From: a virus
Lineage: Duplodnaviria > Caudoviricetes
Length of the DNA: 63,343 nt
Virus record (IMG/VR): IMGVR_UViG_3300033153_005229
Span: 1 to 63,343 of that record
Strand: one strand, 5' to 3'
Shown here: positions 1 through 63,343 of the stretch, one piece after another
How the letters are laid out: each line of letters begins with the position of its first letter
Numbering within the stretch: the stretch's first letter is position 1
Made by a program: the position numbers and the translations under genes
Notes under the pieces: generated by a model
Database searches by the model: none
The model's input: only the letters and a program-made list of their open reading frames with translations
What the model was told of the DNA's origin: nothing

Positions 1-190
1 GTCGTCATCTTCGTCGTCGTCATCTTCGTCGTCGTCATCTTCGTCGTCGTCATCTTCGTCGTCGTCATCTTCGTCGTCGTCATCTTCGTCGTCGTCATCT
101 TCGTCGTCGTCATCCTCATCCTCTTCGATGTCCTCGTCGTCATCCTCATCCTCTTCGATGTCCTCGTCGTCATCTTCGTCGTCATCGTCG
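1..190. repeat. 15-bp tandem repeat (GTCGTCATCTTCGTC)n encoding EDDDD on the - strand, followed by two 30-bp variant units
   Basis: Directly visible; the same unit fills the other end of the window. Confidence 0.95.
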
Positions 191-813
191 GGCTCCTCGA
201 ACATCTCGGCGATCTCATCGTAAGGAGAAGCTTTAAGGATTTCATATTTCTCGAGGTCGGTCATATCCTTAATAAGAGACATGGCCACTTTCGATGTTTT
301 ACCACGGGGACGAACCTCATACTCAGTATCAAGACCGGTGCCTGTCTTACTGATTAAAATATAACGACCTTTTTTGGCGTCGGTCATATCACCATAGTCC
401 GGGTCGGTAAAGAAACCAAGGAGGTCCTTGAAGGCCATAACACCAAGAGAAAGGAGCTGAACACCTTTATCCTTATTATTTTTATCAATAACATTTAGCC
501 AGAACCTCATCTTAGCCTTAAATTTCTTCGCCAAACGGACGTCGGAAGATGTGCCCTCCTTTAAAAGTCCTTCAACAAATTCACAAATTGGGCAGTCCTT
601 ACCTTCAGTAAGCTTTGGACATATAACTGCCTCACTATCCGGCCCAACGTTAAAATGAACACCGCCTTCCTTATAGAAAAGCCCTCCCTTCTTCTTCGGT
701 GGCATAATCCTTACAAAATTATCACCTGATTTGAGGGACATGAATGGACCCGTCTCGGTCCTCTTTCGTAGTTCCTCCTGTTTTTTCTTCAGTTTTTCGA
801 CATCAATAGCCAT
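1..813 (-). CDS. Single-stranded DNA-binding protein, T4 gp32-like (5' part; continues across the window join to 62969)
   Basis: Not in the ORF track; translated by hand from ATG 813 after SD GGAGGA: MAIDVEKLKKKQEELRKRT...NFVRIMPP...HFNVG...ICPK...DCPICE...RFWLNVID...YGDMTDAKKGRYILISKTGTGLDTEYEV, then a poly-Asp/Glu tract. The His/Cys Zn site and the position between RecA and UvsY-like genes fit gp32-like SSBs. Confidence 0.8.
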   Translation of the reverse strand, partial: MAIDVEKLKKKQEELRKRTETGPFMSLKSGDNFVRIMPPKKKGGLFYKEGGVHFNVGPDSEAVICPKLTEGKDCPICEFVEGLLKEGTSSDVRLAKKFKAKMRFWLNVIDKNNKDKGVQLLSLGVMAFKDLLGFFTDPDYGDMTDAKKGRYILISKTGTGLDTEYEVRPRGKTSKVAMSLIKDMTDLEKYEILKASPYDEIAEMFEEPDDDDEDDDEDIEEDEDDDEDIEEDEDDDDEDDDDEDDDDEDDDDEDDDDEDDDDEDDDDEDDD

Positions 814-822
814 CGAATCCTC

Positions 823-1323
823 CTAATTTCGTGTTTTCTTCTTCCTGGTTAACTTTTCCTTTATGTTTAAGCCACTATCTAGTTCAGCCCTCATTAAAGC
901 TCCGGCTGCCTGGAGCATATCTTTTCGTTGGGATAAAGCTGTCATTGCTGTCCCTAACAAATCAACGTTAAAGGAGGCCTTCGCAATTTCCTCCTTTATT
1001 TCTTGGTAGTCCTTATCATCACGAATCATTGAGGCTATCAACTTCTCAGTTATCTTAACCTCATCTTTTTCACACTGCTCTCGATAATATTTATCAAGTT
1101 CAGCGTTTAAACATTCCTTTTTTAAAATTATGTCGTTCATATACTTCTTTGCAATAGAGTGCATCACCCCATACCAAGCATATAACGACGGTTGCCGGGT
1201 CATTTCTTTGGATAGATTCTTATGGTCTATCTCCATATCTGAGAGGTCCGTTGGATAGGTCTTCTTACCTATCCTTATCTTTTTTATATTTATCTCAGTC
1301 CCTCTTATTGTGATTCCAGCCAA
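823..1323 (-). CDS. UvsY-like recombination mediator
   Basis: Helical protein with LYAWYG...KITEKLIASMIRDDKDY...ALSQRKDML pattern; lies directly upstream of SSB and RecA; SD AGGAGG. Confidence 0.6.
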   Translation of the reverse strand: MAGITIRGTEINIKKIRIGKKTYPTDLSDMEIDHKNLSKEMTRQPSLYAWYGVMHSIAKKYMNDIILKKECLNAELDKYYREQCEKDEVKITEKLIASMIRDDKDYQEIKEEIAKASFNVDLLGTAMTALSQRKDMLQAAGALMRAELDSGLNIKEKLTRKKKTRN

Positions 1324-1358
1324 TTAAATTACCTCCTTCTGTATATTATTATATAATG

Positions 1359-3887
1359 CTATTTCACTTCCTTTAACTCCGACCATATTTTACCTGCCTC
1401 AGCATCGGTAATCATCGGAACCTTCATCTTAAATCCAAAGTATTTCTTCGTTGGTATATTCTCCGCTATCTTCTTCATCATCTTAACAAAGTTCTTAACC
1501 TGACCAGTTGGAACCTCAAATAACATCGAATCATATACGGTATTTATAAAGTGAACATCCTCCGGAATATACCTATGACCTCCAATATAACCACCAGAGA
1601 TTAATAATGACATAAGAGTAAAGTCCGCTGCTGTTCCCTGAATAGGGCTATTAACCGATTGACGTTTTGCTTCTTCCCTGACCCACTTCTTATCGGATTT
1701 TAAGTCTGGGAGGTATCTTCTCCTTCCAAAGAGTGTTTCTGAATATCCTCTTTTTATAGCCTTTCTTTGTAGTTTGTGAATTGACTGTTCTATTTTAGGG
1801 AATAGTTCGAAATATTCATTTTTAAATGTTCCAGCCTCAGCTGGGTCTACGAATATGCCTTTCTTAGGGGATGATAGATTCTTAGCGAGAGTAAGATCAC
1901 CTACACAATATATAATACCGAAGTTAATAGTCTTCGCCCTTTTCCTCTTGGCCTTGGATATATCCTCACTTCGGAACATCTTCTTAGCAACTGCCAAGTG
2001 AACATCCTCACCATCGTTAAACCATCGAATCATCTCTTTGTCATTAGCCATGTGGGCCTTCACCCTTAACTCGGCCTGACTGTAATCAATCTCAACGATC
2101 TTATATCCAGGTGGAGCGATAAACATTGTCTTTATAAATGCCTTAAGAGGAGAATCAAAGTCTTCCTCAGTATCAACATAGACTCGTGGTATATTCATTA
2201 TATTAGGCTCAGTACATGATGGCCTACCTGTCCTTGTACCATGTATCTTAACATTAGGCCTAACTCTACTATCCGGACCGATGTGCTTCCACATACCCTT
2301 AACAAATGTGGAGTGAAGTGTCCTCACCTTTCCATATTCAATAAGGGTTGTCAATACCTTTGGATTACACTTCTCCTTAAATATGAGATCTACCAAAACT
2401 TCTTCGGCAGTAGAATCCCCTCCAGCCTTTGTCTTTACTAAAGAGGGGAAGTTAAATCCGTGTCGGGAAAATAATAACTTAGATTTCTGAGGGGCTGAAT
2501 TAAAGTTAATCTCAAAGTCCTCACCCTTTTTCTTCCTCATATATTTAAGAAATTTCTTGCACCCCTTAAATTTCATCAAGTCCTTATACATATTCTTAAG
2601 GACCTTCTGGAATTTCTTATCTAATTTTTCAAGTTGCTCGGTGTCGATAAGCATCCCTCTTGATTCCATATTAACAAACAGAGGTACAGCTGGCATTATC
2701 AGAGTATCAAAAACTCTCCTAAGCTTCGGTATCTTATCGAGTTCCTTATCGAATATGGGGTATAAATCAAGTAGAGCTGCACAGTCAGTTGCGTTGTACT
2801 TACCTAATTTATCTAAGGGGATATCAAAAGCATTCCCCTTCTTTATTCCTAACTCATCAACATCCTTCCAATATTGACCATAGTTAGTATACTCCAGAGA
2901 AAGAGAGTCCAGGTCATGTCGACTGTTTATATATAATACATAGTGGGCTAGCATAGTATCAAAGATAGGACCTCTAAGATCTATCTTAGCCCTCCACTTT
3001 AACCAACGCCAGTCAAACTTCATGTTCTGACCGACCTTTAAGATATCCTCGTTCTGGAATATACGAGTTCTCAGTAATTTGTATATTACCTTTATATCAC
3101 TTCTACTGAATGGTGATTCAGAATGGAATATGGGAATGCAAACTCCGGTTCCTTTCTTCCATGAAATACCGATAGTACATATAAGCGCCCCATCACGCCA
3201 TTCCTTAGTCCCATTGGTTTCTAAATCAAATGCTGCGACGCCAGCCTTCTCCACCTTATCACATACCTTACTGACTTCATCAATAGTCCTTATTATCTTC
3301 CAGCGGGCGTCTTCATGGATTGTTCCTCCCCTCACGAATTCAAATCCCTTCTCCAGGTCTCCAGCTAAGTACTCTAGATTACCTGGGTTACGTAAGACGC
3401 CTGCTGGATGAAAAGTTGGCATAACCATGGCCGACCATCCATCACCAGAGTAATCAAATGACCTCCCTCTATATTTTGTTATACCACTTCTCTTTATTAT
3501 GGCTTTCATAGGTACATTACCCATTGGGATAATAAGACTAGGTTTTATTAAATCAAGTTCAGCCTGAAGGTAAGGTAAACAGGTTTTAATCTCATCGTTG
3601 GATGGTGTTCGATTATCAGGAGGTCGACAGTGGACTACATTGGTAATATATATGTCCTCTCTATTAACCCCTAACTCAATTAGTATCTCATCCAACAATT
3701 TACCTGAACGTCCGGCAAATGGTTTACCGATGTCATCCTCCCTGAATCCTGGAGCTTCACCAATAAGGACAACATCGGCTTTAAGGTTACCCCTTCCAAG
3801 TAAACAGACATGTTGAGCTGTATCACCTAGCTTACATGATTCACAACTACTATCTCTGATGTTAGACCATTTTTTTGATAACTTCAT
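1359..3887 (-). CDS. polA: Family A DNA polymerase with N-terminal family-4 uracil-DNA glycosylase domain and 3'-5' exonuclease (SPO1-type architecture)
   Basis: UDG: CESC, GEAPG, PFAGRSG, NVVHCRPPDNRTP, HPA. Exonuclease: FDLET, QNMKFD, YNATD. Polymerase: TGRPS, motif A DYSQAELR, motif B KTINFGIIY, motif C VYDS. Confidence 0.95.
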   Translation of the reverse strand: MKLSKKWSNIRDSSCESCKLGDTAQHVCLLGRGNLKADVVLIGEAPGFREDDIGKPFAGRSGKLLDEILIELGVNREDIYITNVVHCRPPDNRTPSNDEIKTCLPYLQAELDLIKPSLIIPMGNVPMKAIIKRSGITKYRGRSFDYSGDGWSAMVMPTFHPAGVLRNPGNLEYLAGDLEKGFEFVRGGTIHEDARWKIIRTIDEVSKVCDKVEKAGVAAFDLETNGTKEWRDGALICTIGISWKKGTGVCIPIFHSESPFSRSDIKVIYKLLRTRIFQNEDILKVGQNMKFDWRWLKWRAKIDLRGPIFDTMLAHYVLYINSRHDLDSLSLEYTNYGQYWKDVDELGIKKGNAFDIPLDKLGKYNATDCAALLDLYPIFDKELDKIPKLRRVFDTLIMPAVPLFVNMESRGMLIDTEQLEKLDKKFQKVLKNMYKDLMKFKGCKKFLKYMRKKKGEDFEINFNSAPQKSKLLFSRHGFNFPSLVKTKAGGDSTAEEVLVDLIFKEKCNPKVLTTLIEYGKVRTLHSTFVKGMWKHIGPDSRVRPNVKIHGTRTGRPSCTEPNIMNIPRVYVDTEEDFDSPLKAFIKTMFIAPPGYKIVEIDYSQAELRVKAHMANDKEMIRWFNDGEDVHLAVAKKMFRSEDISKAKRKRAKTINFGIIYCVGDLTLAKNLSSPKKGIFVDPAEAGTFKNEYFELFPKIEQSIHKLQRKAIKRGYSETLFGRRRYLPDLKSDKKWVREEAKRQSVNSPIQGTAADFTLMSLLISGGYIGGHRYIPEDVHFINTVYDSMLFEVPTGQVKNFVKMMKKIAENIPTKKYFGFKMKVPMITDAEAGKIWSELKEVK

Positions 3888-4414
3888 TAATAATATTCCT
3901 CAAGACCAGCTTTAAGAGAAGAACCACCCAAAACTACAATACCATTACTAATCATGTAATCAATACCATCAGTCTTTCTATATTTTTCCAGGTATACTAC
4001 CCGAACTATACCCGACATAACAACCACCTTGGCACATGATAGACAAGGTGATAGGGTAGTATATAGTGTTCCACCTTCGATTGATATACCGGCCCTCGCT
4101 GCCCAAGCAATGGCATTAGCCTCAGCATGAAGAGTAGCTACACAACCACCATCATCCCCAGTTATACATCCATCATCAATACAATGTTTACTACCAGGAG
4201 GACTTCCAGTATATCCCATTGAGACCGGACGCTTATCCTTAACTATAATACATCCGGCAAACTGCCTCCGCCGACAGCTACTTCTATATGAAACCAATCT
4301 GGCCATCGCCATAAACATTCTATCACGATGGATTCTCATATCCTTCCCATCCGGACCAAGGTACTTATTGGCATCCGGATGAAATAGTAAATCCTCAACA
4401 ATTCTTTTGGGCAT
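3887..4414 (-). CDS. dCMP deaminase
   Basis: HAEANAI and PCLSC Zn motifs; SMGYTGSPPGSKHC. Confidence 0.93.
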   Translation of the reverse strand: MPKRIVEDLLFHPDANKYLGPDGKDMRIHRDRMFMAMARLVSYRSSCRRRQFAGCIIVKDKRPVSMGYTGSPPGSKHCIDDGCITGDDGGCVATLHAEANAIAWAARAGISIEGGTLYTTLSPCLSCAKVVVMSGIVRVVYLEKYRKTDGIDYMISNGIVVLGGSSLKAGLEEYY

Positions 4415-5145
4415 TACAATGTTCCCATCTGCATAAACTGCTTAATTTTACCCTCATCCTTCTTGTAGTAATGGATAGATGAAGCGTTCATATAAAACCA
4501 TCCCGGAATTATCCTTATTCGTTGAGCCATATAAGTTAACATCCGAAGAGCTAGATAAACATCATTTGAAAAGTGAGTAACAAAATCGGTACTTCTCATA
4601 TTATATATAATGTTCAACCGAGGTTGTTCACCAACATAAGTAACAATGAAGTGATAGAATATTGAACAAGGAACTCTCTTCTCTCCGACATTAACTGGGT
4701 CGATTCTTGGGTTCCAAATTGACATAATAGCCTGTCGAGAGTTGAGATCATTCTCAAGTATAGAGATTATCTGTTCGAGCTGAGGTTGGATTCTTTCATT
4801 GTAAGTATACCCAAACTTACCCGCATGAAGGAACTCCTCCCAAATTTCTTTTCTCAGTAACCAAGCATCACCCGGATTGATTGGCATCGGGTCGATTCTT
4901 TCTTGGAACTCAGCATCAGCCCATTTCTTCACTCGTGGTCCCGTCCCTGGAACCTTAAAGAGGTTACCGGTATCATTCCAGTCGGTTAGGCAAAATGAAT
5001 AGTTGATTAGTTCCTTCGTATCAAACTCAGGATTACCCTTAATCACCTTATCCTGCATTGTCCTTGTTTTACGCTCAACACCTAACTCGAGTAGGTCCCG
5101 AGCAGTCTCGTTAAGCATGTCAATACATCGTTTGTACATACGCAT
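4414..5145 (-). CDS. Thymidylate-synthase-fold protein, dCMP (hydroxy)methylase-like
   Basis: YTYNERI, SRQAIMSIW, catalytic RVPC, MRSTDFVTHFSND, SIHYY. Start moved to ATG 5145, downstream of SD AAGGAG. Confidence 0.85.
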   Translation of the reverse strand: MRMYKRCIDMLNETARDLLELGVERKTRTMQDKVIKGNPEFDTKELINYSFCLTDWNDTGNLFKVPGTGPRVKKWADAEFQERIDPMPINPGDAWLLRKEIWEEFLHAGKFGYTYNERIQPQLEQIISILENDLNSRQAIMSIWNPRIDPVNVGEKRVPCSIFYHFIVTYVGEQPRLNIIYNMRSTDFVTHFSNDVYLALRMLTYMAQRIRIIPGWFYMNASSIHYYKKDEGKIKQFMQMGTL

Positions 5146-5157
5146 AAATAATATTTC

Positions 5158-5180
5158 TCCTTTCACTATTATTAAATGCT
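5158..5180 (-). promoter_or_regulatory. Putative phage promoter/RBS element AGCATTTAATAATAGTGAAAGGA (copy 1)
   Basis: Identical 23-mer at 19354-19376; both copies are intergenic and directly upstream of a - strand gene. Confidence 0.65.
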
Positions 5181-5285
5181 TTTTAATTAGTGTGATAGTA
5201 CATCATCCAAAAGTTTTATCTCAGCTTCTGAAAGCTGGCCATTGAATTTGGACTTAAGCTTAAGTAAAATATTCAGTGTTCTTAC

Positions 5286-5316
5286 AAAAAATAAAGGGAA
5301 CCACGAAGGTCCCCTT
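5286..5316 (-). terminator. Intrinsic terminator after the DUF2786-like gene
   Basis: - strand AAGGGGACC-TTCGT-GGTTCCCTT followed by TATTTTTT. Confidence 0.75.
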
Positions 5317-5338
5317 GTGTAAAGATTGAACAGTGAAA

Positions 5339-6106
5339 CTATCCAGGGATGGAGATAGCTGGCCCTTCCCCTCTTCCCTTTATCCCTCTTCTCACGTTAA
5401 CTTTCTTACCGTCTCTGTAACCATCGTTGAATCCTTTGGCTGAAGATGGATGGAAAGGTCTTGGTCTGGTTAACTTGAGATTTAGACTATTCATATACTG
5501 TCTGACCTTAGGATTCTTTACGAGAACCAGGGCTCTGCATTTCTCTTCCTCAACCTGCTTCTTAAGGGAGTCCCTGAGATATTTAACTATCCCAATTGCA
5601 TATCCTCTGGTATAGAATGATGAGTCAGCTCGATTCTGCCGATTTAGGCCGTTAGCTTCTCGTTCTTTCCTAAGCTTCTTCCTGGCCTTCCTCATCATTT
5701 TATCCACCTGGTCAACGATTGAAATTAAAGTATACTCGGCCAGTTCAACCTCGGTAGGCATACCAACAATAGTTATTATCCTCTTTCCCCTCCTACTCCT
5801 CCCTCCTCCCCTTACAATACGGTAGAAGTATTCACAGTTATAATACTGTGTAACGATGCTAGCTATGCTTGTCTGCCAGCTCCCGGCTGTTATGGAAGTA
5901 GCGAGTCTTTCTTCTGGATTCTCCTCAGCTGCTTGTTTCTCCTCGATGTCGGTCATAGAAAGATTATACTTAGCGAGAAGTTCTCTGGCTCGGTTCATGG
6001 CCATGGCTGTTTCACCTTCGTAGTTGGTTCCCTTAGCCAGAGCCAGAAGTTTCTTCACTTTATCAATAATCTTGGCCCTTGACATGTGGTCATTTTCTCT
6101 ACCCAT
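5339..6106 (-). CDS. DUF2786-domain protein
   Basis: IIDKVKKLLALAK...EGETAMAMNRARELLAKYNLS N-terminal signature; C-terminal GFNDGYRDG. Confidence 0.8.
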   Translation of the reverse strand: MGRENDHMSRAKIIDKVKKLLALAKGTNYEGETAMAMNRARELLAKYNLSMTDIEEKQAAEENPEERLATSITAGSWQTSIASIVTQYYNCEYFYRIVRGGGRSRRGKRIITIVGMPTEVELAEYTLISIVDQVDKMMRKARKKLRKEREANGLNRQNRADSSFYTRGYAIGIVKYLRDSLKKQVEEEKCRALVLVKNPKVRQYMNSLNLKLTRPRPFHPSSAKGFNDGYRDGKKVNVRRGIKGRGEGPAISIPG

Positions 6107-6348
6107 TACTTAATTCTCCCAGCATATTCTCTGGCTTCGTCCAAAGAGTTAAAGTTTAGTATGTTACCTGTACGATCGCGGAACACGTTGAATATCCTAT
6201 CCTGGTGTCCACCTCCAAGAGTCTTACCACCAGAAGCTCCAAACCATTGTTCATATTCGTACAACCTCCACTTGCCGGACTCAAGTTGAACTGCCACCAC
6301 ATCATCTTTACTAGTAAGTTCAATGTCTGGGTTATTTCTTTTCTTCAT
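6106..6348 (-). CDS. Hypothetical early protein
   Basis: SD GAGGA; TAATG coupling to the next gene. Confidence 0.65.
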   Translation of the reverse strand: MKKRNNPDIELTSKDDVVAVQLESGKWRLYEYEQWFGASGGKTLGGGHQDRIFNVFRDRTGNILNFNSLDEAREYAGRIK

Positions 6349-6367
6349 TACTCTGTCCTCCCTATTC

Positions 6368-7075
6368 CTAACTGTTAAACTTTCGTTCTTTTCTCATCTT
6401 CCGACGGTACGCCTTCTTCTGGTCCGAGGTAACAATATCAGATGGATAGTTATATGTTACCCGGCTAGACTTCTTCAACTTATCTTTTACCCCTTTTGAT
6501 ACCGCCTCTTCCATTCGTTGTTTCTTAGTTCTCCTCTTATTCTTCTTTGGTTCATCGTCGTCAGTTTCCAATTTATTCTTATTAGGATTTGGTTCCGATT
6601 TATATTGTTTGAGTAATTTATCAAACCTACCGGTTTTATCCTGAGTCCGATTAATAAGAGATAGTCTGGATGGTTTATATGGTACATTACCATGACCTTG
6701 GACTGAACGTTCCACCAGGCCACTTCTTTTCTTATCAGCGTTAATCCAATCAATAAATTCTTGGATATGGCGTTGACCTTGGTAGACGGTACACCACTCG
6801 TAAGTCGCACCACCAGGTTTATATGGACCGTCAACGATTTCCCAGTGCTTGGGACATTCCTCGAATTTCTCAGTAGTCATCAGGATTACCTCTACGGTAA
6901 CATGTAACGCTGTCCTTTCAGCCTCCCTCCGCTTCCTGAGTTGTTTCTTGGTGAGTTTATGGTCGGGAGTAAACTTAACACTGGTAACTTTCTCAAGGTG
7001 ATCGTAGTAATCCTCACCGGACTTCTTGGATTTGGCCTTCGCCTTAATCCTCTTTATTATTTCCTTCCTACCCAT
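6368..7075 (-). CDS. Basic hypothetical protein with C-terminal YxYP...KKAYRRKMR motif
   Basis: Start moved to ATG 7075 (MGRKEII) after SD GGAGG; Lys/Arg-rich. Confidence 0.7.
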   Translation of the reverse strand: MGRKEIIKRIKAKAKSKKSGEDYYDHLEKVTSVKFTPDHKLTKKQLRKRREAERTALHVTVEVILMTTEKFEECPKHWEIVDGPYKPGGATYEWCTVYQGQRHIQEFIDWINADKKRSGLVERSVQGHGNVPYKPSRLSLINRTQDKTGRFDKLLKQYKSEPNPNKNKLETDDDEPKKNKRRTKKQRMEEAVSKGVKDKLKKSSRVTYNYPSDIVTSDQKKAYRRKMRKERKFNS

Positions 7076-7167
7076 TAGAACCTCCACAATGTAAATAGAT
7101 GGGCCAGTAATAAGATCGATAGGAAAGTGAGGAAGGTCCATCCTGTTTTTGTTATTTTCTTTTTCAC
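7075..7167 (-). CDS. 30-aa single-TM membrane peptide
   Basis: GTG 7167 after SD GAAGGAGG; MKKKITKTGWTFLTFLSILLLAHLFTLWRF; its TAA overlaps the next ATG. Confidence 0.6.
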   Translation of the reverse strand: MKKKITKTGWTFLTFLSILLLAHLFTLWRF

Positions 7168-7182
7168 GTTACCTCCTTCGGA

Positions 7183-7206
7183 ATGGGGGAGTGTATTCTC
7201 CCCCAT
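7183..7206. promoter_or_regulatory. Intergenic 9-bp stem-loop just upstream of an RBS
   Basis: ATGGGGGAG-N6-CTCCCCCAT; no U-tract follows on the - strand, so a processing or stability hairpin is more likely than a terminator. Confidence 0.45.
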
Positions 7207-7222
7207 CCTTATTATAAAATGC

Positions 7223-7639
7223 TTATTCACTTTCCTCTGAACCAGAAAGAGGTTGAGGTTGGTCGTCAAAGAAATTTTCCTGTAAACCGGAGAGGGCTGC
7301 GATGAATAAATTGCAGATTTGCCCGTCGTCCATTCCTTCAACCGCGAGATAGTCGTACATTCCCTGGGCTGTTGAGATTTTATATATGGCGTCGGTATAT
7401 TCTTGGAGGGTGTCCTTATCAAATACCTCGTCGTTCTTGGCGTCGATAACAAGCTGTTCTTTTACTTTCCGAAGAATTAATTCCCGAGTTAAAGGTTTAG
7501 GACTGGTTAGCTCTTCGTATTCATCCTCTGGAATGATTACAACGTTACCGCCTCGGGTAGCGTTAATCTGTTTTACTCCGGTTATACCGGAGATGGTCTC
7601 GTAAACTTGACCACTGTCTTTGGTTACTAATAATTTCAT
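7223..7639 (-). CDS. Hypothetical early protein
   Basis: SD AGGAG; ATGA overlap with the upstream gene. Confidence 0.65.
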   Translation of the reverse strand: MKLLVTKDSGQVYETISGITGVKQINATRGGNVVIIPEDEYEELTSPKPLTRELILRKVKEQLVIDAKNDEVFDKDTLQEYTDAIYKISTAQGMYDYLAVEGMDDGQICNLFIAALSGLQENFFDDQPQPLSGSEESE

Positions 7640-7860
7640 TTTGATTCTCCTAATAAAGGGTTAGATAATTTACTTCCTTCTTTCCTGACGAATTCCTTAT
7701 ATAAACGAATCTCTTCGTCGGTTAACTCGTCAATCGTTTTGTTTCCGAAGAATTCGTGTCTGAATCCCGTATCCTGGAGGAAGTCGAATAACTGGTCAAC
7801 CCAGTCCTTCGTTCCTTTTAGGTGTGGATGATCGGCTGAATTCTGATTTTGTTTTTTCAT
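7636..7860 (-). CDS. Hypothetical early protein
   Basis: Start moved to ATG 7860 after SD AAGGAGG; first gene after the leftward promoter. Confidence 0.65.
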   Translation of the reverse strand: MKKQNQNSADHPHLKGTKDWVDQLFDFLQDTGFRHEFFGNKTIDELTDEEIRLYKEFVRKEGSKLSNPLLGESK

Positions 7861-7895
7861 CTGTCCTCCTTTAAGGTTATTTTTCTGTTCGCGTA

Positions 7896-7937
7896 TAATA
7901 TAAGGTATATATCGGTAATTAAAAAATAAAATCCACA
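7896..7937 (-). promoter_or_regulatory. Leftward promoter TGTGGATTT-N13-CCGATA-N7-TATATTA
   Basis: Same blocks and spacing as the rightward element at 8236-8277. Confidence 0.6.
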
Positions 7938-8235
7938 CGTATCCGTGGATTTCCCATAAGTCACTGTTAGACTTAAATTTATGATTTTATAAATCCAGCC
8001 AAAATCCCCCAACCACACCAAAAATTACCGAAAAAACACACCAAATAACCTATTGCTAGACATAGACTTACATAAATATACACCGGATATATTCGTATAT
8101 TTCCATAACTCATTGTTAGGCATAAATATGGGCCACACGGCCCAAACGTGTGTTTTCCAAAACATATCCAAATAATATTCTTCAAAATTTCTTGGTTTTG
8201 GGCATGATTGTGGCTTCAAAAAATCTCAAAAAACA

Positions 8236-8277
8236 TGTGGATTTCTCTGGACAAACTCCGATAATAAGCATATATTA
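8236..8277 (+). promoter_or_regulatory. Rightward sigma70-like promoter (TGGACA-17-TATATT) with upstream TGTGGATTT box
   Basis: -35 at 8248-8253, -10 at 8271-8276, 17-bp spacer. Confidence 0.65.
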
Positions 8278-8349
8278 ACTATGAAAGATTTAACTACTGT
8301 TATTTGACAACTAAATAAAACCCTAACCTTAACACAGGAGGACAGAGAA

Positions 8350-8811
8350 ATGTCCAAGAAAGAAATCAACCTCAGCGAGAAGGCCAACTCAAAAAAGGCC
8401 AAGAAGAATCCCAAATCAAAAAAGGCTACTGAAGTGGTCGGAACAAAGGAAGTCGCCAAACACCTCGAGATCAGCCCATTCAGTCTTCGGCAGATTCTCC
8501 GGTCAGAAGGTTTCTTCCCAGATGGAGGATACACCAGGTACGGCTTCAAATCCCTTAAAGACCCAATCGTTAAGAAGCTTGAAGGGATAGTCGAGAAAAG
8601 GAAAACAACCAAGGCCAAATCCAAAAAGAAAATTAGGAAAACAACCAAGGCCAAATCCAAAAAGAAAATTAGGAAAACAACCAAGGCCAAATCCAAAAAG
8701 AAAATTAGGAAAACAACCAAGGCCAAATCCAAAAAGAAAACCAAAAAGGACAGGGCCAAGGATAAGGTAAAATGGGCAGTTAAAACAGCCACCCACCGAC
8801 CGGTTAGGTAA
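8350..8811 (+). CDS. HTH DNA-binding protein with histone H1-like Lys-rich repeat tail
   Basis: VGTKEVAKHLEISPFSLRQILRS HTH; about 4 copies of KTTKAKSKKKIR; SD AGGAGG; own promoter and terminator. Confidence 0.75.
   Translation: MSKKEINLSEKANSKKAKKNPKSKKATEVVGTKEVAKHLEISPFSLRQILRSEGFFPDGGYTRYGFKSLKDPIVKKLEGIVEKRKTTKAKSKKKIRKTTKAKSKKKIRKTTKAKSKKKIRKTTKAKSKKKTKKDRAKDKVKWAVKTATHRPVR
8599..8740 (+). repeat. Perfect 36-bp tandem repeat, about 3.9 copies (coding)
   Basis: AGGAAAACAACCAAGGCCAAATCCAAAAAGAAAATT at 8599, 8635, 8671 and partially at 8707. Confidence 0.95.
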
Positions 8812-8822
8812 ACCAGTCACAT

Positions 8823-8856
8823 TAATAGGGCCGGAAATTCCGGCCCTATTATTTTT
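8823..8856. terminator. Terminator between convergent genes, probably bidirectional
   Basis: TAATAGGGCCGGAA-A-TTCCGGCCCTATTA 14-bp inverted repeat, followed by TTTTT on the + strand. Confidence 0.85.
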
Positions 8857-8859
8857 GTG

Positions 8860-9402
8860 TTATAATGAAGGATTGACAACGTATTGTGTAGATACAGGGA
8901 TATATTCCCTAACCTTATCGAGTATGGTAGTAAGTTCCTTTCTGGATATCTCAACTGAATCCAGAATCGCTTTTCTCTTTATTATCTCAGGACCTTCCAC
9001 CTCCAGCATCCGGTCAAGGATATATCGTTCATCCTTATCCAGCATAGACCTGAGATGACCGAGAGCTAAGCTTACGTATATTTCATATACCTGATTTGGG
9101 TCGGCTGTATGGAAGGCTTCAGTTAGATCGACTACAATCCCTGTATTTTTCTTGAAGTGAGATTTCCTTATAAATCCATTATATAAATTTGATAAGCTCG
9201 TGTAACAAGCTTTTATTATATCGGAAGTCCTTCGGTCGGCATATTTCCTAAAGGTATTAATTACCTTCATTCTACCTTCCTGAGCAAGGTCCTCTCGGTC
9301 CATACCCAAAGACTTCACAAATGTTTTACTAGAAAGGTTTACGATTAATTTCTCTAAACTTCCTAACACGAGCATCATCCTAATATCTGTGTTTCCCCCC
9401 AT
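8860..9402 (-). CDS. Sigma-factor-like protein (ECF-size, regions 2 and 4)
   Basis: MDREDLAQEGRMKVINTFRKY (region 2.2-like), SLSNLYNGFIRK (2.4-like), MLDKDERYIL (4.1-like). Confidence 0.6.
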   Translation of the reverse strand: MGGNTDIRMMLVLGSLEKLIVNLSSKTFVKSLGMDREDLAQEGRMKVINTFRKYADRRTSDIIKACYTSLSNLYNGFIRKSHFKKNTGIVVDLTEAFHTADPNQVYEIYVSLALGHLRSMLDKDERYILDRMLEVEGPEIIKRKAILDSVEISRKELTTILDKVREYIPVSTQYVVNPSL

Positions 9403-9406
9403 CGGG

Positions 9407-9808
9407 CTATCCTCCTATAGCGTATCTTACTTTAAACTTTCCGACCCAGCTTCTAATTGAAGATATGTTCGGATTACCTCCAGATTCTTTTAATGAATCA
9501 AATATTTGAGTTGGACTGAGACCCTCCTTCCATAACTTGTAACAGGAATACTTCTTTGTCCCTTTTCTTATCCCTGTAACCATATCTTTTCTCTTTATTG
9601 ACTTATTTCTAGGTTCCTGACGGAACTCAATAACCGGAATCTTACCACTATCAATTTCACGTAGTTCCCTTGGAGTTGATACAATCTCATTACAACATTT
9701 ACTCAACCCTCTTTTCTCAACTACATTTAAGCATTTACAACATATCAACTCATCATCAGGTATTCCAAATAGCCTTTCAATTTTTAGTTTTATTTCTCTT
9801 CTTTTCAT
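9407..9808 (-). CDS. Putative Zn-binding/HTH DNA-binding protein
   Basis: CCKC...KCC cluster; C-terminal LWKEGLSPTQIF...SSIRSWVGKF HTH-like segment; SD AGGAGG. Confidence 0.5.
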   Translation of the reverse strand: MKRREIKLKIERLFGIPDDELICCKCLNVVEKRGLSKCCNEIVSTPRELREIDSGKIPVIEFRQEPRNKSIKRKDMVTGIRKGTKKYSCYKLWKEGLSPTQIFDSLKESGGNPNISSIRSWVGKFKVRYAIGG

Positions 9809-9840
9809 CTTTTATATCCTCCTGTTAAATTACAGAGATA

Positions 9841-9869
9841 AATATATAAAATAGATTAAACGTTGTAAA
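9841..9869 (-). promoter_or_regulatory. Sigma70-like promoter TTTACA-17-TATATT
   Basis: Intergenic, AT-rich upstream, precedes the gene starting at 9808. Confidence 0.65.
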
Positions 9870-9886
9870 TAAAAAAATAAACTTTT

Positions 9887-10432
9887 TTATATTTTTCCAA
9901 TGGTAGTAATAACTTCCCAAAAATAAAATAACGATGGTTCTCGTTCACACCAAAACCTTATATTATCAATCTGATTCTCCAATCTTCTACGAGTAACCTT
10001 AAAAGAACCTTTTCTAACTATCTTTGATCGGCTCCATCTTCTAAATAAATACTCTGCTATTTCTCCACCTTCTCTATCAGTCTTTTCTACTATCATTTTA
10101 ATATCATCAGCGAAATTAGCGTGTCGGTGGTATACTATATAAGCCTTGAGAGCGCTAGAGAGCCGTCTAATACGCTTCGCTGCTGTCTTCGTACTACCAA
10201 TGGATATATTCTTTTTAAGCGTCTTATACGACGCATTCTGGAAGAATCTAAAAAAGAGGAGATTCACCTCATCCTCAGTAAGAAAATCAACTGCCTTATT
10301 ACAAGCTTCCTTTAGTTCTGATATAGATTCATCTTTATCCGATTTAACTAAACGATTAGCTATATTTTCAAGGGGGATAAAATCTTGAACCCTATCATAT
10401 ACGTCATCTTTGGACGAACTCGACATAATCAA
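9887..10432 (-). CDS. Sigma region-4-like HTH transcription regulator
   Basis: AVDFLTEDEVNLLFFRFFQNASYKTL...TAAKRIRRLSSALKAY resembles sigma70 r4; no region 2 recognisable. Confidence 0.5.
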   Translation of the reverse strand: MIMSSSSKDDVYDRVQDFIPLENIANRLVKSDKDESISELKEACNKAVDFLTEDEVNLLFFRFFQNASYKTLKKNISIGSTKTAAKRIRRLSSALKAYIVYHRHANFADDIKMIVEKTDREGGEIAEYLFRRWSRSKIVRKGSFKVTRRRLENQIDNIRFWCEREPSLFYFWEVITTIGKI

Positions 10433-10928
10433 CCCCTAAATCACAAACTATTGGCCTATTAAATATATATAGTTCAACCATTATAACTCCAGCTTTTCTC
10501 ACTCCAACCACCTCACCAGAAAGACCACTAAATCCACCGTCCTTTACGACTACCTCCCAACCAATAAATCTTTTAATATATTCCTCATCGTTCCTCACCT
10601 GATGGAAAGAATTCATTAAGCCTCTTTCCATTAACTTTATAAACTCAATTTGATAGTGCCGAACCGTTCTAGCTTCACCGGATATCATCAAAACCCTAAC
10701 AGGCATATATTCTTTAAGTATCGCATCAGTAAGTATCTCGCGGTCATATCTGAAAAACATATAATTAAACATCATTGGGATTTCTTTTATATTAATCACT
10801 CCATTATGAGACGACTTAGCCTGAACCATCGGACAGTAAATCTCGATGTCGAATTCCTCTTCCTCAATCACCTTCTTTATATCATCCAGTGATTTTGGGG
10901 GAAACATTATAACATACCAGTGTTTCAT
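10404..10928 (-). CDS. NusG/RfaH-family transcription elongation (antitermination) factor
   Basis: NGN domain KHWYVI...PMMFNYMFF; KOW domain VVVKDGGFSGLSGEV...IMVELYIFNRPIVCDLGVDYVE. Confidence 0.88.
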   Translation of the reverse strand: MKHWYVIMFPPKSLDDIKKVIEEEEFDIEIYCPMVQAKSSHNGVINIKEIPMMFNYMFFRYDREILTDAILKEYMPVRVLMISGEARTVRHYQIEFIKLMERGLMNSFHQVRNDEEYIKRFIGWEVVVKDGGFSGLSGEVVGVRKAGVIMVELYIFNRPIVCDLGVDYVEFVQR

Positions 10929-11470
10929 TTGTTATAATATTTATAGTAAGCTTTAACATCTTTAAAATGAGTTTTTGCTTCTAGTCGTCTCAACTCATCG
11001 GAACGAATAAGAACCATATCGGCTTGGTGAACGATATTAATGTGAATATGGTCAGTTGTCCTCACTCCATCTTCATCATATATCCAATTAAACAGTAGTC
11101 TCTCCATTCCAACTAACCAGAGCCCCCTTTCCATTCCATTATATCTAAAAAATAACAAAGGGACCTTGTTAACTTCTTTTGCATCTGAAGTAACTTGGTC
11201 CCAGAAATCAACAATAAGATTTTTTACATTACCAGTAAGAAAGTCTAAAATTTCAATTTTATTCTTCTTCCTTACTTTCACCTCAACAACATAGGGAAAT
11301 TTCTTAATTTTCTTTTCAGGTGGTACAATGTCACCCTTTATCCGATTATCATCTTTCCACTGAAGGCCACCTGAGGACGGAGTCCGATGAAAATCCCACC
11401 TCGTCCAGTCTTTGAAGAAATTAACAACACCTCGTTCACCTCTATTTCCCTTCTTCTTTGAGTTTACCAT
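10925..11470 (-). CDS. Holliday junction resolvase, PD-(D/E)xK (Hjc-like)
   Basis: MVNSKKKGNRGER...RTPSSGG...GDI...VEVK. Confidence 0.85.
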   Translation of the reverse strand: MVNSKKKGNRGERGVVNFFKDWTRWDFHRTPSSGGLQWKDDNRIKGDIVPPEKKIKKFPYVVEVKVRKKNKIEILDFLTGNVKNLIVDFWDQVTSDAKEVNKVPLLFFRYNGMERGLWLVGMERLLFNWIYDEDGVRTTDHIHINIVHQADMVLIRSDELRRLEAKTHFKDVKAYYKYYNK

Positions 11471-13349
11471 ATTCAACCACCCTTGATAATCCTTTATCAT
11501 TCTCTATTATTATCCTATCGTTGAAGTAATCCTTCAATCCTTGCTGATGGGTTATCAGAAACACGGAATCTTTCTCCTTTGATAATTCTAATACTAACTC
11601 AACCACCCTATCCGCTCCGGATAAGTCAAGTGATTCAAATGCCTCGTCCAATATTAATAAACGAGTCGGCTTGGAGCCCCTAGAGGCCACTAGGTCGCGT
11701 AAAGCAAGGGCAACACATATATCCACTCGTCGCTTTTCCCCACCAGATATAAGGCCATAAGACTGACCCCCTTTTTCTTTCCGACATTTAAGTAATACCT
11801 TCTCTACGGTATCACCTTTCTTTAGTTTAATGTTTATTGTACCACCTGTAAGAATGCTGCTGTAATAATTTGCCTTATCATTTATAAACGGAATTACTGA
11901 ATTAACAACAAGTGATTTTATACCTCGATTTGAGAATCCCTCTTTCCAGAATTCGTAGTATTCTATTTCAAGTTCCACCTCATCCATCTTCTCTTGAATA
12001 CCTGTATGTTCTAATTCCAATAATCTTACCTGAGTATTCATATCATTAAGATGTGATATCTTATATTCATCCCTTTTAGAATAATATCTAACTGATTCAA
12101 ACACCAAATCCAGTTTCTCGTAAAGTGAACATATCTTTATCAACGTCTTTTCGGACCGAGAGAGATTTTTCCGGGCTGAAGATAGGTCATTTAAGAGACT
12201 AATTTTCTTAGCTCGAGTTATATCTAAGGCAGCATCCTTTTCAACTAACCTATTTCTCTTCCTCTCTAATATCTTTATCTTCCTATCCATCTTTTTAAGT
12301 TCTTTGTGGACAGAAGCCATATATCTCTTAGCCGCTTTCTTCGTTATAACCTGACCACAAGTATCACATTCATATCCAACGGATAGTTCGTCATGGTGTT
12401 TTCTTACTCCATACTCCTCAACTAAGTTACTAATCTCTAGACCTAACCTTTCAATATCACCTTTATATTCTGGGATATCACCTATATCATCAAGTTGTTT
12501 TGAGATTCGTTTTATATCCCCATCTGGATTAAAAGGAAGAACCTCCGATTCTAATTTATTTATCTTAATCTGGATATCAGTAATTTGGTCCAAGGTAGTA
12601 TAGACAGAGCCAAGATTATCCTGGGTCCTTATATCCTGAACGCGTAACTCATTCCTTATTGATTTCTTTAAATCAGATTTCTTAGAGTAAAGTAATAACT
12701 CCCTATCTCGTAAATATATTCTCTTCTTTTCAAGTTCTTTTAATATATCAGACACCTTTTTATATCCGGTTGTAAGGTAATCAAAATTAAGGACGCCTTC
12801 GAGGATGTCCTTAATTTCCCTATCAGATGAAGTTGATATTCTCTTTATTGAACCTTGCCCAAATATTATAGAATTTATAAAGGTCTTATAATCAAGGCCA
12901 AGGAGGGACTCAATGAAGCGTCCGGTCTGCTTACAGGAGGACAGAGTCAGATTTCTCCACTTCGTCCCTCCATTACCGGCCTCGCTCTGAAGCTGGGAGG
13001 AATCAGAGTATTTCTTTATAAAAACCTTATTCTTATATTTTTTATGCTTCCTATATCTCTTTATCCGATATCTCTCGTTATTGATGGTTACATCTACATA
13101 TCCATAGCAATTCTTACCAATTGACTCATTTATAATATCATCCTTAGAGTTAGACTCCTTAAGAGTTTTACCAAATAGAATCCAGGGGAGGGCCTCGGAG
13201 AAAAGGTTAGACTTACCAGCCCCATTACTATCAAATGAAGTTGAATCACTTACTATACCCTCAACCAAGGTACAACCTGGAATGCTCAAATCAATCTCCG
13301 CTTTTCGGAAGGACATAAAGTTCTGTATTTTCAACTTTCCAAATTTCAC
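11442..13349 (-). CDS. sbcC: SbcC/Rad50/gp46-like recombination ATPase
   Basis: Walker A SNGAGKS, Zn-hook CDTCG, signature SGGEKRR, Walker B ILDEAFESLD, ITH. Confidence 0.93.
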   Translation of the reverse strand: MKFGKLKIQNFMSFRKAEIDLSIPGCTLVEGIVSDSTSFDSNGAGKSNLFSEALPWILFGKTLKESNSKDDIINESIGKNCYGYVDVTINNERYRIKRYRKHKKYKNKVFIKKYSDSSQLQSEAGNGGTKWRNLTLSSCKQTGRFIESLLGLDYKTFINSIIFGQGSIKRISTSSDREIKDILEGVLNFDYLTTGYKKVSDILKELEKKRIYLRDRELLLYSKKSDLKKSIRNELRVQDIRTQDNLGSVYTTLDQITDIQIKINKLESEVLPFNPDGDIKRISKQLDDIGDIPEYKGDIERLGLEISNLVEEYGVRKHHDELSVGYECDTCGQVITKKAAKRYMASVHKELKKMDRKIKILERKRNRLVEKDAALDITRAKKISLLNDLSSARKNLSRSEKTLIKICSLYEKLDLVFESVRYYSKRDEYKISHLNDMNTQVRLLELEHTGIQEKMDEVELEIEYYEFWKEGFSNRGIKSLVVNSVIPFINDKANYYSSILTGGTINIKLKKGDTVEKVLLKCRKEKGGQSYGLISGGEKRRVDICVALALRDLVASRGSKPTRLLILDEAFESLDLSGADRVVELVLELSKEKDSVFLITHQQGLKDYFNDRIIIENDKGLSRVVEYGKLKEEGK

Positions 13350-14359
13350 CTTATCAAATCCAATCCAGTATCTATAAGCTTGGATAAATCAAAACCTATA
13401 CTAGCCTTGGCATACTTAACAATTACCTCTTCCTTCGATAGGCCAACTTCCATTTTTTTATAATCTATCTTTTCTTCACCTTTCCCCTCTACTACAAACT
13501 CCACCCGGTCTCCATAGTTACCATCAGGTATATCATTTACTGTTACACGGAAATAGTTATATTCATCTCCAATTCTTTTGTATTCTTCAAAGCTATCACA
13601 TATAATAAACTCAGGATACTTACCTTTCAGAGAATGGAATTTCGCCTTATCATTTATAGAATTATATGTATATACTCCACAGTGATTACCTCGTTCACCA
13701 AAATGAAGTTGTAGAGGTGGACCTGGAATATACAATCTATTCAGTTTTTGGTGCTTGTGGATATGACCACACCATACCTTATCAAACATATTCCCATACC
13801 TATGATTATCAAAGTCTATACCCTCTTCAAATATATATCCCATTGGGCTACTAGAGCCAAATGGTGTTGAATGGGTGAATAACATAATCTGTTGGCTCGG
13901 TAATATCTTCTTCAGTCCGAAATCTTCAAGTGATTTTATCTGATTGTCTGGAGTATCCCAGGGAAGGAAGAATAAGGTCATATCTTCAATATGGACCCTA
14001 TTGGGATTTACAAACACTTCAAATCCAAAATCACCAAGGAAATCAAGTGAACAAACATTACCCCCATCATCATAGTAGTCATGATTACCAGCTACTGCAA
14101 ATTTATACTCTACACTTTCGAGATACTCGCTGCATGATATCAGACATTCCCTTGAAGTATTAAAAGTATCAACGTCAATTAAACGACGGCTATGGAACCA
14201 ATCACCACCAAATATAATACAACCACATTCCTCTTTTTCGAATATATCCATTATATCCATAAATATCTTGCACGTATCTTCCAATCTTCTTCTTCCATCA
14301 GCACCCGAAAATGGTTTGTGCTTGTGGAAGTGTATATCTGTAAAATATCCTATTTTCAT
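13346..14359 (-). CDS. sbcD: SbcD/Mre11/gp47-like metallophosphoesterase nuclease
   Basis: TDIH, GGDWFH, GNHD, GHIH; start moved to MKIGYF at 14359. Confidence 0.92.
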   Translation of the reverse strand: MKIGYFTDIHFHKHKPFSGADGRRRLEDTCKIFMDIMDIFEKEECGCIIFGGDWFHSRRLIDVDTFNTSRECLISCSEYLESVEYKFAVAGNHDYYDDGGNVCSLDFLGDFGFEVFVNPNRVHIEDMTLFFLPWDTPDNQIKSLEDFGLKKILPSQQIMLFTHSTPFGSSSPMGYIFEEGIDFDNHRYGNMFDKVWCGHIHKHQKLNRLYIPGPPLQLHFGERGNHCGVYTYNSINDKAKFHSLKGKYPEFIICDSFEEYKRIGDEYNYFRVTVNDIPDGNYGDRVEFVVEGKGEEKIDYKKMEVGLSKEEVIVKYAKASIGFDLSKLIDTGLDLIR

Positions 14360-14381
14360 ATCGTATATATAAAATGCTACC

Positions 14382-15152
14382 TTAAAAAATATTAAGGGTA
14401 TCAACCGGAATGGATTTCATCTTATTTACCCCAGTTACAATTCTCTTTATCCTTTCGGCTTGGGCAAACTTCCTTGGTACATCATCAATATACCGAGAAA
14501 GATTCCTCTCAACATCACCTAAATATCCAATCTTTTCTTTACCTGTTACCGACAGACCTATCTCCTCGAAATCAAATACCTTAATCAAAGCCGGAGCCAT
14601 CACAGCACTCTGATATAGTACATTTGATATCAACTCAATATGGACTAACCTAGTTCGAAATTCACTATGTCCCTTAAATATAAAATCTATAATCTTAGTA
14701 AATAGAATATAATCAACAGCCATCCGTCGACTCACTTCGGCTACTCTTGTATAGAATGTAAAACTCCATGGATGTTTTTTAAAGGCACGAATAACAAACC
14801 CGAGTAAACAAGAACCTGTGGATAAGAAAGAGGGAGTAAATGTATAGGGAAGAACTATTGCATCCATTCCTTTATCAACTCTCTTCCAGAGTGTATCTCT
14901 AAGCCAGATAAGTTGTTCCTTATTGATATATTTTTTTATCAGGTCTGTCCACTTCTTATTAGTATACCCAAGCTGGCTCCCTATATCAATACTAACTTCA
15001 GGCTTAAATATGGTTATAGAATTATCAAAAGAAAAAGCTCTAGAACCAGATTTACTTTCAACAATGTCACTATGTGAGTCTGGGTTAAGGAACAATAGAT
15101 TTATACCTTTCCAGGCTTCATCAAAGTTATTCCATACTATATTGTTTAACAT
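14382..15152 (-). CDS. Divergent second thymidylate-synthase-fold protein
   Basis: FDEAWKGIN...LGYTNKKWTDLIKKYI...GSCLL...FYTRVAEVSRRMAVDY; the Cys and R-x2-E-x7-D spacing parallels the TS active-site motifs. Confidence 0.55.
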   Translation of the reverse strand: MLNNIVWNNFDEAWKGINLLFLNPDSHSDIVESKSGSRAFSFDNSITIFKPEVSIDIGSQLGYTNKKWTDLIKKYINKEQLIWLRDTLWKRVDKGMDAIVLPYTFTPSFLSTGSCLLGFVIRAFKKHPWSFTFYTRVAEVSRRMAVDYILFTKIIDFIFKGHSEFRTRLVHIELISNVLYQSAVMAPALIKVFDFEEIGLSVTGKEKIGYLGDVERNLSRYIDDVPRKFAQAERIKRIVTGVNKMKSIPVDTLNIF

Positions 15153-15165
15153 ATTTTCCCCAGAA

Positions 15166-15870
15166 TTAGTATTTTGTGTCTTGGCGGAACTCATTTACTT
15201 TACTCTTCTTAAAATAGATGTCATATATCTTATCTCCCATAAAGTTCATGGAAGCACACAGTATAAAGAAGTAATAGTAAACTAACTGAAGAATGTGGCA
15301 GAACTTAACCTCGTCGGTTTCCACTTCGGATTGTTTCCATCTTTTATTTTTAAGAGTGTTACCAAGAAGGCCAAGCTGGTAGATTATCGGAAATGATAAA
15401 TCAGCAAAGAAGGAGTAAGGCGTATCACCTATATGGGTATTTCTCTTCTCCACTCTATACAGATGAGCAAGAATAATGTCGAGTGGGTCTCCATCTTTAC
15501 CTGAAACATATTCTTTCTCTATTAATCTTAAATCTTTCATCATACTGTATATAATCTCTTCATCATATCCGGCCAGTATCGTAAGCTCCAAAAGAAAGTG
15601 GAAAGCATCCGATATCTCCTCTTCAAAAAGAATCTTATCAGAGTCATTTCCCTTTATAAGGTATTCGGCTGCTTCCATCAACTCCTCCACAATCCTCCAA
15701 CAGAAGTCCTTCAACCAAGCCTGAGCATCCTTTTCCTGTATTCCCATTGGAATAGAAGGCATCCCTTCGATTTCTTTATATTTGTGAACTAGGTTCTTCT
15801 GTATACCAAACATAGTTTCAAGTTTGTTACTCGTTTTTGGTTTAACTTCAGTTACGTTCCTTGAATCCAT
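15166..15870 (-). CDS. All-alpha (dimeric dUTPase/MazG-like) dNTP pyrophosphatase
   Basis: WRIVEELMEA...EEEISDAFHFLLEL; KNKRWKQ; IYFKKSKVNEFRQDTKY. Confidence 0.82.
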   Translation of the reverse strand: MDSRNVTEVKPKTSNKLETMFGIQKNLVHKYKEIEGMPSIPMGIQEKDAQAWLKDFCWRIVEELMEAAEYLIKGNDSDKILFEEEISDAFHFLLELTILAGYDEEIIYSMMKDLRLIEKEYVSGKDGDPLDIILAHLYRVEKRNTHIGDTPYSFFADLSFPIIYQLGLLGNTLKNKRWKQSEVETDEVKFCHILQLVYYYFFILCASMNFMGDKIYDIYFKKSKVNEFRQDTKY

Positions 15871-16504
15871 GAATTACCTCCTCGTATTCCCAAAATATTA
15901 ATCTTTCATTTTTTATCCCTACGGGCATACTAAATATACTAAACTCAAGTACAAAATTAGACAATGGTACAAACCTAGCCTGGTCTATAACATCAACCAA
16001 GCAAGTATCAATTTTAGTCATCCAATCATAGCGGTCAAACCTAGACCAGAGTTGCACCTCAGGACTTATTCTTGAATATGTTATATCACGTGGACCTTTC
16101 TCACATCTAGTTGAAGCCTCTAAAATGATAGTATCTCCATGAAGTACCATTACTAATCCGTCCCATAACTTACTATCACCACTTAAGGGCAACCCAGGCG
16201 AGACCATAAGCGGAAGATTTTCCATCAGATATTCCTCATTCTCCAATATCCATTTCCCATTACGATTTGGTTCAAAGAATTCACCTTTTATGGTCTCGCC
16301 TGGAATACACCTAAAAGAAAGTTGACAAGTGTCCCATAACTCAAACAAAATGTCAAGTAGCATCACCAACCCTAACCGTGTTGTCTTCTCCAGCTTTACA
16401 TAAGATGGGGCATTAATGCCCCATCTTATTAAATCACGGCAACGGTCAAACTTATCCTTTCCAAATTGCTTTCCCACTGTCAGTAACCTTAACCTTTCCA
16501 TCAT
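15848..16504 (-). CDS. Hypothetical protein in the nucleotide-metabolism cluster
   Basis: Long ORF overlapping its neighbours; C-terminal VLEFS...VG...IFWEY; start uncertain. Confidence 0.55.
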   Translation of the reverse strand: MMERLRLLTVGKQFGKDKFDRCRDLIRWGINAPSYVKLEKTTRLGLVMLLDILFELWDTCQLSFRCIPGETIKGEFFEPNRNGKWILENEEYLMENLPLMVSPGLPLSGDSKLWDGLVMVLHGDTIILEASTRCEKGPRDITYSRISPEVQLWSRFDRYDWMTKIDTCLVDVIDQARFVPLSNFVLEFSIFSMPVGIKNERLIFWEYEEVIHGFKERN

Positions 16505-16883
16505 CCGCCGCCTGTTTAAGTGTGTTGTTTACACGCATCCGGGAAGACTTTCCTTCCTCATAATCAAATTTGGAGTCAGTCTTCTCAATGATGGTATCAA
16601 CCTTTACACCCTTGGCACCAGCGTCCTTTACAAGTTTCAAAATATAACCTTTACGAGTGAGAACAGCCTTCTTGACCTCTTTCTCCTTCGTTTTCTCCTT
16701 ACCGGTAGTTTTCTTCTTACCGGTGGCCTTCTTGACAGATTTTTTGCCATTAACCTTCTTCTTCTTCTTCAATCCCATGTTATCTCCTTTCGATAGGGAT
16801 TCGAGTTTCTTGCAGTTAGACTTGTCACAGCAAATTCTACAATATTTAGAATCATTGTCATAATTACCATAACAGTCTTCCAC
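16452..16883 (-). CDS. Lys-rich winged-helix DNA-binding protein (second in-frame start at 16778)
   Basis: Cys-rich leader, poly-Lys segment, then YILKLVKDAGAKGVKVDTII...RVNNTLKQAADDGKV wHTH-like domain; SDs before both GTG 16883 and ATG 16778. Confidence 0.55.
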   Translation of the reverse strand: MEDCYGNYDNDSKYCRICCDKSNCKKLESLSKGDNMGLKKKKKVNGKKSVKKATGKKKTTGKEKTKEKEVKKAVLTRKGYILKLVKDAGAKGVKVDTIIEKTDSKFDYEEGKSSRMRVNNTLKQAADDGKVKVTDSGKAIWKG

Positions 16884-16922
16884 GTTATTACCTCCAAATA
16901 GATTAAATGCTATTACTATATA

Positions 16923-18503
16923 CTACCATGAAACTATTTTTGGTTTGAATCCATCCCTAACATATATCTTCTTCCTGTAATCAGAATGGCGCTTTAATAA
17001 CCTATAACTAGTATCATAAAAATCATATACATCTACAGTGTTCTTATTTTCTGACCTCCGAAGGCCACGACCGAAGGTCTGAAGGATAGTATTCGGAGAT
17101 GACTCACCACAGGCTAAAACTAGAATATCAATACAGGGTATATCAATCCCCTCCTTATATATCATAGTCGCAATCAATTCTTTTATTTCACCAGATATAA
17201 ACTTGGACTTTACCTCATCCCTCCTTTCAGGTGTATCATCCCCATTTATATAAGTAGCCTCTGGACGTCTACTCTTTATGAATTCTCCATGTTCTTTCTT
17301 TATAACAATTGTAAGGATTGACTTACCTTTGTTTTTCTCATAAATATCTAAAAGGGGTTTTAACCTGTGGGAAGATGTCGAAACCCCTTTACTATAAACT
17401 AAACTATACAGCTTAGTCCTAGCATTCCTTACTAACCTTTCACAGTTCTCAGCCTTCAATATATTATTATCCTGTTCAGCCTCAGCCTTCTCTTGCAACA
17501 ACCATCTTATAGTATCAGATAATTTACTAACTTCTCTATCCTTATTTAATTTTGAACACTTGTACTTATACATTATTATATTGGGACTAGCTGAGTATTG
17601 GTTATCAACTAAAAACTTATTTGTAATCTTCTTATATAGAATCGGACCAGATAAACCTACTAAAGAAACATTCCTTATACTACCTGATTGAAAGGCTGTT
17701 CCTGACATTGCAAAAACTGAGTAAGGATTTGCTTTTTGTAATACCCAGCTCCATGAGGGAGCTGGCAAGTGATGGGCCTCATCAACAATGATACAATCAA
17801 ATGATTTTAATATATCACTAGTCTCTTTACTATCCTTACGAGCGTAAAAGGTTGTTATCATCCCAACAGTCACAGGAGTTATATTATCATTCTTCACGTT
17901 ATATATACCAATAGGAGTATTCAAATATTTGCCATACCAATTTACAACTTGACTAAGGATTTCATGACGATGGCATAGATACAACACAGACATTCTATCT
18001 TCTAGACCTCTACAAATAGCGGCACTTATTAAGCTCTTACCAGCGTTTGTCGCTGCATATACTATCCCCCTAAGGAATGGAATATCCTCTTTTACAAACT
18101 TACGAGTGACAGCATTAAAAGCAATCTCATACTGATAGTCCCTTAATTCCTTATCACCAATTACTGTTGGAATGTTATTGGCAAGACTCTCGGCCCAGTT
18201 ATCCTGAGTAAATATCTTCGGCACTCCCTTCCTCTCGTCTACCAATTCTGGTAATCCATAACTATTCTTTATAAAGTTATAAATTCGTGGAAGTAGACCA
18301 ATGGGAAAAGTATTTCCACTACTAAGGAAACAAACTTTACCATCCCACAACCCTTTCTTATATTTATAAGTATGAACTGACTCCGGGTCGAATAGGGACA
18401 TATATTCATGGAGTACCCTAATAACATCCTCCCTCGCTTCTATCTTCGCCCTATCTTTTCTTACGATTCTTATTCTTACGGGAGAGCTTCTTTCGGACTT
18501 CAT
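16923..18503 (-). CDS. SF2 DExH helicase (UvsW-like)
   Basis: LRDYQ, ATNAGKS, DEAHH, MSGT, EGIDIP, QTFGRGLR; start at ATG 18503 after GGAG. Confidence 0.92.
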   Translation of the reverse strand: MKSERSSPVRIRIVRKDRAKIEAREDVIRVLHEYMSLFDPESVHTYKYKKGLWDGKVCFLSSGNTFPIGLLPRIYNFIKNSYGLPELVDERKGVPKIFTQDNWAESLANNIPTVIGDKELRDYQYEIAFNAVTRKFVKEDIPFLRGIVYAATNAGKSLISAAICRGLEDRMSVLYLCHRHEILSQVVNWYGKYLNTPIGIYNVKNDNITPVTVGMITTFYARKDSKETSDILKSFDCIIVDEAHHLPAPSWSWVLQKANPYSVFAMSGTAFQSGSIRNVSLVGLSGPILYKKITNKFLVDNQYSASPNIIMYKYKCSKLNKDREVSKLSDTIRWLLQEKAEAEQDNNILKAENCERLVRNARTKLYSLVYSKGVSTSSHRLKPLLDIYEKNKGKSILTIVIKKEHGEFIKSRRPEATYINGDDTPERRDEVKSKFISGEIKELIATMIYKEGIDIPCIDILVLACGESSPNTILQTFGRGLRRSENKNTVDVYDFYDTSYRLLKRHSDYRKKIYVRDGFKPKIVSW

Positions 18504-19347
18504 CCCAATACTCCTTATCTGAGTCTGAATCCAATTCATCTGGCTCCATCTTAACCATTCCCTGCTGAAGTCGGTCAATTGCTTTATCAGTAACTAGATT
18601 ACTTATCCTTGGAAATGTATCAAACGCCTTAAAAGCTTCAAACTGTATATCAAAAAATTGTTTTATACTAACATGATTATCCCTCATTATCTTATCAATC
18701 TCCTCAACAAAAACATGTTGAGGTGAACCTGGAAGAAGCTTTGTACTGTAGGGTCGTTTAGTTATTTTAATTCTCCTCCGAGTGTAAGCCTTAAATATTT
18801 TCTTCTGTCGAGGTGTTACCGTTGATGTACTTTGTCTTATTAAAGAATCCATCAACTCATCTATATTATATAATATAGAATTTAGAAAAGCCGATTTCTT
18901 ACCCATCTTCCTTGCGAGTCCTTCTGATTCATTAAATAATTTCACCGCAAGAGTTGCTATATCTGAATTCATCTCAGTCGCATATCTTTCCAAGATTCTC
19001 TTTATCTGAACCAAAGTAACCCATTGACGGTTATCATTCATTATTCTATTATGACCAAAACGATTCTTTCCACGCTGATGATTAAACCATATTAATGAAA
19101 GTTGCCTGGTCATATCTGGTGTATCATCATAATGCCTACTGTTTGGATTTAAAATAGATTTAAGACTTGGTTGTCGAACGCGACTGCGTTCGGATGAACT
19201 GCCGGAGGCAGTAAATCTCCTTGATGGTATTCCAGCTTTGGCTATCCTAATAAATGCCCTTACGGCTATTTTTGAATCAACTCCTAGTTCAACAATTTGT
19301 TTTCTAAAATTATTTAGGTCAATTTTTATTGTTGGATTCTTTTTCAT
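18451..19347 (-). CDS. Hypothetical basic protein, possibly replication-associated
   Basis: ATG 19347 downstream of the 23-mer/SD element; divergent from DnaB. Confidence 0.6.
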   Translation of the reverse strand: MKKNPTIKIDLNNFRKQIVELGVDSKIAVRAFIRIAKAGIPSRRFTASGSSSERSRVRQPSLKSILNPNSRHYDDTPDMTRQLSLIWFNHQRGKNRFGHNRIMNDNRQWVTLVQIKRILERYATEMNSDIATLAVKLFNESEGLARKMGKKSAFLNSILYNIDELMDSLIRQSTSTVTPRQKKIFKAYTRRRIKITKRPYSTKLLPGSPQHVFVEEIDKIMRDNHVSIKQFFDIQFEAFKAFDTFPRISNLVTDKAIDRLQQGMVKMEPDELDSDSDKEYWDEVRKKLSRKNKNRKKR

Positions 19348-19353
19348 TTTTGT

Positions 19354-19376
19354 TCCTTTCACTATTATTAAATGCT
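19354..19376 (-). promoter_or_regulatory. Putative phage promoter/RBS element (copy 2)
   Basis: Identical to 5158-5180. Confidence 0.65.
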
Positions 19377-19538
19377 ATTTTGAAAATTACCCAGATAAAA
19401 ATGCGGATGACTTTTAATCCGCTTATAGTATTACAGAGTAATACCGCGCGCGCGTACGAGCGAGAAAAGCTCTACACTATTATAAATATTAGATTGCATT
19501 ATATATTTATACTAACGACGAGTAGGAAAGGAACCCAG
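19377..19538. other. Candidate replication origin / divergent control region
   Basis: Strand switch; GCGGAT-N8-ATCCGC hairpin (19403-19422); (CG)5 run at 19445-19454; AT-rich flank; next to helicase and primase. Confidence 0.4.
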
Positions 19539-20852
19539 ATGGATAGGTACACTTTTGGAAATGATTTCCAAGAAATGATTTTATCATATATATTAAATAA
19601 CCATGAAGTAATAACTGGCCTTAGGTCCGTAGTAAAACCTAATTATTTCTCATTACCAGTCCACAGAGACCTTTGTAAAATGGTAATGGAATTTATTGGT
19701 AGGTACAAGTCATCTCCAAACAAGAAGGAGTTGATAGAACTAATAAAAGACAAATATGTCGAGAAGAAAAACACCAAGGAGATGATTCAGGTAGCAAAAG
19801 AATTATATGCCATAAAACTAAAGAATATAAAATATATCAAGGACCAGATAATAGGATTTGCTCAGTTCAGTTCCATGAAAGAAGCTATAGTAGATAGCTC
19901 AGAGTTGGTCGGTAGTTATGAAAATCATATACAGATAAAGAAACGTATATCAGAAGCACTAAAGGTTGGTATGGACTCTAAAAAATCAGGGTCCTTTTTA
20001 TTTGAGGGGGCAACTGACCGCATCCTCGATAGGGAGTTAAAAGGAATAGACCATAACCGCGTAACCACAGGACTAAAAGAATTGGACAGACAAATGGGTG
20101 GTGGTTTAGATATTGGTGAACTGGGTGTAATCCTAGCACCGCCTAAGGGATTTAAGACTGGAATTCTAACCAACCTCGGTGTTGCCGCGATGGGACACCA
20201 GAAGAGGGTAGTTCACTTTACCCTTGAGGTATCTGAAACAAACCAGATGTTAAGGTATGAACGAAGAATTGCTGGGCTCAACAAACGAGAAATAATATCT
20301 AACTCCAAAAGACTCGAATCCAGGTTAGAGATGATGGAAAAACTCGGTGGTGGTTTGGTCGTTAAGGGATTTCCAATAAAATCTGTTACGGTAGGACATC
20401 TAAACGAACATCTAGACTTCCTAGAAACTGAGGGATTTAAAGCGGACGTCGTAATCGTTGACTATGGTGATATTGTAAAGCCTTCTTCCAGTGGGGAGAA
20501 ACGTAATCAGATAGCAGATATATACATGGACTTAAGGGCCTTAGGCCAAGAAAGGAAGGTTAGAGTTTGGACCGCTTCTCAAGCCAATAGGAAAGCAACT
20601 GGAAAGAGAGTTATAAGAAAAGACGATATAGCTGAGGCATTCGAGAAGGTGGCCATCGCCGATTGTGTAATTGCTCATTGCCAAACCAAAGAGGAACGTC
20701 TCCTAGAAATACCACAAGCGCGTTTATTTATGGCAGCAAATCGAGAAGGTGAAGAGGGTGGTATCACTTATATCCAAATCGACTATAATAAAATGATGAT
20801 TAGAGAAATGAAGAAAAATAAACGTTCCAAGGAAAGGGGTAATTATGTATAA
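19539..20852 (+). CDS. dnaB: Replicative DnaB-like helicase
   Basis: TTGLKELD...GGLDIGELGVILAPPKGFKT, HFTLE, VIVDYGD, WTASQANR, IAEAFEKVAIAD; start moved to ATG 19539 after AGGAAAGGA. Confidence 0.93.
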   Translation: MDRYTFGNDFQEMILSYILNNHEVITGLRSVVKPNYFSLPVHRDLCKMVMEFIGRYKSSPNKKELIELIKDKYVEKKNTKEMIQVAKELYAIKLKNIKYIKDQIIGFAQFSSMKEAIVDSSELVGSYENHIQIKKRISEALKVGMDSKKSGSFLFEGATDRILDRELKGIDHNRVTTGLKELDRQMGGGLDIGELGVILAPPKGFKTGILTNLGVAAMGHQKRVVHFTLEVSETNQMLRYERRIAGLNKREIISNSKRLESRLEMMEKLGGGLVVKGFPIKSVTVGHLNEHLDFLETEGFKADVVIVDYGDIVKPSSSGEKRNQIADIYMDLRALGQERKVRVWTASQANRKATGKRVIRKDDIAEAFEKVAIADCVIAHCQTKEERLLEIPQARLFMAANREGEEGGITYIQIDYNKMMIREMKKNKRSKERGNYV

Positions 20853-21039
20853 TCCTTTCCTTCCCATATTTTATACCTCGGATGACTTAGGTGATTTCCT
20901 TCTCGGAAAACAAGACTTCTATCTCGGAAAGCCTTTTTTAAAAAGGGCCCTTTTAAGATTAGAAGGTCCAATTTTAATTCCAGCTTATTTATATTATTAT
21001 AATCTTGGTTGGTTGGATTCATTTTATGAGCAAAATTGA
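20845..21039 (+). CDS. Small hypothetical protein
   Basis: Fills the gap and overlaps both DnaB and primase; purine-rich SD. Confidence 0.5.
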   Translation: MYNPFLPIFYTSDDLGDFLLGKQDFYLGKPFLKRALLRLEGPILIPAYLYYYNLGWLDSFYEQN

Positions 21040-21970
21040 TATATCAGGATATCTCGTCAATCGGTTTGGTGCTGTGTACCGGAACGAGAACTGGCGAATG
21101 AATTGTCCCTTCTGTTCTGATAATCAAGAAAGACTCGGTATCAGTATCGAGAAGTCGGTTGCTCACTGCTTCAAGTGTGGTTATACCTCAAGTGCTGTTA
21201 ATTTCGTAAAACAAGCCGAAGACGTAAGTTTATCAGAAGCGTATAAAATTATCTACGAATACGCTAAAATAACACCAAAAAGTATATATAGAGCGGAGCC
21301 TACCCGTCGTAGATTAAAGCCAAAGCTCCAGAGCTATGTACCACTCCGGAAAAGCACTCGCCCGTTCACTACGGAGTCTCTAGCCAGAAAGTATCTCATG
21401 ACTAATCGTAGGATGACTTCTCGGGAAATAAAGCTCTGGCAGATAGGTCTATCCAATGATAAAGCTTATCTTGGACGAGTGATTATACCGTTCATAGAAA
21501 ATAAGAAATGGCGATACTTTACGGCTCGTAAGTTTCTGGGTGGCGGACCAAAATACCTGAATCCCCCGAAGGGCATGTTTGAGGATGGTAAATCAGACCT
21601 ATTATATAATATATCCATCGCATCTAAGTATGATGAAGTAATAATAGTAGAAGGAGTATTTGATGTATTCGCTACGGGATTTAATGCTGTTGCAATATCT
21701 GGTAAAAACCTATCCGATGTTCAATTCTCTAAATTAATTTTATCAGGATTTAAAAAAGCGACGATTATGTTAGACTCAGACGCTAAAGAAGAAGCCTATG
21801 AAATGGCCTCAAGGATTGATGAGATAATACCAACTAATATAATAAACATAAAAAAGGGGGACCCGGCTAGTAACCGAGACCCCCTAGGAGGTAACATCCA
21901 TAAAGGACGCCCAGAGAGATTTAAGCTTTCCTCATACCTCCGAAAGAAAATCGGGAAATTCCGGCGTTAG
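21026..21970 (+). CDS. dnaG: DNA primase (Zn finger + TOPRIM)
   Basis: CPFC...HCFKC; GRVIIP; KYLNPP; VEGVFD; MLDSDA. Confidence 0.92.
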   Translation: MSKIDISGYLVNRFGAVYRNENWRMNCPFCSDNQERLGISIEKSVAHCFKCGYTSSAVNFVKQAEDVSLSEAYKIIYEYAKITPKSIYRAEPTRRRLKPKLQSYVPLRKSTRPFTTESLARKYLMTNRRMTSREIKLWQIGLSNDKAYLGRVIIPFIENKKWRYFTARKFLGGGPKYLNPPKGMFEDGKSDLLYNISIASKYDEVIIVEGVFDVFATGFNAVAISGKNLSDVQFSKLILSGFKKATIMLDSDAKEEAYEMASRIDEIIPTNIINIKKGDPASNRDPLGGNIHKGRPERFKLSSYLRKKIGKFRR

Positions 21971-22302
21971 TCTTCCTGATAATATCCATCGATTTTCAAT
22001 TTGTTCTTACCAAGAATATCAATAATGCCTTTAATATAATCAAAAACAAGTTCTTCCTTATCTGGTGGAAGGTCTTTGATTACATCCAAAGCCCCGGCAT
22101 CAATACCGGTTCGTAAATCCAACTCTTCAAGGGCTTCTTCGAGTTTTTGGACATTCGGTATCTTGCCAAATGTTATTGCATCCATGATGGCTTTCGGTAG
22201 AGTGGTTATAACACTCATAATAATCTCTGAAAAGGGCGCCTTGTCCTTTACCAGTTTTACGGTCGAGATAATCAGACCGAGTGCAGATGTTAATAGTGAC
22301 AT
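21967..22302 (-). CDS. Hypothetical protein (end of late operon, possibly lysis-associated)
   Basis: SD GGAGG; follows the endolysin; amphipathic N-terminus. Confidence 0.55.
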   Translation of the reverse strand: MSLLTSALGLIISTVKLVKDKAPFSEIIMSVITTLPKAIMDAITFGKIPNVQKLEEALEELDLRTGIDAGALDVIKDLPPDKEELVFDYIKGIIDILGKNKLKIDGYYQED

Positions 22303-22335
22303 GGGGGAACCTCCTAAGGTTTTATCCGTTAACGA

Positions 22336-22833
22336 CTAAATACTTCCCTTTGCAAAACCTATCGCTTGTTCAAGGTTAGTAAAGGAAGTATATTTATCAT
22401 CTATCCTTACCCAATATGGAATCCCCCCATATTTACTTTGCCAATCAAGATTGGCTAGGTCTAAATGGAGAAATCCACTCTGTGGATATAACCCAATACG
22501 AGTAAAGTAATTAGTGGCTATCCGAGCCACATATATTTGTGTATCTAAATCACCTGTTGCCATATCAATAGCAAACCCAAATTCATGCGGTGAGTTTCTC
22601 ATACTATCACGAAAACCTGAAGTCAAGAATCCCATAACATAACTGGAACCTTGTTCTTTATAAGTCCCACCGGCAAATGGTGGAATACCTATGGCCATAC
22701 ACAGTTGCTTATAGTTTGTAAGAACAGGATAAGATGTTTTCCATACCGTTATTAAATCTGCGTCAGGTTCAGGGATAATCCGCTTTACCCCCATCTTCGA
22801 TAGGTTCTGTGGAAGGAGTATTATATTATCCAT
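22336..22833 (-). CDS. Peptidase M15-family endolysin
   Basis: TSGFR...SPHEFGFAIDM...RIGLYPQSGFLHLDL Zn-peptidase motifs. Confidence 0.8.
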   Translation of the reverse strand: MDNIILLPQNLSKMGVKRIIPEPDADLITVWKTSYPVLTNYKQLCMAIGIPPFAGGTYKEQGSSYVMGFLTSGFRDSMRNSPHEFGFAIDMATGDLDTQIYVARIATNYFTRIGLYPQSGFLHLDLANLDWQSKYGGIPYWVRIDDKYTSFTNLEQAIGFAKGSI

Positions 22834-23846
22834 TAGGTTATCCTTGCTCTCTGGGACCTACTTACCTCAATCCATACCGAGCCATCAAATACTAGGGTAA
22901 TTGAATCATATTGAGATAATATGTTATATGGGGAATCATCACCACTTACTGATATAAGTCTTAATCCAGAACCTGAAACAGAGGTTTCATCATTTAAGTT
23001 GAGCGTATAAGTACCATCAATATTTATAATGGTTACCATCTGACCGGCATTTATTCCGGTAGTTTGAACATTAGGTGTCCCAGTTACTGAGGTACTTGCA
23101 GTAGGAGATACCTTCATTATTCGAGCTGTAACATTAACCGTCCCACCAACTGGATTAAATGATGAATGTTCACCAACTGAATTCTGAAGAACGGAGGTCC
23201 CATCAAGTTCTACGTTATCCTTCAATACAATTCCATTAGAAGAATCACACTCAATAAAGCCATCAACGATAAAGTCTTTTCCATTACTATATATATGATT
23301 AGCAATACTATGTGATATGTTACTCACAACTCCGCTAGAAATTGTAAAGGTTGCAAGAGTTATAAAAAAGTGACCGGTTCCAGGTGTCTGAACAGAATTA
23401 GCTACCGCTAATGAAAAGGTAAGCCTCATATCAACACAAGTTTCTTCACCTATATCCGGATTTACTATATCGGAATCACTAGTTACATCAACTTCTCTTT
23501 CATGGATGTCGATATATAGAACGCGCCCCGAACCGTCCGACAACCCGGATGTATCTATAGTAGTAGCCGCTTCCTGTCGCAATATTACGGCCTCATCGGA
23601 AACTCTACATATCACAGCTGTTCCGGCACTTACATCAATCTCGTCTACTGTATCATAAGAAACAGCAAACCCATTTATCCTTCGACTTACACCACCAACC
23701 ATAGCCGCAAGTGTCTGTCTATCGATTAATTCAAGAACCTGGGCTTGCTCGTTCAAATCAGCATCTGCCAAGAAGGTCCCTTTCTGGAATATCTTTCTTT
23801 GGACCCCTTTGGATTCTAAAAACTGGTCTCTGGTTACAATTGCCAT
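22833..23846 (-). CDS. Tail fibre / baseplate-attached protein
   Basis: N-terminal IFQKGTFLADADLNEQ resembles the fibre-anchor motif of CIS/myovirus proteins; C-terminal GQMVTIIN...ITLVFDGSVWIEVSR fibre-like. Confidence 0.65.
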   Translation of the reverse strand: MAIVTRDQFLESKGVQRKIFQKGTFLADADLNEQAQVLELIDRQTLAAMVGGVSRRINGFAVSYDTVDEIDVSAGTAVICRVSDEAVILRQEAATTIDTSGLSDGSGRVLYIDIHEREVDVTSDSDIVNPDIGEETCVDMRLTFSLAVANSVQTPGTGHFFITLATFTISSGVVSNISHSIANHIYSNGKDFIVDGFIECDSSNGIVLKDNVELDGTSVLQNSVGEHSSFNPVGGTVNVTARIMKVSPTASTSVTGTPNVQTTGINAGQMVTIINIDGTYTLNLNDETSVSGSGLRLISVSGDDSPYNILSQYDSITLVFDGSVWIEVSRSQRARIT

Positions 23847-23856
23847 ATTAGTTACC

Positions 23857-25695
23857 TCAAGTTATAGAAGCGGTTACTCCAAACGGTATATACCTATCAA
23901 CAATTCTTTTTAAATAGTCCGTCTTAGCTGTTACAAACTGAGGAGTCCCACTAATATTAACAGTTAAATTTCTATCATCATTCGATGGGTCAAATATCTG
24001 AGGGGCTTTTCCCTTATCATAATCATAAGAATTAAAATCATCAAAATCAACCGTTAATCCTCGATTACAGAATAAACCCACTCCACTTCCAGACCATTGT
24101 TTTGGTAGTCCATTAGAGAATGTATGCCCATCAATACCAAATGATTCAATAATGACGCCCTTATCTCCAACACCAGTAAATACACTCTGAAACCATAAGG
24201 TATGTTCGCCCGACTGCCAGTCAACAATTGAAGATATATCACCAGTCCTACCATACCATTGGTCTCCCAACCCAGATGAAGCCCTCCATATTCCTAATTT
24301 TTGAACTCCTGATTCATCTGTAAGTTTAAGCATCCCATAATTACTACTATCGGTCCATCCAAGTATTATACCTATTTCATCATTAGCTGCCGTTCCAGAT
24401 ATTACCTCAAACTTTACACTAACAAAATCCCGGATATTTCCTTGATTGGTAAGAATGTGATTTGTAGCATCATCCGAACCATTTCCAGTTGCTCTTAATT
24501 TACCAGAATTAATTCTCCACCACGAACCTAAATTAGCAGGTTGATTCCATTGAGCCATAAAACTAGAGAAATCATCAAATATTTCGTTTGATGTATCTTT
24601 AAGTAACTCCCTACTCCATATCCTGTGATTACTAGATGAAATATAATTTACATAGAAGCCTATGTCTTCGGTAAACACAACTGTGAATCCTAGAAGTGTT
24701 ATTATCTTTTCAAGAGCAGCTCGCGTTCCTTTTCTTTCATATATCCAAACTATCCACTTAAGAAAATTACGACGTTCTCTTTCAGTTGCAAATGGAATGT
24801 CAATAAGCTCGAATCCAAAACAGGACGCAACATGGGATATAAATTTTTCAGGGCACTCATCCCAAGTAAGTAACTTAGATAAATCATCAACAACATTCAT
24901 CATCCCACGATATTCTGTGTTAAAGGGAATTAAAAATTTAGACAGGTCAGCATTGTCTTGATTTATGCGAGGAAGGAATTTTATAAGGAAATCTTCTTCA
25001 TAGGATGAAACCTCCACAAACTTACCAGTATATCTATTTAAAATCTCAGCTGATGTTAACACAGACTGATTAATATTTAATTCATCTATTTCTACAGGTA
25101 ATCCCTCTCCTAATATAAAATCTGAGGATGAACCTATATTACCGGTAACAGAAGATATGTCTACTGGACTCATTATAGTTTGTTCTGTTCCATCTATGTA
25201 TAAGCGAAGTTCGTCGTTTTCTCTGTCGACAGTAACAACTAGATAATGCCAATTACCATCTCTTATATCCCCAGTTGCATTATCAGCCATAATAGTCCCG
25301 CTGTTACCAGCATCATCATCAATATGAAATAAAGGTCGCCCGGTAGTAGTAAAATAAGTAAGAAACCAGCCGTCTGTAGAGTCATACTTTTTGATTAAAA
25401 ATTGATTTTGTACACCTCCAGTTGTTCTAAATATCAACTCAACGGAAAAACTATTTGTAGCCATATTAAAATCAGTAGCAGAAGCCTGAGGGATTAAGAG
25501 TGTTGGGGAGGTATCAATATCTATAGTCGTAAGTCCATCCTCAGTATATCCATTATTAAAATCATTTACAGATATACCTGTTCCATAGGATAGGTCATTC
25601 CCATTAGGAGATTCATCTGTCAAATTTCCTTTAAACTTCCAATGGGCAATACAATCCTTACGAGTTGGTAATGTAAATTGTAGTGACTTCTTCAT
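23857..25695 (-). CDS. Baseplate wedge protein (P2 gpI-like) with LamG/ConA-like domains
   Basis: N-terminal LamG (AHWKF, FSVE, DGNWHYLVVT, LYIDG, IDEL); central CPEKFISHVASCFG...IYERKGTRAALE; C-terminal IVDRYIPFG. Confidence 0.75.
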   Translation of the reverse strand: MKKSLQFTLPTRKDCIAHWKFKGNLTDESPNGNDLSYGTGISVNDFNNGYTEDGLTTIDIDTSPTLLIPQASATDFNMATNSFSVELIFRTTGGVQNQFLIKKYDSTDGWFLTYFTTTGRPLFHIDDDAGNSGTIMADNATGDIRDGNWHYLVVTVDRENDELRLYIDGTEQTIMSPVDISSVTGNIGSSSDFILGEGLPVEIDELNINQSVLTSAEILNRYTGKFVEVSSYEEDFLIKFLPRINQDNADLSKFLIPFNTEYRGMMNVVDDLSKLLTWDECPEKFISHVASCFGFELIDIPFATERERRNFLKWIVWIYERKGTRAALEKIITLLGFTVVFTEDIGFYVNYISSSNHRIWSRELLKDTSNEIFDDFSSFMAQWNQPANLGSWWRINSGKLRATGNGSDDATNHILTNQGNIRDFVSVKFEVISGTAANDEIGIILGWTDSSNYGMLKLTDESGVQKLGIWRASSGLGDQWYGRTGDISSIVDWQSGEHTLWFQSVFTGVGDKGVIIESFGIDGHTFSNGLPKQWSGSGVGLFCNRGLTVDFDDFNSYDYDKGKAPQIFDPSNDDRNLTVNISGTPQFVTAKTDYLKRIVDRYIPFGVTASIT

Positions 25696-25698
25696 TTT

Positions 25699-27204
25699 TT
25701 ATTCACCATAATTAAAGTATGACACATCCCCATCCCCAGTTTGGATAGTAAGAGAAATGGTTCCTGGAGTAGCTATCGCATAATCATTTATAGTAATATT
25801 TTCCGCTGGTAATGAAATATTTACATACTTAACCCCAACAGCAGAATCTATCGCTGAATATAAGTCAGATAGATTTATATTCTGTCCAAAATCATGTGGA
25901 TATAGTCCTGTTTCTGGGTCTTGATATGTAGGTGACATTAGTTTATATATTGCATCCACAACAGAAGCACCAACCTGGTTTGAGGAATATCCAGGAAGAG
26001 CATATATGGTAGCTGTAATATTAACAGATATATAATTTGGATTTGATACAGTTACAGTTGTACATATCATTCTCCTTGCATCTATATAACTTTGAAGCTC
26101 TGTAACCAAACCTGATGATGGGTTACCTCCTGCTCGGGGAACAATCATAAGTGTTGACTTTAATGTACCAATCTCATAGGCCTTTGCTTTAGCAATACCA
26201 CCATGGGTAGTCGATACGTAAGACTCAGCTAAAGCCTCTGCATCGGCGGTTGTCACTATCCTATTAAGTGCTTTGATATTAGCAGGGCCAAATATACGGG
26301 CATGGTCAAGGGTTTCTCTATTCGTTCCACCCGAAGCGGCAGAAATATTAGTCACCGACTCTACATAGGATATTGCTGACACTAGGGAATTAATAGCACC
26401 AGCTCCAACGTTACCAACAATTCCACCACCCTTACGGTAAGATACACGAATGTTATTTGTCCCTCTTACAGGTATCTTCCCGTTTGTACCATTACCGAAG
26501 TGTATATAATAGTATCCATCTTCATCTACCTTAACAAGATAATGTTTATCATCCCCATCACTAGCAGAGAAATCATCCTGTCTAGTCCACTCAACCCAAC
26601 CTGAACCCTCATTGACCTCCAAGGTTTCTGATTGCCAAACAACAGGGAACTGGTCTAGTATAAATGACTGACCAGTTGTACCATTAGAGGAACCTAGCAC
26701 CTCATTAGGTATAGATATCCCTTCAACACAGGTTCCACTTATAGATGTAACTCCAGTCCCAACTACAATATCAGCACTAGTCTCAAATATGATTGGGTCT
26801 TCACCGGTAGTCCCCTCAGTAGTTACTTGTGTTCCCTTTGGTATTGTAAAACCAGGATGACCAGAGGAACATGTAAATGTAATGGTTACAGATGCAGCTC
26901 CAGCTTCTGACATCTGATAGTTTATAAGTTCACAAAGGGCTCGCATGCTCTCCCTATCGGTAGCCGTTCCTATATATGAGTTTTTAGATACACGATTAAT
27001 ATTATCAGCTAACCACTTCTCTAATACAGCAAATAGCCAGAGAAGATGAATCCCAAAATCACTTGTCGACTCATCAGTCCATTCTGGACAGTTTGCTCGC
27101 TTTAGCTCCAATAAAGCCTCAAATAAATCATCGAGTCCAATCTCTAAATTAGTTATAGACTGAATTGGAAGTTTACGAATACTGTCTCTTACGATAACGG
27201 CCAT
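25699..27204 (-). CDS. Baseplate J-like wedge protein (eCIS-type)
   Basis: PEWTDESTSDFGI, LGSSNGTTGQSF, IHFGNGTNGKIP, YRKGGGIVGNVGAGAI, ASGGTNRET, RIVTTADAE. Confidence 0.9.
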   Translation of the reverse strand: MAVIVRDSIRKLPIQSITNLEIGLDDLFEALLELKRANCPEWTDESTSDFGIHLLWLFAVLEKWLADNINRVSKNSYIGTATDRESMRALCELINYQMSEAGAASVTITFTCSSGHPGFTIPKGTQVTTEGTTGEDPIIFETSADIVVGTGVTSISGTCVEGISIPNEVLGSSNGTTGQSFILDQFPVVWQSETLEVNEGSGWVEWTRQDDFSASDGDDKHYLVKVDEDGYYYIHFGNGTNGKIPVRGTNNIRVSYRKGGGIVGNVGAGAINSLVSAISYVESVTNISAASGGTNRETLDHARIFGPANIKALNRIVTTADAEALAESYVSTTHGGIAKAKAYEIGTLKSTLMIVPRAGGNPSSGLVTELQSYIDARRMICTTVTVSNPNYISVNITATIYALPGYSSNQVGASVVDAIYKLMSPTYQDPETGLYPHDFGQNINLSDLYSAIDSAVGVKYVNISLPAENITINDYAIATPGTISLTIQTGDGDVSYFNYGE

Positions 27205-27207
27205 ATA

Positions 27208-27573
27208 TTATCCTCCGACTGATATTTCAACATTTGACGTTCCCTGTCCAAAAGATTTAAAAAAGAAATCAAGTGACAGCTTTACAGCCCCCGTATTAGA
27301 ATCAGAAAGGTCAACCATTATGTTATTTATACCGGCCCTACTTTCCCACTTGGCAATCGCTTCTTTTATATCATCCTCAACCAAAGCAACCACGTTCACA
27401 GGGTCAAATATCCTTTGATGTATACTACACCCAAAATCAGGTTTCATAATATATTCAAACTTATCTGTCCCAATTATCTGTTTTATGTTATCCCGAATGT
27501 GTTCCAAATCAGATGTTTGCTTTAATCTACCAGACACAAATTTCAAAGGCCAACCTAATCCTGTTATCTTCAT
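27208..27573 (-). CDS. gp25/GpW-like baseplate protein
   Basis: GLGWPLKF...IRDNIKQIIGT...EYIMKPDFGC...AIAKWESR. Confidence 0.9.
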   Translation of the reverse strand: MKITGLGWPLKFVSGRLKQTSDLEHIRDNIKQIIGTDKFEYIMKPDFGCSIHQRIFDPVNVVALVEDDIKEAIAKWESRAGINNIMVDLSDSNTGAVKLSLDFFFKSFGQGTSNVEISVGG

Positions 27574-27794
27574 GATATCTTCCCTGTAGCTACTGCGGTA
27601 GTACCACCCCCACCACCTACCACAGTAAGGGCTCCAATGGTAGCATTTGTACTTATATAATCAATTATAGTTTTAGCTAAGGCGTTCATACGAGCGCGTC
27701 CGACATCTCCATTGGCTACGCTGTCTTGGTTAACATCCACACCAATTACAGCATTCTGGAGAAGTCCTCCTAATTCAACGTGGTCCATTGCCAT
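27570..27794 (-). CDS. Small baseplate/spike-associated protein
   Basis: Between spike and gp25; LAKTIIDYI...GGGGGT; SD AAGGAG. Confidence 0.55.
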   Translation of the reverse strand: MAMDHVELGGLLQNAVIGVDVNQDSVANGDVGRARMNALAKTIIDYISTNATIGALTVVGGGGGTTAVATGKIS

Positions 27795-27807
27795 GATTAT
27801 TTTCTCC

Positions 27808-28290
27808 TTATCCAGCCTTTACACTAGAACATCCCTGAGGATGGGGACTCCCTGTAAAAGCACATATACTATCCGTAGTGACGACTTTCCCTGATGAGCC
27901 ATTCAATTCAATATCACCATTTACTTTTAATACCACTGATGAACCTGACTGATTGCTAACTGTAACATCTCCACTCTCATCAAATATTAGTCTATGTCCA
28001 GATTGAGACTCAAATAATCTGGCCGTGGAACTACCTTCAGAAGGGATTTGATTTCTCATCGTCCAAAAATAACCTATACATATCCAAACACCTAAGGAAT
28101 CCTGAGCAACAAAACATTCATCCCCAATTTCCGGTAAACAGAACAATCCAAAACCAGGTCCAGCAAAGGGACTACAGGGCCAAGTCCAAGGGGTTATATT
28201 ATGGGGTGGTTCAAACTCGGATATCTCCACCTTTATCCGACCCATGTTTTTTGGGTCGGATACGTCTATGACTTTTCCGCGATATATCAC
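27808..28290 (-). CDS. Baseplate spike (gp5/GpV OB-fold)
   Basis: YRGKVIDVSDPKNMGRIKVEI...GLFCLPEIGDE; SGHRLIFDE; C-terminal CAFTGSPH putative metal tip. Confidence 0.85.
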   Translation of the reverse strand: MIYRGKVIDVSDPKNMGRIKVEISEFEPPHNITPWTWPCSPFAGPGFGLFCLPEIGDECFVAQDSLGVWICIGYFWTMRNQIPSEGSSTARLFESQSGHRLIFDESGDVTVSNQSGSSVVLKVNGDIELNGSSGKVVTTDSICAFTGSPHPQGCSSVKAG

Positions 28291-28748
28291 AGATTCCTCA
28301 AACTAACTAGGTCCGTGATTTGTGCCGGAGGGTCCACATCTTCGGCTACTCCCAAAGCATTATTTGAAGTCTGAGCCCAATTGATAACCTCATCACCCGC
28401 CTTTATTGCGAAGTTGATAATAGCATCAGAAGGAACTATAATCTCCACATAAGCTGAATCCATCTCCCCGGCTATTCCAGGGTATAAGGTATCTTCTCTA
28501 ACATTCATAGGGGTTATTGGAGTTGCGAGATGCCAATTACCATCATCAATCTGACCATCTAAACTGTACCTTAAATCATAATGGGAAGCTCTTCCTTGCA
28601 TACCATTATCACCCGGGATAGTAAATCTCAGAGTGTCAACATAGGTGATATCTTCGGCCACCACGTTACATCCTGGAGGAACCATTACCAAGAAAAATAT
28701 ACCTATCAGTAGGACTCCCAATGAAATTTTCCTTACTCCATCTTGCAT
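28287..28748 (-). CDS. Exported fibronectin-III-like domain protein
   Basis: Hydrophobic signal, then FTIPGDNGMQGRASHYDLRYS...NWHLAT...FAIKAGDEVINW...DPPAQITDL. Confidence 0.6.
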   Translation of the reverse strand: MQDGVRKISLGVLLIGIFFLVMVPPGCNVVAEDITYVDTLRFTIPGDNGMQGRASHYDLRYSLDGQIDDGNWHLATPITPMNVREDTLYPGIAGEMDSAYVEIIVPSDAIINFAIKAGDEVINWAQTSNNALGVAEDVDPPAQITDLVSLRNL

Positions 28749-28757
28749 ACTTACCTC

Positions 28758-29897
28758 CTAATTGTATTTTGTTAAGTCCGCCCTTTCCACATCGAACTCG
28801 GTTTCAAAACCTTTCTGTGTATTCACAGTATGTTTTACCCGGGAAATAAAATAGTCACCAGAGTACTGTACCCCAAAGTCACCAGCATTCCTTATAAGGA
28901 CCTCATGACGGTCTCCCAATCTAATGAATTGATTTCCGTGGATACGGCCTGAACCTGTAACTAATTTCTCAGCCCTACGCTTTAGCTCAGCTTTTACCAT
29001 CATCTTAGCCTGACCATCGTTCATCGCATATTTTCCGGGAATTCGTATTATCTCTAATCTATTATCACTTATTACTTTTATATCAGTGTAAATATCTTTA
29101 CCCGGCTTACCATCTACCATGCTCTCCTTTATATTCCTATTAGGCTGACCATGAGCTTTCCAGCTTATTAGATTTACCTCTGATGCTTGTCCATCACCGC
29201 TTACCACAGGATTGAAAGATATAAGGGGAATAGGTATTTTATTTATTATCTTATCTGGAATCGGAGATGTCAGGTCGTACACCATTATAAATTGGTGGGT
29301 TTGTAGATTAGATAATATGTAGTCTCTATCTACTATATATAGAGTACCATTCCTAAAGAATGGTCTATAACCAGCCAATCGAGAAATGGCAAATAAGACT
29401 TCCCAATCAGTTTGTTCTTCTTGGTTAAACGACTGGTCATCCTCAAATCCAAATTTATTCTTTAGCTCATCGGAGTCCAATATATATTTTATCTTTGGAT
29501 ATCGAGTCATCATAGTTTTTATTATTGCATCAGGTGAGGCCTTTACATATACTTTCCATGATACATTCTTTTTCATCATGTAGCTGTAGTCGTGACACGT
29601 TACCTTTAAGGTAGTTCCTCGGTCCACACTAAAATCAAGTTTAATATTATAGACCTCTCCAGAAAATACTTGATTTATGTCACCCCTATCATACCCAATG
29701 TAGAAACTTACAGGCATTCCAATTTTTATATTTTCGGGTTTAAGAGTAGAGTTATGGGAGAAGGATAGGTCAAAGGTAAAAGTAGAGGTAGTATCTACCT
29801 TCTCCTCATAGGTCATGTTGGAGGGATAAACATTCGTAAATGTCTTAAGGTCAATCCCTGATATACCAACTAAATATATACAGGCCTTATCTGGCAC
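28758..29897 (-). CDS. Baseplate hub (gp27/GpD/VgrG-like)
   Basis: FYIGY...VFSGEV...LKVTCHD...QEEQTDWEVL...SGDYFISRVKHT...GFETEFDVER. Confidence 0.85.
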   Translation of the reverse strand: MPDKACIYLVGISGIDLKTFTNVYPSNMTYEEKVDTTSTFTFDLSFSHNSTLKPENIKIGMPVSFYIGYDRGDINQVFSGEVYNIKLDFSVDRGTTLKVTCHDYSYMMKKNVSWKVYVKASPDAIIKTMMTRYPKIKYILDSDELKNKFGFEDDQSFNQEEQTDWEVLFAISRLAGYRPFFRNGTLYIVDRDYILSNLQTHQFIMVYDLTSPIPDKIINKIPIPLISFNPVVSGDGQASEVNLISWKAHGQPNRNIKESMVDGKPGKDIYTDIKVISDNRLEIIRIPGKYAMNDGQAKMMVKAELKRRAEKLVTGSGRIHGNQFIRLGDRHEVLIRNAGDFGVQYSGDYFISRVKHTVNTQKGFETEFDVERADLTKYN

Positions 29898-30060
29898 TTG
29901 GAACCTTTATCTTTCTTCCGGCTTGAGGATTCCAAATATTGAGTTGGGGATTAGCATCAATCAATTCCCTATATTTATAGGGAGAACCATATACTCGTTG
30001 GGCTAATATATCTAGTCGTTCACCAGGTTTAACTACTGTATTTTGATTGTTTCCGTCCAT
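29887..30060 (-). CDS. LysM/gpX-like baseplate protein (57 aa)
   Basis: Not in the ORF track; MDGNNQNTVVKPGERLDILAQRVYGSPYKYRELIDANPQL...AGRKIKVPSAR. Confidence 0.85.
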   Translation of the reverse strand: MDGNNQNTVVKPGERLDILAQRVYGSPYKYRELIDANPQLNIWNPQAGRKIKVPSAR

Positions 30061-30575
30061 TCTCTCACCCTTAAATTTATATATCCTTCTCTAACCGATA
30101 AATCGCTAAAGGTCTCAGATATCCTTACCTCCGTTGAAGTAACAATACAATTGAACCCATTAGGACCCATAATAATTTTTAATCTAGATGGCCTTCCTTT
30201 ATCTGGAATAGTATCCGTCCATCTATCTAGTGTGTCAAGTATAACCTGAAAGTCCATCTTCAGTGAAGGGGTAGATATCTCCTCATTTACATTGAGATTA
30301 TAACTTATCTCGGGGGAACCCGGGTCTGCTATATAGAGAAGAGTAAGGTCCATTTTCTTTGGTCCACTGTAAAGGAATTCTACATCACCACCAGAGTTAC
30401 TACCTTTCCATGTTACATTATTATAGTGAAACTGACGTGACCATATAAAGTCTTTGGGATTGAATTGAAAACCTATGAATTCGTTCGTATCTAAATTATA
30501 TACCTGTCCCTTTGACAGTGAAACAGCTTCACTTATTTTATATGCCTTTTTTATTGTTGTCGGTATTATAAGCAT
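30033..30575 (-). CDS. Tail tube initiator (CIS tube / gp48-like)
   Basis: FQFNPKDF...GRPSRLKIIMG...CIVTS...INLRVREW; lies between tape measure and LysM genes. Confidence 0.75.
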   Translation of the reverse strand: MLIIPTTIKKAYKISEAVSLSKGQVYNLDTNEFIGFQFNPKDFIWSRQFHYNNVTWKGSNSGGDVEFLYSGPKKMDLTLLYIADPGSPEISYNLNVNEEISTPSLKMDFQVILDTLDRWTDTIPDKGRPSRLKIIMGPNGFNCIVTSTEVRISETFSDLSVREGYINLRVREWTETIKIQ

Positions 30576-30576
30576 A

Positions 30577-32571
30577 TTACATTCTTCCCTGTGGACCTAG
30601 TTTTGTTTTATCCTCAGTTACTTTCTGAACAGCACTACCAATCTCTTCTGGACTGGAGCCCTCTGGGGGATAGATATTCACCTCAGTTCTGTGATTACTA
30701 TAATCAGTAATATTAGGTTGAGCCCCACCTTCAACATCCTCATTGGTTAACTCGACAGGTCCAACCTCAGGAATCTCCACCTCTGGGGCCGATGAAAATA
30801 ATTCGAGTGGCGCTGTAATAATTGCCTTACCTATCTCCCACATTCCTTCAAATAATAACCTCAAAGCTTTTACTACATCAGAATTAAGAAAGTCATCAAT
30901 CAATCCTTCAATCCATTCAAGGGCAACTTTTATAGAATCTACCATAACATCCCAAGCGTATACTACGGCTTCTGATATTTCATCCCAATACTCTATTAGG
31001 AAATATATCGCGGCACCGATGGCTATTATCGCTGCGATTATCCAGACCACTGGACAACCATACAGGGAAGCATTCCATAACCAAGTAGCAGCGGTAAGTA
31101 AAGAAAATGAACCTGAGGCACCAGTATTGGTAAGGGCGATTAAGGCAAGTTGAGCTTTATACATAGACAAGAAAAATAATACCGATGATATTGCACCCCC
31201 AACTAGTAGAAGTGCTCCCACTGTAGCCGTACCCCAAGCTATCCATTTGGTTGCATCTGGGTGGGCATCCATGAACATAAATATGGATTCTAACATCTTA
31301 TTAAAACTAACGAGGAAACTATCAATAGTTGGAAGCATCTGGATTCCAATAAGGTCGACGATATTTTTCATCTTATTCTTCGCCATATCCCATTGAGCAG
31401 CTGCCTCCTCCTGTATCTCAATCATCATCTTCTCTCGGACTGCCACAGTAGACAATATTCTAACTCGTTCTCGTAAAACCTCAGACTGTCCAAGTAATAA
31501 CCCCATTGCTCTACCACCCTCTTCACCAAATGCTTTTTGGAGCTCTAAAGCTTCCTTTCCCTTCAAGGCACTTGTACCATATAAATCCTCTACAGATTTT
31601 AGGATAGCATATAATGGTAATAATTTCCCAGACTCATCAGTTAGTTTAACCCCACCGATTTTGGACTTAACCTTTGGTTTATTCCCAACAGCAAAGTTCA
31701 TCCACTCCGACATGTTCATGGCTTTATCTTCTATCTTCTTACCCTCTTTATCGGTAAGCTCTACCATCTTTCTTAACATGGCTGCGTAGGATGAACCAGC
31801 TCGACCTCCCTGAAGTCCCATAGTTTGAAGGGCACCAATAAAGGCTGATACTTCTTCGAATTTAACTCCCAATATTTTGGAAGGTCCAAGAGCGAACTTC
31901 ATCCCTTCCGATAGCTCGGGAAGTGTAGTGTTAAAGGCTGCAACAGTTCCGGCCAGTGTATTAGTAATTCGATTGGCCTTCTCCATATTATCTATCTGGT
32001 CGCCCCAAGCTGCACCATAGGTGGCCATACCTACCGTGACGGAACGAACAGCATCCATCATTGAACCGCGTCCAGAGACCGCCAACTGAGCTGTCATCTC
32101 CAGAGCAGCTTGAGCCTGTTCTATTCCAAGAGCTGATACTAACTGATATGCGGCTTCGTCGATTTCCTTACGAGCTATCTTACTAGAATTAGCCGTAGCC
32201 ATAATTGTTTTTCGTAGACTATCAATATGAAAGTTGGCTTCATCAGCGTCCATACCGGTTCCAACTAAAAGAGAGCGAATGTTACCCATGGACTGTTCCA
32301 TGGTCATAGCTGACTTTGCGGCTAAACCGAGGGGAGCCAGAATAGCCGCTCCAGTAGCCATAATCTTCATTGAGGTAAAAGCAGCAGCACGATATTTTTC
32401 AGCGGAACGAGCTACCTTCTCGGCTTGCTTCTGGACCGCTTCTGAGGTTCCCTGAGCAGTCTTCTTTAATTTATCTAAGTTACGAGCTGATTCATTAATA
32501 CCTCTGGACATCTTGTCCTTCCAGCTAAGAACCAACCCCATACCCATTTGATTTACAAGACTACCTATCAT
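30577..32571 (-). CDS. Tape measure protein (TP901-like core)
   Basis: Ala-rich helical; NTTLPELSEGMKF...GLQGGRAGSSY; hydrophobic Trp-periodic C-terminal half. Confidence 0.9.
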   Translation of the reverse strand: MIGSLVNQMGMGLVLSWKDKMSRGINESARNLDKLKKTAQGTSEAVQKQAEKVARSAEKYRAAAFTSMKIMATGAAILAPLGLAAKSAMTMEQSMGNIRSLLVGTGMDADEANFHIDSLRKTIMATANSSKIARKEIDEAAYQLVSALGIEQAQAALEMTAQLAVSGRGSMMDAVRSVTVGMATYGAAWGDQIDNMEKANRITNTLAGTVAAFNTTLPELSEGMKFALGPSKILGVKFEEVSAFIGALQTMGLQGGRAGSSYAAMLRKMVELTDKEGKKIEDKAMNMSEWMNFAVGNKPKVKSKIGGVKLTDESGKLLPLYAILKSVEDLYGTSALKGKEALELQKAFGEEGGRAMGLLLGQSEVLRERVRILSTVAVREKMMIEIQEEAAAQWDMAKNKMKNIVDLIGIQMLPTIDSFLVSFNKMLESIFMFMDAHPDATKWIAWGTATVGALLLVGGAISSVLFFLSMYKAQLALIALTNTGASGSFSLLTAATWLWNASLYGCPVVWIIAAIIAIGAAIYFLIEYWDEISEAVVYAWDVMVDSIKVALEWIEGLIDDFLNSDVVKALRLLFEGMWEIGKAIITAPLELFSSAPEVEIPEVGPVELTNEDVEGGAQPNITDYSNHRTEVNIYPPEGSSPEEIGSAVQKVTEDKTKLGPQGRM

Positions 32572-32783
32572 TTCTTACCTCTACTTATTTTCTTTACCTC
32601 TTCATTCTCTCTCTTTACATCTTCGTTATGTAACTTTATAAACCGAATCCTATCTTCATGGTCCATATCAAGTAGGTCACTATAACTAAACCCTAAACTT
32701 TTAGAAAGAGCGAACATCTCCTTATAAAGATTTTCTATGGGGTAGGGGAAGTGTTTGATAAGTTCGGAAATTGAGCGAAAGGG
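32568..32783 (-). CDS. -1 frameshift extension of the tail assembly chaperone (DUF6760-like)
   Basis: Not in the ORF track; -1 frame open from slippery C CCT TTC: PFRSISELIKHFPYPIENLYKEMFALSKSLGFSYSDLLDMDHEDRIRFIKLHNEDVKRENEEVKKISRGKK; its TGA overlaps the TMP ATG. Confidence 0.72.
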   Translation of the reverse strand, partial: PFRSISELIKHFPYPIENLYKEMFALSKSLGFSYSDLLDMDHEDRIRFIKLHNEDVKRENEEVKKISRGKK

Positions 32784-33163
32784 AGTCCTTCTTTTCCTCC
32801 CCCTTGAATCTTGTCAAATCCATTCATATCGTTATAGATAGATATAAGATGCTGGATATCTTCCTGGTACATATCTTGGAAGATTTTCTTGTTTATAGTT
32901 TCAATCCCCTCCAAGGATGTAACAACTCGGGAGAACAAAATGGAGAACATCTCAAAAAAAGCCCCAGTCGCCATCATCAGCGTCACGGGGTTACCTTTAT
33001 TCATATCCAGATTCTGACCGGATAATTGCTTCAGAGTTTGGTCCTTGTTAAGAGCGATAATATCTTTACTCTTAACCCTTCGCATAACTCCTTTTTTTAT
33101 TGGTTCTGCAACTCCCTCAACCTCCAAGCCTACAGGGAGTTCAAATTCTCTAGTCAAATCCAT
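32735..33163 (-). CDS. Tail assembly chaperone
   Basis: EFELPVG...KGVMRR...ILFSRVVTSL...DMYQEDIQHLISIYNDMNG; between tube and TMP genes. Confidence 0.8.
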   Translation of the reverse strand: MDLTREFELPVGLEVEGVAEPIKKGVMRRVKSKDIIALNKDQTLKQLSGQNLDMNKGNPVTLMMATGAFFEMFSILFSRVVTSLEGIETINKKIFQDMYQEDIQHLISIYNDMNGFDKIQGGGKEGLPFAQFPNLSNTSPTP

Positions 33164-33176
33164 TACTATTACCTCC

Positions 33177-33743
33177 TTAGGTAGTTAATAAACTCGCTAT
33201 CTCTCCAGTAATTCCACTTAATATACCTTCAGCTTCTGTTATGGAACTATATTGAATTCTTACAGACTCAAAAGCGAATTTCTCTTTTAGGCTATCAAAC
33301 CGGGGGCCAACCCATTTGGAAGGCCAAGCTCCCATGATATCCCATCTCCAAACCTCGAATGGAGCAATGTTGCTGTAGACGTTTATTCGGTCAATCATAT
33401 AAATTGACATTGTCTTTCGATAGTCCGGTTCACCCTTCCCCCAATTCTTAACCGCCTGAAACCAATTCCATAATGTTCGGTCATACGTCATCCCCCGAGT
33501 TAGAACTATACCGGACTGAGGAGAATGCCTTGGAAATTTATGAGTCCCTGTATATCCAGACTCAATCACTTCTTTAACATTTACTCTATCAGCAAATCCC
33601 TTAATATTCTCAAACCCGGCAACAAACTTGTTACCTGTTAACTCACCATCTATCTGGACAGCGAATTGATATGCTCTCAGCTTCTCCAGGTTGAGAATAT
33701 TAAGGGACGAAAGAACGTCACTTGGTAAATCAAGTATTGACAT
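33177..33743 (-). CDS. Tail tube protein 2 (T4 gp19-like)
   Basis: AYQFAVQIDG...AGF...IVLTRGMT...LWNWF...WDIMGAWPSKWVGPRFDS. Confidence 0.85.
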   Translation of the reverse strand: MSILDLPSDVLSSLNILNLEKLRAYQFAVQIDGELTGNKFVAGFENIKGFADRVNVKEVIESGYTGTHKFPRHSPQSGIVLTRGMTYDRTLWNWFQAVKNWGKGEPDYRKTMSIYMIDRINVYSNIAPFEVWRWDIMGAWPSKWVGPRFDSLKEKFAFESVRIQYSSITEAEGILSGITGEIASLLTT

Positions 33744-34201
33744 TACTCAACAACGAATTCCGGAACAGATAGGTCAAAGGTGAATACTGAATTAGAATCC
33801 TCGGACGCGGCATCCAATTCTGGGAATCCAACTTTACTTACCCATGCTTCTTTGAAGTTCAATCGCATCACTTCGTTGCCATCTCGGTCAAGCAAAGCTA
33901 TTGCTCCACTCTTCTTAGATGTTGAACCTAACTGATGCCATTGAATTATTTCATTTACATCCGCCGCACCACCAACTCTTAGATGTTTTTCAATCGAAAG
34001 AGTTGTTTCCTTCTTAAGCCCTGAAGCAGTTTGTTTAGTAAGACCATCGGCACCGGTTCGGTTAGTGATAAGCCCCCACTCCGAATCACCAATAGTAATC
34101 TTCTCAAAAGCCATAACGGAAATATTGTCTATCTCCAAAAGAAACTTACTATTTAATTCGGTATTAGCATCTGCAGAGGCTGCACCATAGTTTGTCGCCA
34201 T
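33743..34201 (-). CDS. Tail tube protein 1 (T4 gp19-like)
   Basis: KFLLEID...KKSGAIALLDRDGNEVMRLNFKEAWVSKVGFPELDA. Confidence 0.85.
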   Translation of the reverse strand: MATNYGAASADANTELNSKFLLEIDNISVMAFEKITIGDSEWGLITNRTGADGLTKQTASGLKKETTLSIEKHLRVGGAADVNEIIQWHQLGSTSKKSGAIALLDRDGNEVMRLNFKEAWVSKVGFPELDAASEDSNSVFTFDLSVPEFVVE

Positions 34202-34245
34202 TTTTTATTCTCCTATTTATATTAACTTTACAGGTTTACTATTGG

Positions 34246-35967
34246 TTAACTCGTTATGGATAGTCCGGATGGCGAGCTGGTTATCTCCATAACAAATTTC
34301 TCGGCGGTTCCGGTTGGGACGTATTCAACCTGACATTTGGCGATACCTAAAGCAATCTGGTCTGGGGGATTAATCGTAGAATCCATTAATACTGTATAAG
34401 CCGGAGCCGTTGGGTTGGCCGCATCGAATAAGGCCCCCTTCTTTTGCTCATTTGCTAGAAAGGCCTCTATTCGTCTCTTAACCGACTTCCAGAGGATGGC
34501 ATCGTTCGGCTCGAACGGTACATCCTGAGTTGCCGTAACAAGACTGGCTGCAATATAATTCCATAACTCTGAATGATTTACAAACCGCCAGGCAGTAGTA
34601 CCACTTAAAGTTCGACCGCCGTAAGTTCTGATACCACCACCAACAAATTTTCTGATGGTGTTAACCTTGGCGTCGTTAAGTATTTCACCTTCGGCTGTTG
34701 ATACATGGTACTTCAAATCAGTTGCATAAGTAAGCTGTTCATTACCAATACTCTTATGGACACCTCGACGGTAGTCCTTCGCTGCGGCAGCTCCGAGAAC
34801 AAATCCGGAAGGTGGCACCCATTTATCTATGCTGCTTTCAACTACCTTACACCATGGGAACCATAAGGAAGCCCGACGTCCGGCAAAGTTACCGGCAAAG
34901 GTAACAACATTAGCCACAGATTGATTATAGGGAACATCCCCATAATACTGAACAGTAACGCGCGAGTCCGCGTATGTAAGCATAGCCTGAACCAATGTTA
35001 TATAGGCTGCCGGAATATCAGCATCAGTAAGGATAGGATGTGGACAGGCAAACCTGAATAGCCCGGGAACATCATCAAAAGCATATACACCAGTCTTATT
35101 TGCCTGAGCACCTGCATAATCAGAACCAGTAACATCAGACAGCCCATCAACACCACTAGCCAAACTAATAGCTGAAGCAGTAGCATTAGGCTGGTCTTGG
35201 TAGTCAGTATCGGAAGCTTTCTGGTCCGTAACCATTATGTAGTTACTCGCACCGTTGACCACTGACTCGCAGAAGAATGATACATTGTCATTCATGGATA
35301 GCCCACTCCAAGTCTCAACCAGAATATTGTTCTCATATACCTTGAGCTCGAATTCACGGGTTGTGACAATGGCTGCAGTTGTGTAACTATTCGTAAGAGC
35401 ACCACTCCAGTTGATTTGCTTATTCGCCGTATCAATACTGGTAACAACGACGTACTCCTCATTAGCTCCTTCATCAAAGAATACATAGGAGCCAACTTCG
35501 ATACCATCAATTGAAACGAGTTTAGCACTCGTAGGAGTTTCCCCCGTACTTTCAGAAGGTGCTGTAGTAAGGATGTTATATAAATCAACATCCACTGAAA
35601 GAGCATTGCCCCAGGCACCTTCATTAATAGCATCAACCTTTAAAGTATTTGCCGGAGTTCCCTGCTGGTCTTGAAATGTATAAGTGGCTTTAGCTGCTGT
35701 TGAACTAGCCACCCTGACAATATAAAGACTACTATTACCGGCCTTAGAAAAGAATGCCTTAACAGAATACCAGGAATTAGCCCCTTGGGAAGGAGGTGCG
35801 CTACCAAATTTATTCATGAAGTCAGTCATGCTCGTTACCAAGGTAGCCACATTAAGAGGCCCCTTCACAAAGTTACCAATAATACCTGATACCGCGGTCG
35901 ATACTCCAGATACAGGAGAGAGTGCTTGTCCTTCCACAAGATTCACTCCAACATTTTCATTCGCCAT
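34246..35967 (-). CDS. Contractile tail sheath
   Basis: GNFVKGPLN...YIVRV...PPSGFVLG...GVHKS...GIRTYGGRT...FEPND...AEKFV. Confidence 0.95.
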   Translation of the reverse strand: MANENVGVNLVEGQALSPVSGVSTAVSGIIGNFVKGPLNVATLVTSMTDFMNKFGSAPPSQGANSWYSVKAFFSKAGNSSLYIVRVASSTAAKATYTFQDQQGTPANTLKVDAINEGAWGNALSVDVDLYNILTTAPSESTGETPTSAKLVSIDGIEVGSYVFFDEGANEEYVVVTSIDTANKQINWSGALTNSYTTAAIVTTREFELKVYENNILVETWSGLSMNDNVSFFCESVVNGASNYIMVTDQKASDTDYQDQPNATASAISLASGVDGLSDVTGSDYAGAQANKTGVYAFDDVPGLFRFACPHPILTDADIPAAYITLVQAMLTYADSRVTVQYYGDVPYNQSVANVVTFAGNFAGRRASLWFPWCKVVESSIDKWVPPSGFVLGAAAAKDYRRGVHKSIGNEQLTYATDLKYHVSTAEGEILNDAKVNTIRKFVGGGIRTYGGRTLSGTTAWRFVNHSELWNYIAASLVTATQDVPFEPNDAILWKSVKRRIEAFLANEQKKGALFDAANPTAPAYTVLMDSTINPPDQIALGIAKCQVEYVPTGTAEKFVMEITSSPSGLSITS

Positions 35968-36010
35968 TTTTATTCCTCCTAGTTAATATATTAGTATTCT
36001 AATTTTATAT

Positions 36011-36583
36011 CTACTCATCAGGTCTAAAGTTAAAGTCAATGTCAGGTCCAATATCAAATCTTCTTTTAAGTACAAGATATACAGATTGCGCTGCGTCGGG
36101 GTGGTCCATCCAAGCCCTAACATAAAATCGATAAGACTTAGACCATAATGAACCTCTTAACTTATCCAGTGCCTCAAACGACTCGGGTACTAAATAAATA
36201 GTACGTCCGGCGTTTGTAATTATCTTTTTAGAATTCCTCCCAAGAATTGGAAGCATAATTTCCATCATGTCCCAATCTACTTCTCTTTTCTCTGACTCTG
36301 TGTCAATCTGAAAATGAAAATTTATCGGGATTGGTAAGCCAACCGTCTCAGCTGTCCCTGCCTCTTGGTTCTCATTCTGGACAATTCTAGTCATCCCTGA
36401 ATACATTTTATTATTTGCAATATCAACATCATACATACTAATAAGAACAACTGGATAAGATATATTGTTTTCATTCTCAGAACGCTCATCCATGTAACCT
36501 AACTTTACCGTCGCAACTCCTGTAAAGGCGGTTTCAAATGTGTCCTTTAATCCTTGAAATATATCTCTAATAATATCAGACAC
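36011..36583 (-). CDS. Tail terminator/completion protein
   Basis: Directly upstream of the sheath; YPVVLISMYD...PIPINFHFQID. Confidence 0.65.
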   Translation of the reverse strand: MSDIIRDIFQGLKDTFETAFTGVATVKLGYMDERSENENNISYPVVLISMYDVDIANNKMYSGMTRIVQNENQEAGTAETVGLPIPINFHFQIDTESEKREVDWDMMEIMLPILGRNSKKIITNAGRTIYLVPESFEALDKLRGSLWSKSYRFYVRAWMDHPDAAQSVYLVLKRRFDIGPDIDFNFRPDE

Positions 36584-37061
36584 GATATGTCCTTCCTTGG
36601 AGAGTCAACCTTACGGCCTTTATCCAATTATCATTTATCTTCCTTTTAATAGAACGAAGTGTTGATATTATAAATGACCTCGCAGGTATTCCAGCTTTAG
36701 GACTCCCATATTCATGGACAAGAGCTACATTTACAAGGTCCTGTCCATCCTTTCCTTTGGAGCCTTTAACCACCCCGACAAAGAACCTATACGATGATAT
36801 AACCTTATCCTTTATAGAATTCATCAAGTCACCATAATTAATCAAGGGCTTACTACTTCCCTTCCTCTGAATAGTAGAATCTTTTAATGGGGGCCATTCC
36901 GGGTCTGTATCTCTTATTTTCCGTTTTATCTCATCACGAGTCATTATCGCATTGTGTTTAGTAGCAAGAGCCATATTTTTTTCCATCTGTCGATTCATAC
37001 CCCTTAATCGACTTTTAGCTTTATTCCAATCGCCATATAAACTTCTAGCCACGAGAACCAA
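36576..37061 (-). CDS. Neck/tail-completion protein (Mu gpG / HK97 gp10-like)
   Basis: WPPLKDSTIQRKGSSKPLINYGDLMNSI...VHEYG...IPARSF. Confidence 0.8.
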   Translation of the reverse strand: MVLVARSLYGDWNKAKSRLRGMNRQMEKNMALATKHNAIMTRDEIKRKIRDTDPEWPPLKDSTIQRKGSSKPLINYGDLMNSIKDKVISSYRFFVGVVKGSKGKDGQDLVNVALVHEYGSPKAGIPARSFIISTLRSIKRKINDNWIKAVRLTLQGRTYRV

Positions 37062-37461
37062 TCTCCCTGGAAACGGCTACAACCAAATCAAGGAAACCAT
37101 CATCAACTTGTTTGTCCTTATATGAACGCTTAACATAAAATGGATTAGTATAACCTGGTAAAATAAATTTATCCCCAATATTAATAGTAACAACATCATC
37201 CGTTAACTCACTTACTAGCAAAACAATCACAGCATCAAAAGTTACTTTCAATCCTATCTTCTCTCTTAGGGCTTTCGATGGGCTAAAATTTACCTGTGCT
37301 GATAGTTCAGTATAGGTAGAACTATAAGCAGATGATTCGGTTACATCACCTGTAAGAGAATCTCTATTAGAGGGGCTATAAGGATAATATTTAACCGTAG
37401 TCAATCCAAAGGCATCTTTATGGACTGTCTTATATCTATCTTTCAGGAAATCAGTTGACAT
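37045..37461 (-). CDS. Head-closure (stopper) protein
   Basis: Position in the neck cluster; beta-rich, about 140 aa. Confidence 0.5.
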   Translation of the reverse strand: MSTDFLKDRYKTVHKDAFGLTTVKYYPYSPSNRDSLTGDVTESSAYSSTYTELSAQVNFSPSKALREKIGLKVTFDAVIVLLVSELTDDVVTINIGDKFILPGYTNPFYVKRSYKDKQVDDGFLDLVVAVSREIGSRG

Positions 37462-37788
37462 TTATAAACCATTATTAAATACTATACTATAAAGCAAGGC
37501 TATGAGGACAGTTGCAAATAACCATCTAAATATCTTTATCCAATTAGAATGGGAGTTCACCTTGTCACAGACTCCATCAACTTTAACATCCATCTGTTGA
37601 ACCAAGTTTGATGTTGAATCAGCCTTATCATCTAGTCCTTTTCTTAATTCATCTATCTTAGTTGTAAATATTTCGGTTAATCCATCTATCTTTGTTTCAA
37701 CCCTTACGATAGATTCGAGGTCATCCCTAGTAAACGTAATGTGGTCATTATTTTCACCCCTTGTCATATCACCTCTCCTAAACTGCAA
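37462..37788 (-). CDS. Coiled-coil + C-terminal TM protein (holin/XhlA-like)
   Basis: IVRVETKID...WLFATVLIALLYSIVF; start may be MTRGE further downstream. Confidence 0.5.
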   Translation of the reverse strand: MQFRRGDMTRGENNDHITFTRDDLESIVRVETKIDGLTEIFTTKIDELRKGLDDKADSTSNLVQQMDVKVDGVCDKVNSHSNWIKIFRWLFATVLIALLYSIVFNNGL

Positions 37789-38413
37789 ACATTCTCTTAA
37801 CTTTAAACATTGCTATAAGGTTGTCGATTTTAGTTTCATTGAAATACCCCGCTTTGTTTGCTTCTGCCAGTTTATATCGGTAGTTCCCAACCTGTTCTTC
37901 GATAATCCTATCATCTTTTTTGGAACTAGCATCTGTGGCACCGGGGAGAGCCCACACTACTATCATTTTACAGAGGCTCTGTATTTCAAAAGGTGTAGAT
38001 TCATCAGACTCCACAAATCCAAAATCCCCAAGGACTTCTATATTCCTCTTACCCGTAGGCCAAGTACCAGTATATTTAACCACCTTAGGATTATATCGTC
38101 CATCTGGAATGGAGTCCATCACAACATCATACTCAGTAGCTGTAACCACTTCGCCTGTCGTATGGGTAGCGTCATACGTGGTAATAGAAGTAATCGCATC
38201 CTCAGATACCGGAGGCGTAGGCAACCACAAAGTATCATGACCAGTCCCACTAATCTTCAAAGTTAAAGCAGAGCGCTTCTCGAAAAAGCGCCCTGTTAAC
38301 TTCTCAATAGTAGACTGGGCGAGAGCAATACATTCGGTAATCCGTTCTTTATCATACGGGCTGCCGAGAGTAAGGCCCTCGTTCAGCATATCTTCAACAG
38401 TTATATAGGCCAT
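37778..38413 (-). CDS. Head-tail adaptor
   Basis: MAYITVED...AQSTIEKLTGRFF...NIEVLGDFGF...TPFEI...EEQVGNYRY. Confidence 0.8.
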   Translation of the reverse strand: MAYITVEDMLNEGLTLGSPYDKERITECIALAQSTIEKLTGRFFEKRSALTLKISGTGHDTLWLPTPPVSEDAITSITTYDATHTTGEVVTATEYDVVMDSIPDGRYNPKVVKYTGTWPTGKRNIEVLGDFGFVESDESTPFEIQSLCKMIVVWALPGATDASSKKDDRIIEEQVGNYRYKLAEANKAGYFNETKIDNLIAMFKVKRMFAV

Positions 38414-38419
38414 CGTCTC

Positions 38420-38953
38420 TTATGAGTTATGGACCGAAGACGGAATCAATGAAGGACGTACTGTATTGTCAACCGTCTCAGTAACCGTTGTATCGGCCGT
38501 TCTCTTTATTAACATCGTACCAGCTGCTACCCAAACAGCTCCGGCCGGAAGTCCAGCTTCAACCTCAGTAATCGTAGGAACGGCAGCACCGGCAGTTGAT
38601 AGAGCCGGAGTTCCCTTCACAACCTTTTTTGTTACGACACCGGTAGTTGGGTGTTTCCAGAAAATTATAAGGTAATAAACTTCATAGAGAGATGCCATAA
38701 TATTAGCTGCAGCCTCACAAGCTTCATCAGCTGCGGCAGCAACTTCGAGAACCGTTCCATCCACGGCCACAAGTCCAGCCGTAATATCATACAGGTAAGT
38801 ACCATTACCAGTTCCTGTAAGTTGTGAACTTCCCGTAGTCGAAGCCTGAATCATTACGCCTTGGACAACCCGATTCTTAAATATTTCATGCTCAATTCCT
38901 TGACCTCCAACAATACCAAAGCCAAGCCTTCCAACATCATGTAATGTCGCCAT
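38420..38953 (-). CDS. Putative head decoration/structural protein
   Basis: Ala/Thr/Val-rich; strong SD; between capsid and adaptor. Confidence 0.5.
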   Translation of the reverse strand: MATLHDVGRLGFGIVGGQGIEHEIFKNRVVQGVMIQASTTGSSQLTGTGNGTYLYDITAGLVAVDGTVLEVAAAADEACEAAANIMASLYEVYYLIIFWKHPTTGVVTKKVVKGTPALSTAGAAVPTITEVEAGLPAGAVWVAAGTMLIKRTADTTVTETVDNTVRPSLIPSSVHNS

Positions 38954-39010
38954 TTTATATACTCCTTAATAAGATTTACGATTTGTTAACGAGGGATTTT
39001 ACATCCCCTA

Positions 39011-39445
39011 CTAGTCGTCATCCTCCTCATCTTCATCGTTTTCATTTACATCGTCTATTGCGAATGAACATCCTTCCAGGATATCAGCAGCCGACTTCTC
39101 AGCAATACCCTTAAGCTCAGTAAGTCTATCCTGTCCAGCCTCGATGATACCCTGAGCAGTTCTGTACCCGGCCTCAAGCAGGATGTTCTTAAACTTAACC
39201 GGAACAAACTCATCAGAGATATCTTCCAGGTTAATATCATCACCATCCAGCAAGTCGACGATTTCTTCGACTTCTACCTTAGGTGTTCCCTCTGGGACGA
39301 CTTCCATTTTCAAGCACCCATCTTCTTTATAAGTCTCTACCATCGGGTCATCCGACGTAAGGGTGAAAGTCCCTCCCCTCGGTAATCTACCTCCATCAAC
39401 ACAATAGAAGGCAGAGACCACTGTAAACCTCAATAATCTTGCCAT
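39011..39445 (-). CDS. Helix-hairpin-helix domain protein
   Basis: LLEAGYRTAQGIIEAGQDRLTELKGIAEKSAADIL HhH motif; acidic tail. Confidence 0.7.
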   Translation of the reverse strand: MARLLRFTVVSAFYCVDGGRLPRGGTFTLTSDDPMVETYKEDGCLKMEVVPEGTPKVEVEEIVDLLDGDDINLEDISDEFVPVKFKNILLEAGYRTAQGIIEAGQDRLTELKGIAEKSAADILEGCSFAIDDVNENDEDEEDDD

Positions 39446-39461
39446 CTCAAATCTCCAAATT

Positions 39462-39500
39462 AAAAAACAACCAGACCCTCCTCTCCCAGAGGAGGGTCGG
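39462..39500 (-). terminator. Intrinsic terminator after the major capsid gene
   Basis: GACCCTCCTCT-GGG-AGAGGAGGGTC followed by TGGTTGTTTTTT. Confidence 0.85.
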
Positions 39501-39529
39501 ATTAAAAGTTACAAATTACCTTCTATTGA

Positions 39530-40804
39530 TTATGTCCAAGTTTCAATCGGTGGAACGGCCACACGTTTGAATTTCACAATTGACTCCGGAACAGGTACCA
39601 ATACATCCTCCATGTGGTAGGTAGTGATTTCCCAGCGGTCATAGTCCTTGTTGTACTGACGGTAGGACCTCATCTCCATACAATGAACAACGATGATTGA
39701 TTTTGGATTACACAGGTAAAGCTCTGTCTCGTCATATACCTCAACGGTATAATCGCTTGCGGTGGTACTCACGGATGACTGTCCGAGTAATCCGGTCGTG
39801 TTTATCCGAAGAGTCGTATCGAGGAAACCGGTACAAATTTCATAAGCGCCGGTAGCCACCAGAGTAATCTTAAACTTACGACCAACACCAAGAGCAGCCG
39901 TTGGAATATGAGCAGCAGTAACCAAAGTAGTAAGAACGGCCTGTATATAGGTCGTTTCATCAGACACGGAGGTTGGGGCAATTCCTGCCAATCCCATACT
40001 GGAGGAAAGCTGAGGAATTATATTCTGACGCCGTCCCAGTGGTGGAGTCATAATCTGAGAAGTAAGGGCACGGTCACCAAGAGCACTCCTCATCCGCTCA
40101 GTTGTATTCACATTCGTTAGTGAATTATTCCAATTGGTTTCAACCCGACGGTTATATAGCCATTGGAGATTTGGGTCATTGGCGAACCGGTCTGGCATCA
40201 AATCTTCCATCGCGGCAAAGATACCTTGACCGAAGGTCTTACTCGCTGCATTGAATACGTTACCTGAATCAGCTTTCTTTCTCAAGCCATCAACAGCACG
40301 GAGCATCCGGTTGGTTCGAGTATTGGGGTTAAGGGTAGTATCACCATTAACAACAATGTTCGCCAGGTCATTACCAATAGCAGTAGCAAAATCCTGGGTC
40401 AGCTTGGCCTCGAAGTTACTGATACCAGCTGCAGCGGCTTCCATCAAATCCTCATAAGTAACATACCATTCAGATTTGAATTTCTTACAAGCGTAACTTA
40501 CTCTCCGAGTTTCCGGACGGGTTGTCACCTTGGTGCCATCGTTCTCACCGACATACTCGGTAACTGGCTCATTCAAATCCATTACCGGAACTGTGCCGGC
40601 TGACTGCTGACGTTGATAAGTTGAGAGCTGACTTAACCACTCATTCTGGTTACGAGTCAGAGATATCAACTCTTCAACTGCCTGTCTCGGCATCAGTGCA
40701 TCGAAATTAGCAGTATCGAGGGACAGTACACCACCAGCATCCTTTTGAATTCCCATTCTGGCAGCAAAAGCCTCGAACTTTTTCATCAGAGTTTTGTTAT
40801 CCAT
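39530..40804 (-). CDS. Major capsid protein (HK97 fold)
   Basis: LMPRQAVEEL...FATAIGNDLANIVVNGDT...DGLRKKA...MPDRF...NPKSIIV; follows the protease gene; terminator downstream. Confidence 0.88.
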   Translation of the reverse strand: MDNKTLMKKFEAFAARMGIQKDAGGVLSLDTANFDALMPRQAVEELISLTRNQNEWLSQLSTYQRQQSAGTVPVMDLNEPVTEYVGENDGTKVTTRPETRRVSYACKKFKSEWYVTYEDLMEAAAAGISNFEAKLTQDFATAIGNDLANIVVNGDTTLNPNTRTNRMLRAVDGLRKKADSGNVFNAASKTFGQGIFAAMEDLMPDRFANDPNLQWLYNRRVETNWNNSLTNVNTTERMRSALGDRALTSQIMTPPLGRRQNIIPQLSSSMGLAGIAPTSVSDETTYIQAVLTTLVTAAHIPTAALGVGRKFKITLVATGAYEICTGFLDTTLRINTTGLLGQSSVSTTASDYTVEVYDETELYLCNPKSIIVVHCMEMRSYRQYNKDYDRWEITTYHMEDVLVPVPESIVKFKRVAVPPIETWT

Positions 40805-40863
40805 TTCAAGTCCTCATCCTTTATTTAATTAAGTTTAAAAGTTTGAATCTGTTTTGTTGGTGG

Positions 40864-42228
40864 TTACTCACCACCGGTAAAGGAAAACGCGGTGCCGGCA
40901 AACTTACTCTTCTTCACTTCACCACCATCATCACCATCGTTATCATTACCTTTTCTTGGGCCAACTGATTTTTCCAGTTTATCCAATCGACCACTAATAC
41001 CGTCCATCGATTCCATCAAACTCTTAAGGAGTTCTTTGGTTTCCTTTTCGGTATCATCATTGGTGCCACCATCTGTGTCAGTCGACTTCTGCGTCTTAGT
41101 TGCATTACCGGAGTCACCATCATCACCATCAGTATTATCGGCCTCCGGCAGTTTAGTGGAATTGCCGTCCGGACTATCATCGGCCTTTTCCAACTTATCC
41201 AAACGTTTGTTAATCCCTTCAAGTGTCTCTTGTAGTTTCTTCAATTCTTCCATTTCTACATCCTCCATAGATTTTGATGTATTTTCTTTCTTACCTGCTT
41301 TTGCTTTTATTTTATTCATTTGAGCCGTTAGGGTCTTAATTGCTTTATCCATGTCCTCAATGATGTCCCAATTGGCTCGACTTATTTCCGCACCAGCTTT
41401 AGCCACTGAAACGTATCCAATCATAACCTCCTTAAACTGGTCAATAGTTAAAGATACAGCAGCAGCTTTATCAGTTATCCCATCATCTTCCACAATACTT
41501 GTTATACTTGTCTCCAATGACGAGAACATATCCCAAAGATTTTCCCTTATCTGTTTTTCCTGGAAAGCTTCTACAAAGGAAACACCTTCTTTCTTAATAG
41601 ATTGAATAAGAGTAGTAAGCTTCGATTTAACAGTCTCAACAAAGGGATTATCAACCATTTTCCCATCATAAGGCGACCTCTTTCCGGAACCCCCAATAGA
41701 GTACCCTGTTATTTCACCCTCTTCAATACTCTTCCAAATTTCATCATTTTCAACCTGAAGGCCAATCCACCATCCACCTGGGTGTTCCTCGGCACCATGA
41801 GCTTTGGCAATTGAACCATCTGTATCAATAACACTTTCAATTACATAACCAACACCATCAAAATATGAATGCTCCTCCGAGGTTCCTTGTCCCTGCTGTA
41901 AATTCTTAGCGAGATTTTTCATATATGAATGGCATGCCTTAACAACCTCTGTATCACTCATTACATCTCCCTGAAAATCAGGTAAATTTGGGATGAGTAC
42001 ATATCCGTATGTTTGTTTTAGGGCTTTATTTATGGTAGTAAATTGAATACCCTTGATTACCATCTCAAATCCTTCAGGGATGAAGTCATTTGATTTCAAG
42101 ACAGCAAATACGGCTGATGGTACAGCCGGAGATTTGGTCAACGCCAATTCTCTTACATCAACATCAAAAAGTTTGTTCTTCGCTGTGGGAACGAAGTTCA
42201 AATCATTCTTCTTTTTCTTTCCGGGCAT
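40864..42228 (-). CDS. Prohead protease (XkdF-like) fused to scaffold
   Basis: YGYVLIP...DFQGD...ACHSYM...IES...GGWW...IWKSIEEGEITGYSIGG; C-terminal coiled-coil/acidic scaffold. Confidence 0.85.
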   Translation of the reverse strand: MPGKKKKNDLNFVPTAKNKLFDVDVRELALTKSPAVPSAVFAVLKSNDFIPEGFEMVIKGIQFTTINKALKQTYGYVLIPNLPDFQGDVMSDTEVVKACHSYMKNLAKNLQQGQGTSEEHSYFDGVGYVIESVIDTDGSIAKAHGAEEHPGGWWIGLQVENDEIWKSIEEGEITGYSIGGSGKRSPYDGKMVDNPFVETVKSKLTTLIQSIKKEGVSFVEAFQEKQIRENLWDMFSSLETSITSIVEDDGITDKAAAVSLTIDQFKEVMIGYVSVAKAGAEISRANWDIIEDMDKAIKTLTAQMNKIKAKAGKKENTSKSMEDVEMEELKKLQETLEGINKRLDKLEKADDSPDGNSTKLPEADNTDGDDGDSGNATKTQKSTDTDGGTNDDTEKETKELLKSLMESMDGISGRLDKLEKSVGPRKGNDNDGDDGGEVKKSKFAGTAFSFTGGE

Positions 42229-42291
42229 AACTAATCTCCATTCTAATCTTCTTTTATATTATAGGGAGTTCATAGTAGATATTGGTGGTTT

Positions 42292-42921
42292 TTAAGATTC
42301 TCTAAAGGTTACCAGTACAGTCAGGCCAGCACATCCTGTGGCAGCGTAATCGATACCAAGGGTTATAACTTCGCCAGCAGTAAGGGATATGCCTGGATTA
42401 GTATCAGAATACATGTAGCGATTTTGGGCATCTTGTGGATAAATTCTATGGCTCCAAGCAGAATCGCTGGCGACCGTCAGGGCTGTTTCCGTAGTATCAT
42501 CTGAATCACCCTTTAAAATATGAACGGTCACATCTGAAGTATCAGTACACTTCTGCGCAATTACCGTAATCTTTACAATGGAACCAGCCACATCAGAACC
42601 AATTACCATCATAGTATTAACTTCATCCTGGTCAGCAGATATGGCTCCAGTCTTTTCGAATATCCATGTCTGGTCTACCTTGTGAGTATGGTCTGCTTCC
42701 ACAAAGTGAATAGTTTTTTGTATCTCTCCATCAACCACTACATCATAGATACCGGTTGCCAGTGTCGATACTGACCACTGACCATCGGCATCGGCTGTAC
42801 CTTCCCATGTAAGAGTAGAGGTTCCGGTCTCGTATAATTGAACTAGCGCACCCGCGTATACACGGACTATATCAGAACCTACCGCCAGTCGATATACGAC
42901 ATCATATAAATCAGCCATCAA
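42292..42921 (-). CDS. Putative virion structural protein (beta-sandwich)
   Basis: GALVQLY...TADADGQWSV...GIYDVVV; C-terminal LTAGEVITLGID...GLTVLV. Confidence 0.55.
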   Translation of the reverse strand: MMADLYDVVYRLAVGSDIVRVYAGALVQLYETGTSTLTWEGTADADGQWSVSTLATGIYDVVVDGEIQKTIHFVEADHTHKVDQTWIFEKTGAISADQDEVNTMMVIGSDVAGSIVKITVIAQKCTDTSDVTVHILKGDSDDTTETALTVASDSAWSHRIYPQDAQNRYMYSDTNPGISLTAGEVITLGIDYAATGCAGLTVLVTFRES

Positions 42922-43228
42922 CTACCTCCTCAATATCCGACAGGAATAGGTTTGGAACATCTTGCCATAGAGTCTGACAAAAGATACCCATAAAATTCAT
43001 ATCGTCTGTTGGATATTTATTATTATGTTCTACGTATTTATCCAGTCTATCATCCCCAACACCTACGGGAAAATTATTTTTTATCCTTAGTAAATCCTCA
43101 ACGTGGGACTTTAACTCTTCATCATCACAATCAACTACCGCTGTTTTGTTGTACCTATCATACTCAATTGTAAGTACATAATAATCAACGAATTTTTGAT
43201 CAGTAAAATGGAATTCTAAAAATTTCAT
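42911..43228 (-). CDS. Small acidic protein, candidate immunity/partner of the MuF C-terminal domain
   Basis: Starts 4 nt after the MuF stop; 105 aa, acidic. Function inferred from position only. Confidence 0.45.
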   Translation of the reverse strand: MKFLEFHFTDQKFVDYYVLTIEYDRYNKTAVVDCDDEELKSHVEDLLRIKNNFPVGVGDDRLDKYVEHNNKYPTDDMNFMGIFCQTLWQDVPNLFLSDIEEVVDG

Positions 43229-43231
43229 ATA

Positions 43232-45871
43232 TCACTCTGTAAATAGTTTAGCGAAGCCTTCCCACATGTCCTTATCCACATTGAAAAACTTAGTTCTGTT
43301 GTTTATCAATCTAGAGGTACAATTAGCATAGTACTGTAGACCTACCGTAAAATTCTTCTCTAGGTCCTTAAATCTCTCAATCGTTACCCCAAGTGCGTAT
43401 AACCTTCCATCATAGGCATTTTCAAAATTACCAACGTGTTCAGAAGAAGACCAAGTCTTTTTAGTTTTTATCTTCTTCGCATTCTTCCATGTTAACTTTG
43501 ATGTGTATCCCTCTCTAAAGGCTTTACCAAATTCATTGTGTTCTTGACTAGACCAAACCATGTTTGTCTTTGCTGCGAGGTCCGAGTTGGTTAACCCTAC
43601 CCGGAAATCGGTTGACAGGTCATCAATAGCATGTCCAAGCTCGTGGGCTATTGTAAATCCTTCTCTATACTGGTTATCCCCTTTTATCTGTCCTGTCCCG
43701 AAACGAACTTTAACATCTTCATGGTAATATGTTGCGCCGGCGTCCTTACTGTAACTTATCTTAAGGTTAGTCTTCTGATATTGATTTACCACCCTTAGAG
43801 GGAATTTCTCCAGTGTTTCCCTTAAGTTCTTTTCATCTATGGGCTTCATCTTCTTTTGCTTACTTATAAGGTTATCTATAACCCTCCGCTTCTCAATAAG
43901 CAATTCCTTCTCCGGTAACACCCGGCCAACCGTTCGATATGCCTCTTCTAGTTCCGCTGGCATCTTACCTTTACCATTCCACTTCGCGTGTTTCTTTTTA
44001 ATCTTAGCCCACTGACTCAAAGTAATCTGGTCCTTGTGATGAACTAACTCAACTCTCCTTTGTATTTTTGCTTTCTCCAATTTCATTACAGCTTGGTTAA
44101 GTTTTTCTATTCGATCAAAATGATATGAGGCCTGATGGAACTTATCATCATTTAAGCCATTTAACCGGAATAGGGAGTCTAAGTCTTTCTTCTTGTAGGC
44201 CTTTTCCATTAATTTCTTATGTTCCGGTTTGAATTTCTTCTTCTCTCTACTTACTTCGGATTTATGTGGAGGAGACTCTTTCCAGAACTTAGCGGTTTCT
44301 TTCTTAACTAATGATTCCTGCTCCTTGATAAATTTGTCAAGTCTGTGCTTAGTTGAACTACCATAATTATAAGTGTCAACTTCCTCCACTACAGGGGTTA
44401 CAGGTGGAGGAACTTTTACCGCTCCTTTTGGTGGAGGAGGATTACCGAACTGCCTCTCCCTCCTAAGTTTTTTTCTATACTTTGCTTTTTCCTTAGGGTC
44501 AGTCATCCCCTTAGGATATATTATTTTGGTTGGGGCATCCGGTTTAGTAGGTTTTGGTTTTGGTGGAGGGGGTGATTTCTTTGGTGTCTTTGGTTTCTTT
44601 GGTTTCTTTTGCCGGGCAATCTGCTTGTCGTATAATTCCTTTTCTTTGTAGTATTTATTCCACTTCTTCCAATTCTCTTTAAACTCTTTAGTTCCAGATG
44701 GATATTTAGAATAATCTAATTCTGGTGGTTCCTTAGGTGGTATAAGCTTTGGCTCTTCAGTCTGTTTTGGTTTTTCCTCACCTCTACCCATCTTCCTTCT
44801 CATCTTTGCTCTATATTTTCTTTTCTCATCCGACGTCTTTACGTTCTTTGGATATTCCCATTTAGTAGCAAATTGAGCCTCCATCCCCTTCTTCGGTTCC
44901 TCTCCCCGTTTTTCTACTAAGGTAGTTCGGCAATGGAAATGATATGGTGGAGCTATTACACCTTTAGCCATAACTTCTGCTGTACTCTTCCCCCTTATTG
45001 CCGAACGTCTTAACCAAGGCTGATTTATTTTTATATCTTCAGGACTCTGTGCTGCCATTATGGATTTCATCTGGCCTACAGCATTTGCAACTGGTATAGT
45101 TCGACCATTCATTTCCAAACATATAGAACTAGTTCGTTCATCGACTACAGCAAGGACCTCCAGGTACTTAATACCTAGCTCATCGTAGCTGCGTAAACTC
45201 CCGAAGGTCCTTGCTCGATTCATCCCATTAGCGGCAACCCCCCTCCAATAAGAATCAGGTTTCGACCTAACGCCCGGGTATTTCTCAAAAAAGTTTTTAA
45301 GCTCTTTCCCAATCTCTGCTCTACCAAGACCATCCTCCATCCCTAAAGCTATAGTCTCAGCAATTTTCTTCGAGCAGTGTTTGTTGTAATATCCTCCCAG
45401 CCAATACATATCATGTTTTTTCAACCACCTCGTTGCGTCAGTATCTATTATATCCCAATCAGCTTGAAGTCCAAAACGAGAGAAAACATCCTTCTTACCT
45501 TTTCTATATGCCTTCTTCGTATGTTTTCCAACACCTCCCTCAATGTTCTCTGAAAATTTGGTCTCCAATCCGTGCTCGAATATATCAAGTACATTTTCAA
45601 TCTCGAAGGCTGCCAGTTGTCCATCCCTCTTCATAAGTTCTCGGATAGCTGTATTAGTCGATTTCTTAGTCGCCTTCCCCCACTCAGTAAACAACACTTC
45701 AACCAAAGCATTCTCAAATGGAAGAGGTTTCCCCTCACCAGACTTACATATCTCACACCCACATATTTCGCCCAGAGTGTTGTCCACTATTTCGAGAGCG
45801 GCTAAAGCCTCGTCTCTCGTTAAACCTTCTGGGTGTAGGTTTAATTCGAGTGCTGTAAGTAGTGTATTCAC
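43232..45871 (-). CDS. MuF (SPP1 gp7-like) minor head protein with C-terminal HExxH zincin-like domain
   Basis: AVVDERTSSICLEMNG...APPYHFHCRTTL MuF core; Pro/Lys linker; AHELGHAID at 43631-43645. Confidence 0.85.
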   Translation of the reverse strand: MNTLLTALELNLHPEGLTRDEALAALEIVDNTLGEICGCEICKSGEGKPLPFENALVEVLFTEWGKATKKSTNTAIRELMKRDGQLAAFEIENVLDIFEHGLETKFSENIEGGVGKHTKKAYRKGKKDVFSRFGLQADWDIIDTDATRWLKKHDMYWLGGYYNKHCSKKIAETIALGMEDGLGRAEIGKELKNFFEKYPGVRSKPDSYWRGVAANGMNRARTFGSLRSYDELGIKYLEVLAVVDERTSSICLEMNGRTIPVANAVGQMKSIMAAQSPEDIKINQPWLRRSAIRGKSTAEVMAKGVIAPPYHFHCRTTLVEKRGEEPKKGMEAQFATKWEYPKNVKTSDEKRKYRAKMRRKMGRGEEKPKQTEEPKLIPPKEPPELDYSKYPSGTKEFKENWKKWNKYYKEKELYDKQIARQKKPKKPKTPKKSPPPPKPKPTKPDAPTKIIYPKGMTDPKEKAKYRKKLRRERQFGNPPPPKGAVKVPPPVTPVVEEVDTYNYGSSTKHRLDKFIKEQESLVKKETAKFWKESPPHKSEVSREKKKFKPEHKKLMEKAYKKKDLDSLFRLNGLNDDKFHQASYHFDRIEKLNQAVMKLEKAKIQRRVELVHHKDQITLSQWAKIKKKHAKWNGKGKMPAELEEAYRTVGRVLPEKELLIEKRRVIDNLISKQKKMKPIDEKNLRETLEKFPLRVVNQYQKTNLKISYSKDAGATYYHEDVKVRFGTGQIKGDNQYREGFTIAHELGHAIDDLSTDFRVGLTNSDLAAKTNMVWSSQEHNEFGKAFREGYTSKLTWKNAKKIKTKKTWSSSEHVGNFENAYDGRLYALGVTIERFKDLEKNFTVGLQYYANCTSRLINNRTKFFNVDKDMWEGFAKLFTE

Positions 45872-46233
45872 CCTAATAACCTACACACGCTCTTAGAGAC
45901 GACCCTACAGAAAGGAAATATATAGTCGTAAATAACCCAATGCCAAAATGACTTTGTTCTATATACACCATGCCGTTTTAATTCCCTTCTTTGACGCTGG
46001 TGCTGGAAATAGTCATCATATCCTATCCAAACACCCAACATCATTATACAATTCAATAACCAATCGGATAAGCTGGTTGTCATCTCCAAAAAGAATGCGA
46101 TTAGCCATATTATTATCCCCCAAAAGAAATGGTGTTTCTGAAAAAAGCTAAAGTCATTTTTTCCGTAAGGGTTACCTTGTCTGAAATACCAACTATCAAT
46201 TTTCTTCCAGATATCCTTAACTGACCGTAACAT
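45868..46233 (-). CDS. Membrane protein
   Basis: HHFFWGIIIWLI...GVWIGYDDYFQH; two TM segments. Confidence 0.6.
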   Translation of the reverse strand: MLRSVKDIWKKIDSWYFRQGNPYGKNDFSFFQKHHFFWGIIIWLIAFFLEMTTSLSDWLLNCIMMLGVWIGYDDYFQHQRQRRELKRHGVYRTKSFWHWVIYDYIFPFCRVVSKSVCRLLG

Positions 46234-46612
46234 TAGGAATATTCCTCACCTTTAACCAGCACTCCTCATTGTAGGTCAATGTATCTCCTGCCGAATCAAC
46301 CGTAATTTCAAATATAATTTGGTGAACCTCTTCATCGGTCTTCGAATCGGTTGAAACAATAATATTATCCGCAGCATCAAGAACCATTGCAAAGTTTCCA
46401 GTTGTCCCATCAAACTGAAGCCTAACTTCTTCTTGGTCTCTGTTATTTATTATACCATTAGTGAGTTGGTCACGGATGGTCATCTTACAGGAAACAATGC
46501 TAGCTAATGCAATTGGATTATCATCGAAGTCTTTAAACTTAAATTTAATCTTCGATGATGAACCTTTTCCGGGATTTAGATTATCACCTTCCGGTACAAA
46601 TTCCAAAGGCAT
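46217..46612 (-). CDS. Ig-like (BppU-N-like) structural protein
   Basis: IKFKFKDFDDNPIAL...KMTIRD...GNFAMVLDAAD...IFEIT. Confidence 0.55.
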   Translation of the reverse strand: MPLEFVPEGDNLNPGKGSSSKIKFKFKDFDDNPIALASIVSCKMTIRDQLTNGIINNRDQEEVRLQFDGTTGNFAMVLDAADNIIVSTDSKTDEEVHQIIFEITVDSAGDTLTYNEECWLKVRNIPNVTVS

Positions 46613-47388
46613 TATTTCTTCTCCTTATCTTTATCTTCCTTTTTCTTCTTCGGTTTTTCATTGGTAAGCCTCTTCCTTATCTCTGCTGGTACTGGGATAA
46701 TGGAAGAACCTACAATGCCCTCTCTAATGGCTTCCACTGGATAGTCCTTACCTGGGATAACATCTTTCATAGTTAAATATTCTTGACTTAACCTCAACTC
46801 AATCTTAGACACCTCTCGATGATTCATTTTCTTTATCCACTCATTACGACGCTCAAACAGTCTATATAAAGCCTCATCTCGGATGGCCTTTAGAAATTGA
46901 GTATCGTCCTCAGGATTCTCCTTAAATAGAAGATTCCTTAGTTCAGCTTCCACTTTGTCACACTCAATCTTAATAGCCTTCTTCCAACGAGCCATTGAAC
47001 GAATACCATAACATACCTGAGCTACATTGCGTGGACGCTTAACCTCTACAGTCCCCTCAAATACCCGATGAGTCTTAGTTAATTCCTGCTCATACATAAC
47101 GACATATTCCTCATACCCTTTAAGGGTTTTATGAATCATACCATTGCCATCAACAAGGGTTACAGAAAGAACGAAATTGTCACTAGGAATCTCGGGTATC
47201 AACTCAAGTTCTTTTTGTTCAGGGAGAAGAATACCCTTGGGATTATGCCAGGAAGCTACATCCCTTCCTTCCACAAGGATATTCTTCTCCTCTCCCCGAA
47301 CAATTACAGGTTTCTCTAAAATTACTATAAACATATTTCTATTACCTCCATTTCTCTCTGGGCTATGGATTATTATGTAGTGGCCCAA
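46612..47388 (-). CDS. Hypothetical protein
   Basis: Long ORF coupled to its neighbours. Confidence 0.6.
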   Translation of the reverse strand: MGHYIIIHSPERNGGNRNMFIVILEKPVIVRGEEKNILVEGRDVASWHNPKGILLPEQKELELIPEIPSDNFVLSVTLVDGNGMIHKTLKGYEEYVVMYEQELTKTHRVFEGTVEVKRPRNVAQVCYGIRSMARWKKAIKIECDKVEAELRNLLFKENPEDDTQFLKAIRDEALYRLFERRNEWIKKMNHREVSKIELRLSQEYLTMKDVIPGKDYPVEAIREGIVGSSIIPVPAEIRKRLTNEKPKKKKEDKDKEKK

Positions 47389-48308
47389 CCCTCTTTAGTG
47401 TCTTCCGCACCAGCGAGAATCTGCCAAGCATCACCAACGGTATGACCAGTTGTAGCACCAAATGTTACCGTAACACCATCCGAGAGAGTCTGTGCATTAC
47501 CGGTTATACTAACACCAGTGGTCCAGGAACCTCCATTCTTTCTCCACCGGAAAGTATCAGGAGTTCCGGAAGCATCAATTTCAACATCGAAGATCGCCAC
47601 AGAAGTATCAGTAAAGCTACCTCCAGAAGTACAGTCATCCAAAGCCGCATCAGAATCAACCGCCTGAACATAGGTTCCAGTTGGAATGTTAGCATACAAG
47701 TCACTCGGTGAAGAGGACCCGGCACGGCAGTGCTTGATACCATGAGTTCCAGGGGTCATAGCAGTCCAAGTTGGAGTCCCCTCTGTTCCTTCATTGAATT
47801 GAAACTGAAGGCCAGGGTCGTTCCCCGTGTATGTGTATCTAGCTGTCACGTCAAATCCCATAGCGGCCGAAGTCGTCAAATCGGAAGGAATCTCGATAAA
47901 CATATTAAAGGTTGCTCTGTTACCTGATGTAAGAATACTACCATCCTGCTCAACGTAGTTGGTGTTACCCTTCATCCGGTTAGGATTGGCATCACCGGCC
48001 GAAGCAGTTAGCTTCCTCCAAATCTTGCTAGATGGAGCGGCGTTACTGGTATCCAAGAAATGAATCATGGACTTGCTACCATTTTTGGTAGTCCCAGCAA
48101 ATATATCGTTTTCCGTGGTTTCCAAATCATCAATAGTGGGAAATGTCTCGTCATTATCCCAACACTCCCACTTAATCAAACTGGATAGGTCATCAGAAGC
48201 AGCATAGACGGCAAATACGTTCCTTGCGTCACTTCCATGCCCATATCCAGTCGCATCGTTGGGGATTGCCATAAAGAGTTGAGACCTAAAGTCAAATTTT
48301 GGTCGCAT
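47373..48308 (-). CDS. Putative virion structural protein
   Basis: Thr/Gly/Asp-rich beta protein; SD AAGGAG; directly after the giant repeat protein. Confidence 0.6.
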   Translation of the reverse strand: MRPKFDFRSQLFMAIPNDATGYGHGSDARNVFAVYAASDDLSSLIKWECWDNDETFPTIDDLETTENDIFAGTTKNGSKSMIHFLDTSNAAPSSKIWRKLTASAGDANPNRMKGNTNYVEQDGSILTSGNRATFNMFIEIPSDLTTSAAMGFDVTARYTYTGNDPGLQFQFNEGTEGTPTWTAMTPGTHGIKHCRAGSSSPSDLYANIPTGTYVQAVDSDAALDDCTSGGSFTDTSVAIFDVEIDASGTPDTFRWRKNGGSWTTGVSITGNAQTLSDGVTVTFGATTGHTVGDAWQILAGAEDTKEGWATT

Positions 48309-48321
48309 TGTTATACTCTCC

Positions 48322-51300
48322 TTATCTTACTTTACGTTCATCAGCTTTTAGTGTTTCAACTATTCTATCTATTACCTTGTTCGTTTGTACCTCCCTATCT
48401 GTTATTTTTAAGGTTTCAATTACTTTATTCGTCATCTTTAATGTTTCAACATTAAGGTCCGTTATACTAAATGGTACAACAACACATTCTTCAATATGGG
48501 CTCCTTCAATCACAACCGAATAAAAGGCTAATGAATTTGCTATCCTCCCACTCGTAAATTTATATAAGTCCATAGAACTCGCAAACTGGACCATATCAGA
48601 AAAATGTAGTGACATAGAATTATTTATTCTTTCCCTGACTACCTTGTTACCAACAATTAGATTCGCCTCCCGAGCAGTAGACATCAGGTCCAAAACTAGG
48701 GACTGATTTATCCTCTCAACTAATCCTTTATCGGTGTCAGTTGTATTACTTATCCGGGAAGTAACAAATTTAATCAGAGGAACTATCTCAGGAAATCTAG
48801 TAGTGGATATTTTTCTCCCAAAAGAACTGTGATGAATCCTTTTAGATTCCATATCCATAAAGTCAATTATATTCCCTAATCTGCTTCTATCCTCTTTATC
48901 TAAACCTAAGTCATTAGCCAATTCGAGTATGGTACTAACTTCCAAGTAGGTCCAATGATGTAATCTACTAGTTTGATAAGCATCCATATCCATGTCATTA
49001 GCAACTCGGTAAGTCAGAGTTTTATTTACATCCGGCAAACTACCCAGCCTAATGGCTATCTGTTTATTGGTAAGTATTTCATTGGCTATCTCTTCATAGT
49101 TTTCTTTGTCTAGGTTAAGGCCTTCTGCTATACGGTCAGATAACTCCTTGTTAAGAGATAACCATTCCATCAACCTCTCAGTCGTAAATTTATCAACTAC
49201 CACTTCACTAGGATTACGAGTAAATTCTCCTTTGTCCAAATCAAAAGATTGATGAAGTCTAATAAAGTCCTCTGGAGATAAGTCAGGTTTATGCGATATT
49301 CGATATGTCTGTTCCTTGTCTGCTGCTATTGTATGAATTATCCTTATAACATTTAGATAATGGAGATTAGAGCTGTTAGATATTCGTAACACATCAGCTT
49401 TATCTATAATAGATATATTACACAGGAATAGTAATTCCTCTTTATCTAACCCTAAATTATCAGCCCTCCTCAATACCTCTTCCTTATCAAGACCAAAAGT
49501 AGACATCATTCGAAGTATGAGTTCCTTATCAGAAGTTACCTCATTATATACTCGAACAAATTCCTCTTTATCAGATATGGAACCGTGGCCTATTCTTAAT
49601 CTCTCTACCTTGGATAACACTACGTCATCCATTAGTCGAAGAGCTTCCTCTTTGTCCCCAGATACAAGGTTAGATATGCCCACAGATTCATAATTCCAGA
49701 CATCAGATATATGTTTTATTCTTGTAACTTGTTCTTTCTCTGTCTCCATCCATTCAGCTATACGGATAGCATCACTGTATCTAGCAGAAATATCAGACAT
49801 CAACTTATTTATACTTACCTTATCTGGAATTGACTCGGAGGCCAACCTTACGAACTCATGTTTTTGTTCTATTAGGTCATTCTTTATTCTAATCAAATCA
49901 GAATAGCGAAGGTCAAGGTCATCGTGTATCCTTGAAGTAATTTCCTTGTCTCCTACAACAAATTCCATCATTCTAATTACACGGGTAAATATGAGGTCAG
50001 TCTCATTATGAATACGCTCAGTTATTTCTTTGTCCAGTTCTATCCCTGCCGCCATCTGGTCTATGACATGTTTATCCATAGACACCATGCCACCTATTCT
50101 AAACCGGGCCACCTTATTCCCAGATATATCCTGACCAGACCTTAATATATCTTCCTTGTCTCCAACAACTATTTCACATAACCTTTCCGCTTCATGTTTC
50201 TGAAGACCAAGAGAACTCATCATCCTTAAAATGTCCATTCTGGAAACATCGCCTTTATTATGCATCCTGGTAACAGTGTGCTTCTGAGAAAGGAGACCTT
50301 GGGTTATTCTCTCTATTTCTACCTTATCTAAATTGGTATCACCCATTAATCTTAACTTGTCTGATTTTCTAAGGTCAGAATTATTTACTTTCCTTATGAT
50401 ATCTTCTTTATCCAATATTGAACCATTACATTTTCTTATTAAATCTGAATATCGTACATCAATAGCATTTGATATTCTACCACTCAGCTCCTTATCACCA
50501 ATGATAATATTACATATTCTCTCTATTTCTACCTTATCTAAATTGGTATCACCCATTAATCTTATAGCCCCATACTTCACAGGGGTTAACGAATTGTCAA
50601 TTCTCAACTCTCGATGAAATCTTAATGCTGCCGAATGGGCTATTCTCTCAACCCCCCAATTATCCTCACCCTCCTCTGTTCCTAAGGTAACCTCTGGGGG
50701 ATTAGAAACCCAATGTTTTATATACAGAGCGTCCCAACACCAAATGCCACCGGTCGCTGTCGATTCACAACCCATCCCGAAATGTGTTGCCGATATCATG
50801 TGGTTGTCATTAGTAAGTAAAACTTCATCACCTATGGAAGCTGATACACCGTTCTCATTGATAATGAATTTACAGAGATAATATTGACCGGCAACTTTAA
50901 CATCACCGACTTCCGTGTAAGAACCACCCGATTTTTTATAAACACATTTTTTATTCTCAGCGAAACCAATTCGAATATACTTTGAACTTGACGAATCATA
51001 TAACTCGACATAACCATAATCTTTTGGCGTATCGAGCCACATCCTTATAGTAATTTCATGTTTGTTTAAATTATGTGCCGTCCGAATATTGCATGCTGTT
51101 GTTTGATTTAAGAGAACGGCAAATTTATCTCCATCCCATAATTTATTGGTATGCGATTGATTCCATACATCACGGTCATAAGCGGCAATAACAAGGAAAT
51201 CATTATCACCAGACCAATTGGACGACGTATTTAATTGAGCGTTCGATGTTATCGTTTCAAAACCATCATAAAAGGGATAGATATTTGAATGGTCGTTCGC

Positions 51301-53646
51301 CGCCTCAGTAGATTCATAGGGTTCATTATGGTACTCCCAATACCTAGAGTGGGCAGATGGATATGGATTATTTGGAGAAATAGCCTCTAGAGTTCCAAAT
51401 TCTATAATAGTATCCTCAGCACGGAATCTATCACCTGGAAGTCTGTCCACCTCTGTATGAACATAGGAGCCATTAATCAAATCAGTCCTTATAATTCTAA
51501 TATCATCACCATCTGGAAGAGTATAAGGGTAGAAATTATTTATTCTAAAATACCCTATATCACATCTCCCATATACACAAATAGCATGAACACCTTCCGA
51601 CACATCGTAAACGACTGGGTCGAGAACATACAACAATGGCGCACCAAACGCTGTATTTTTTGATAAATATTTACCTGTCCAAGATGCACCATAATTAGTT
51701 CCCTTGTATCTATATAATTCCATGCCAAACCGTTCCTCCGATGATTCTGGTTGTGCAAATAAAAATACATAGAGGTTAGTTCCGTCGAGAATCAATCCAC
51801 CTCCAAGCCTGTCATGTGCTAACTCAACACCGCCAGACGATATCTCTGTTTTACTCCATGCCGAACCTGTCCATTTAGCGAAGTGAAGCCCACAATCGGT
51901 ATGACTTTGCCAATTATCCAACGCTAAAAGATATGGATTGTTACTTGTATCAACCGTTAACCCGATACAAAAATAATTTGGGTCAGCATCCATGTTTTCC
52001 TCACTCGCCGGCATTGACCATTCACCGTCAGACGAATTCCATATCTTAGAACATTCATCATATTCAATGGGAAACATGTGTTGGACGCCCGGTTGCCAAT
52101 CATAAGTATCCCCAACGTACCCGGTTTCTTTTTCATACCAACTGGTGCCGTTTGTACTATACAAATAACTAATTGCTCGCGGACATTGAGAATCTTGTCC
52201 ATAATTGTCATGCCACGTAATTGTTAAGTGAAATGTACTATTTACATATTTAACGCTGGCATAACATGACCCTCTCCCATAATAATTATCAGAATAGTCA
52301 ATAACCTGTTTTAAGTTGCCCCACGTATCGCCGCCATCAGTTGATTTAAAATAGCAATAATATTCTGGTGCCAATGACCCTGCCTCACCACCACCTACAC
52401 GTGTAAATATATATAAATTTCCACTCGAATCTTCAATCATACCTGGATAAGAAAATGTTGCCGTATACCCTCCCCAATCATAACCTATGTCATCTTGTGC
52501 TGTCCATGCTGTTATATCCTCTGCATTAGTCGACCTTATATATTTGATGTCCGAATGATGCGCCCCATATAATAAATGTATATACCCATCAGAATCAATA
52601 AACAATGATGCCGCATAATGAGAATCAAATGCGGTTGGCGCGGCTATGACATTAACGGGCGTGTCCCAAACACCAGTATCTTTATTGCGTCGCGTAATAT
52701 AGACACGGTAAACATCACCGGGATAATTAAGTGCTAACCAACTAATATAGTAGTATCCATTATAATATACAATTTGATGGCATCCCTCGTTAACCGCGCA
52801 ATTATCACCACCGGGTATCTTCTCTTCATACCCAGTCATCATTTCAAATTGGGCTGTGTATCCTTTCTTAAGATTATCATGGCTACTTCCAAATGAAATA
52901 AGCCTTCTCTTATAATAATCGGCATCCCACCAGGGTGCATCGTATGATTCGAAATCAACAAAATTTCCTAAACGCTTCGTATATCCGACTAGGCGTAGAT
53001 TAAGACTTTGATGGAGCCTTTGAGTGAACTCCTTGTCAAAGTCTGATTGCCCATGAGTAAATCTTATATCCCTACAAAATGCTTGGCTAATTAAATGACC
53101 TATTCTATCCGTGTCAAATTTATCCGGAACAAAAGAATTAGCTAATCGTATAGATGGACCACTACCGGCTGTATAGTCAATCTCAACATATAACTGAGAT
53201 ATTTCTATCTGCCCATTTTTACCATCACCACCATCATAATTAACCCCTACCTCCAATGAAGCAAGATCAGCATACTCCCAACCACTACCAATTATTTCAT
53301 TACGTGTAACAAAACTAGTCCCTAAATCAACTACCTTTGTTCCATCAACATTACTTCCATTATATAAGAAAGGTATTGCATCGGCTGCCCCATTTACACT
53401 CCTACCCCTCCAATATACTCTGATAGAATTAATGGTATCACCATCAGATACATTTACTGGAGCCGATAAAGAACATCTGAATCTATATCCCCCTTGAGGA
53501 GTTAGAGCATCATCATCATACACATAATCATTATCATCAGCCGTAACTTCATCAATTAGTGCATATAAATCAGAACCAGTAGAACAATGCCACTTATCCG
53601 ATTGGTTATATGTATCACCGTCAGGTCTGAGAATTTCGGTAGCCAT
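48322..53646 (-). CDS. Giant fibre/adhesin-like protein: BNR beta-propeller and lectin-like domain embedded in a 14-aa repeat array
   Basis: Asp-boxes KSTDGGDTW, YSTNGTSW, GTNYGASW; DSDGYIHLLYGAH; about 50 repeats of DKExxxRxxxxxxx. Confidence 0.7.
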   Translation of the reverse strand: MATEILRPDGDTYNQSDKWHCSTGSDLYALIDEVTADDNDYVYDDDALTPQGGYRFRCSLSAPVNVSDGDTINSIRVYWRGRSVNGAADAIPFLYNGSNVDGTKVVDLGTSFVTRNEIIGSGWEYADLASLEVGVNYDGGDGKNGQIEISQLYVEIDYTAGSGPSIRLANSFVPDKFDTDRIGHLISQAFCRDIRFTHGQSDFDKEFTQRLHQSLNLRLVGYTKRLGNFVDFESYDAPWWDADYYKRRLISFGSSHDNLKKGYTAQFEMMTGYEEKIPGGDNCAVNEGCHQIVYYNGYYYISWLALNYPGDVYRVYITRRNKDTGVWDTPVNVIAAPTAFDSHYAASLFIDSDGYIHLLYGAHHSDIKYIRSTNAEDITAWTAQDDIGYDWGGYTATFSYPGMIEDSSGNLYIFTRVGGGEAGSLAPEYYCYFKSTDGGDTWGNLKQVIDYSDNYYGRGSCYASVKYVNSTFHLTITWHDNYGQDSQCPRAISYLYSTNGTSWYEKETGYVGDTYDWQPGVQHMFPIEYDECSKIWNSSDGEWSMPASEENMDADPNYFCIGLTVDTSNNPYLLALDNWQSHTDCGLHFAKWTGSAWSKTEISSGGVELAHDRLGGGLILDGTNLYVFLFAQPESSEERFGMELYRYKGTNYGASWTGKYLSKNTAFGAPLLYVLDPVVYDVSEGVHAICVYGRCDIGYFRINNFYPYTLPDGDDIRIIRTDLINGSYVHTEVDRLPGDRFRAEDTIIEFGTLEAISPNNPYPSAHSRYWEYHNEPYESTEAANDHSNIYPFYDGFETITSNAQLNTSSNWSGDNDFLVIAAYDRDVWNQSHTNKLWDGDKFAVLLNQTTACNIRTAHNLNKHEITIRMWLDTPKDYGYVELYDSSSSKYIRIGFAENKKCVYKKSGGSYTEVGDVKVAGQYYLCKFIINENGVSASIGDEVLLTNDNHMISATHFGMGCESTATGGIWCWDALYIKHWVSNPPEVTLGTEEGEDNWGVERIAHSAALRFHRELRIDNSLTPVKYGAIRLMGDTNLDKVEIERICNIIIGDKELSGRISNAIDVRYSDLIRKCNGSILDKEDIIRKVNNSDLRKSDKLRLMGDTNLDKVEIERITQGLLSQKHTVTRMHNKGDVSRMDILRMMSSLGLQKHEAERLCEIVVGDKEDILRSGQDISGNKVARFRIGGMVSMDKHVIDQMAAGIELDKEITERIHNETDLIFTRVIRMMEFVVGDKEITSRIHDDLDLRYSDLIRIKNDLIEQKHEFVRLASESIPDKVSINKLMSDISARYSDAIRIAEWMETEKEQVTRIKHISDVWNYESVGISNLVSGDKEEALRLMDDVVLSKVERLRIGHGSISDKEEFVRVYNEVTSDKELILRMMSTFGLDKEEVLRRADNLGLDKEELLFLCNISIIDKADVLRISNSSNLHYLNVIRIIHTIAADKEQTYRISHKPDLSPEDFIRLHQSFDLDKGEFTRNPSEVVVDKFTTERLMEWLSLNKELSDRIAEGLNLDKENYEEIANEILTNKQIAIRLGSLPDVNKTLTYRVANDMDMDAYQTSRLHHWTYLEVSTILELANDLGLDKEDRSRLGNIIDFMDMESKRIHHSSFGRKISTTRFPEIVPLIKFVTSRISNTTDTDKGLVERINQSLVLDLMSTAREANLIVGNKVVRERINNSMSLHFSDMVQFASSMDLYKFTSGRIANSLAFYSVVIEGAHIEECVVVPFSITDLNVETLKMTNKVIETLKITDREVQTNKVIDRIVETLKADERKVR
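48520..50660 (-). repeat. Degenerate 42-bp/14-aa tandem repeat array, including an exact 50-bp duplication (50305-50354 = 50515-50564)
   Basis: Periodic DK...R in the translation; the duplicated copies are 210 bp (5 units) apart. Confidence 0.85.
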
Positions 53647-53649
53647 TAC

Positions 53650-54087
53650 TTAATTTTTCTTTATTTCTTTCTCTAAGTTTATAAGATATTCAGGCCAACC
53701 CAAACTAGATATCTTAGAATAAAGCCGACGGAGGACATCAACTTTCATGTGATTTATCTGGGACTCCCAGCATAATGTCCGTCCAATTGTCTTTCCTATA
53801 ACTGCCCATTCTTCCTCAGTAAATGTTCCAATAGGTTGTTGCTGGACTATCTCCATAAATATTGAGTGAGAATTCCCGTAGTTCTTTATACCGTCCAGCT
53901 TAGCATCTTCGAGATAACAAAATAACATTGGATTATCTTTAAAATCAACACCCGTAAAATCCCAATCTTTAAAGTTTAATCCATATAAGCAAACCCCATT
54001 ATCAATTGCACATTGGACTAACTCGGGCTGGGTATCTGTAATATCCCCTCTTATAACCAAATTATCATTCCATGTTCTTATTTCCAT
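53650..54087 (-). CDS. Hypothetical protein with degenerate pentapeptide-like repeats
   Basis: VCLYG LNFKD WDFTG VDFKD ... AKLDG. Confidence 0.5.
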   Translation of the reverse strand: MEIRTWNDNLVIRGDITDTQPELVQCAIDNGVCLYGLNFKDWDFTGVDFKDNPMLFCYLEDAKLDGIKNYGNSHSIFMEIVQQQPIGTFTEEEWAVIGKTIGRTLCWESQINHMKVDVLRRLYSKISSLGWPEYLINLEKEIKKN

Positions 54088-54116
54088 ATTGGACCACCTC
54101 CACTTTAATTTCTACT

Positions 54117-55730
54117 TCATTCATTAGTTTCTTCTTTTATAGAAATTACATCAAGGCCAACCCTCTTCTCTAGCTTATCCTTTATCCTTACCATCGCCTT
54201 TACTACCTTATCCTGTAGGTCCCCATCTTCAGCTTCCTCACCAGCACCTATTTGTGAAAGGAGACCAAGTGGTATCTTGTAATATTCTTCTGGTATCTCA
54301 CCAACCGGAGTATTTGTCAATTCGGCAACAGCCTCAACAATAACACCGATTGGAATTGCTTCCTTGACCTTGGACATAGCATCAACTACCTCTCCATCAT
54401 CAGTTGTCTTACCACCAAGAGTCTTGAAGTTCCAATAGTTAATCCGAAGATTAGAAAAGATGTGCCTGTTTATTACATAGTCGAATTCTCTGCGCTCCGG
54501 TTCGAATACCTGTTCCTCCGCTACCCGTGCCGCCTCCATAGCGGTCGCTCTCGTATAATCATCGGACCGACCACTGTATATAGGAGGGAGGCGGAATGAG
54601 GCGCTTAGGTCCTTTGTATTCTCCTTTCTATAATCCATAAATAAGCCATCGTCCTGAATAAATTGAGTTAAGGGCTTAACATCGATTTTCACAGGAGAAA
54701 CCTTCTCACCCTCAATTAATCCTACGTTTGCCGGCGAAGCCTCAATCACTAAAGCCTTATGAAAATTATCAACACCTTTTAATTCCTTTTCAAAGATGTC
54801 TTGGAGCTTTGTCATACTTTCAGAGGTCAAGGCTCCGCCGGAAACGGTAATGACCAACGGAGGGATGGTCTTATTATCAAAAAACAAGAAATTTATTTCC
54901 TCGGCTTTACGTGAACCAAATATACCCATAATATGTCCCATCCATCTAGGAAGACCATAAGGACTATAAGCACAGGGTAACTTAAAAAATAATAATTCAT
55001 TTGCTCTGTTATCCTCTGATATGGAATCACCCACCTTACCAGTATTACAATTAATATCTCTTGGGTCACCAAATTCCTTGAACCAAACTTTCTTATCACC
55101 GGATAACTGCTGGGCGAACCTCCTAAATTTCTTCTTACTCTTCCTCTCAATATACCTGCCATTTTCATCTCTTACCATCTGAGTGAACTCTGTAAATTCT
55201 TCGTCCGGGTATGACATACGGAGGGTATAGGAAGGAATGATATAGAATTCAGCTATCTCCCCTCCACGGTTTCTTACTATTTCAATACCAGCAAACCCCG
55301 TCCCCTCCAGGTCTCGCCTTAGACGCTTCCTTAATTTGGTAAAGTCCTCATCAGGGTTACAATAGTTGAATAATGCCTCTAAGGTGTACTTCTCCTTCTT
55401 CGCCTCGGCGTTATCCTCGCTGAAATTAGGGTCATCCCTTACATGGGGAGCTTTAACCAAGTCCCAACCGAATCCTTCAACGTTTGTTTCCATAGCTGTT
55501 ATCAGAGCATTCAATGGCCCCGATATTTCAACCATCTGGGCTAAGGTTAGTGGATTGTAAGGTGGCGCAACTAATTTGTCTGGGGCAGCTGTTCCATATA
55601 GATTTTGGAAGGGGTCCTCTATTTTGCTTCCTGATGAGCCTTCGGCTTTGAGGACCCTTCCAAAGAAATGCGCTGAAACCTCGTTAGGTAGGTAATGTCC
55701 TACTTCTTTACTTTTATTTTCATCACCCAT
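54117..55730 (-). CDS. Portal protein (PBSX XkdE-like)
   Basis: PPYNPLTL...DLEGTGFAGIEIVRNRGG...NELLFFK...YGLPRW...FFDNKTIP...FRLPP; follows TerL. Confidence 0.92.
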   Translation of the reverse strand: MGDENKSKEVGHYLPNEVSAHFFGRVLKAEGSSGSKIEDPFQNLYGTAAPDKLVAPPYNPLTLAQMVEISGPLNALITAMETNVEGFGWDLVKAPHVRDDPNFSEDNAEAKKEKYTLEALFNYCNPDEDFTKLRKRLRRDLEGTGFAGIEIVRNRGGEIAEFYIIPSYTLRMSYPDEEFTEFTQMVRDENGRYIERKSKKKFRRFAQQLSGDKKVWFKEFGDPRDINCNTGKVGDSISEDNRANELLFFKLPCAYSPYGLPRWMGHIMGIFGSRKAEEINFLFFDNKTIPPLVITVSGGALTSESMTKLQDIFEKELKGVDNFHKALVIEASPANVGLIEGEKVSPVKIDVKPLTQFIQDDGLFMDYRKENTKDLSASFRLPPIYSGRSDDYTRATAMEAARVAEEQVFEPERREFDYVINRHIFSNLRINYWNFKTLGGKTTDDGEVVDAMSKVKEAIPIGVIVEAVAELTNTPVGEIPEEYYKIPLGLLSQIGAGEEAEDGDLQDKVVKAMVRIKDKLEKRVGLDVISIKEETNE

Positions 55731-55731
55731 G

Positions 55732-57339
55732 TTATCTCCTTACAGGTTTATCTACTCTCTTCATTGTTATCCGTTGCTGAGACCGTTTCCATCTGGTAGC
55801 TCCAGTCTCAGCAATCCAAGCAGCCATAACAATATCATCATGGACATTCATTCCTAAAGAGTGGAACTCCTCGACCACCTTATCCGTTATCTGCTTGTCC
55901 TCTTCGGTTTTATATGGTAAACTATATTTTCTATTCTCAAACATTACAGCCAAGGAAGGGACACCTTGATAGAAGTCAGTTTTATTCCCACCTGTATGAT
56001 GTTTAACCAATTTGATATCTTCCCTCTCAATAAGATTATAAGCGTAGATAGCCCCAAAGGCGTTAGTCTCTAAGAAGTGTAGGTTAGCATTAAACCTACC
56101 ATTCTCCTGTACTATATTCTTTTCTACCTGAGCTGGTGAATTACCTCTGGTTCTAAATAGCCCTATCAAATCTCTATTTCCTTTTGGTCTTATACCAATT
56201 GTCCAGATAACATGAAAGTCCGAATCATTTGCTTCAGCTGTCTGCTTAGAGGTAATGAGGGATGGGTCATCTCCCTGTATAATCGCAAGATATTTCTTCC
56301 GGCGTTCCTTGGATAAATTACCAATGACATAACTGAGGTTCTCATCCCGGCACTGCTCCAACCACTTAAGCTTAAATATAGCATTCTCATCATCGACAAT
56401 AACATTTTGATACTCTCGATTAAATAACACCGAACCAATAAGGTATCGTAAGAGGAGAAGGTCCTCCATAGACCACTTCTCGGGCCAGAGGACCTCCCCT
56501 CTATCTTTACTGTGAATTACAACTTTGAACCAAATTTCTGTTCCATCATCTTCTATAATCGGTTCGTCTAATTCAACTATCTCCCACTTAGCCGGCTCAC
56601 GTATAATAGCAACGTCACGGTGGACAGCCCACATCTTATTTTTAATAAAGGAACCATATACATCATCAAAGTGTTTCCTCGTACCAATAACAGATATACG
56701 ACCACCTGGTTCGAGTAATGGGATGAGTGTATCATTAACATAGTCCCTATATTTAGCGCGCTGGTCCTCTGTACGCACCACTAGACTGTCAATAATGTCG
56801 TCTAGGATAATCCAATCGAATCGTCCACCTGTAACCGCCCCCATAATACCAATCGCCTCTACAGTCGGGTCTTTTAAATTCTCGGGACGGATTACGTATA
56901 TCTGTTTCTTCTCCCACGTATTATCAATCGTATAGAAAGCACCAAAGTCCCTCTTCAGTCTTTCGTTGTCCTCCAACTCAGCTTTGACAACACTAAGGGA
57001 TTTTATTGATAAACCTGATGCCTGAGATACCAGGAGGATTCTTATATTACGGTTCCTTACTATCTCCCATGTTATAGCTATCCTACAAAGCGTTTCCGTC
57101 TTCCCGTGGTCTCTGGGTCCTAACGTAAGGGCTTGTTTGTGTTTTATAAAATGTTGAATCCACCTTATATGATGCGGATAGAGGTATATACCAAAATAAT
57201 ACCAAGCAAAGAACCGTACATTCCTAACGGCAACGTATCGCCTGGTCTCTTTAAAGGAAAGGATGATGAAGGATAAGGATTTGGAAATCTGCTCCGCATC
57301 CATTTTGGCCTTGCGTTTTTTCTTTACTTTAGTTGGCAT
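55732..57339 (-). CDS. terL: Terminase large subunit
   Basis: Walker A GPRDHGKT, TGGRFDWIILDD, IGTRKH, LWPEKW, FNREYQN, nuclease GDDPS and HDDIVMA. Confidence 0.95.
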   Translation of the reverse strand: MPTKVKKKRKAKMDAEQISKSLSFIILSFKETRRYVAVRNVRFFAWYYFGIYLYPHHIRWIQHFIKHKQALTLGPRDHGKTETLCRIAITWEIVRNRNIRILLVSQASGLSIKSLSVVKAELEDNERLKRDFGAFYTIDNTWEKKQIYVIRPENLKDPTVEAIGIMGAVTGGRFDWIILDDIIDSLVVRTEDQRAKYRDYVNDTLIPLLEPGGRISVIGTRKHFDDVYGSFIKNKMWAVHRDVAIIREPAKWEIVELDEPIIEDDGTEIWFKVVIHSKDRGEVLWPEKWSMEDLLLLRYLIGSVLFNREYQNVIVDDENAIFKLKWLEQCRDENLSYVIGNLSKERRKKYLAIIQGDDPSLITSKQTAEANDSDFHVIWTIGIRPKGNRDLIGLFRTRGNSPAQVEKNIVQENGRFNANLHFLETNAFGAIYAYNLIEREDIKLVKHHTGGNKTDFYQGVPSLAVMFENRKYSLPYKTEEDKQITDKVVEEFHSLGMNVHDDIVMAAWIAETGATRWKRSQQRITMKRVDKPVRR

Positions 57340-57351
57340 ATTAAAATGTAG

Positions 57352-57894
57352 TTATTGTTCGCTTCTGAACTTGGCCTTCTCTAATTTTGGGGCTCCGGCC
57401 GAGTCCACGATATAACTACCTATTGATTGAATTGTTTTCTCATCGAGCTTTGTTAGTATGGCAAGGGCTGTTTTCAATTCCTCTGATACCTCTTTATCTT
57501 CCTCTTCAATATCACCAGCCCTACCTATCAGTAAATCCTGAGCGCGTACCAAGCGGTCAACCTTATCAATGTCCATGTTCTCACCATCATCCAATTGCTC
57601 CTCGATATTCTCTATCGCCTTATCCAATATCTTGATGTTCCTTACTCGACGGTTGACTGCTCTGTTATTTAACTTGGATTGAATTCTCTTATCTATCTTA
57701 TCTACTTGGATGTCCCACTTGAGTTCTTCGCGATAGCGGTTAACTGTTTTGCGGTGAACACCACATCTCTTGGCCACGTCACTAACACTCCGCTTTTCTT
57801 GATAGACCAAAAACATCTTCTGTAATTTCTTTGGGTCTAACTTGCGGAACCCTTTAGTAGCCGCGCCTTTATTGTTACCGTTACCGTTCGTCAC
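57352..57894 (-). CDS. terS: Terminase small subunit (HTH)
   Basis: SVSDVAKRCGVHRKTVNRYREELKW HTH; directly upstream of TerL. Confidence 0.75.
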   Translation of the reverse strand: MTNGNGNNKGAATKGFRKLDPKKLQKMFLVYQEKRSVSDVAKRCGVHRKTVNRYREELKWDIQVDKIDKRIQSKLNNRAVNRRVRNIKILDKAIENIEEQLDDGENMDIDKVDRLVRAQDLLIGRAGDIEEEDKEVSEELKTALAILTKLDEKTIQSIGSYIVDSAGAPKLEKAKFRSEQ

Positions 57895-58275
57895 TTCTTC
57901 TAAACCTTTTATTTCTTATATACAATCTTAGTAGATTTTCTTTTGAATAAATGGTCGCTTATTTGCGCTGGGTAGGGATAACACCTTAATAACAGTCGCT
58001 TTAACCAGTTGTATAATATGCCACCGGTCCTTACTTATTTCAACCTTAATTTCCAATTGGAGTTTTTGTGTTAATTCTGCTACATCCTTAAATTTATTCT
58101 ATAGTGTTTCCTTATCGACCTCAAACATAGTGAGCTATCTTCTTAAGATTTTCCTTTTTTGACCTCATATCGTAACTCGTTCCATTAGCCCGACATTCAT
58201 TTTATTAGAAACCCTTACCTTAGACACCCTCTCAAATGTCTCGTGACCATTTTCACCCTTAACCATTATATCCAT

Positions 58276-58632
58276 CTAAAAAGTCAACCCCACTTTAAAA
58301 TTATTAGTGGCAATTATACCTACTGCCGTAAGACTTACCACCTGCCAAAACTTTCTCTCCTTTTCCGGTAAGATAATAGATATTGAAATGTGAGTAACTA
58401 ACCCAATCACCATAAATCTATTAACACTCCTTACAGATGGATGTCTACCTAGGATTGGATTACGCTCGTGGAACCTGTCTGGGTTTTCAGCTATCTGGAG
58501 TGTTTGTCTCCAATCAATTATATGTAGTCCAATCCAAGATACCTCCATTATAGTGTTTGTCTTAGTCCACTTATTATCAGCCTGGATTGAGCTGGTCAAT
58601 ACTACCAATAGAAATGTTATTAATATCTTCAT
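58276..58632 (-). CDS. Exported/membrane protein
   Basis: Signal peptide; IDWRQT...HERNPILGRHPS; hydrophobic helices. Confidence 0.65.
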   Translation of the reverse strand: MKILITFLLVVLTSSIQADNKWTKTNTIMEVSWIGLHIIDWRQTLQIAENPDRFHERNPILGRHPSVRSVNRFMVIGLVTHISISIILPEKERKFWQVVSLTAVGIIATNNFKVGLTF

Positions 58633-58676
58633 ACTTTATCCTCTTTGTTTCATAATTATTTTTCCTTTAGCAAAGT

Positions 58677-58910
58677 TTAAGGTTCTCTGTCTCTTTCACC
58701 TGTAATATCTTTTACCCTTAAGGTGTCACTTATCTGGACCGCCTCAGGTTGTATATCCTTCTTATTAAGCTGCTGTTCCGGTCCAATGGGATTATCTCCT
58801 TCACAGCTATAAAGAGTTAGTGAAATAATCACAGTAAGTATAAAAGCAATAAGTAGGTCAGCAAGTATTGTTGCCCCCTCATCACTATTCGTTTGATTCT
58901 TTAATAACAT
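58677..58910 (-). CDS. Small membrane protein / possible lipoprotein
   Basis: TM segment ending LYSC; SD AAGGAGG. Confidence 0.55.
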   Translation of the reverse strand: MLLKNQTNSDEGATILADLLIAFILTVIISLTLYSCEGDNPIGPEQQLNKKDIQPEAVQISDTLRVKDITGERDREP

Positions 58911-58997
58911 CCATCTCCTCCTTCGTTTATTTATTACTTAAATTCTGTAACAGCATAAGCAGTCTCCAGTAAAATTTTTTAGTCTCCATTATTCTTC

Positions 58998-59201
58998 CTA
59001 AAAATTCAAAAGATTTTCATGTTTCCGCCATGGACAATCGTTCAGCAAACGGATTACACCGCTAGCTTCTTCTTTTGTTCCTTCCTCTCGCATGAACTTT
59101 TCTATCTGTTCTTTTTCATTATCGTCTAATTCGGACATATCTTTGGAGTTTACCAAGTCATCAATATATTCAACCTGCTTTAGTGTAGCTCTACCCATCA
59201 C
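58998..59201 (-). CDS. Hypothetical protein
   Basis: ATLKQVEYIDDL...TKEEASGVIRLL, a short helical phage module. Confidence 0.6.
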   Translation of the reverse strand: MMGRATLKQVEYIDDLVNSKDMSELDDNEKEQIEKFMREEGTKEEASGVIRLLNDCPWRKHENLLNF

Positions 59202-59485
59202 ACCCCCGTATAAACTACCTCAAAATTCAATATCGCATTTACTACCTTAACAAACTCCTCAACACTAAGATGCTGAAGAGAATGCCCTGAGTAAGAAGAC
59301 TTCTTTATCTCCCGAGTGAAAGGAACAGTGTTTCTTATTTTGTTATCCCCCCGACCTTGAGTAGTGGAATTTTTCTTTTTCTTACTGTAGTTCCTCTGGT
59401 AATCTTTGGCTTTCTCCTTATTCCTCTGATAGTACCGGCGGTGATATTCTCTTCTTCCTTCTTTTGTTGAAGTAATCCCAGCCAC
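59198..59485 (-). CDS. Basic hypothetical protein
   Basis: REYHRRYYQRNKEKAKDYQRNY helical repeat; no HNH motif. Confidence 0.55.
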   Translation of the reverse strand: MAGITSTKEGRREYHRRYYQRNKEKAKDYQRNYSKKKKNSTTQGRGDNKIRNTVPFTREIKKSSYSGHSLQHLSVEEFVKVVNAILNFEVVYTGV

Positions 59486-59679
59486 TACTTAACCTCAGTA
59501 ACTTCGAAACTAAAGAATGAACCGGGTTCACCAATTGGCTCCATATCCTCTGAAATCTTGAAAGTCTTCCCCTTTATGGAGTCAATAAAACCTGGAGTAG
59601 CTTTGAATACCAATAACTTTTCAAAACCTGACTCTTTACCAATGACCTCTCCGAACACAATTGCTTTTTCAGCTTCCAT
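59485..59679 (-). CDS. Hypothetical protein
   Basis: Coupled ORF with SD GGAGG. Confidence 0.55.
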   Translation of the reverse strand: MEAEKAIVFGEVIGKESGFEKLLVFKATPGFIDSIKGKTFKISEDMEPIGEPGSFFSFEVTEVK

Positions 59680-59914
59680 TATTCTTCCTCCACCAAGTTA
59701 TACCTTCCTTAGTTATCCTTATGAATCCATCATCATCTTCACGGGTGAATCCCATACTATGAATAGAAATATATTCAGGTTCTGATATTATTCCATCCTC
59801 TATAAAAGAGGCCACTGTGTATGTTCCCTGATTCCCGTTGTGAACAGCATCAATATATAAGGTTCTAATAACTGTAAGTTGTCCACTCATTAAGTTAGTT
59901 ACTTTTATCACCAT
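59669..59914 (-). CDS. Hypothetical protein
   Basis: Coupled ORF. Confidence 0.5.
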   Translation of the reverse strand: MVIKVTNLMSGQLTVIRTLYIDAVHNGNQGTYTVASFIEDGIISEPEYISIHSMGFTREDDDGFIRITKEGITWWRKNNGS

Positions 59915-60200
59915 CTTCTTTCCTTTGATTAAAATACCTTTTAAGTAGCTTATAGTATTCTTTCCTGTTTATCGGAATTGCTCCGGACCTTATAGCCTCT
60001 TTTCTTTTATTCTCAGTTACATCGAAGTGTTCGATAGTCCCTGTCTGTAACCATGACTTTTTTAGACCTATCATTTCACCAAATTTTACGAGTGCTTTGG
60101 TATTCTCCGGGATAGCGATTAAATGGCTCCAGCGAGCATCTATACTACCAATTTTGGCTGGTATTCTGGCACAGTCGACATATATTTTCACCTTATCCAT
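59895..60200 (-). CDS. DUF4031-like protein
   Basis: IYVD...WSHL...IGLKKSWLQ...HFDVTENKRKEAIRSGA. Confidence 0.75.
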   Translation of the reverse strand: MDKVKIYVDCARIPAKIGSIDARWSHLIAIPENTKALVKFGEMIGLKKSWLQTGTIEHFDVTENKRKEAIRSGAIPINRKEYYKLLKRYFNQRKEDGDKSN

Positions 60201-60483
60201 TAAATACCTCGCTATACTCTGATATAAATTCTGTATTGGTCAAAACATATAATTGACCTCTATCATCCTTAACAACCCAATCTCCAGGAACCGCCACTAG
60301 TACTTTTCCTTCAAGTGTATATACCCAGAGGTATCTTCCCGATGGATTGGATTTGGTTGGTTCAAGTACAGGGCTGGAAACAATCCTTGGAGAAAAACTT
60401 TTAAATTCATAGTCAGACTGTTCTTCATACCTAACAGCCCTTACAAATTTTGCAACCCTAAAATAGTGTTTCACTCCATCCAT
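60193..60483 (-). CDS. PGDYG-like phage protein
   Basis: TLEGKVLVAVPGDWVVKDDRGQLY...FISEY. Confidence 0.7.
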   Translation of the reverse strand: MDGVKHYFRVAKFVRAVRYEEQSDYEFKSFSPRIVSSPVLEPTKSNPSGRYLWVYTLEGKVLVAVPGDWVVKDDRGQLYVLTNTEFISEYSEVFNG

Positions 60484-60869
60484 ATAAACTCCCCTAATAA
60501 CAAAGAGTACAAAAACAGTCCATAGAGAATGGCTATACGAATATTAAGTATACATCCGAAGAAGCCATCCCCTATGAACCCATCGTTCCACCAGCAGAGT
60601 ACTCTGACTGCTTTTTTAATTATATATGATGAAACGTCGAAGGGGGAAAGAAGACCTACCTCACCTCTAACCACCTCCTTAACTATAGTTGCAGGTTGAA
60701 TACTGATTAGCCTTCTCAGTATTCCTCGCCAGCCCCCACGTCTCCTAGGCCTATCAGTAGGAAGAAACGCAGTTCCAGGGAAGTACTCATCACTATCAAA
60801 AAACTCCCACTTTATTTGGGTATGTAGTTTTTTGAACCGATTTTCATTTGTCCCTAGCAGTTTATCCAT
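60471..60869 (-). CDS. Hypothetical protein
   Basis: TAATG-coupled to the exonuclease gene; hydrophobic C-terminus. Confidence 0.45.
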   Translation of the reverse strand: MDKLLGTNENRFKKLHTQIKWEFFDSDEYFPGTAFLPTDRPRRRGGWRGILRRLISIQPATIVKEVVRGEVGLLSPFDVSSYIIKKAVRVLCWWNDGFIGDGFFGCILNIRIAILYGLFLYSLLLGEFIWME

Positions 60870-61813
60870 TATGCAACAACCCTTCGATTCAACATTAATT
60901 TCCTAAATGGCATCAACCAAATAGCTGAATTATTATATATTCTTTCAAACCCTAACTCTGAACTCCTTATCCTCCTAAGGAACCGTAATTCATTATATTT
61001 CGGGGATTGATTAAGTTCATTCTTTATCATACCTTTTATGGCCAACCTCCTTAGGTCCATAAGTCTGTAATTTCTATCAACAGTAGCCTGCTCCCCTATG
61101 GCCTTCCTCATCCGCGCGTTAAATCTCTCTGGGTGTTTTCCAATATATTCAATAGATTTCTTCACATCAATTCCATATAACTTGATTATATCCAGAGCCG
61201 TTTTCTTACCAACTCCATCTATCCCTTTTATATTATCACTCTTATCACCAACCAGAACCCTAAAGGCCATATACTTATTAGGGTCAAGGCCAAGACCGTC
61301 AAAGTCCTTGAAATTATCTATATTCCATGCTCGATCGGATATGGGATTATAGACAGATACAGTTTTTGATATAAGGGGAAGAAAATCACGGTCCGATGAT
61401 ATGATTATCCGATTACTTCTAGAATATCTTTTTACTAAATAATATATAACATCATCACCCTCATTATTAAAAGATAAATATTGAGGTATTCCAAGTGCCT
61501 TTATCAATTTTTGAGAGTCCTTTATCTGGTCATATATTTGCTGTCTGGATGTATGAGAGGGGGCTGCCGTCCGTGGCTTACCATCTCGACGTTTATAGTC
61601 AGGTAATAGTTTCACCCTTCTTGGGTCTCTTCCCCCATCCCAACAAACGTGTATGCTAAATGGATTGAACTTTTTTACCATTGCTCGAATAGACTGAATC
61701 ATGCCATAAATTACAGAAACACTATCACCATTTCTATTTGTAAGAGGAACAACTGCTGCTGAACGGAACGCCATATTGTTCCCATCTATGAATAATCTTA
61801 ACTTACGGGCCAT
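60869..61813 (-). CDS. 5'-3' exonuclease / flap endonuclease
   Basis: IDGNN, CWDGG, YKRR, EGDDVI, SSDRDF, LVGDKSDNIKGIDGVGKKTA. Confidence 0.93.
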   Translation of the reverse strand: MARKLRLFIDGNNMAFRSAAVVPLTNRNGDSVSVIYGMIQSIRAMVKKFNPFSIHVCWDGGRDPRRVKLLPDYKRRDGKPRTAAPSHTSRQQIYDQIKDSQKLIKALGIPQYLSFNNEGDDVIYYLVKRYSRSNRIIISSDRDFLPLISKTVSVYNPISDRAWNIDNFKDFDGLGLDPNKYMAFRVLVGDKSDNIKGIDGVGKKTALDIIKLYGIDVKKSIEYIGKHPERFNARMRKAIGEQATVDRNYRLMDLRRLAIKGMIKNELNQSPKYNELRFLRRIRSSELGFERIYNNSAIWLMPFRKLMLNRRVVA

Positions 61814-61901
61814 AACTCATTTCTCTCCATTTTAATTTTTCTATAACTCAATCAATAAAACTACCGAAAGGATTTCTAAGAACCATACATTCTCTAATTC
61901 C

Positions 61902-62966
61902 CTATTCAGATTTAACACTGTAAAGGTCCTCCGGTATAGCTGGAAGTATATGTTCTTTCCAGACTACTCCCATTTCTTTCTTAGTAAATTCAATTGATTC
62001 ATCAGAAGTTAGGCAATATAAATCCTTATCAAGGGACTGTATGATATCATCACCTAGTAAAAGGTCAAGTAAACCAGAATACTTATCGAGCCCGTATCGC
62101 TTATTAACACGGTCAGCAAAGATACTAATAATAGCCCGACCGAATGGTGGTCTAACTCTATTCTTCTCGCAATATGCTTCAACCTCATGGCCTATTATTC
62201 TCTTAACCTTATTCTTTGTTTTCTTCAACTTCTTTGTTTGTTTAACATGAAGGCCTATACTAGCATGGAATGGGATTGCATTCCCACCTGGACGGGTTTC
62301 CGGGTTTCCAAACATAACCCCAATCTTATGTCGTATCTGATTCACTATAATAGAGGTAACATTCTCCTGATAGATTAGACCGCCAAATTCCCTCATCCCC
62401 TTACTTATAAGATTAGCTCTATTACCCATCTCCGCTTTGGCCCCTTCATAATCCATATCCAACTCCCTAGATGTCGTAGAGGCTGCTACTGAGTCCCAAC
62501 CCATCAGTATAGGACCATCGAATTTCTCTGCTCTTAATTTTACTATTGAACCAATCATAAAGTCAAATATCTCTTCAATAGTTCTAAGGGAAGCATATAT
62601 CAATCGTTTGTAGTTTATACCAAGATACTTACCAAACCCCTTATGGAAAGATGACTCTGAATCAACCAAAATAAATATACCACCCATTTTCTGACACTGA
62701 GCACCGGCATCATATAGAATTAATGATTTGGCAGAACTCTTTGGGCCGAATATCTCAGTAATCTTACCTTGAGGGAAGGCCCCATATCTCGGGTCTCCGA
62801 GAATATAGTTGAGAGCTATATTCTTTGAAGGTATCCAGTCCTCAACTATATCCATAGAATTCTTACCATGGAATGTACCAATCGAATCAGAACTAAAACT
62901 CGAAGCGATATCCTTAATAAGGGTGGGGATTGACCCACCCTTATTTTTCTTCAATTTCCTACTCAC
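61902..62966 (-). CDS. recA: RecA/UvsX-like recombinase
   Basis: GKITEIFGPKSSAKS, VDSE, WDSVAA, VNQIR, FGNPETRPGGNAIPFHAS, KNRVRPPF. Confidence 0.92.
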   Translation of the reverse strand: MSRKLKKNKGGSIPTLIKDIASSFSSDSIGTFHGKNSMDIVEDWIPSKNIALNYILGDPRYGAFPQGKITEIFGPKSSAKSLILYDAGAQCQKMGGIFILVDSESSFHKGFGKYLGINYKRLIYASLRTIEEIFDFMIGSIVKLRAEKFDGPILMGWDSVAASTTSRELDMDYEGAKAEMGNRANLISKGMREFGGLIYQENVTSIIVNQIRHKIGVMFGNPETRPGGNAIPFHASIGLHVKQTKKLKKTKNKVKRIIGHEVEAYCEKNRVRPPFGRAIISIFADRVNKRYGLDKYSGLLDLLLGDDIIQSLDKDLYCLTSDESIEFTKKEMGVVWKEHILPAIPEDLYSVKSE

Positions 62967-62968
62967 CG

Positions 62969-63343
62969 TTATTTCTTCCTCCGAGAAGTCTTCTTTTTGG
63001 TGGTCTTTTTCGATTTCTTAGCCGAGGTCTTTTTGGATTTGGCCTTTTTCTTAGGCTTTACTTTCCGGCGTTTTCTTTTCGGCTTTTCATCTTCATCATC
63101 CTCATCGAGAAGGTCATCGTCTTCCTCATCGACTTTCTTCCGGGACTTACGAGAACGAGACTTCCGACGAGGTTTTACTTCCTCTTCGTCGTCATCCTCA
63201 TCCTCTTCCTCATCTTCGTCGTCATCTTCGTCGTCATCTTCGTCGTCGTCATCTTCGTCGTCGTCATCTTCGTCGTCGTCATCTTCGTCGTCGTCATCTT
63301 CGTCGTCGTCATCTTCGTCGTCGTCATCTTCGTCGTCGTCATC
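62969..63343 (-). CDS. 3' part of the SSB gene: acidic repeat then Lys/Arg-rich tail
   Basis: In frame with 813..1 across the join; ...EEEVKPRRKSRSRKSRKK...KPKKKAKSKKTSAKKSKKTTKKKTSRRKK, stop at 62969, 3 nt before the RecA start. Confidence 0.75.
   Translation of the reverse strand, partial: DDDDEDDDDEDDDDEDDDDEDDDDEDDDDEDDDDEDDDEDDDEDEEEDEDDDEEEVKPRRKSRSRKSRKKVDEEDDDLLDEDDEDEKPKRKRRKVKPKKKAKSKKTSAKKSKKTTKKKTSRRKK
63183..63343. repeat. 15-bp tandem repeat (same unit as the window start)
   Basis: Directly visible. Confidence 0.95.

Follow-up and report, generated by a model that had tools for sequence, protein, structure and literature searches.

An Asp-type thymidylate-synthase-fold enzyme, predicted to modify dCMP, in a conserved phage gene module with a second, divergent thymidylate-synthase-fold protein

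Gene organization of the locus

The window analysed in this study is the whole 63,343-nucleotide virus record IMGVR_UViG_3300033153_005229 (Caudoviricetes). The end repeat of the record is 114 bp long and lies within one SSB gene reading across the junction; the record is probably a complete circular assembly. Five genes are considered here.

1359..3887, minus strand: PolA with an N-terminal UDG-superfamily domain and a 3'-5' exonuclease (PF03167 3.1e-34, PF01612 1.7e-23, PF00476 9.7e-84)
3887..4414, minus strand: dCMP-deaminase-family enzyme, 175 aa (PF00383, E 1.9e-20)
4414..5145, minus strand: TS1, Asp-type thymidylate-synthase-fold enzyme (predicted dCMP C5-modifying), 243 aa (PF00303, E 4.3e-14)
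14382..15194, minus strand: TS2, very divergent second TS-fold protein, 270 aa (profile and structure comparison)
15166..15870, minus strand: putative all-alpha NTP pyrophosphohydrolase, T4 gp56 (dCTPase/dUTPase)-like (PF08761, E 1.5e-6; phrog_12184, E 1.6e-19)

The start codon of TS1 is the ATG at 5145; AAGGAG lies about 9 nt ahead of it, and the family alignment begins at the same Met. On base-by-base reading, the TS1/deaminase and deaminase/PolA junctions are both TAATG with one base in common (4414 and 3887), which confirms the coupling from TS1 through the deaminase to PolA described in an earlier, sequence-only reading of this DNA. However, stop/start overlaps are frequent in the genome (35 of 71 same-strand junctions in mechanical ORF calls, eight of them by one base); therefore, the TAATG joins alone are weak evidence, and conserved gene order is stronger.

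The only PF00303 match in the whole record is TS1, and neither ThyX (PF02511) nor DHFR (PF00186) was found in the record by Pfam profile search, so the earlier statement that no Asn-type ThyA or ThyX is visible holds. In the window, tblastn with six module kinases detected no nucleotide kinase (best E 0.022), and Walker A motifs in the window are restricted to the terminase and the primase ORF. Pfam detected no glycosyltransferase among the ORFs scanned.

Fold and diagnostic residues of TS1

TS1 belongs to the thymidylate synthase (TS) superfamily by its PF00303 score (52.7 bits; cut-off 24.3). Its family includes 116 representatives below E 1e-30, and homologues carry the database name 'thymidylate synthase'. 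The AF2 model of TS1 (pLDDT 96.3) aligned with AfhB (VIA Z 24.2), MilA (23.0) and E. coli TS (about 21.8). The residues on which the functional prediction is based are encoded as follows.

4561..4563, minus strand: Asp195 codon (gat), specificity position, E. coli N177 / T4 D179; Asp in 180/180
4564..4566, minus strand: Asn194 codon
4585..4596, minus strand: Arg184-Ser185-Thr186-Asp187, the E. coli R166-S167-C168-D169 motif; Asp187 is the D169 equivalent, Asp in 179/180
4666..4668, minus strand: Cys160 codon, catalytic nucleophile, E. coli C146 equivalent; Cys in 187/187 aligned homologues
4675..4677, minus strand: Arg157 codon at Cys-3, E. coli L143 / T4 D145 position; Arg in 187/187

Residues 183-195 of TS1, MRSTDFVTHFSND, place Asp195 11 residues after Arg184, the spacing noted in the sequence-only reading. 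Asp is found at this position in all 180 aligned family members (11 further members are gapped there), beside a poorly kept Asn194 (91/180); Cys160, Arg184 and Ser185 are also invariant across the family. The TS1 family profile puts Asp195, gap-free, on the engineered Asp229 of L. casei TS N229D, and the assignment of this Asp to the E. coli N177 position is thereby supported. The Asn/Asp switch is described as an established specificity determinant of TS enzymes, and phage contigs with modified cytosine are reported to show an enrichment of Asp-type TS genes (eLife 2021, PMC8670742).

The residue at Cys-3 is Leu in ThyA, Asp in T4 gp42, Asn in the enzymes of phages Xp12 and PaMx74, and Arg in TS1. 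Asp or Glu at Cys-3 (T4 D145, which activates water), together with Ser or Thr at Tyr-2, has been described as the hydroxymethylase signature, and T4 D145N is inactive (PMC6400193). In the sequence register, Tyr113-Thr114-Tyr115 of TS1 has no Ser or Thr at Tyr-2, and Tyr113 is nearly invariant. Since Arg157 and Tyr113 replace the hydroxymethylase signature, T4-like water activation is not expected. The equivalent of Glu58 is not placeable in TS1 because the N-terminal halves align poorly.

The tail that follows the conserved His comprises 18 aa in TS1 (family median 12, range 9-24), compared with 57 in E. coli ThyA and 63 in both 5mC phages, Xp12 and PaMx74, and the TS1 model runs out where residue 225 of the 264 in E. 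coli TS aligns. In ThyA, the C-terminal tail closes off the folate site during hydride transfer (PMC6400193). The best NCBIfam ThyA score of TS1 is 53.7 bits against a cut-off of 174.6, and bacterial models give 21-39 bits against cut-offs of 108-405. This best match is to a short archaeal 'thymidylate synthase' model and reaches the end of that model; therefore, a short C-terminus may still be compatible with methyl transfer.

Comparison with characterised enzymes

TS1 and T4 gp42 have in common the TS fold, the catalytic Cys, Asp at the N177 position and a short C-terminus; gp42 is accompanied by the dCTPase gp56 and the dCMP deaminase cd, and TS1 by a dCMP-deaminase-family enzyme and a putative all-alpha pyrophosphatase that resembles gp56. 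However, gp42 has Asp145 at Cys-3 and Ser94 (S94-x-Y96), which are needed for water addition, where TS1 has Arg157 and Tyr113; moreover, T4 encodes a kinase, ThyA, DHFR and glucosyltransferases but lacks TS2. The dCMP methylases of Xp12 and PaMx74 resemble TS1 in the Asp at N177 and in the [KR]-x-V-P-C loop of the active site. Their TS genes overlap with a deaminase gene directly downstream, as in the window. Upstream of the TS gene, PaMx74 has a pyrophosphatase gene and Xp12 a HAD hydrolase gene. These two enzymes have Asn at Cys-3, a 63-aa ThyA-like tail, a linked DHFR and no TS2, and TS1 differs in all four respects, although the long tail and the linked DHFR are taken as marks of the Xp12 type from our comparison of the two 5mC phages and not from a published definition.

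HY126 AfhB and RB69 gp48 represent the nearest solved structure and profile match of TS1, and like TS1 they have Asp at N177 and no tail. However, they have Asn at the D169 position, which marks 5-hydroxy-dCMP synthases (PMC13326640), and Glu at Cys-3, whereas TS1 has Asp187 and Arg157. MilA, a CMP hydroxymethylase of a bacterial antibiotic pathway in which the N177 and L143 positions are both Asp, is the second-best structural match (rmsd 1.9 Å over 220 residues; Foldseek TM 0.81). TS1 keeps the fold of E. coli ThyA and the equivalents of Cys146, Arg166/Ser167, Asp169, Trp80, Tyr94 and His207, whereas Asn177, Leu143, His147 and Arg127 are replaced by Asp, Arg, Ser and Gln, and the tail is short. 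As judged from these features, TS1 belongs to none of the three Asp-type classes characterised so far.

TS2 and the pyrophosphatase

The second paralogue mentioned in the sequence-only reading is real, since the gene at 14382..15194 encodes a TS fold. The TS2 family aligned with the TS1 family in the catalytic register (hhalign E 1.2e-4 to 2.1e-4), and the AF2 model of TS2 (pLDDT 85.4) matched AfhB (VIA Z 14.9) and MilA (14.1). Cys129, Arg150 and Asp161, the last at Arg+11, are invariant across 23 sequences, and the invariant residues are limited to this Cys, Arg and Asp and one Tyr. BLASTP detected no significant similarity between TS1 and TS2 (E 3.8), so the kinship is visible only by profile and structure comparison. 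Of 553 candidates in a word-indexed search with TS2, the query was the sole hit. The window TS2 has no Pfam match, the lowest Pfam E among 17 members of its family was 0.033, NCBIfam gave no match, and the TS2 profile had no match below E 0.1 among PDB sequences. A TS2 homologue in CPAS-15 is named 'colanic acid glycosyltransferase'; this name was rejected, as the members of this family share the TS fold and match no glycosyltransferase. In a single BLASTP comparison, the pyrophosphatase matched T4 gp56 with E 5e-4, and its C-terminal ending is identical.

Conservation of the module in related phages

Neighbourhoods were counted in the best 80 of 483 confirmed IMG/VR relatives, in which TS1 is accompanied by the pyrophosphatase in 79, by TS2 in 78, and by a PolA gene following TS1 in 75. 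Among cultured phages, the order Tmk - dUTPase_2 - TS2 - TS1 - deaminase - PolA is found in Serratia phage Serbin and in mycobacteriophages NoShow and Muddy, and it is kept, with extra genes inserted, in Pseudomonas phage Lebethron and Microbacterium phage Huwbert. TS2 homology in the modules of cultured phages was recovered by hhalign with a probability of 96.9% (E 2e-10). A linked DHFR is present in 0 of 15 TS1-type relatives, compared with both Xp12 and PaMx74. In Huwbert, a canonical Asn-type ThyA adjoins TS1, and therefore the two enzymes are not redundant.

The deaminase is more variable. The window protein matched phrog_174 (E 2.9e-48) and scored 119.9 bits with the ComEB model, under the cut-off of 219; its identity is 39% with T4 cd and 34% with the deaminase of Xp12. 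As a dCMP-deaminase-family member encoded in cis with an Asp-type TS, it has the gene context of a 5mC-selective deaminase (mSCD). In the 80 related loci, a deaminase lies at most 10 kb from the TS1 homologue in three; over whole records, it is present in 4 of 20 relatives and in two of the nine records that are at least 90% complete, the other seven having TS1 and TS2 without it. The deaminase is therefore not obligatory for the TS1 family. It is present in all six cultured relatives examined, five of which lack a canonical ThyA.

An Asp-type TS gene beside dCMP-deaminase, NTP-pyrophosphatase and PolA genes is a published signature of modified-cytosine phages (eLife 2021, PMC8670742), and the layout of an Asp-type TS with a deaminase in the window is thus a further example of a described pattern. 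The Arg-type TS1 subtype and its near-constant pairing with TS2 and a putative gp56-like pyrophosphatase, on the other hand, seem not yet to have been explored. The literature searched, which did not extend to subscription journals, gave no biochemical or nucleoside data on the Arg-type class, no report on the DNA of TS1-type phages, no paper on PDB 9IQU or 9IQC and no relevant paper on C. perfringens phages. Judged by title or abstract, none of the papers listed for Muddy dealt with the TS1/TS2 module, and none of the 15 listed among 499 matches on actinobacteriophages was relevant.

Proposed function of the module

Taken together, TS1 is likely to be a dCMP-specific, C5-modifying member of the TS superfamily, rather than a dTMP synthase, within a conserved module that rewrites the deoxypyrimidine pool; the choice of dCMP as substrate follows from the Asp rule and is a prediction. 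The phage DNA probably carries modified cytosine. A proposed scheme can be described as follows. The gp56-like pyrophosphatase would convert dCTP (and dUTP) to the monophosphate. Cys160 of TS1 would attack C6 of dCMP while Asp195 reads and protonates the N3/N4 edge of cytosine, and C5 would receive a one-carbon unit from methylene-tetrahydrofolate or, with less likelihood, another group. The modified dCMP would then be raised to the triphosphate by host kinases, as the phage encodes none, and the adjacent PolA would insert modified dC into the phage DNA instead of C. The deaminase may be an accessory enzyme of thymine supply, which either makes dUMP for the host ThyA, as T4 cd does, or deaminates a fraction of the modified dC nucleotides, as the published 5mC-selective deaminases do.

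For the group added to dCMP, hydroxymethyl is tentatively placed first and methyl second, both being possible, and some other group is rather unlikely. The window phage has no nucleotide kinase, which is easier to reconcile with a small group, for example methyl, than with hydroxymethyl.

An improbable extension is that the Arg-type TS1 and TS2 form a two-component system of two TS folds that makes a cytosine derivative beyond 5-methyl, 5-hydroxymethyl and 5-hydroxy, or that uses a new mechanism. TS2 could supply a second catalytic step on the cytosine nucleotide, or it could complete the active site of TS1 at the interface of a heterodimer.

Alternative explanations

The sequence-only reading offered two outcomes, modified cytosine in the DNA or modification preceding deamination as a reversal of the textbook order. 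The former is the best reading of the results, whereas the latter, as a new proposal, was already in print: a route in which cytosine is modified first and then deaminated to T has been proposed with supporting experiments (bioRxiv 10.1101/2024.12.05.627091). In that preprint, 104 of 149 deaminase genes in modified-C phage contigs lie less than 3 kb from a TS gene, with PRA-PH and PolA; most of these TS genes have Asp, and five of seven tested make 5mdCMP. Its authors propose a bypass of ThyA by deamination of 5mdCTP, as in Xp12.

Applied to the window, this would mean that the deaminase prefers C5-modified dC nucleotides, giving T from 5mC or hmU from 5hmC, and that TS1 and the deaminase together replace ThyA. 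Such a role concerns the deaminase and is compatible with the proposed function of TS1; it is possible, though on balance unlikely. It agrees with the absence of ThyA and ThyX from the phage, with the TS1, deaminase and PolA neighbourhood, which is the one reported for 5mC-selective deaminases (bioRxiv 10.1101/2024.12.05.627091), with the TS-deaminase pair of Xp12 and PaMx74, and with the cultured relatives, all of which have the deaminase and most of which have no canonical ThyA. However, seven of the nine near-complete relatives have TS1 and TS2 without the deaminase, the window deaminase is slightly nearer to T4 cd than to that of Xp12, and the proven cases pair a tail-bearing TS with DHFR, unlike TS1. 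Nor does a deaminase beside an Asp-type TS by itself imply the reversed order, since gp42, cd and gp56 of T4 are functionally the same arrangement, in which cd produces dUMP. The sequence-only reading had deamination act on 5-substituted dCMP, but the one deaminase characterised in vitro converts 5mdCTP to dTTP and uses the triphosphate, not 5mdCMP (bioRxiv 10.1101/2024.12.05.627091). According to the same preprint, 34 of 194 soluble candidates chosen by TS neighbourhood were clearly 5mC-selective, and this selectivity is polyphyletic; no sequence marker from which it could be read has been published.

A role of TS1 as a flavin-dependent 5-hydroxy-dCMP synthase, on the model of RB69 gp48 or HY126 AfhB, is very improbable. 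AfhB is the top PDB profile match (E 1.8e-20) and the top structural match (rmsd 2.1 Å over 218 residues), and both proteins are short and tailless, but its Z margin over MilA and ThyA is just 1 to 3 units, the diagnostic D169N is missing from TS1 (Asp in all but one of 180), Cys-3 is Arg and not Glu, and no glycosyltransferase was detected among the ORFs scanned by Pfam. Least probable of all is an ordinary dTMP-forming TS1 that follows the dCMP deaminase in the textbook order, for although TS1 adjoins the deaminase, is the sole TS superfamily match by Pfam and has homologues named accordingly, the specificity site is an invariant Asp, the C-terminal tail is missing, the scores lie far under the ThyA equivalog cut-offs, and Huwbert retains a true ThyA beside TS1.

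Significance

The TS1 class is large, the published residue rules assign no product to it, and a second TS-fold gene, which is unannotated, accompanies it. Since the module is present in cultured, easily grown phages, the composition of their DNA is accessible to one nucleoside analysis. Muddy is a phage used in phage therapy. If the reading as a two-TS-fold system is true, that system would occur widely in phages of Proteobacteria, Actinobacteria and Firmicutes, this therapy phage among them. Modified DNA in such phages would bear on restriction and CRISPR resistance and on artefacts in sequencing, and it would matter to the search for further enzymes that modify nucleotides.

A thymidylate synthase-fold protein with Asp at the specificity position

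TS1, the thymidylate synthase (TS)-fold protein of the window, heads a run of three genes:

5145 to 4414, minus strand: TS1, 243 aa, thymidylate synthase fold
4414 to 3887, minus strand: dCMP-deaminase-family gene, 175 aa
3887 to 1359, minus strand: polymerase with UDG, 3'-5' exonuclease and PolA domains, 842 aa

The TS1/deaminase and deaminase/PolA junctions are each TAATG, with one base shared. Overlaps occur at 35 of the 71 same-strand junctions in this genome, and one-base overlaps at 8; since stop/start overlaps are so common here, conserved gene order is better evidence of a functional link.

TS1 residues 183-195 (MRSTDFVTHFSND) place Asp195 eleven residues after Arg184, the same spacing as between R166 and N177 in E. 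coli ThyA. The sequence-only reading had put Asp at this site, and alignment confirms that Asp195 occupies the N177 specificity position. Among 191 proteins aligned to the TS1 family profile, the position is Asp in 180/180 (11 are gapped), and an alignment of 42 homologues shows no variation at C160, R184, S185, D187, H191, D195, or H225. A register shift by one residue, which could bring Asn to the specificity site, is ruled out, since the preceding position is Asn in just 91 of the 180. The family profile ranked the L. casei N229D mutant (1njc, E 5.1e-18) over wild-type L. casei TS and aligned D195 gap-free on its engineered Asp. The AF2 model of TS1 (pLDDT 96.3) fits TS-fold structures with an rmsd of 1.9-2.2 Å over 206-220 residues. 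As also anticipated, no Asn-type ThyA or ThyX appears in the genome: TS1 is the single PF00303 match, and ThyX and DHFR are absent. Pfam searches of the remaining 69 window ORFs gave no additional TS, kinase, or glycosyltransferase.

Comparison with characterised Asp-type enzymes

Residue markers and C-terminal length of TS-fold proteins (E. coli ThyA numbering; Cys-3 is three residues before the catalytic Cys)
E. coli ThyA, Huwbert gp68: Cys-3 Leu; N177 position Asn; 56-57 aa after the conserved His
T4 gp42: Cys-3 Asp; N177 position Asp; 30 aa after the conserved His
Xp12, PaMx74 (5mC phages): Cys-3 Asn; N177 position Asp; 63 aa after the conserved His
TS1 of the window, CPAS-15, NoShow, Muddy, Huwbert gp67, Serbin, Lebethron: Cys-3 Arg; N177 position Asp; 10-21 aa tail

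Hydroxymethylation is marked by Asp or Glu at Cys-3 together with Ser or Thr at Tyr-2, and T4 D145N is inactive (PMC6400193). TS1 shares Asp at the N177 position with T4 gp42; however, it has Arg in place of the acidic Cys-3 residue, and Arg is found at Cys-3 in 187/187 family members. T4-like hydroxymethylation by TS1 is therefore disfavoured. Flavin-dependent 5-hydroxy-dCMP synthases are marked by Asn at the D169 position (PMC13326640), whereas the TS1 family has Asp there in 179/180. The Xp12 and PaMx74 enzymes have Asn at Cys-3, the 63-aa tail, and an accompanying DHFR, whereas TS1 has Arg, a short tail, and no DHFR; DHFR was found in 0/15 TS1-type records versus 2/2 5mC phages, the PaMx74 match lying under the Pfam cut-off and its call leaning also on annotation. 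In E. coli TS the C-terminal tail seals the site for hydride transfer, and DHF is the product (PMC6400193). Methyl transfer by TS1, which has neither the tail nor a DHFR, is thus disfavoured, although the tail argument is weakened because the best NCBIfam match of TS1 is a short archaeal TS model.

Scores for the structures nearest to the TS1 model lie close together: Z 24.2 for AfhB, 23.0 for MilA, and about 21.8 for ThyA. Because residue markers, tail, DHFR, and structural spread fit no characterised class, TS1 is, as judged by sequence, a member of a third, Arg-type class of Asp-TS. No nucleotide kinase was found in the window ORFs, which mildly favours a small group that host kinases would accept.

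Five TS1 homologues (P0069, P0092, P0099, P0102, and P0139), 579-951 aa in length, align with the query in 2-3 separated stretches, which suggests inteins or inserted homing-endonuclease domains inside the TS1 gene of other phages.

A second, divergent TS-fold protein

Two further genes are relevant:

14382 to 15194, minus strand: TS2, a very divergent TS-fold protein, 270 aa
15166 to 15870, minus strand: T4 gp56-like all-alpha NTP pyrophosphohydrolase

TS2 falls in a PHROG without an assigned function, and searches of Pfam, NCBIfam, and PDB sequences gave no match for it. Profile and structure comparisons both give it a TS fold, so that the second paralogue invoked earlier does exist. In hhalign, TS2 was aligned with TS1 at E 2.1e-4 (46% probability), or at E 1.2e-4 (55%) with 23 sequences, and Cys129, Arg150, Asp161, and Glu153 were paired with C160, R184, D195, and D187, respectively. 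Among homologues from related loci, Cys129, Arg150, and Asp161 (Arg+11) are invariant and Glu153 (Arg+3) is near-invariant; over the 23 sequences only Tyr89, Cys129, Arg150, and Asp161 are invariant. TS-fold structures lead all matches listed for the AF2 model (pLDDT 85.4), with Foldseek E values of about 1e-5 against MilA, T4 dCH, and AfhB, and VIA scores of Z 14.9 for AfhB (rmsd 3.8 Å, 186 residues), 14.1 for MilA, and about 11 for ThyA; an ESM Atlas search agrees. TS2 thus has the look of an enzyme active on a cytosine nucleotide.

In Serbin, Lebethron, NoShow, and Huwbert, the genes labelled 'hypothetical' at the syntenic position are TS2 homologues (96.9% probability, E 2e-10), and among GenBank phages tblastn finds TS2 in exactly those 13 records that carry the closest TS1. 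The CPAS-15 homologue (7208-7957) is annotated as 'colanic acid biosynthesis glycosyltransferase', which is rejected in favour of a TS fold.

The deaminase and the order of modification

Asp at TS position 177 marks metavirome contigs with modified-cytosine DNA, and genes for PRA-PH-type pyrophosphatases and for dCMP deaminases are found together with these TS genes (eLife 2021, PMC8670742). In a recent preprint (bioRxiv 10.1101/2024.12.05.627091), 104/149 deaminase genes on modified contigs lay <3 kb from a TS gene, versus 17/277 on unmodified ones, with PRA-PH and DNA_pol_A plus its exonuclease as further common neighbours; the window record is exactly of the kind for which that study mined IMG/VR. 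There, 5/7 partner TS enzymes made 5mdCMP, and one deaminase was active on 5mdCTP and at a lower rate on 5hmdCTP, while dCMP and 5mdCMP were not converted. Of 194 soluble deaminase candidates, 34 were clearly 5mC-selective, a polyphyletic trait. Its authors propose that in such phages dTTP arises through 5mdCTP deamination, bypassing a dUMP-specific TS, in line with what older Xp12 labelling data suggest; in this account, support for the reversed order has so far been shown at the triphosphate level. Xp12 and PaMx74 have the gene order TS, overlapping deaminase, DHFR. The sequence-only reading offered either modified cytosine in the DNA or a new route in which modification precedes deamination. 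The first half is probably right; given the preprint and the Xp12/PaMx74 layout, the reversed order is an already published hypothesis with partial experimental support.

The annotations of T4 place a dCMP hydroxymethylase and a dCTPase alongside a dCMP deaminase that forms dUMP, so that the reversed order does not follow from the presence of a deaminase by itself. The window deaminase shares 39% identity with T4 cd and 34% with the Xp12 deaminase. It seems less likely than not that this enzyme acts mainly on modified dC nucleotides.

In the best 80 loci (up to 10 kb per side) from 483 confirmed IMG/VR relatives, many of them almost identical copies out of a single sample set, tblastn detected the deaminase in 3, PolA in 75, the pyrophosphatase in 79, and TS2 in 78. 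PF00383 occurs in 4/20 whole records, and in 2/9 of those at least 90% complete. All six cultured phages with the module carry the deaminase, which adjoins TS1 or lies within about 1 kb of it in five. The deaminase is frequent yet dispensable in TS1-bearing phages, and its absence from most relatives argues that the primary job of TS1 is independent of it. Muddy (KF024728) gp45 (4576-5118), annotated 'hypothetical protein', matches the dCMP deaminase family (PF00383, E 3.9e-20); this annotation looks wrong or incomplete.

Genome record and other genes

The 63,343-bp sequence is a complete IMG/VR phage record, with a CheckV completeness estimate of 65%. An SSB gene (1-813 and 62969-63343, minus strand; phrog_1192, E 6.7e-33) runs from 813 to base 1 and continues from 63343 to 62969 across the record ends, which indicates a circular assembly; the genome is probably complete. 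The acidic (DDDDE)n tail of its product is very long and is followed by a Lys/Arg-rich end. The 114-bp 'direct terminal repeat' sits inside the (DDDDE)n-coding tail and is this coding tandem repeat, its length possibly collapsed; the end repeat thus reflects circular assembly.

The N-terminal 170 aa or so of PolA (1359-3887, minus strand) match the UDG superfamily (PF03167, E 3.1e-34) and contain GEAPG and HPAG motifs as well as several Cys; they look like a family-4 uracil-DNA glycosylase that is intact and joined to the polymerase. Such a fusion would suit a phage that guards against uracil while its deaminase is active.

Other observations are as follows:

823-1323, 11442-14404, 16923-18578, 61902-62966, minus strand: T4-like recombination/replication set of UvsY (PF11056), SbcC/Rad50-like and Mre11-like nuclease (gp46/47-type), UvsW-type helicase, and RecA/UvsX homologue
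8350-8811, plus strand: Lys-rich protein in which KTTKAKSKKKIR is repeated four times in tandem; its excisionase-like match is weak (phrog_2655, E 5.5e-4); one of few plus-strand ORFs amid a minus-strand block, overlapping a longer mechanical minus-strand ORF, so that the coding strand is ambiguous
8860-9402 and 9887-10432: two small unannotated proteins adjoining the NusG-like gene; by eye they look like sigma-factor or HTH-type regulators
10404-10928, minus strand: phage NusG-like protein (PF02357, E 2.6e-7)
19329-21970, plus strand: DnaB and primase
23857-25695, minus strand: baseplate/tail-fibre protein with Laminin_G_3 and Toxin_R_bind_N matches beside Tail_P2_I

Toxin_R_bind_N is the clostridial neurotoxin receptor-binding N-domain; a toxin gene is rejected here, the tail protein instead having a jelly-roll domain of lectin-like type.

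A proposed module

The order Tmk, gp56-like pyrophosphatase, TS2, TS1, (deaminase), PolA is conserved among phages of Serratia, Pseudomonas, Mycobacterium, Microbacterium, and Clostridium; in the window the module is in two blocks, without Tmk. Similarity of the pyrophosphatase to T4 gp56 is weak, with a shared C-terminal ending (E 5e-4 in that single comparison). The module can be read as T4-like pool rewriting. In the proposed scheme, the pyrophosphatase would convert dCTP to dCMP, TS1, perhaps with TS2, would modify dCMP at C5, and the product would be re-phosphorylated and incorporated into DNA by the linked PolA; the deaminase may top up the thymine supply, via dUMP or via the modified dC pool. 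It is likely that the phage DNA contains modified cytosine, while a product or mechanism that differs from the three known ones and in which TS2 takes part seems improbable. What is left of interest is an uncharacterised Arg-type TS class and its conserved TS-fold partner, testable in cultured phages.

What the first reader, a model, noticed from the sequence alone, without database searches (positions are those of the whole stretch)
14382..16504. Second, highly divergent TS-fold paralogue clustered with an all-alpha dNTPase and an unknown protein
Seen: GSCLL followed by RVAEVSRRMAVD has the same R-x2-acid-x7-D register as the first paralogue but lacks the PC and RS signatures; it is co-oriented with a dimeric-dUTPase-like gene and an unknown 218-aa ORF. 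Established: TS enzymes are obligate dimers, and base-modifying phages use a dNTPase to remove the replaced nucleotide. Inference: a heterodimeric or two-step pyrimidine-modifying system spread over two loci; the unknown ORF could supply a missing kinase/ligase step (speculative).
Basis: inference. Interest (0 to 1): 0.78.

Follow-up and report, generated by a model that had tools for sequence, protein, structure and literature searches.

The report
Second thymidylate-synthase-fold enzyme in cytosine cassette
This phage gene encodes a very divergent, uncharacterised relative of thymidylate synthase that travels in many phages with a nucleotide pyrophosphatase and a cytosine-type thymidylate-synthase homologue, so it probably performs an unstudied step in making a modified cytosine for phage DNA.

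Summary
The 270-aa ORF at 14382-15194 (minus strand; called X here) has no Pfam match. Its AlphaFold2 model (pLDDT 92) is a thymidylate-synthase (TS) fold: Z 15.3 to phage HY126 dCMP hydroxylase AfhB, 14.4 to MilA, 11.5 to TS.

Profile alignment puts Cys129, Arg150, Glu153 and Asp161 on the catalytic Cys, Arg166, Asp169 and Asn177 positions of the first paralogue, TS1 (4414-5166). TS1 carries the same RSxD...ND motif as T4 gp42. Both proteins therefore look cytosine-type.

The neighbouring gene (15166-15870) belongs to Pfam PF08761, as does the T4 dCTPase gp56.

The trio NTPase-X-TS1 is conserved:
- 79 of 80 IMG/VR loci hold all three.
- 13 of 14 TS1 lineages hold X.
- 14 of 15 phage records examined hold X. 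These include Clostridium, Serratia, Pseudomonas, Yersinia, Brevundimonas, Mycobacterium (Muddy), Gordonia and Streptomyces phages.
- The usual order is kinase-NTPase-X-TS-(deaminase)-PolA. In this window the cassette is split by 9.2 kb.

The reaction X catalyses is unknown. I found no test of it in print. The heterodimer idea is neither supported nor excluded. The 218-aa ORF occurs only in close relatives, has no recognisable fold, and sits where other cassettes have a kinase.

This scan found the same cassette earlier on other DNA (e1-6083277, e1-6069487, e1-5940398, e1-5323575).

The parts
14382..15194 (-). X: divergent thymidylate-synthase-fold protein (270 aa from the first ATG; probably 256 aa from Met15 at 15152). 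It carries Cys129, Arg150, Glu153, Arg157 and Asp161.
   Evidence: ORF. No Pfam hit. phrog_34294 'unknown', E 1.3e-10. 100 homologues at E<=1e-3. AF2 pLDDT 92. TS-superfamily fold matches. Register against TS1. Start codon context.
15166..15870 (-). All-alpha NTP pyrophosphohydrolase of the dimeric-dUTPase/T4 gp56 family. Proposed dCTPase (possibly also dUTPase).
   Evidence: PF08761, 29 bits, cut-off 22.9. phrog_12184 and phrog_173. T4 gp56 hits the same Pfam family, 25.4 bits. BLASTP to gp56 gives E 0.001. 33% identical to the CPAS-15 'dUTPase', E 3.8e-31.
15848..16504 (-). 218-aa protein of unknown fold. It is conserved only in the closest relatives and lies in the position that holds a Tmk-like kinase in other cassettes.
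   Evidence: No Pfam, PHROG, NCBIfam or PADLOC hit. Only itself in the word-indexed search. Homologues in L007, L008 and L056. AF2 pLDDT 45.
4414..5166 (-). TS1: the first TS paralogue, cytosine-type (RSxD...ND as in T4 gp42). Proposed dCMP C5 methylase or hydroxymethylase.
   Evidence: PF00303, 52.7 bits. Asp202 aligns with the Asn177-equivalent of T4 TS and with the Asp of AfhB. T4 gp42 aligns mRSnDvvfgfrnD to mRssDlvthfvnD.
3887..4414 (-). dCMP-type deaminase. Its start overlaps the TS1 stop.
   Evidence: PF00383, E 1.9e-20. NCBIfam ComEB-like, E 8.7e-35.
1359..3887 (-). Family-A DNA polymerase with an N-terminal UDG domain. This is the downstream end of the cassette as seen in other phages.
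   Evidence: PF00476, PF03167 and PF01612.

Best explanation
X is a catalytically competent but very divergent member of the thymidylate-synthase/pyrimidine-hydroxymethylase superfamily. It works on a cytosine mononucleotide inside a conserved pre-replicative pathway that replaces dC with a C5-modified dC.

Proposed flow:
- The all-alpha NTPase (same Pfam family as T4 gp56) hydrolyses dCTP, and perhaps dUTP, to the monophosphate. This empties the canonical pool and feeds dCMP to the next steps.
- TS1 (gp42-like RSxD...ND motif) transfers a one-carbon unit to C5 of dCMP.
- X uses Cys129 as the C6 nucleophile. Arg150, Arg157 and Lys81 hold the phosphate, and Asp161 reads the cytosine face. X performs a second covalent step in the same pathway. 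It may act on the TS1 product, or on dCMP to give a different C5 group.
- The adjacent deaminase converts part of the modified dC nucleotide into the matching T-type nucleotide.
- A kinase (Tmk-like in other phages; unidentified here) and the UDG-PolA complete incorporation.

Shown: the fold, the residue register, the family membership of the NTPase, and the co-occurrence.

Inferred: the substrate, catalysis by X, the order of steps, and the nature of the modified base.
For: Fold:
- AF2 pLDDT 92.
- Z 15.3 to AfhB, 14.4 to MilA and 11.5 to TS.
- All 7 Foldseek hits at E<=0.001 are TS-superfamily.
- The BFVD top hits are uncharacterised phage proteins (including PMBT14), followed by TS and dCMP hydroxymethylases.

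Sequence:
- The family profile hits AfhB chains at E 5.3e-4 and 8.2e-4; the next hit is unrelated at 0.34.

Active site:
- K81, R150 and D161 are invariant. C129, E153 and R157 are kept in at least 90% of 81 aligned homologues.
- 127 of 128 X ORFs in 86 loci keep C129, R150 and D161 together.
- The register against TS1 comes, and against AfhB (R..N..D).

Cytosine type:
- The TS1 Asp aligns with the N177 position and with the T4 gp42 ND motif.
- PMC13326640 (sections 24 and 28 read) states that N177D gives dCMP preference.

NTPase:
- PF08761, the same family as T4 gp56.
- Gut-phage relatives carry a separate trimeric dUTPase (PF00692) immediately upstream. The all-alpha enzyme is therefore not their only dUTPase.

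Linkage:
- 79 of 80 IMG/VR loci hold all three genes.
- X is present in 13 of 14 TS1 lineages and the NTPase in 14 of 14.
- The order kinase-NTPase-X-TS-(deaminase)-PolA is seen in CPAS-15/E1, Serbin, P744, PMBT14, Lebethron, Polewnik, Muddy, Gibbous, Huwbert, KimJongPhill and NoShow.
- HMM or hhalign confirms X in each of these.

Context:
- bioRxiv 10.1101/2024.12.05.627091 (passages read) links N177D TS + deaminase + PRA-PH + PolA neighbourhoods to cytosine-modified contigs.
- The PMBT14 NTPase is PRA-PH.
Against: - No chemistry is shown for any member of the family, and no virion DNA of a cassette carrier is reported as modified in the papers I could search.
- The sequence link to TS is weak: PF00303 is not reached by X or by any of 81 homologues, and the hhalign probability is only 25%.
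- I found no conserved equivalents of TS Glu58 or of the donated Arg126'/Arg127' pair, so folate chemistry and TS-like dimer sites are uncertain.
- The acid at the D169 position is lost in actinophage homologues.
- According to the preprint, N177D TS homologues expressed with T4 gp1 alone made 5mdC in 5 of 7 cases. If those were TS1-type enzymes, X is not needed for methylation.
- TS1 and the NTPase occur without X in L080, and TS1 occurs without a detectable X in Axy14.
- Most of the 80 loci fall in two TS1 lineages (36 and 31 of 86), and many share a whole replication module. Part of the co-occurrence is therefore shared descent.
Confidence: 0.55

Rival explanations
1. X is an obligate partner subunit of TS1 (heterodimer or hetero-oligomer of two TS-fold chains). 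It tunes or enables the TS1 reaction rather than acting alone.
For: - Near-universal co-occurrence.
- X and TS genes overlap by 1-59 nt in 8 of 13 isolate cassettes read from the annotation tables: Serbin, P744, PMBT14, Lebethron, Polewnik, ctfzr933, Gibbous, KimJongPhill and NoShow among them. This suggests coupled translation.
- TS enzymes are dimers whose sites use residues of both chains (established knowledge).
- X shows no conserved donated-Arg pair.
Against: - TS1 occurs without X in L080 and Axy14.
- In this window and in L007/L008 the two genes are 5-9 kb apart.
- X is tandemly duplicated (Xa, Xb) in 43 of 86 loci, with both copies keeping the catalytic set. That fits X pairing with X.
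- TS1 keeps a complete TS residue set of its own.
Confidence: 0.15
2. X is a flavin-dependent dCMP 5-hydroxylase like AfhB/RB69 gp48. It would make 5-hydroxy-dCMP as an anchor for later glycosylation.
For: AfhB is the best structural match (Z 15.3). It is also the only PDB sequence family reached by the X profile (E 5.3e-4).
Against: - The D169N signature that PMC13326640 (section 28) reports for all tested 5hodCMP synthases is absent. X has Glu153, and Glu or Asp stands there in 125 of 128 ORFs.
- The reaction needs O2 (same paper, section 24). Carriers include phages of Clostridium perfringens and Desulfofustis and phages from the human gut. That these are anaerobic settings is my own knowledge.
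- No glycosyltransferase was found in the annotated parts of the window.
Confidence: 0.08
3. X is a non-catalytic nucleotide-binding protein (a pseudoenzyme, sensor or pool-sequestering factor) derived from a TS fold.
For: - The sequence is extremely diverged: no PF00303 hit.
- It has lost the Pro-Cys and Arg-Ser dipeptides.
- No Glu58 equivalent was found.
Against: The nucleophile Cys, together with Arg and Asp, is kept at about 20% mean identity across phages of four host phyla. That is the pattern expected of a working active site.
Confidence: 0.1
4. X is simply the phage's own thymidylate synthase (dUMP to dTMP), and TS1 makes the modified cytosine.
For: Many carriers lack a deaminase: 81 of 86 loci. 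Gut-phage carriers have a trimeric dUTPase just upstream, which would supply dUMP.
Against: - Asp is invariant at the N177 position.
- Phage ctfzr933 carries ThyX (PF02511, 198.5 bits) as well as X and TS1.
- X is also present where a deaminase route to the T-type nucleotide exists (this window, Serbin, PMBT14, NoShow).
Confidence: 0.07

Closest known systems
Phage T4 cytosine-replacement pathway (gp56 dCTPase/dUTPase, gp42 dCMP hydroxymethylase, gp1 dNMP kinase, cd deaminase)
   Same: - The NTPase is in the same Pfam family as gp56 (PF08761).
- TS1 shares the gp42 RSxD...ND motif.
- A deaminase and a polymerase lie next to TS1.
- Other carriers add a kinase.
   Different: - T4 has one cytosine-type TS-fold enzyme; this cassette has two, or three in gut phages.
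- At the L143 position gp42 has Asp, TS1 has an invariant Arg, and X has Thr/Gly/Asn.
- No glucosyltransferase and no P-loop kinase were found in the window.
AfhB / RB69 gp48 / DLP3 gp80 5-hydroxy-dCMP synthases (PDB 9iqu, 9iqc; PMC13326640)
   Same: - Best fold match (Z 15.3 and 14.7).
- The only PDB family reached by the X profile.
- Compact TS fold, with Asp at the N177 position.
   Different: - X keeps an acid (Glu153) where these enzymes have the diagnostic Asn.
- X lacks Pro-Cys.
- X has a C-terminal two-helix extension (residues 223-254).
- Carriers include phages from anaerobic hosts.
Xp12-type 5-methyl-dCMP pathway with 5mC-selective deaminase (bioRxiv 10.1101/2024.12.05.627091)
   Same: An N177D TS homologue, a dCMP-family deaminase, an all-alpha NTP-PPase and PolA lie in one neighbourhood (passages read). 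The same architecture is seen in PMBT14, Serbin and this window.
   Different: - That work describes neighbourhoods by Pfam domains, so X (no Pfam) is not mentioned in the passages I read.
- Neither Xp12 nor PaMx74 appeared among the TS1-type or X-type tblastn hits: all 13 and 18 X-hit records are listed, but only 60 of the 128 and 60 of the 114 TS-hit records, and neither name is in their organism tallies.
MilA CMP hydroxymethylase (PDB 5b6e, 5jnh)
   Same: TS fold with Asp at the N177 position. Z 14.4 to X.
   Different: - MilA acts on a ribonucleotide in antibiotic biosynthesis.
- It has Asp at the L143 position (PMC13326640, section 24).
- It is about 320 aa with extra elements.

Membership tests
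Thymidylate synthase / pyrimidine hydroxymethylase superfamily (PF00303; CDD name TS_Pyrimidine_HMase recalled) | TS alpha/beta fold | tested here: met
   AF2 pLDDT 92. Z 15.3, 14.4 and 11.5 to AfhB, MilA and TS, with 172-182 residues aligned. 395 of 1000 chains score Z>=8; every one of the 50 entries shown is a TS-family enzyme.
Thymidylate synthase / pyrimidine hydroxymethylase superfamily (PF00303) | Match to the Pfam profile above its gathering score | tested here: not met
   X has 0 Pfam families at E<=1. None of 81 homologues hits PF00303 at E<=0.1.
Thymidylate synthase / pyrimidine hydroxymethylase superfamily (PF00303) | Catalytic Cys (E. coli C146), followed about 20 residues later by Arg166, an acid at position 169, and the base-reading residue at 177 | tested here: met
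   hhalign pairs C129/C167, R150/R191, E153/D194 and D161/D202 (E 7.6e-4 but probability 25%). The same register is seen against AfhB. Residues are conserved in 81 homologues and in 127 of 128 ORFs.
Thymidylate synthase / pyrimidine hydroxymethylase superfamily (PF00303) | Folate-step residues (Glu58, Trp80, Tyr94) and the donated Arg126'/Arg127' pair | tested here: inconclusive
   No conserved Arg pair lies before strand 112-118, and no Glu58-bearing helix is recognisable. K81, W82 and Y89 are conserved, but their equivalence was not established because no residue-level structural alignment was available.
dUMP-specific thymidylate synthase (ThyA) | Asn at position 177 | tested here: not met
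   Asp161 is invariant.
T4 gp42-type dCMP hydroxymethylase | Asp at position 177, plus Asp or Glu at the L143 position (Cys minus 3), as stated in PMC13326640 section 24 | tested here: not met
   Asp161 is present. Cys minus 3 is Thr126 in X, and Gly, Asn, Thr, Ala or Glu across the family. T4 gp42 has Asp there.
5-hydroxy-dCMP synthase (AfhB, RB69 gp48) | Asn at the D169 position (PMC13326640 section 28) | tested here: not met
   Glu153 in X. Glu or Asp stands there in 125 of 128 X ORFs. AfhB shows R-S-Q-N in the alignment.
5-hydroxy-dCMP synthase (AfhB, RB69 gp48) | Bound flavin and O2-dependent hydroxylation | not testable with these tools
   This needs purified protein.
All-alpha NTP pyrophosphohydrolases, dimeric dUTPase / T4 gp56 family (PF08761), for the 234-aa neighbour | Pfam profile above its gathering score | tested here: met
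   29 bits against a cut-off of 22.9. T4 gp56 scores 25.4 bits on the same profile.
All-alpha NTP pyrophosphohydrolases, dimeric dUTPase / T4 gp56 family (PF08761), for the 234-aa neighbour | dCTP versus dUTP specificity | not testable with these tools
   Indirect evidence only: a separate trimeric dUTPase lies beside the homologue in gut phages.
P-loop dNMP/thymidylate kinase, for the 218-aa ORF | Walker A motif and kinase fold | tested here: not met
   No [AG]x4GK[ST] motif. No Pfam, PHROG, NCBIfam or PDB hit. The model is unusable at pLDDT 45, so a non-P-loop kinase fold is not excluded.

The most novel reading that the evidence does not exclude
X catalyses a C5 (or C5/C6) reaction on a cytosine nucleotide that is none of the three known TS-fold outcomes (methyl, hydroxymethyl, hydroxyl). 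One example would be re-activating the TS1 product through a Cys-C6 adduct and exchanging or reducing its C5 substituent. In that case a large, cross-phylum set of phages, including the therapy phage Muddy, would build DNA with a cytosine derivative, or by a biosynthetic route, that has not been described.
Probability: 0.2. Interest if true: 0.88.

Novelty: new variant of a known kind. Interest (0 to 1): 0.68.

Why it matters
TS-fold enzymes are the entry point of every known pre-replicative pyrimidine modification in phages (5mC, 5hmC, 5hmU, 5hoC). A second, unrecognised TS-fold family sits almost invariably beside a cytosine-type TS in phages of Bacillota, Pseudomonadota, Actinomycetota and gut and environmental metagenomes. 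This means a conserved step of phage DNA-base chemistry is still unassigned.

Because X has no Pfam model, domain-based surveys of modification clusters cannot see it. Several carriers are cultured, in easy hosts (Pseudomonas fluorescens PMBT14, Mycobacterium smegmatis Muddy), so the question is directly testable.

The answer bears on restriction evasion, on the sequencing and engineering of therapeutic phages, and possibly on new nucleotide-modifying tools.

Tried and rejected
Direct similarity:
- BLASTP of X against TS1 found nothing (best E 3.8).
- phmmer of X against PDB found nothing relevant.
- blastn of the 2.1-kb region against the phage records found no match.
- The word-indexed protein search found only X itself.
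- NCBIfam and PADLOC gave no hit for X, the NTPase or the 218-aa ORF.

Complex prediction:
- TS1 (alignment A2) with X (alignment A1) returned 'no answer' (score 0.00, mark 0.32, controls not run). It counts neither for nor against binding.

The 218-aa ORF:
- The Atlas features search reached at most 0.81 and the Atlas's own model has pLDDT 0.28.
- AF2 on a 4-sequence alignment gave pLDDT 45, so I ran no fold search on it.
- Its profile found only chance PDB hits (E 0.31 and above) and no Pfam family in 4 of 4 members.

Promoter and terminator scan of 11000-19500:
- 43 promoter-like sites against 32.3 +/- 6.3 expected, and 4 terminator-like sites against 4.2. This is not informative.

Literature:
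- Searches found no paper that tests, or names a function for, the X family or the DNA composition of its cultured carriers.
- PMC11269248 (P744) holds none of my six terms.
- PMC11780129 does not mention Almagne or PMBT14.
- PMC13697223 concerns longer SP15-like UDG-PolA enzymes and did not decide whether this phage is T- or C-modified.
The supplementary neighbourhood figure and the list of tested thyA homologues of bioRxiv 10.1101/2024.12.05.627091, and the supplements of PMC13326640, may show whether X-bearing cassettes were assayed.

Rows dropped:
- Alignment A1 uses 81 of the 100 hits. I left out 19 by eye for odd length or partial match: P0035, 48, 51, 55, 63, 66, 71, 73, 74, 78, 80, 82, 89, 90, 91, 93, 96, 97, 100.
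- A2 uses 30 of the 120 proteins listed (422 in all at E<=1e-5).
- The 80 loci are the best 80 of 468 relatives.
Full report
WHAT IS THERE

The window is a 63,343-bp IMG/VR virus record. On the minus strand, three ORFs overlap head to tail:
- 15848-16504 (218 aa)
- 15166-15870 (234 aa)
- 14382-15194 (270 aa, called X here)

Upstream lie a UvsW-type helicase (16923-18578) and a small basic ORF. Downstream lie SbcD (13346-14404) and SbcC (11442-13349).

The 'first paralogue' is the 250-aa ORF 4414-5166 (TS1). It scores 52.7 bits on PF00303. Its stop overlaps the start of a dCMP-type deaminase (3887-4414), which abuts a UDG-PolA fusion (1359-3887). X and TS1 are 9.2 kb apart.

The rest of the early region is a T4-like replication set: gp32-like, UvsY, RecA/UvsX, FEN, DnaB, primase and RusA.

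IS X A TS-FOLD PROTEIN?

By plain sequence, no:
- X has no Pfam family.
- It has no NCBIfam family.
- BLASTP to TS1 gives E 3.8.

An exhaustive HMMER search of 1.84 billion representatives found 100 homologues at E<=1e-3. An alignment of 81 of them (A1) gave these results:
- Lys81, Arg150 and Asp161 are invariant.
- Asn32, Tyr77, Leu85, Tyr89, Phe119, Cys129, Glu153 and Arg157 are kept in at least 90%.
- None of the 81 reaches PF00303.

The A1 profile reaches only one PDB family by sequence. It hits the phage HY126 enzymes 9iqc and 9iqu at E 5.3e-4 and 8.2e-4. The next hit is unrelated, at 0.34.

AlphaFold2 on A1 gave pLDDT 92.0 and pTM 0.89.
- Foldseek against the PDB returned 7 hits at E<=0.001. 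All are TS-superfamily: T4 dCMP hydroxymethylase, AfhB and MilA.
- VIA-align gave Z 15.3 (rmsd 3.5, 182 residues) to AfhB 9iqu, 14.7 to 9iqc, 14.4 to MilA, and about 11.5 to L. casei TS.
- In BFVD the top three hits are uncharacterised phage proteins, one of them from Pseudomonas phage PMBT14. TS and dCMP-hydroxymethylase entries follow.
- The Atlas agrees.

The fold claim is confirmed.

THE ACTIVE-SITE REGISTER

hhalign of A1 against a 30-sequence alignment of TS1 relatives (A2) aligns 70 columns (E 7.6e-4, probability only 25%). The pairs are Cys129-Cys167, Arg150-Arg191, Glu153-Asp194 and Asp161-Asp202. The HMMER alignment to AfhB gives the same register.

For TS1:
- Its Asp202 aligns with the Asn177-equivalent of T4 thymidylate synthase and with the Asp of AfhB.
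- T4 gp42 aligns its RSNDVVFGFRND to TS1's RS.D.......ND.

PMC13326640 (sections 24 and 28 read) summarises the rules. N177D gives a dCMP preference. A hydrophobic L143 goes with methyl and Asp/Glu with hydroxymethyl. D169N marks the flavin-dependent 5-hydroxy-dCMP synthases.

Against those rules:
- Both X and TS1 are cytosine-type.
- Both keep an acid at position 169, so neither carries the 5hoC signature.
- At the L143 position TS1 has an invariant Arg and X has Thr (Gly or Asn in most relatives).

The product of neither enzyme can be read from these rules.

I could not place equivalents of TS Glu58, or of the Arg126'/Arg127' pair, in X.

THE NEIGHBOURS

The 234-aa protein passes the PF08761 (dUTPase_2) threshold and hits PHROG NTP-pyrophosphohydrolase families. 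T4 gp56, the dCTPase/dUTPase of the hydroxymethylcytosine pathway, passes the same Pfam threshold. It also aligns weakly with the 234-aa protein (E 0.001).

The 218-aa protein has no family hit in any library. Other results for it:
- It finds only itself in the word-indexed search.
- It has homologues only in three related IMG/VR loci, at 25-35% identity and in the same position.
- It could not be modelled (pLDDT 45).

CO-OCCURRENCE

tblastn of X against 50,697 phage records found 13 records: ten Clostridium perfringens phages and three gut-metagenome phages.

In CPAS-15 and E1 the order is P-loop kinase, 'dUTPase', X homologue, 'thymidylate synthase', then PolA a few genes on. Identities to the window's proteins:
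- NTPase: 33% (E 3.8e-31)
- X: 22% (E 9.8e-16)
- TS1: 44% (E 2.8e-67)

The search with the TS1 family in IMG/VR found 468 relatives, of which the best 80 loci were kept.
- 79 of the 80 hold NTPase, X and TS1 within the flanks at E<=1e-5, nearly always in that order.
- Over all 86 loci, 43 hold two tandem X genes (about 330 and 260 aa).
- 127 of 128 X ORFs keep Cys129, Arg150 and Asp161 together.

Clustering TS1 at 70% identity gives 14 lineages, two of which hold 36 and 31 of the 86 loci. X is present in 13 of the 14 and the NTPase in all 14. The exception, L080, has NTPase and TS1 with only a 71-aa ORF between them.

Many lineages also share PolA, UvsW, gp32, UvsY and RecA. Part of this signal is therefore common descent.

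The cassette also occurs in unrelated siphophages:
- Serratia Serbin
- Yersinia P744
- Pseudomonas PMBT14 and Lebethron
- Brevundimonas Polewnik
- a Desulfofustis phage
- metagenomic ctfzr933, which also has ThyX
- Mycobacterium Muddy and NoShow
- Gordonia Gibbous
- Microbacterium Huwbert
- Streptomyces KimJongPhill

In each of these the 'hypothetical protein' between the NTPase and the TS matches the X profile. Proteobacterial and metagenomic members score 56.8-96.9 bits, and actinophage members 19.4-30.7 bits. hhalign of five actinophage members against A1 gives probability 97.6% and E 3e-12.

Achromobacter phage Axy14 has the TS and the deaminase but no detectable X. So 14 of the 15 records examined carry X.

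Two GenBank records already label their X homologue 'pyrimidine hmase synthase'. Automated annotation has therefore seen the fold, but no function is given.

The window itself, with L007 and L008, is the unusual case. Here [218-aa ORF]-NTPase-X is separated from TS1-deaminase-PolA by SbcCD and several other genes.

HOW IT MOST LIKELY WORKS

The architecture parallels T4's: an all-alpha dCTPase-type NTPase, a cytosine-type TS homologue, a kinase, a deaminase and a polymerase.

The 2024 preprint 10.1101/2024.12.05.627091 (passages read) reports two things:
- Neighbourhoods of N177D TS, deaminase, PRA-PH and PolA are enriched in cytosine-modified metagenomic contigs.
- Five of seven such TS homologues made 5mdC in E. 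coli together with T4 gp1.

The PMBT14 NTPase is PRA-PH, so X-bearing cassettes fit that description.

I therefore read the system as a pre-replicative dC-replacement pathway. X keeps a nucleophilic Cys, a phosphate-binding Arg and a cytosine-reading Asp across phages of four host phyla. I read it as a working enzyme on a cytosine mononucleotide in that same pathway. It could act after TS1 on TS1's product, or beside TS1 to give a second C5 group.

In gut phages a trimeric dUTPase lies directly upstream of the all-alpha NTPase. This argues that the all-alpha enzyme is not merely a dUTPase.

These steps are inference. No reaction has been shown.

RIVALS

A TS1-X heteromer is compatible with the frequent 1-4-nt gene overlaps. 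Three things weaken it: TS1 occurs without X, the two genes are split in this window, and X is tandemly duplicated.

An AfhB-like hydroxylase is disfavoured by the missing D169N signature. It is also disfavoured by carriers from anaerobic hosts, since the reaction needs O2 (PMC13326640 section 24; the anaerobiosis of the hosts is my own knowledge).

A pseudoenzyme is disfavoured by the conserved Cys.

A plain thymidylate synthase is disfavoured by the invariant Asp and by the ThyX in ctfzr933.

THE 218-AA ORF

Two facts keep it open:
- The ORF occupies the slot that holds a Tmk-like kinase in at least eleven of the cassettes listed above.
- The window has no small P-loop kinase. The only Walker A matches are the helicase, a chance match in the primase, and the terminase.

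NOVELTY AND EARLIER NOTES

My eight literature searches found no paper that tests the X family.

After my analysis, the scan's own index showed that follow-up agents had described the same paired cytosine-type TS-fold cassette, including Muddy, on four other genomes. My results agree with theirs and were obtained independently on this window.

What this window adds:
- the split arrangement;
- the 218-aa family in the kinase slot;
- the Xa/Xb duplication with both catalytic sets intact;
- the trimeric dUTPase and ThyX co-residents;
- the anaerobe argument against O2-dependent chemistry.

VERDICT

- X is a new, uncharacterised branch of a known superfamily, sitting in a known kind of pathway.
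- Its reaction is open and directly testable in cultured phages.

Noticed in passing
window 1-183 and 63186-63343: Both ends of the record lie in one 15-nt tandem array (unit GTCGTCATCTTCGTC) inside the gp32-like gene (1-813, minus). The record's 'direct terminal repeat' may be this array rather than a genome terminus. CheckV completeness is given as 65.
   Followed up: partly
window 8563-8776: A 36-nt tandem repeat (three exact copies plus two diverged) lies inside the 188-aa ORF 8226-8792 (minus). It encodes a Lys/Thr-rich repeat. The ORF has no family hit.
   Followed up: no
L004, L005, L006, L014 and 39 further loci: Gut-phage relatives carry two tandem X genes (about 330 and 260 aa). Both have the Cys/Arg/acid/Asp set, which makes three TS-fold genes in a row with TS1.
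   Followed up: partly
L014:6568-7239 and the same slot in L005, L012, L073: A trimeric dUTPase (PF00692, 36.3 bits) lies immediately upstream of the all-alpha NTPase in gut-phage cassettes.
   Followed up: partly
L092:1839-2495 (metagenomic phage ctfzr933): One cassette carrier also encodes ThyX (PF02511, 198.5 bits) between the NTPase and X. It therefore has three pyrimidine C5 enzymes.
   Followed up: partly
L008:10759-11763: A third, degenerate X-like ORF (334 aa) lies between TS1 and the deaminase in a close relative. It lacks the Arg150 and Glu153 equivalents and may be a decaying or regulatory copy.
   Followed up: no
window 15848-16504 and the whole window: The window has no small P-loop kinase. 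The 218-aa ORF family (window, L007, L008, L056) sits where other cassettes have a Tmk-like kinase.
   Followed up: partly
window 15152: The second ATG of X (Met15) has GGGGA upstream and lies 14 nt after the NTPase stop. Family alignments start near residues 15-21, and residues 1-10 model at pLDDT under 50. The annotated start at 15194 is probably too early.
   Followed up: yes
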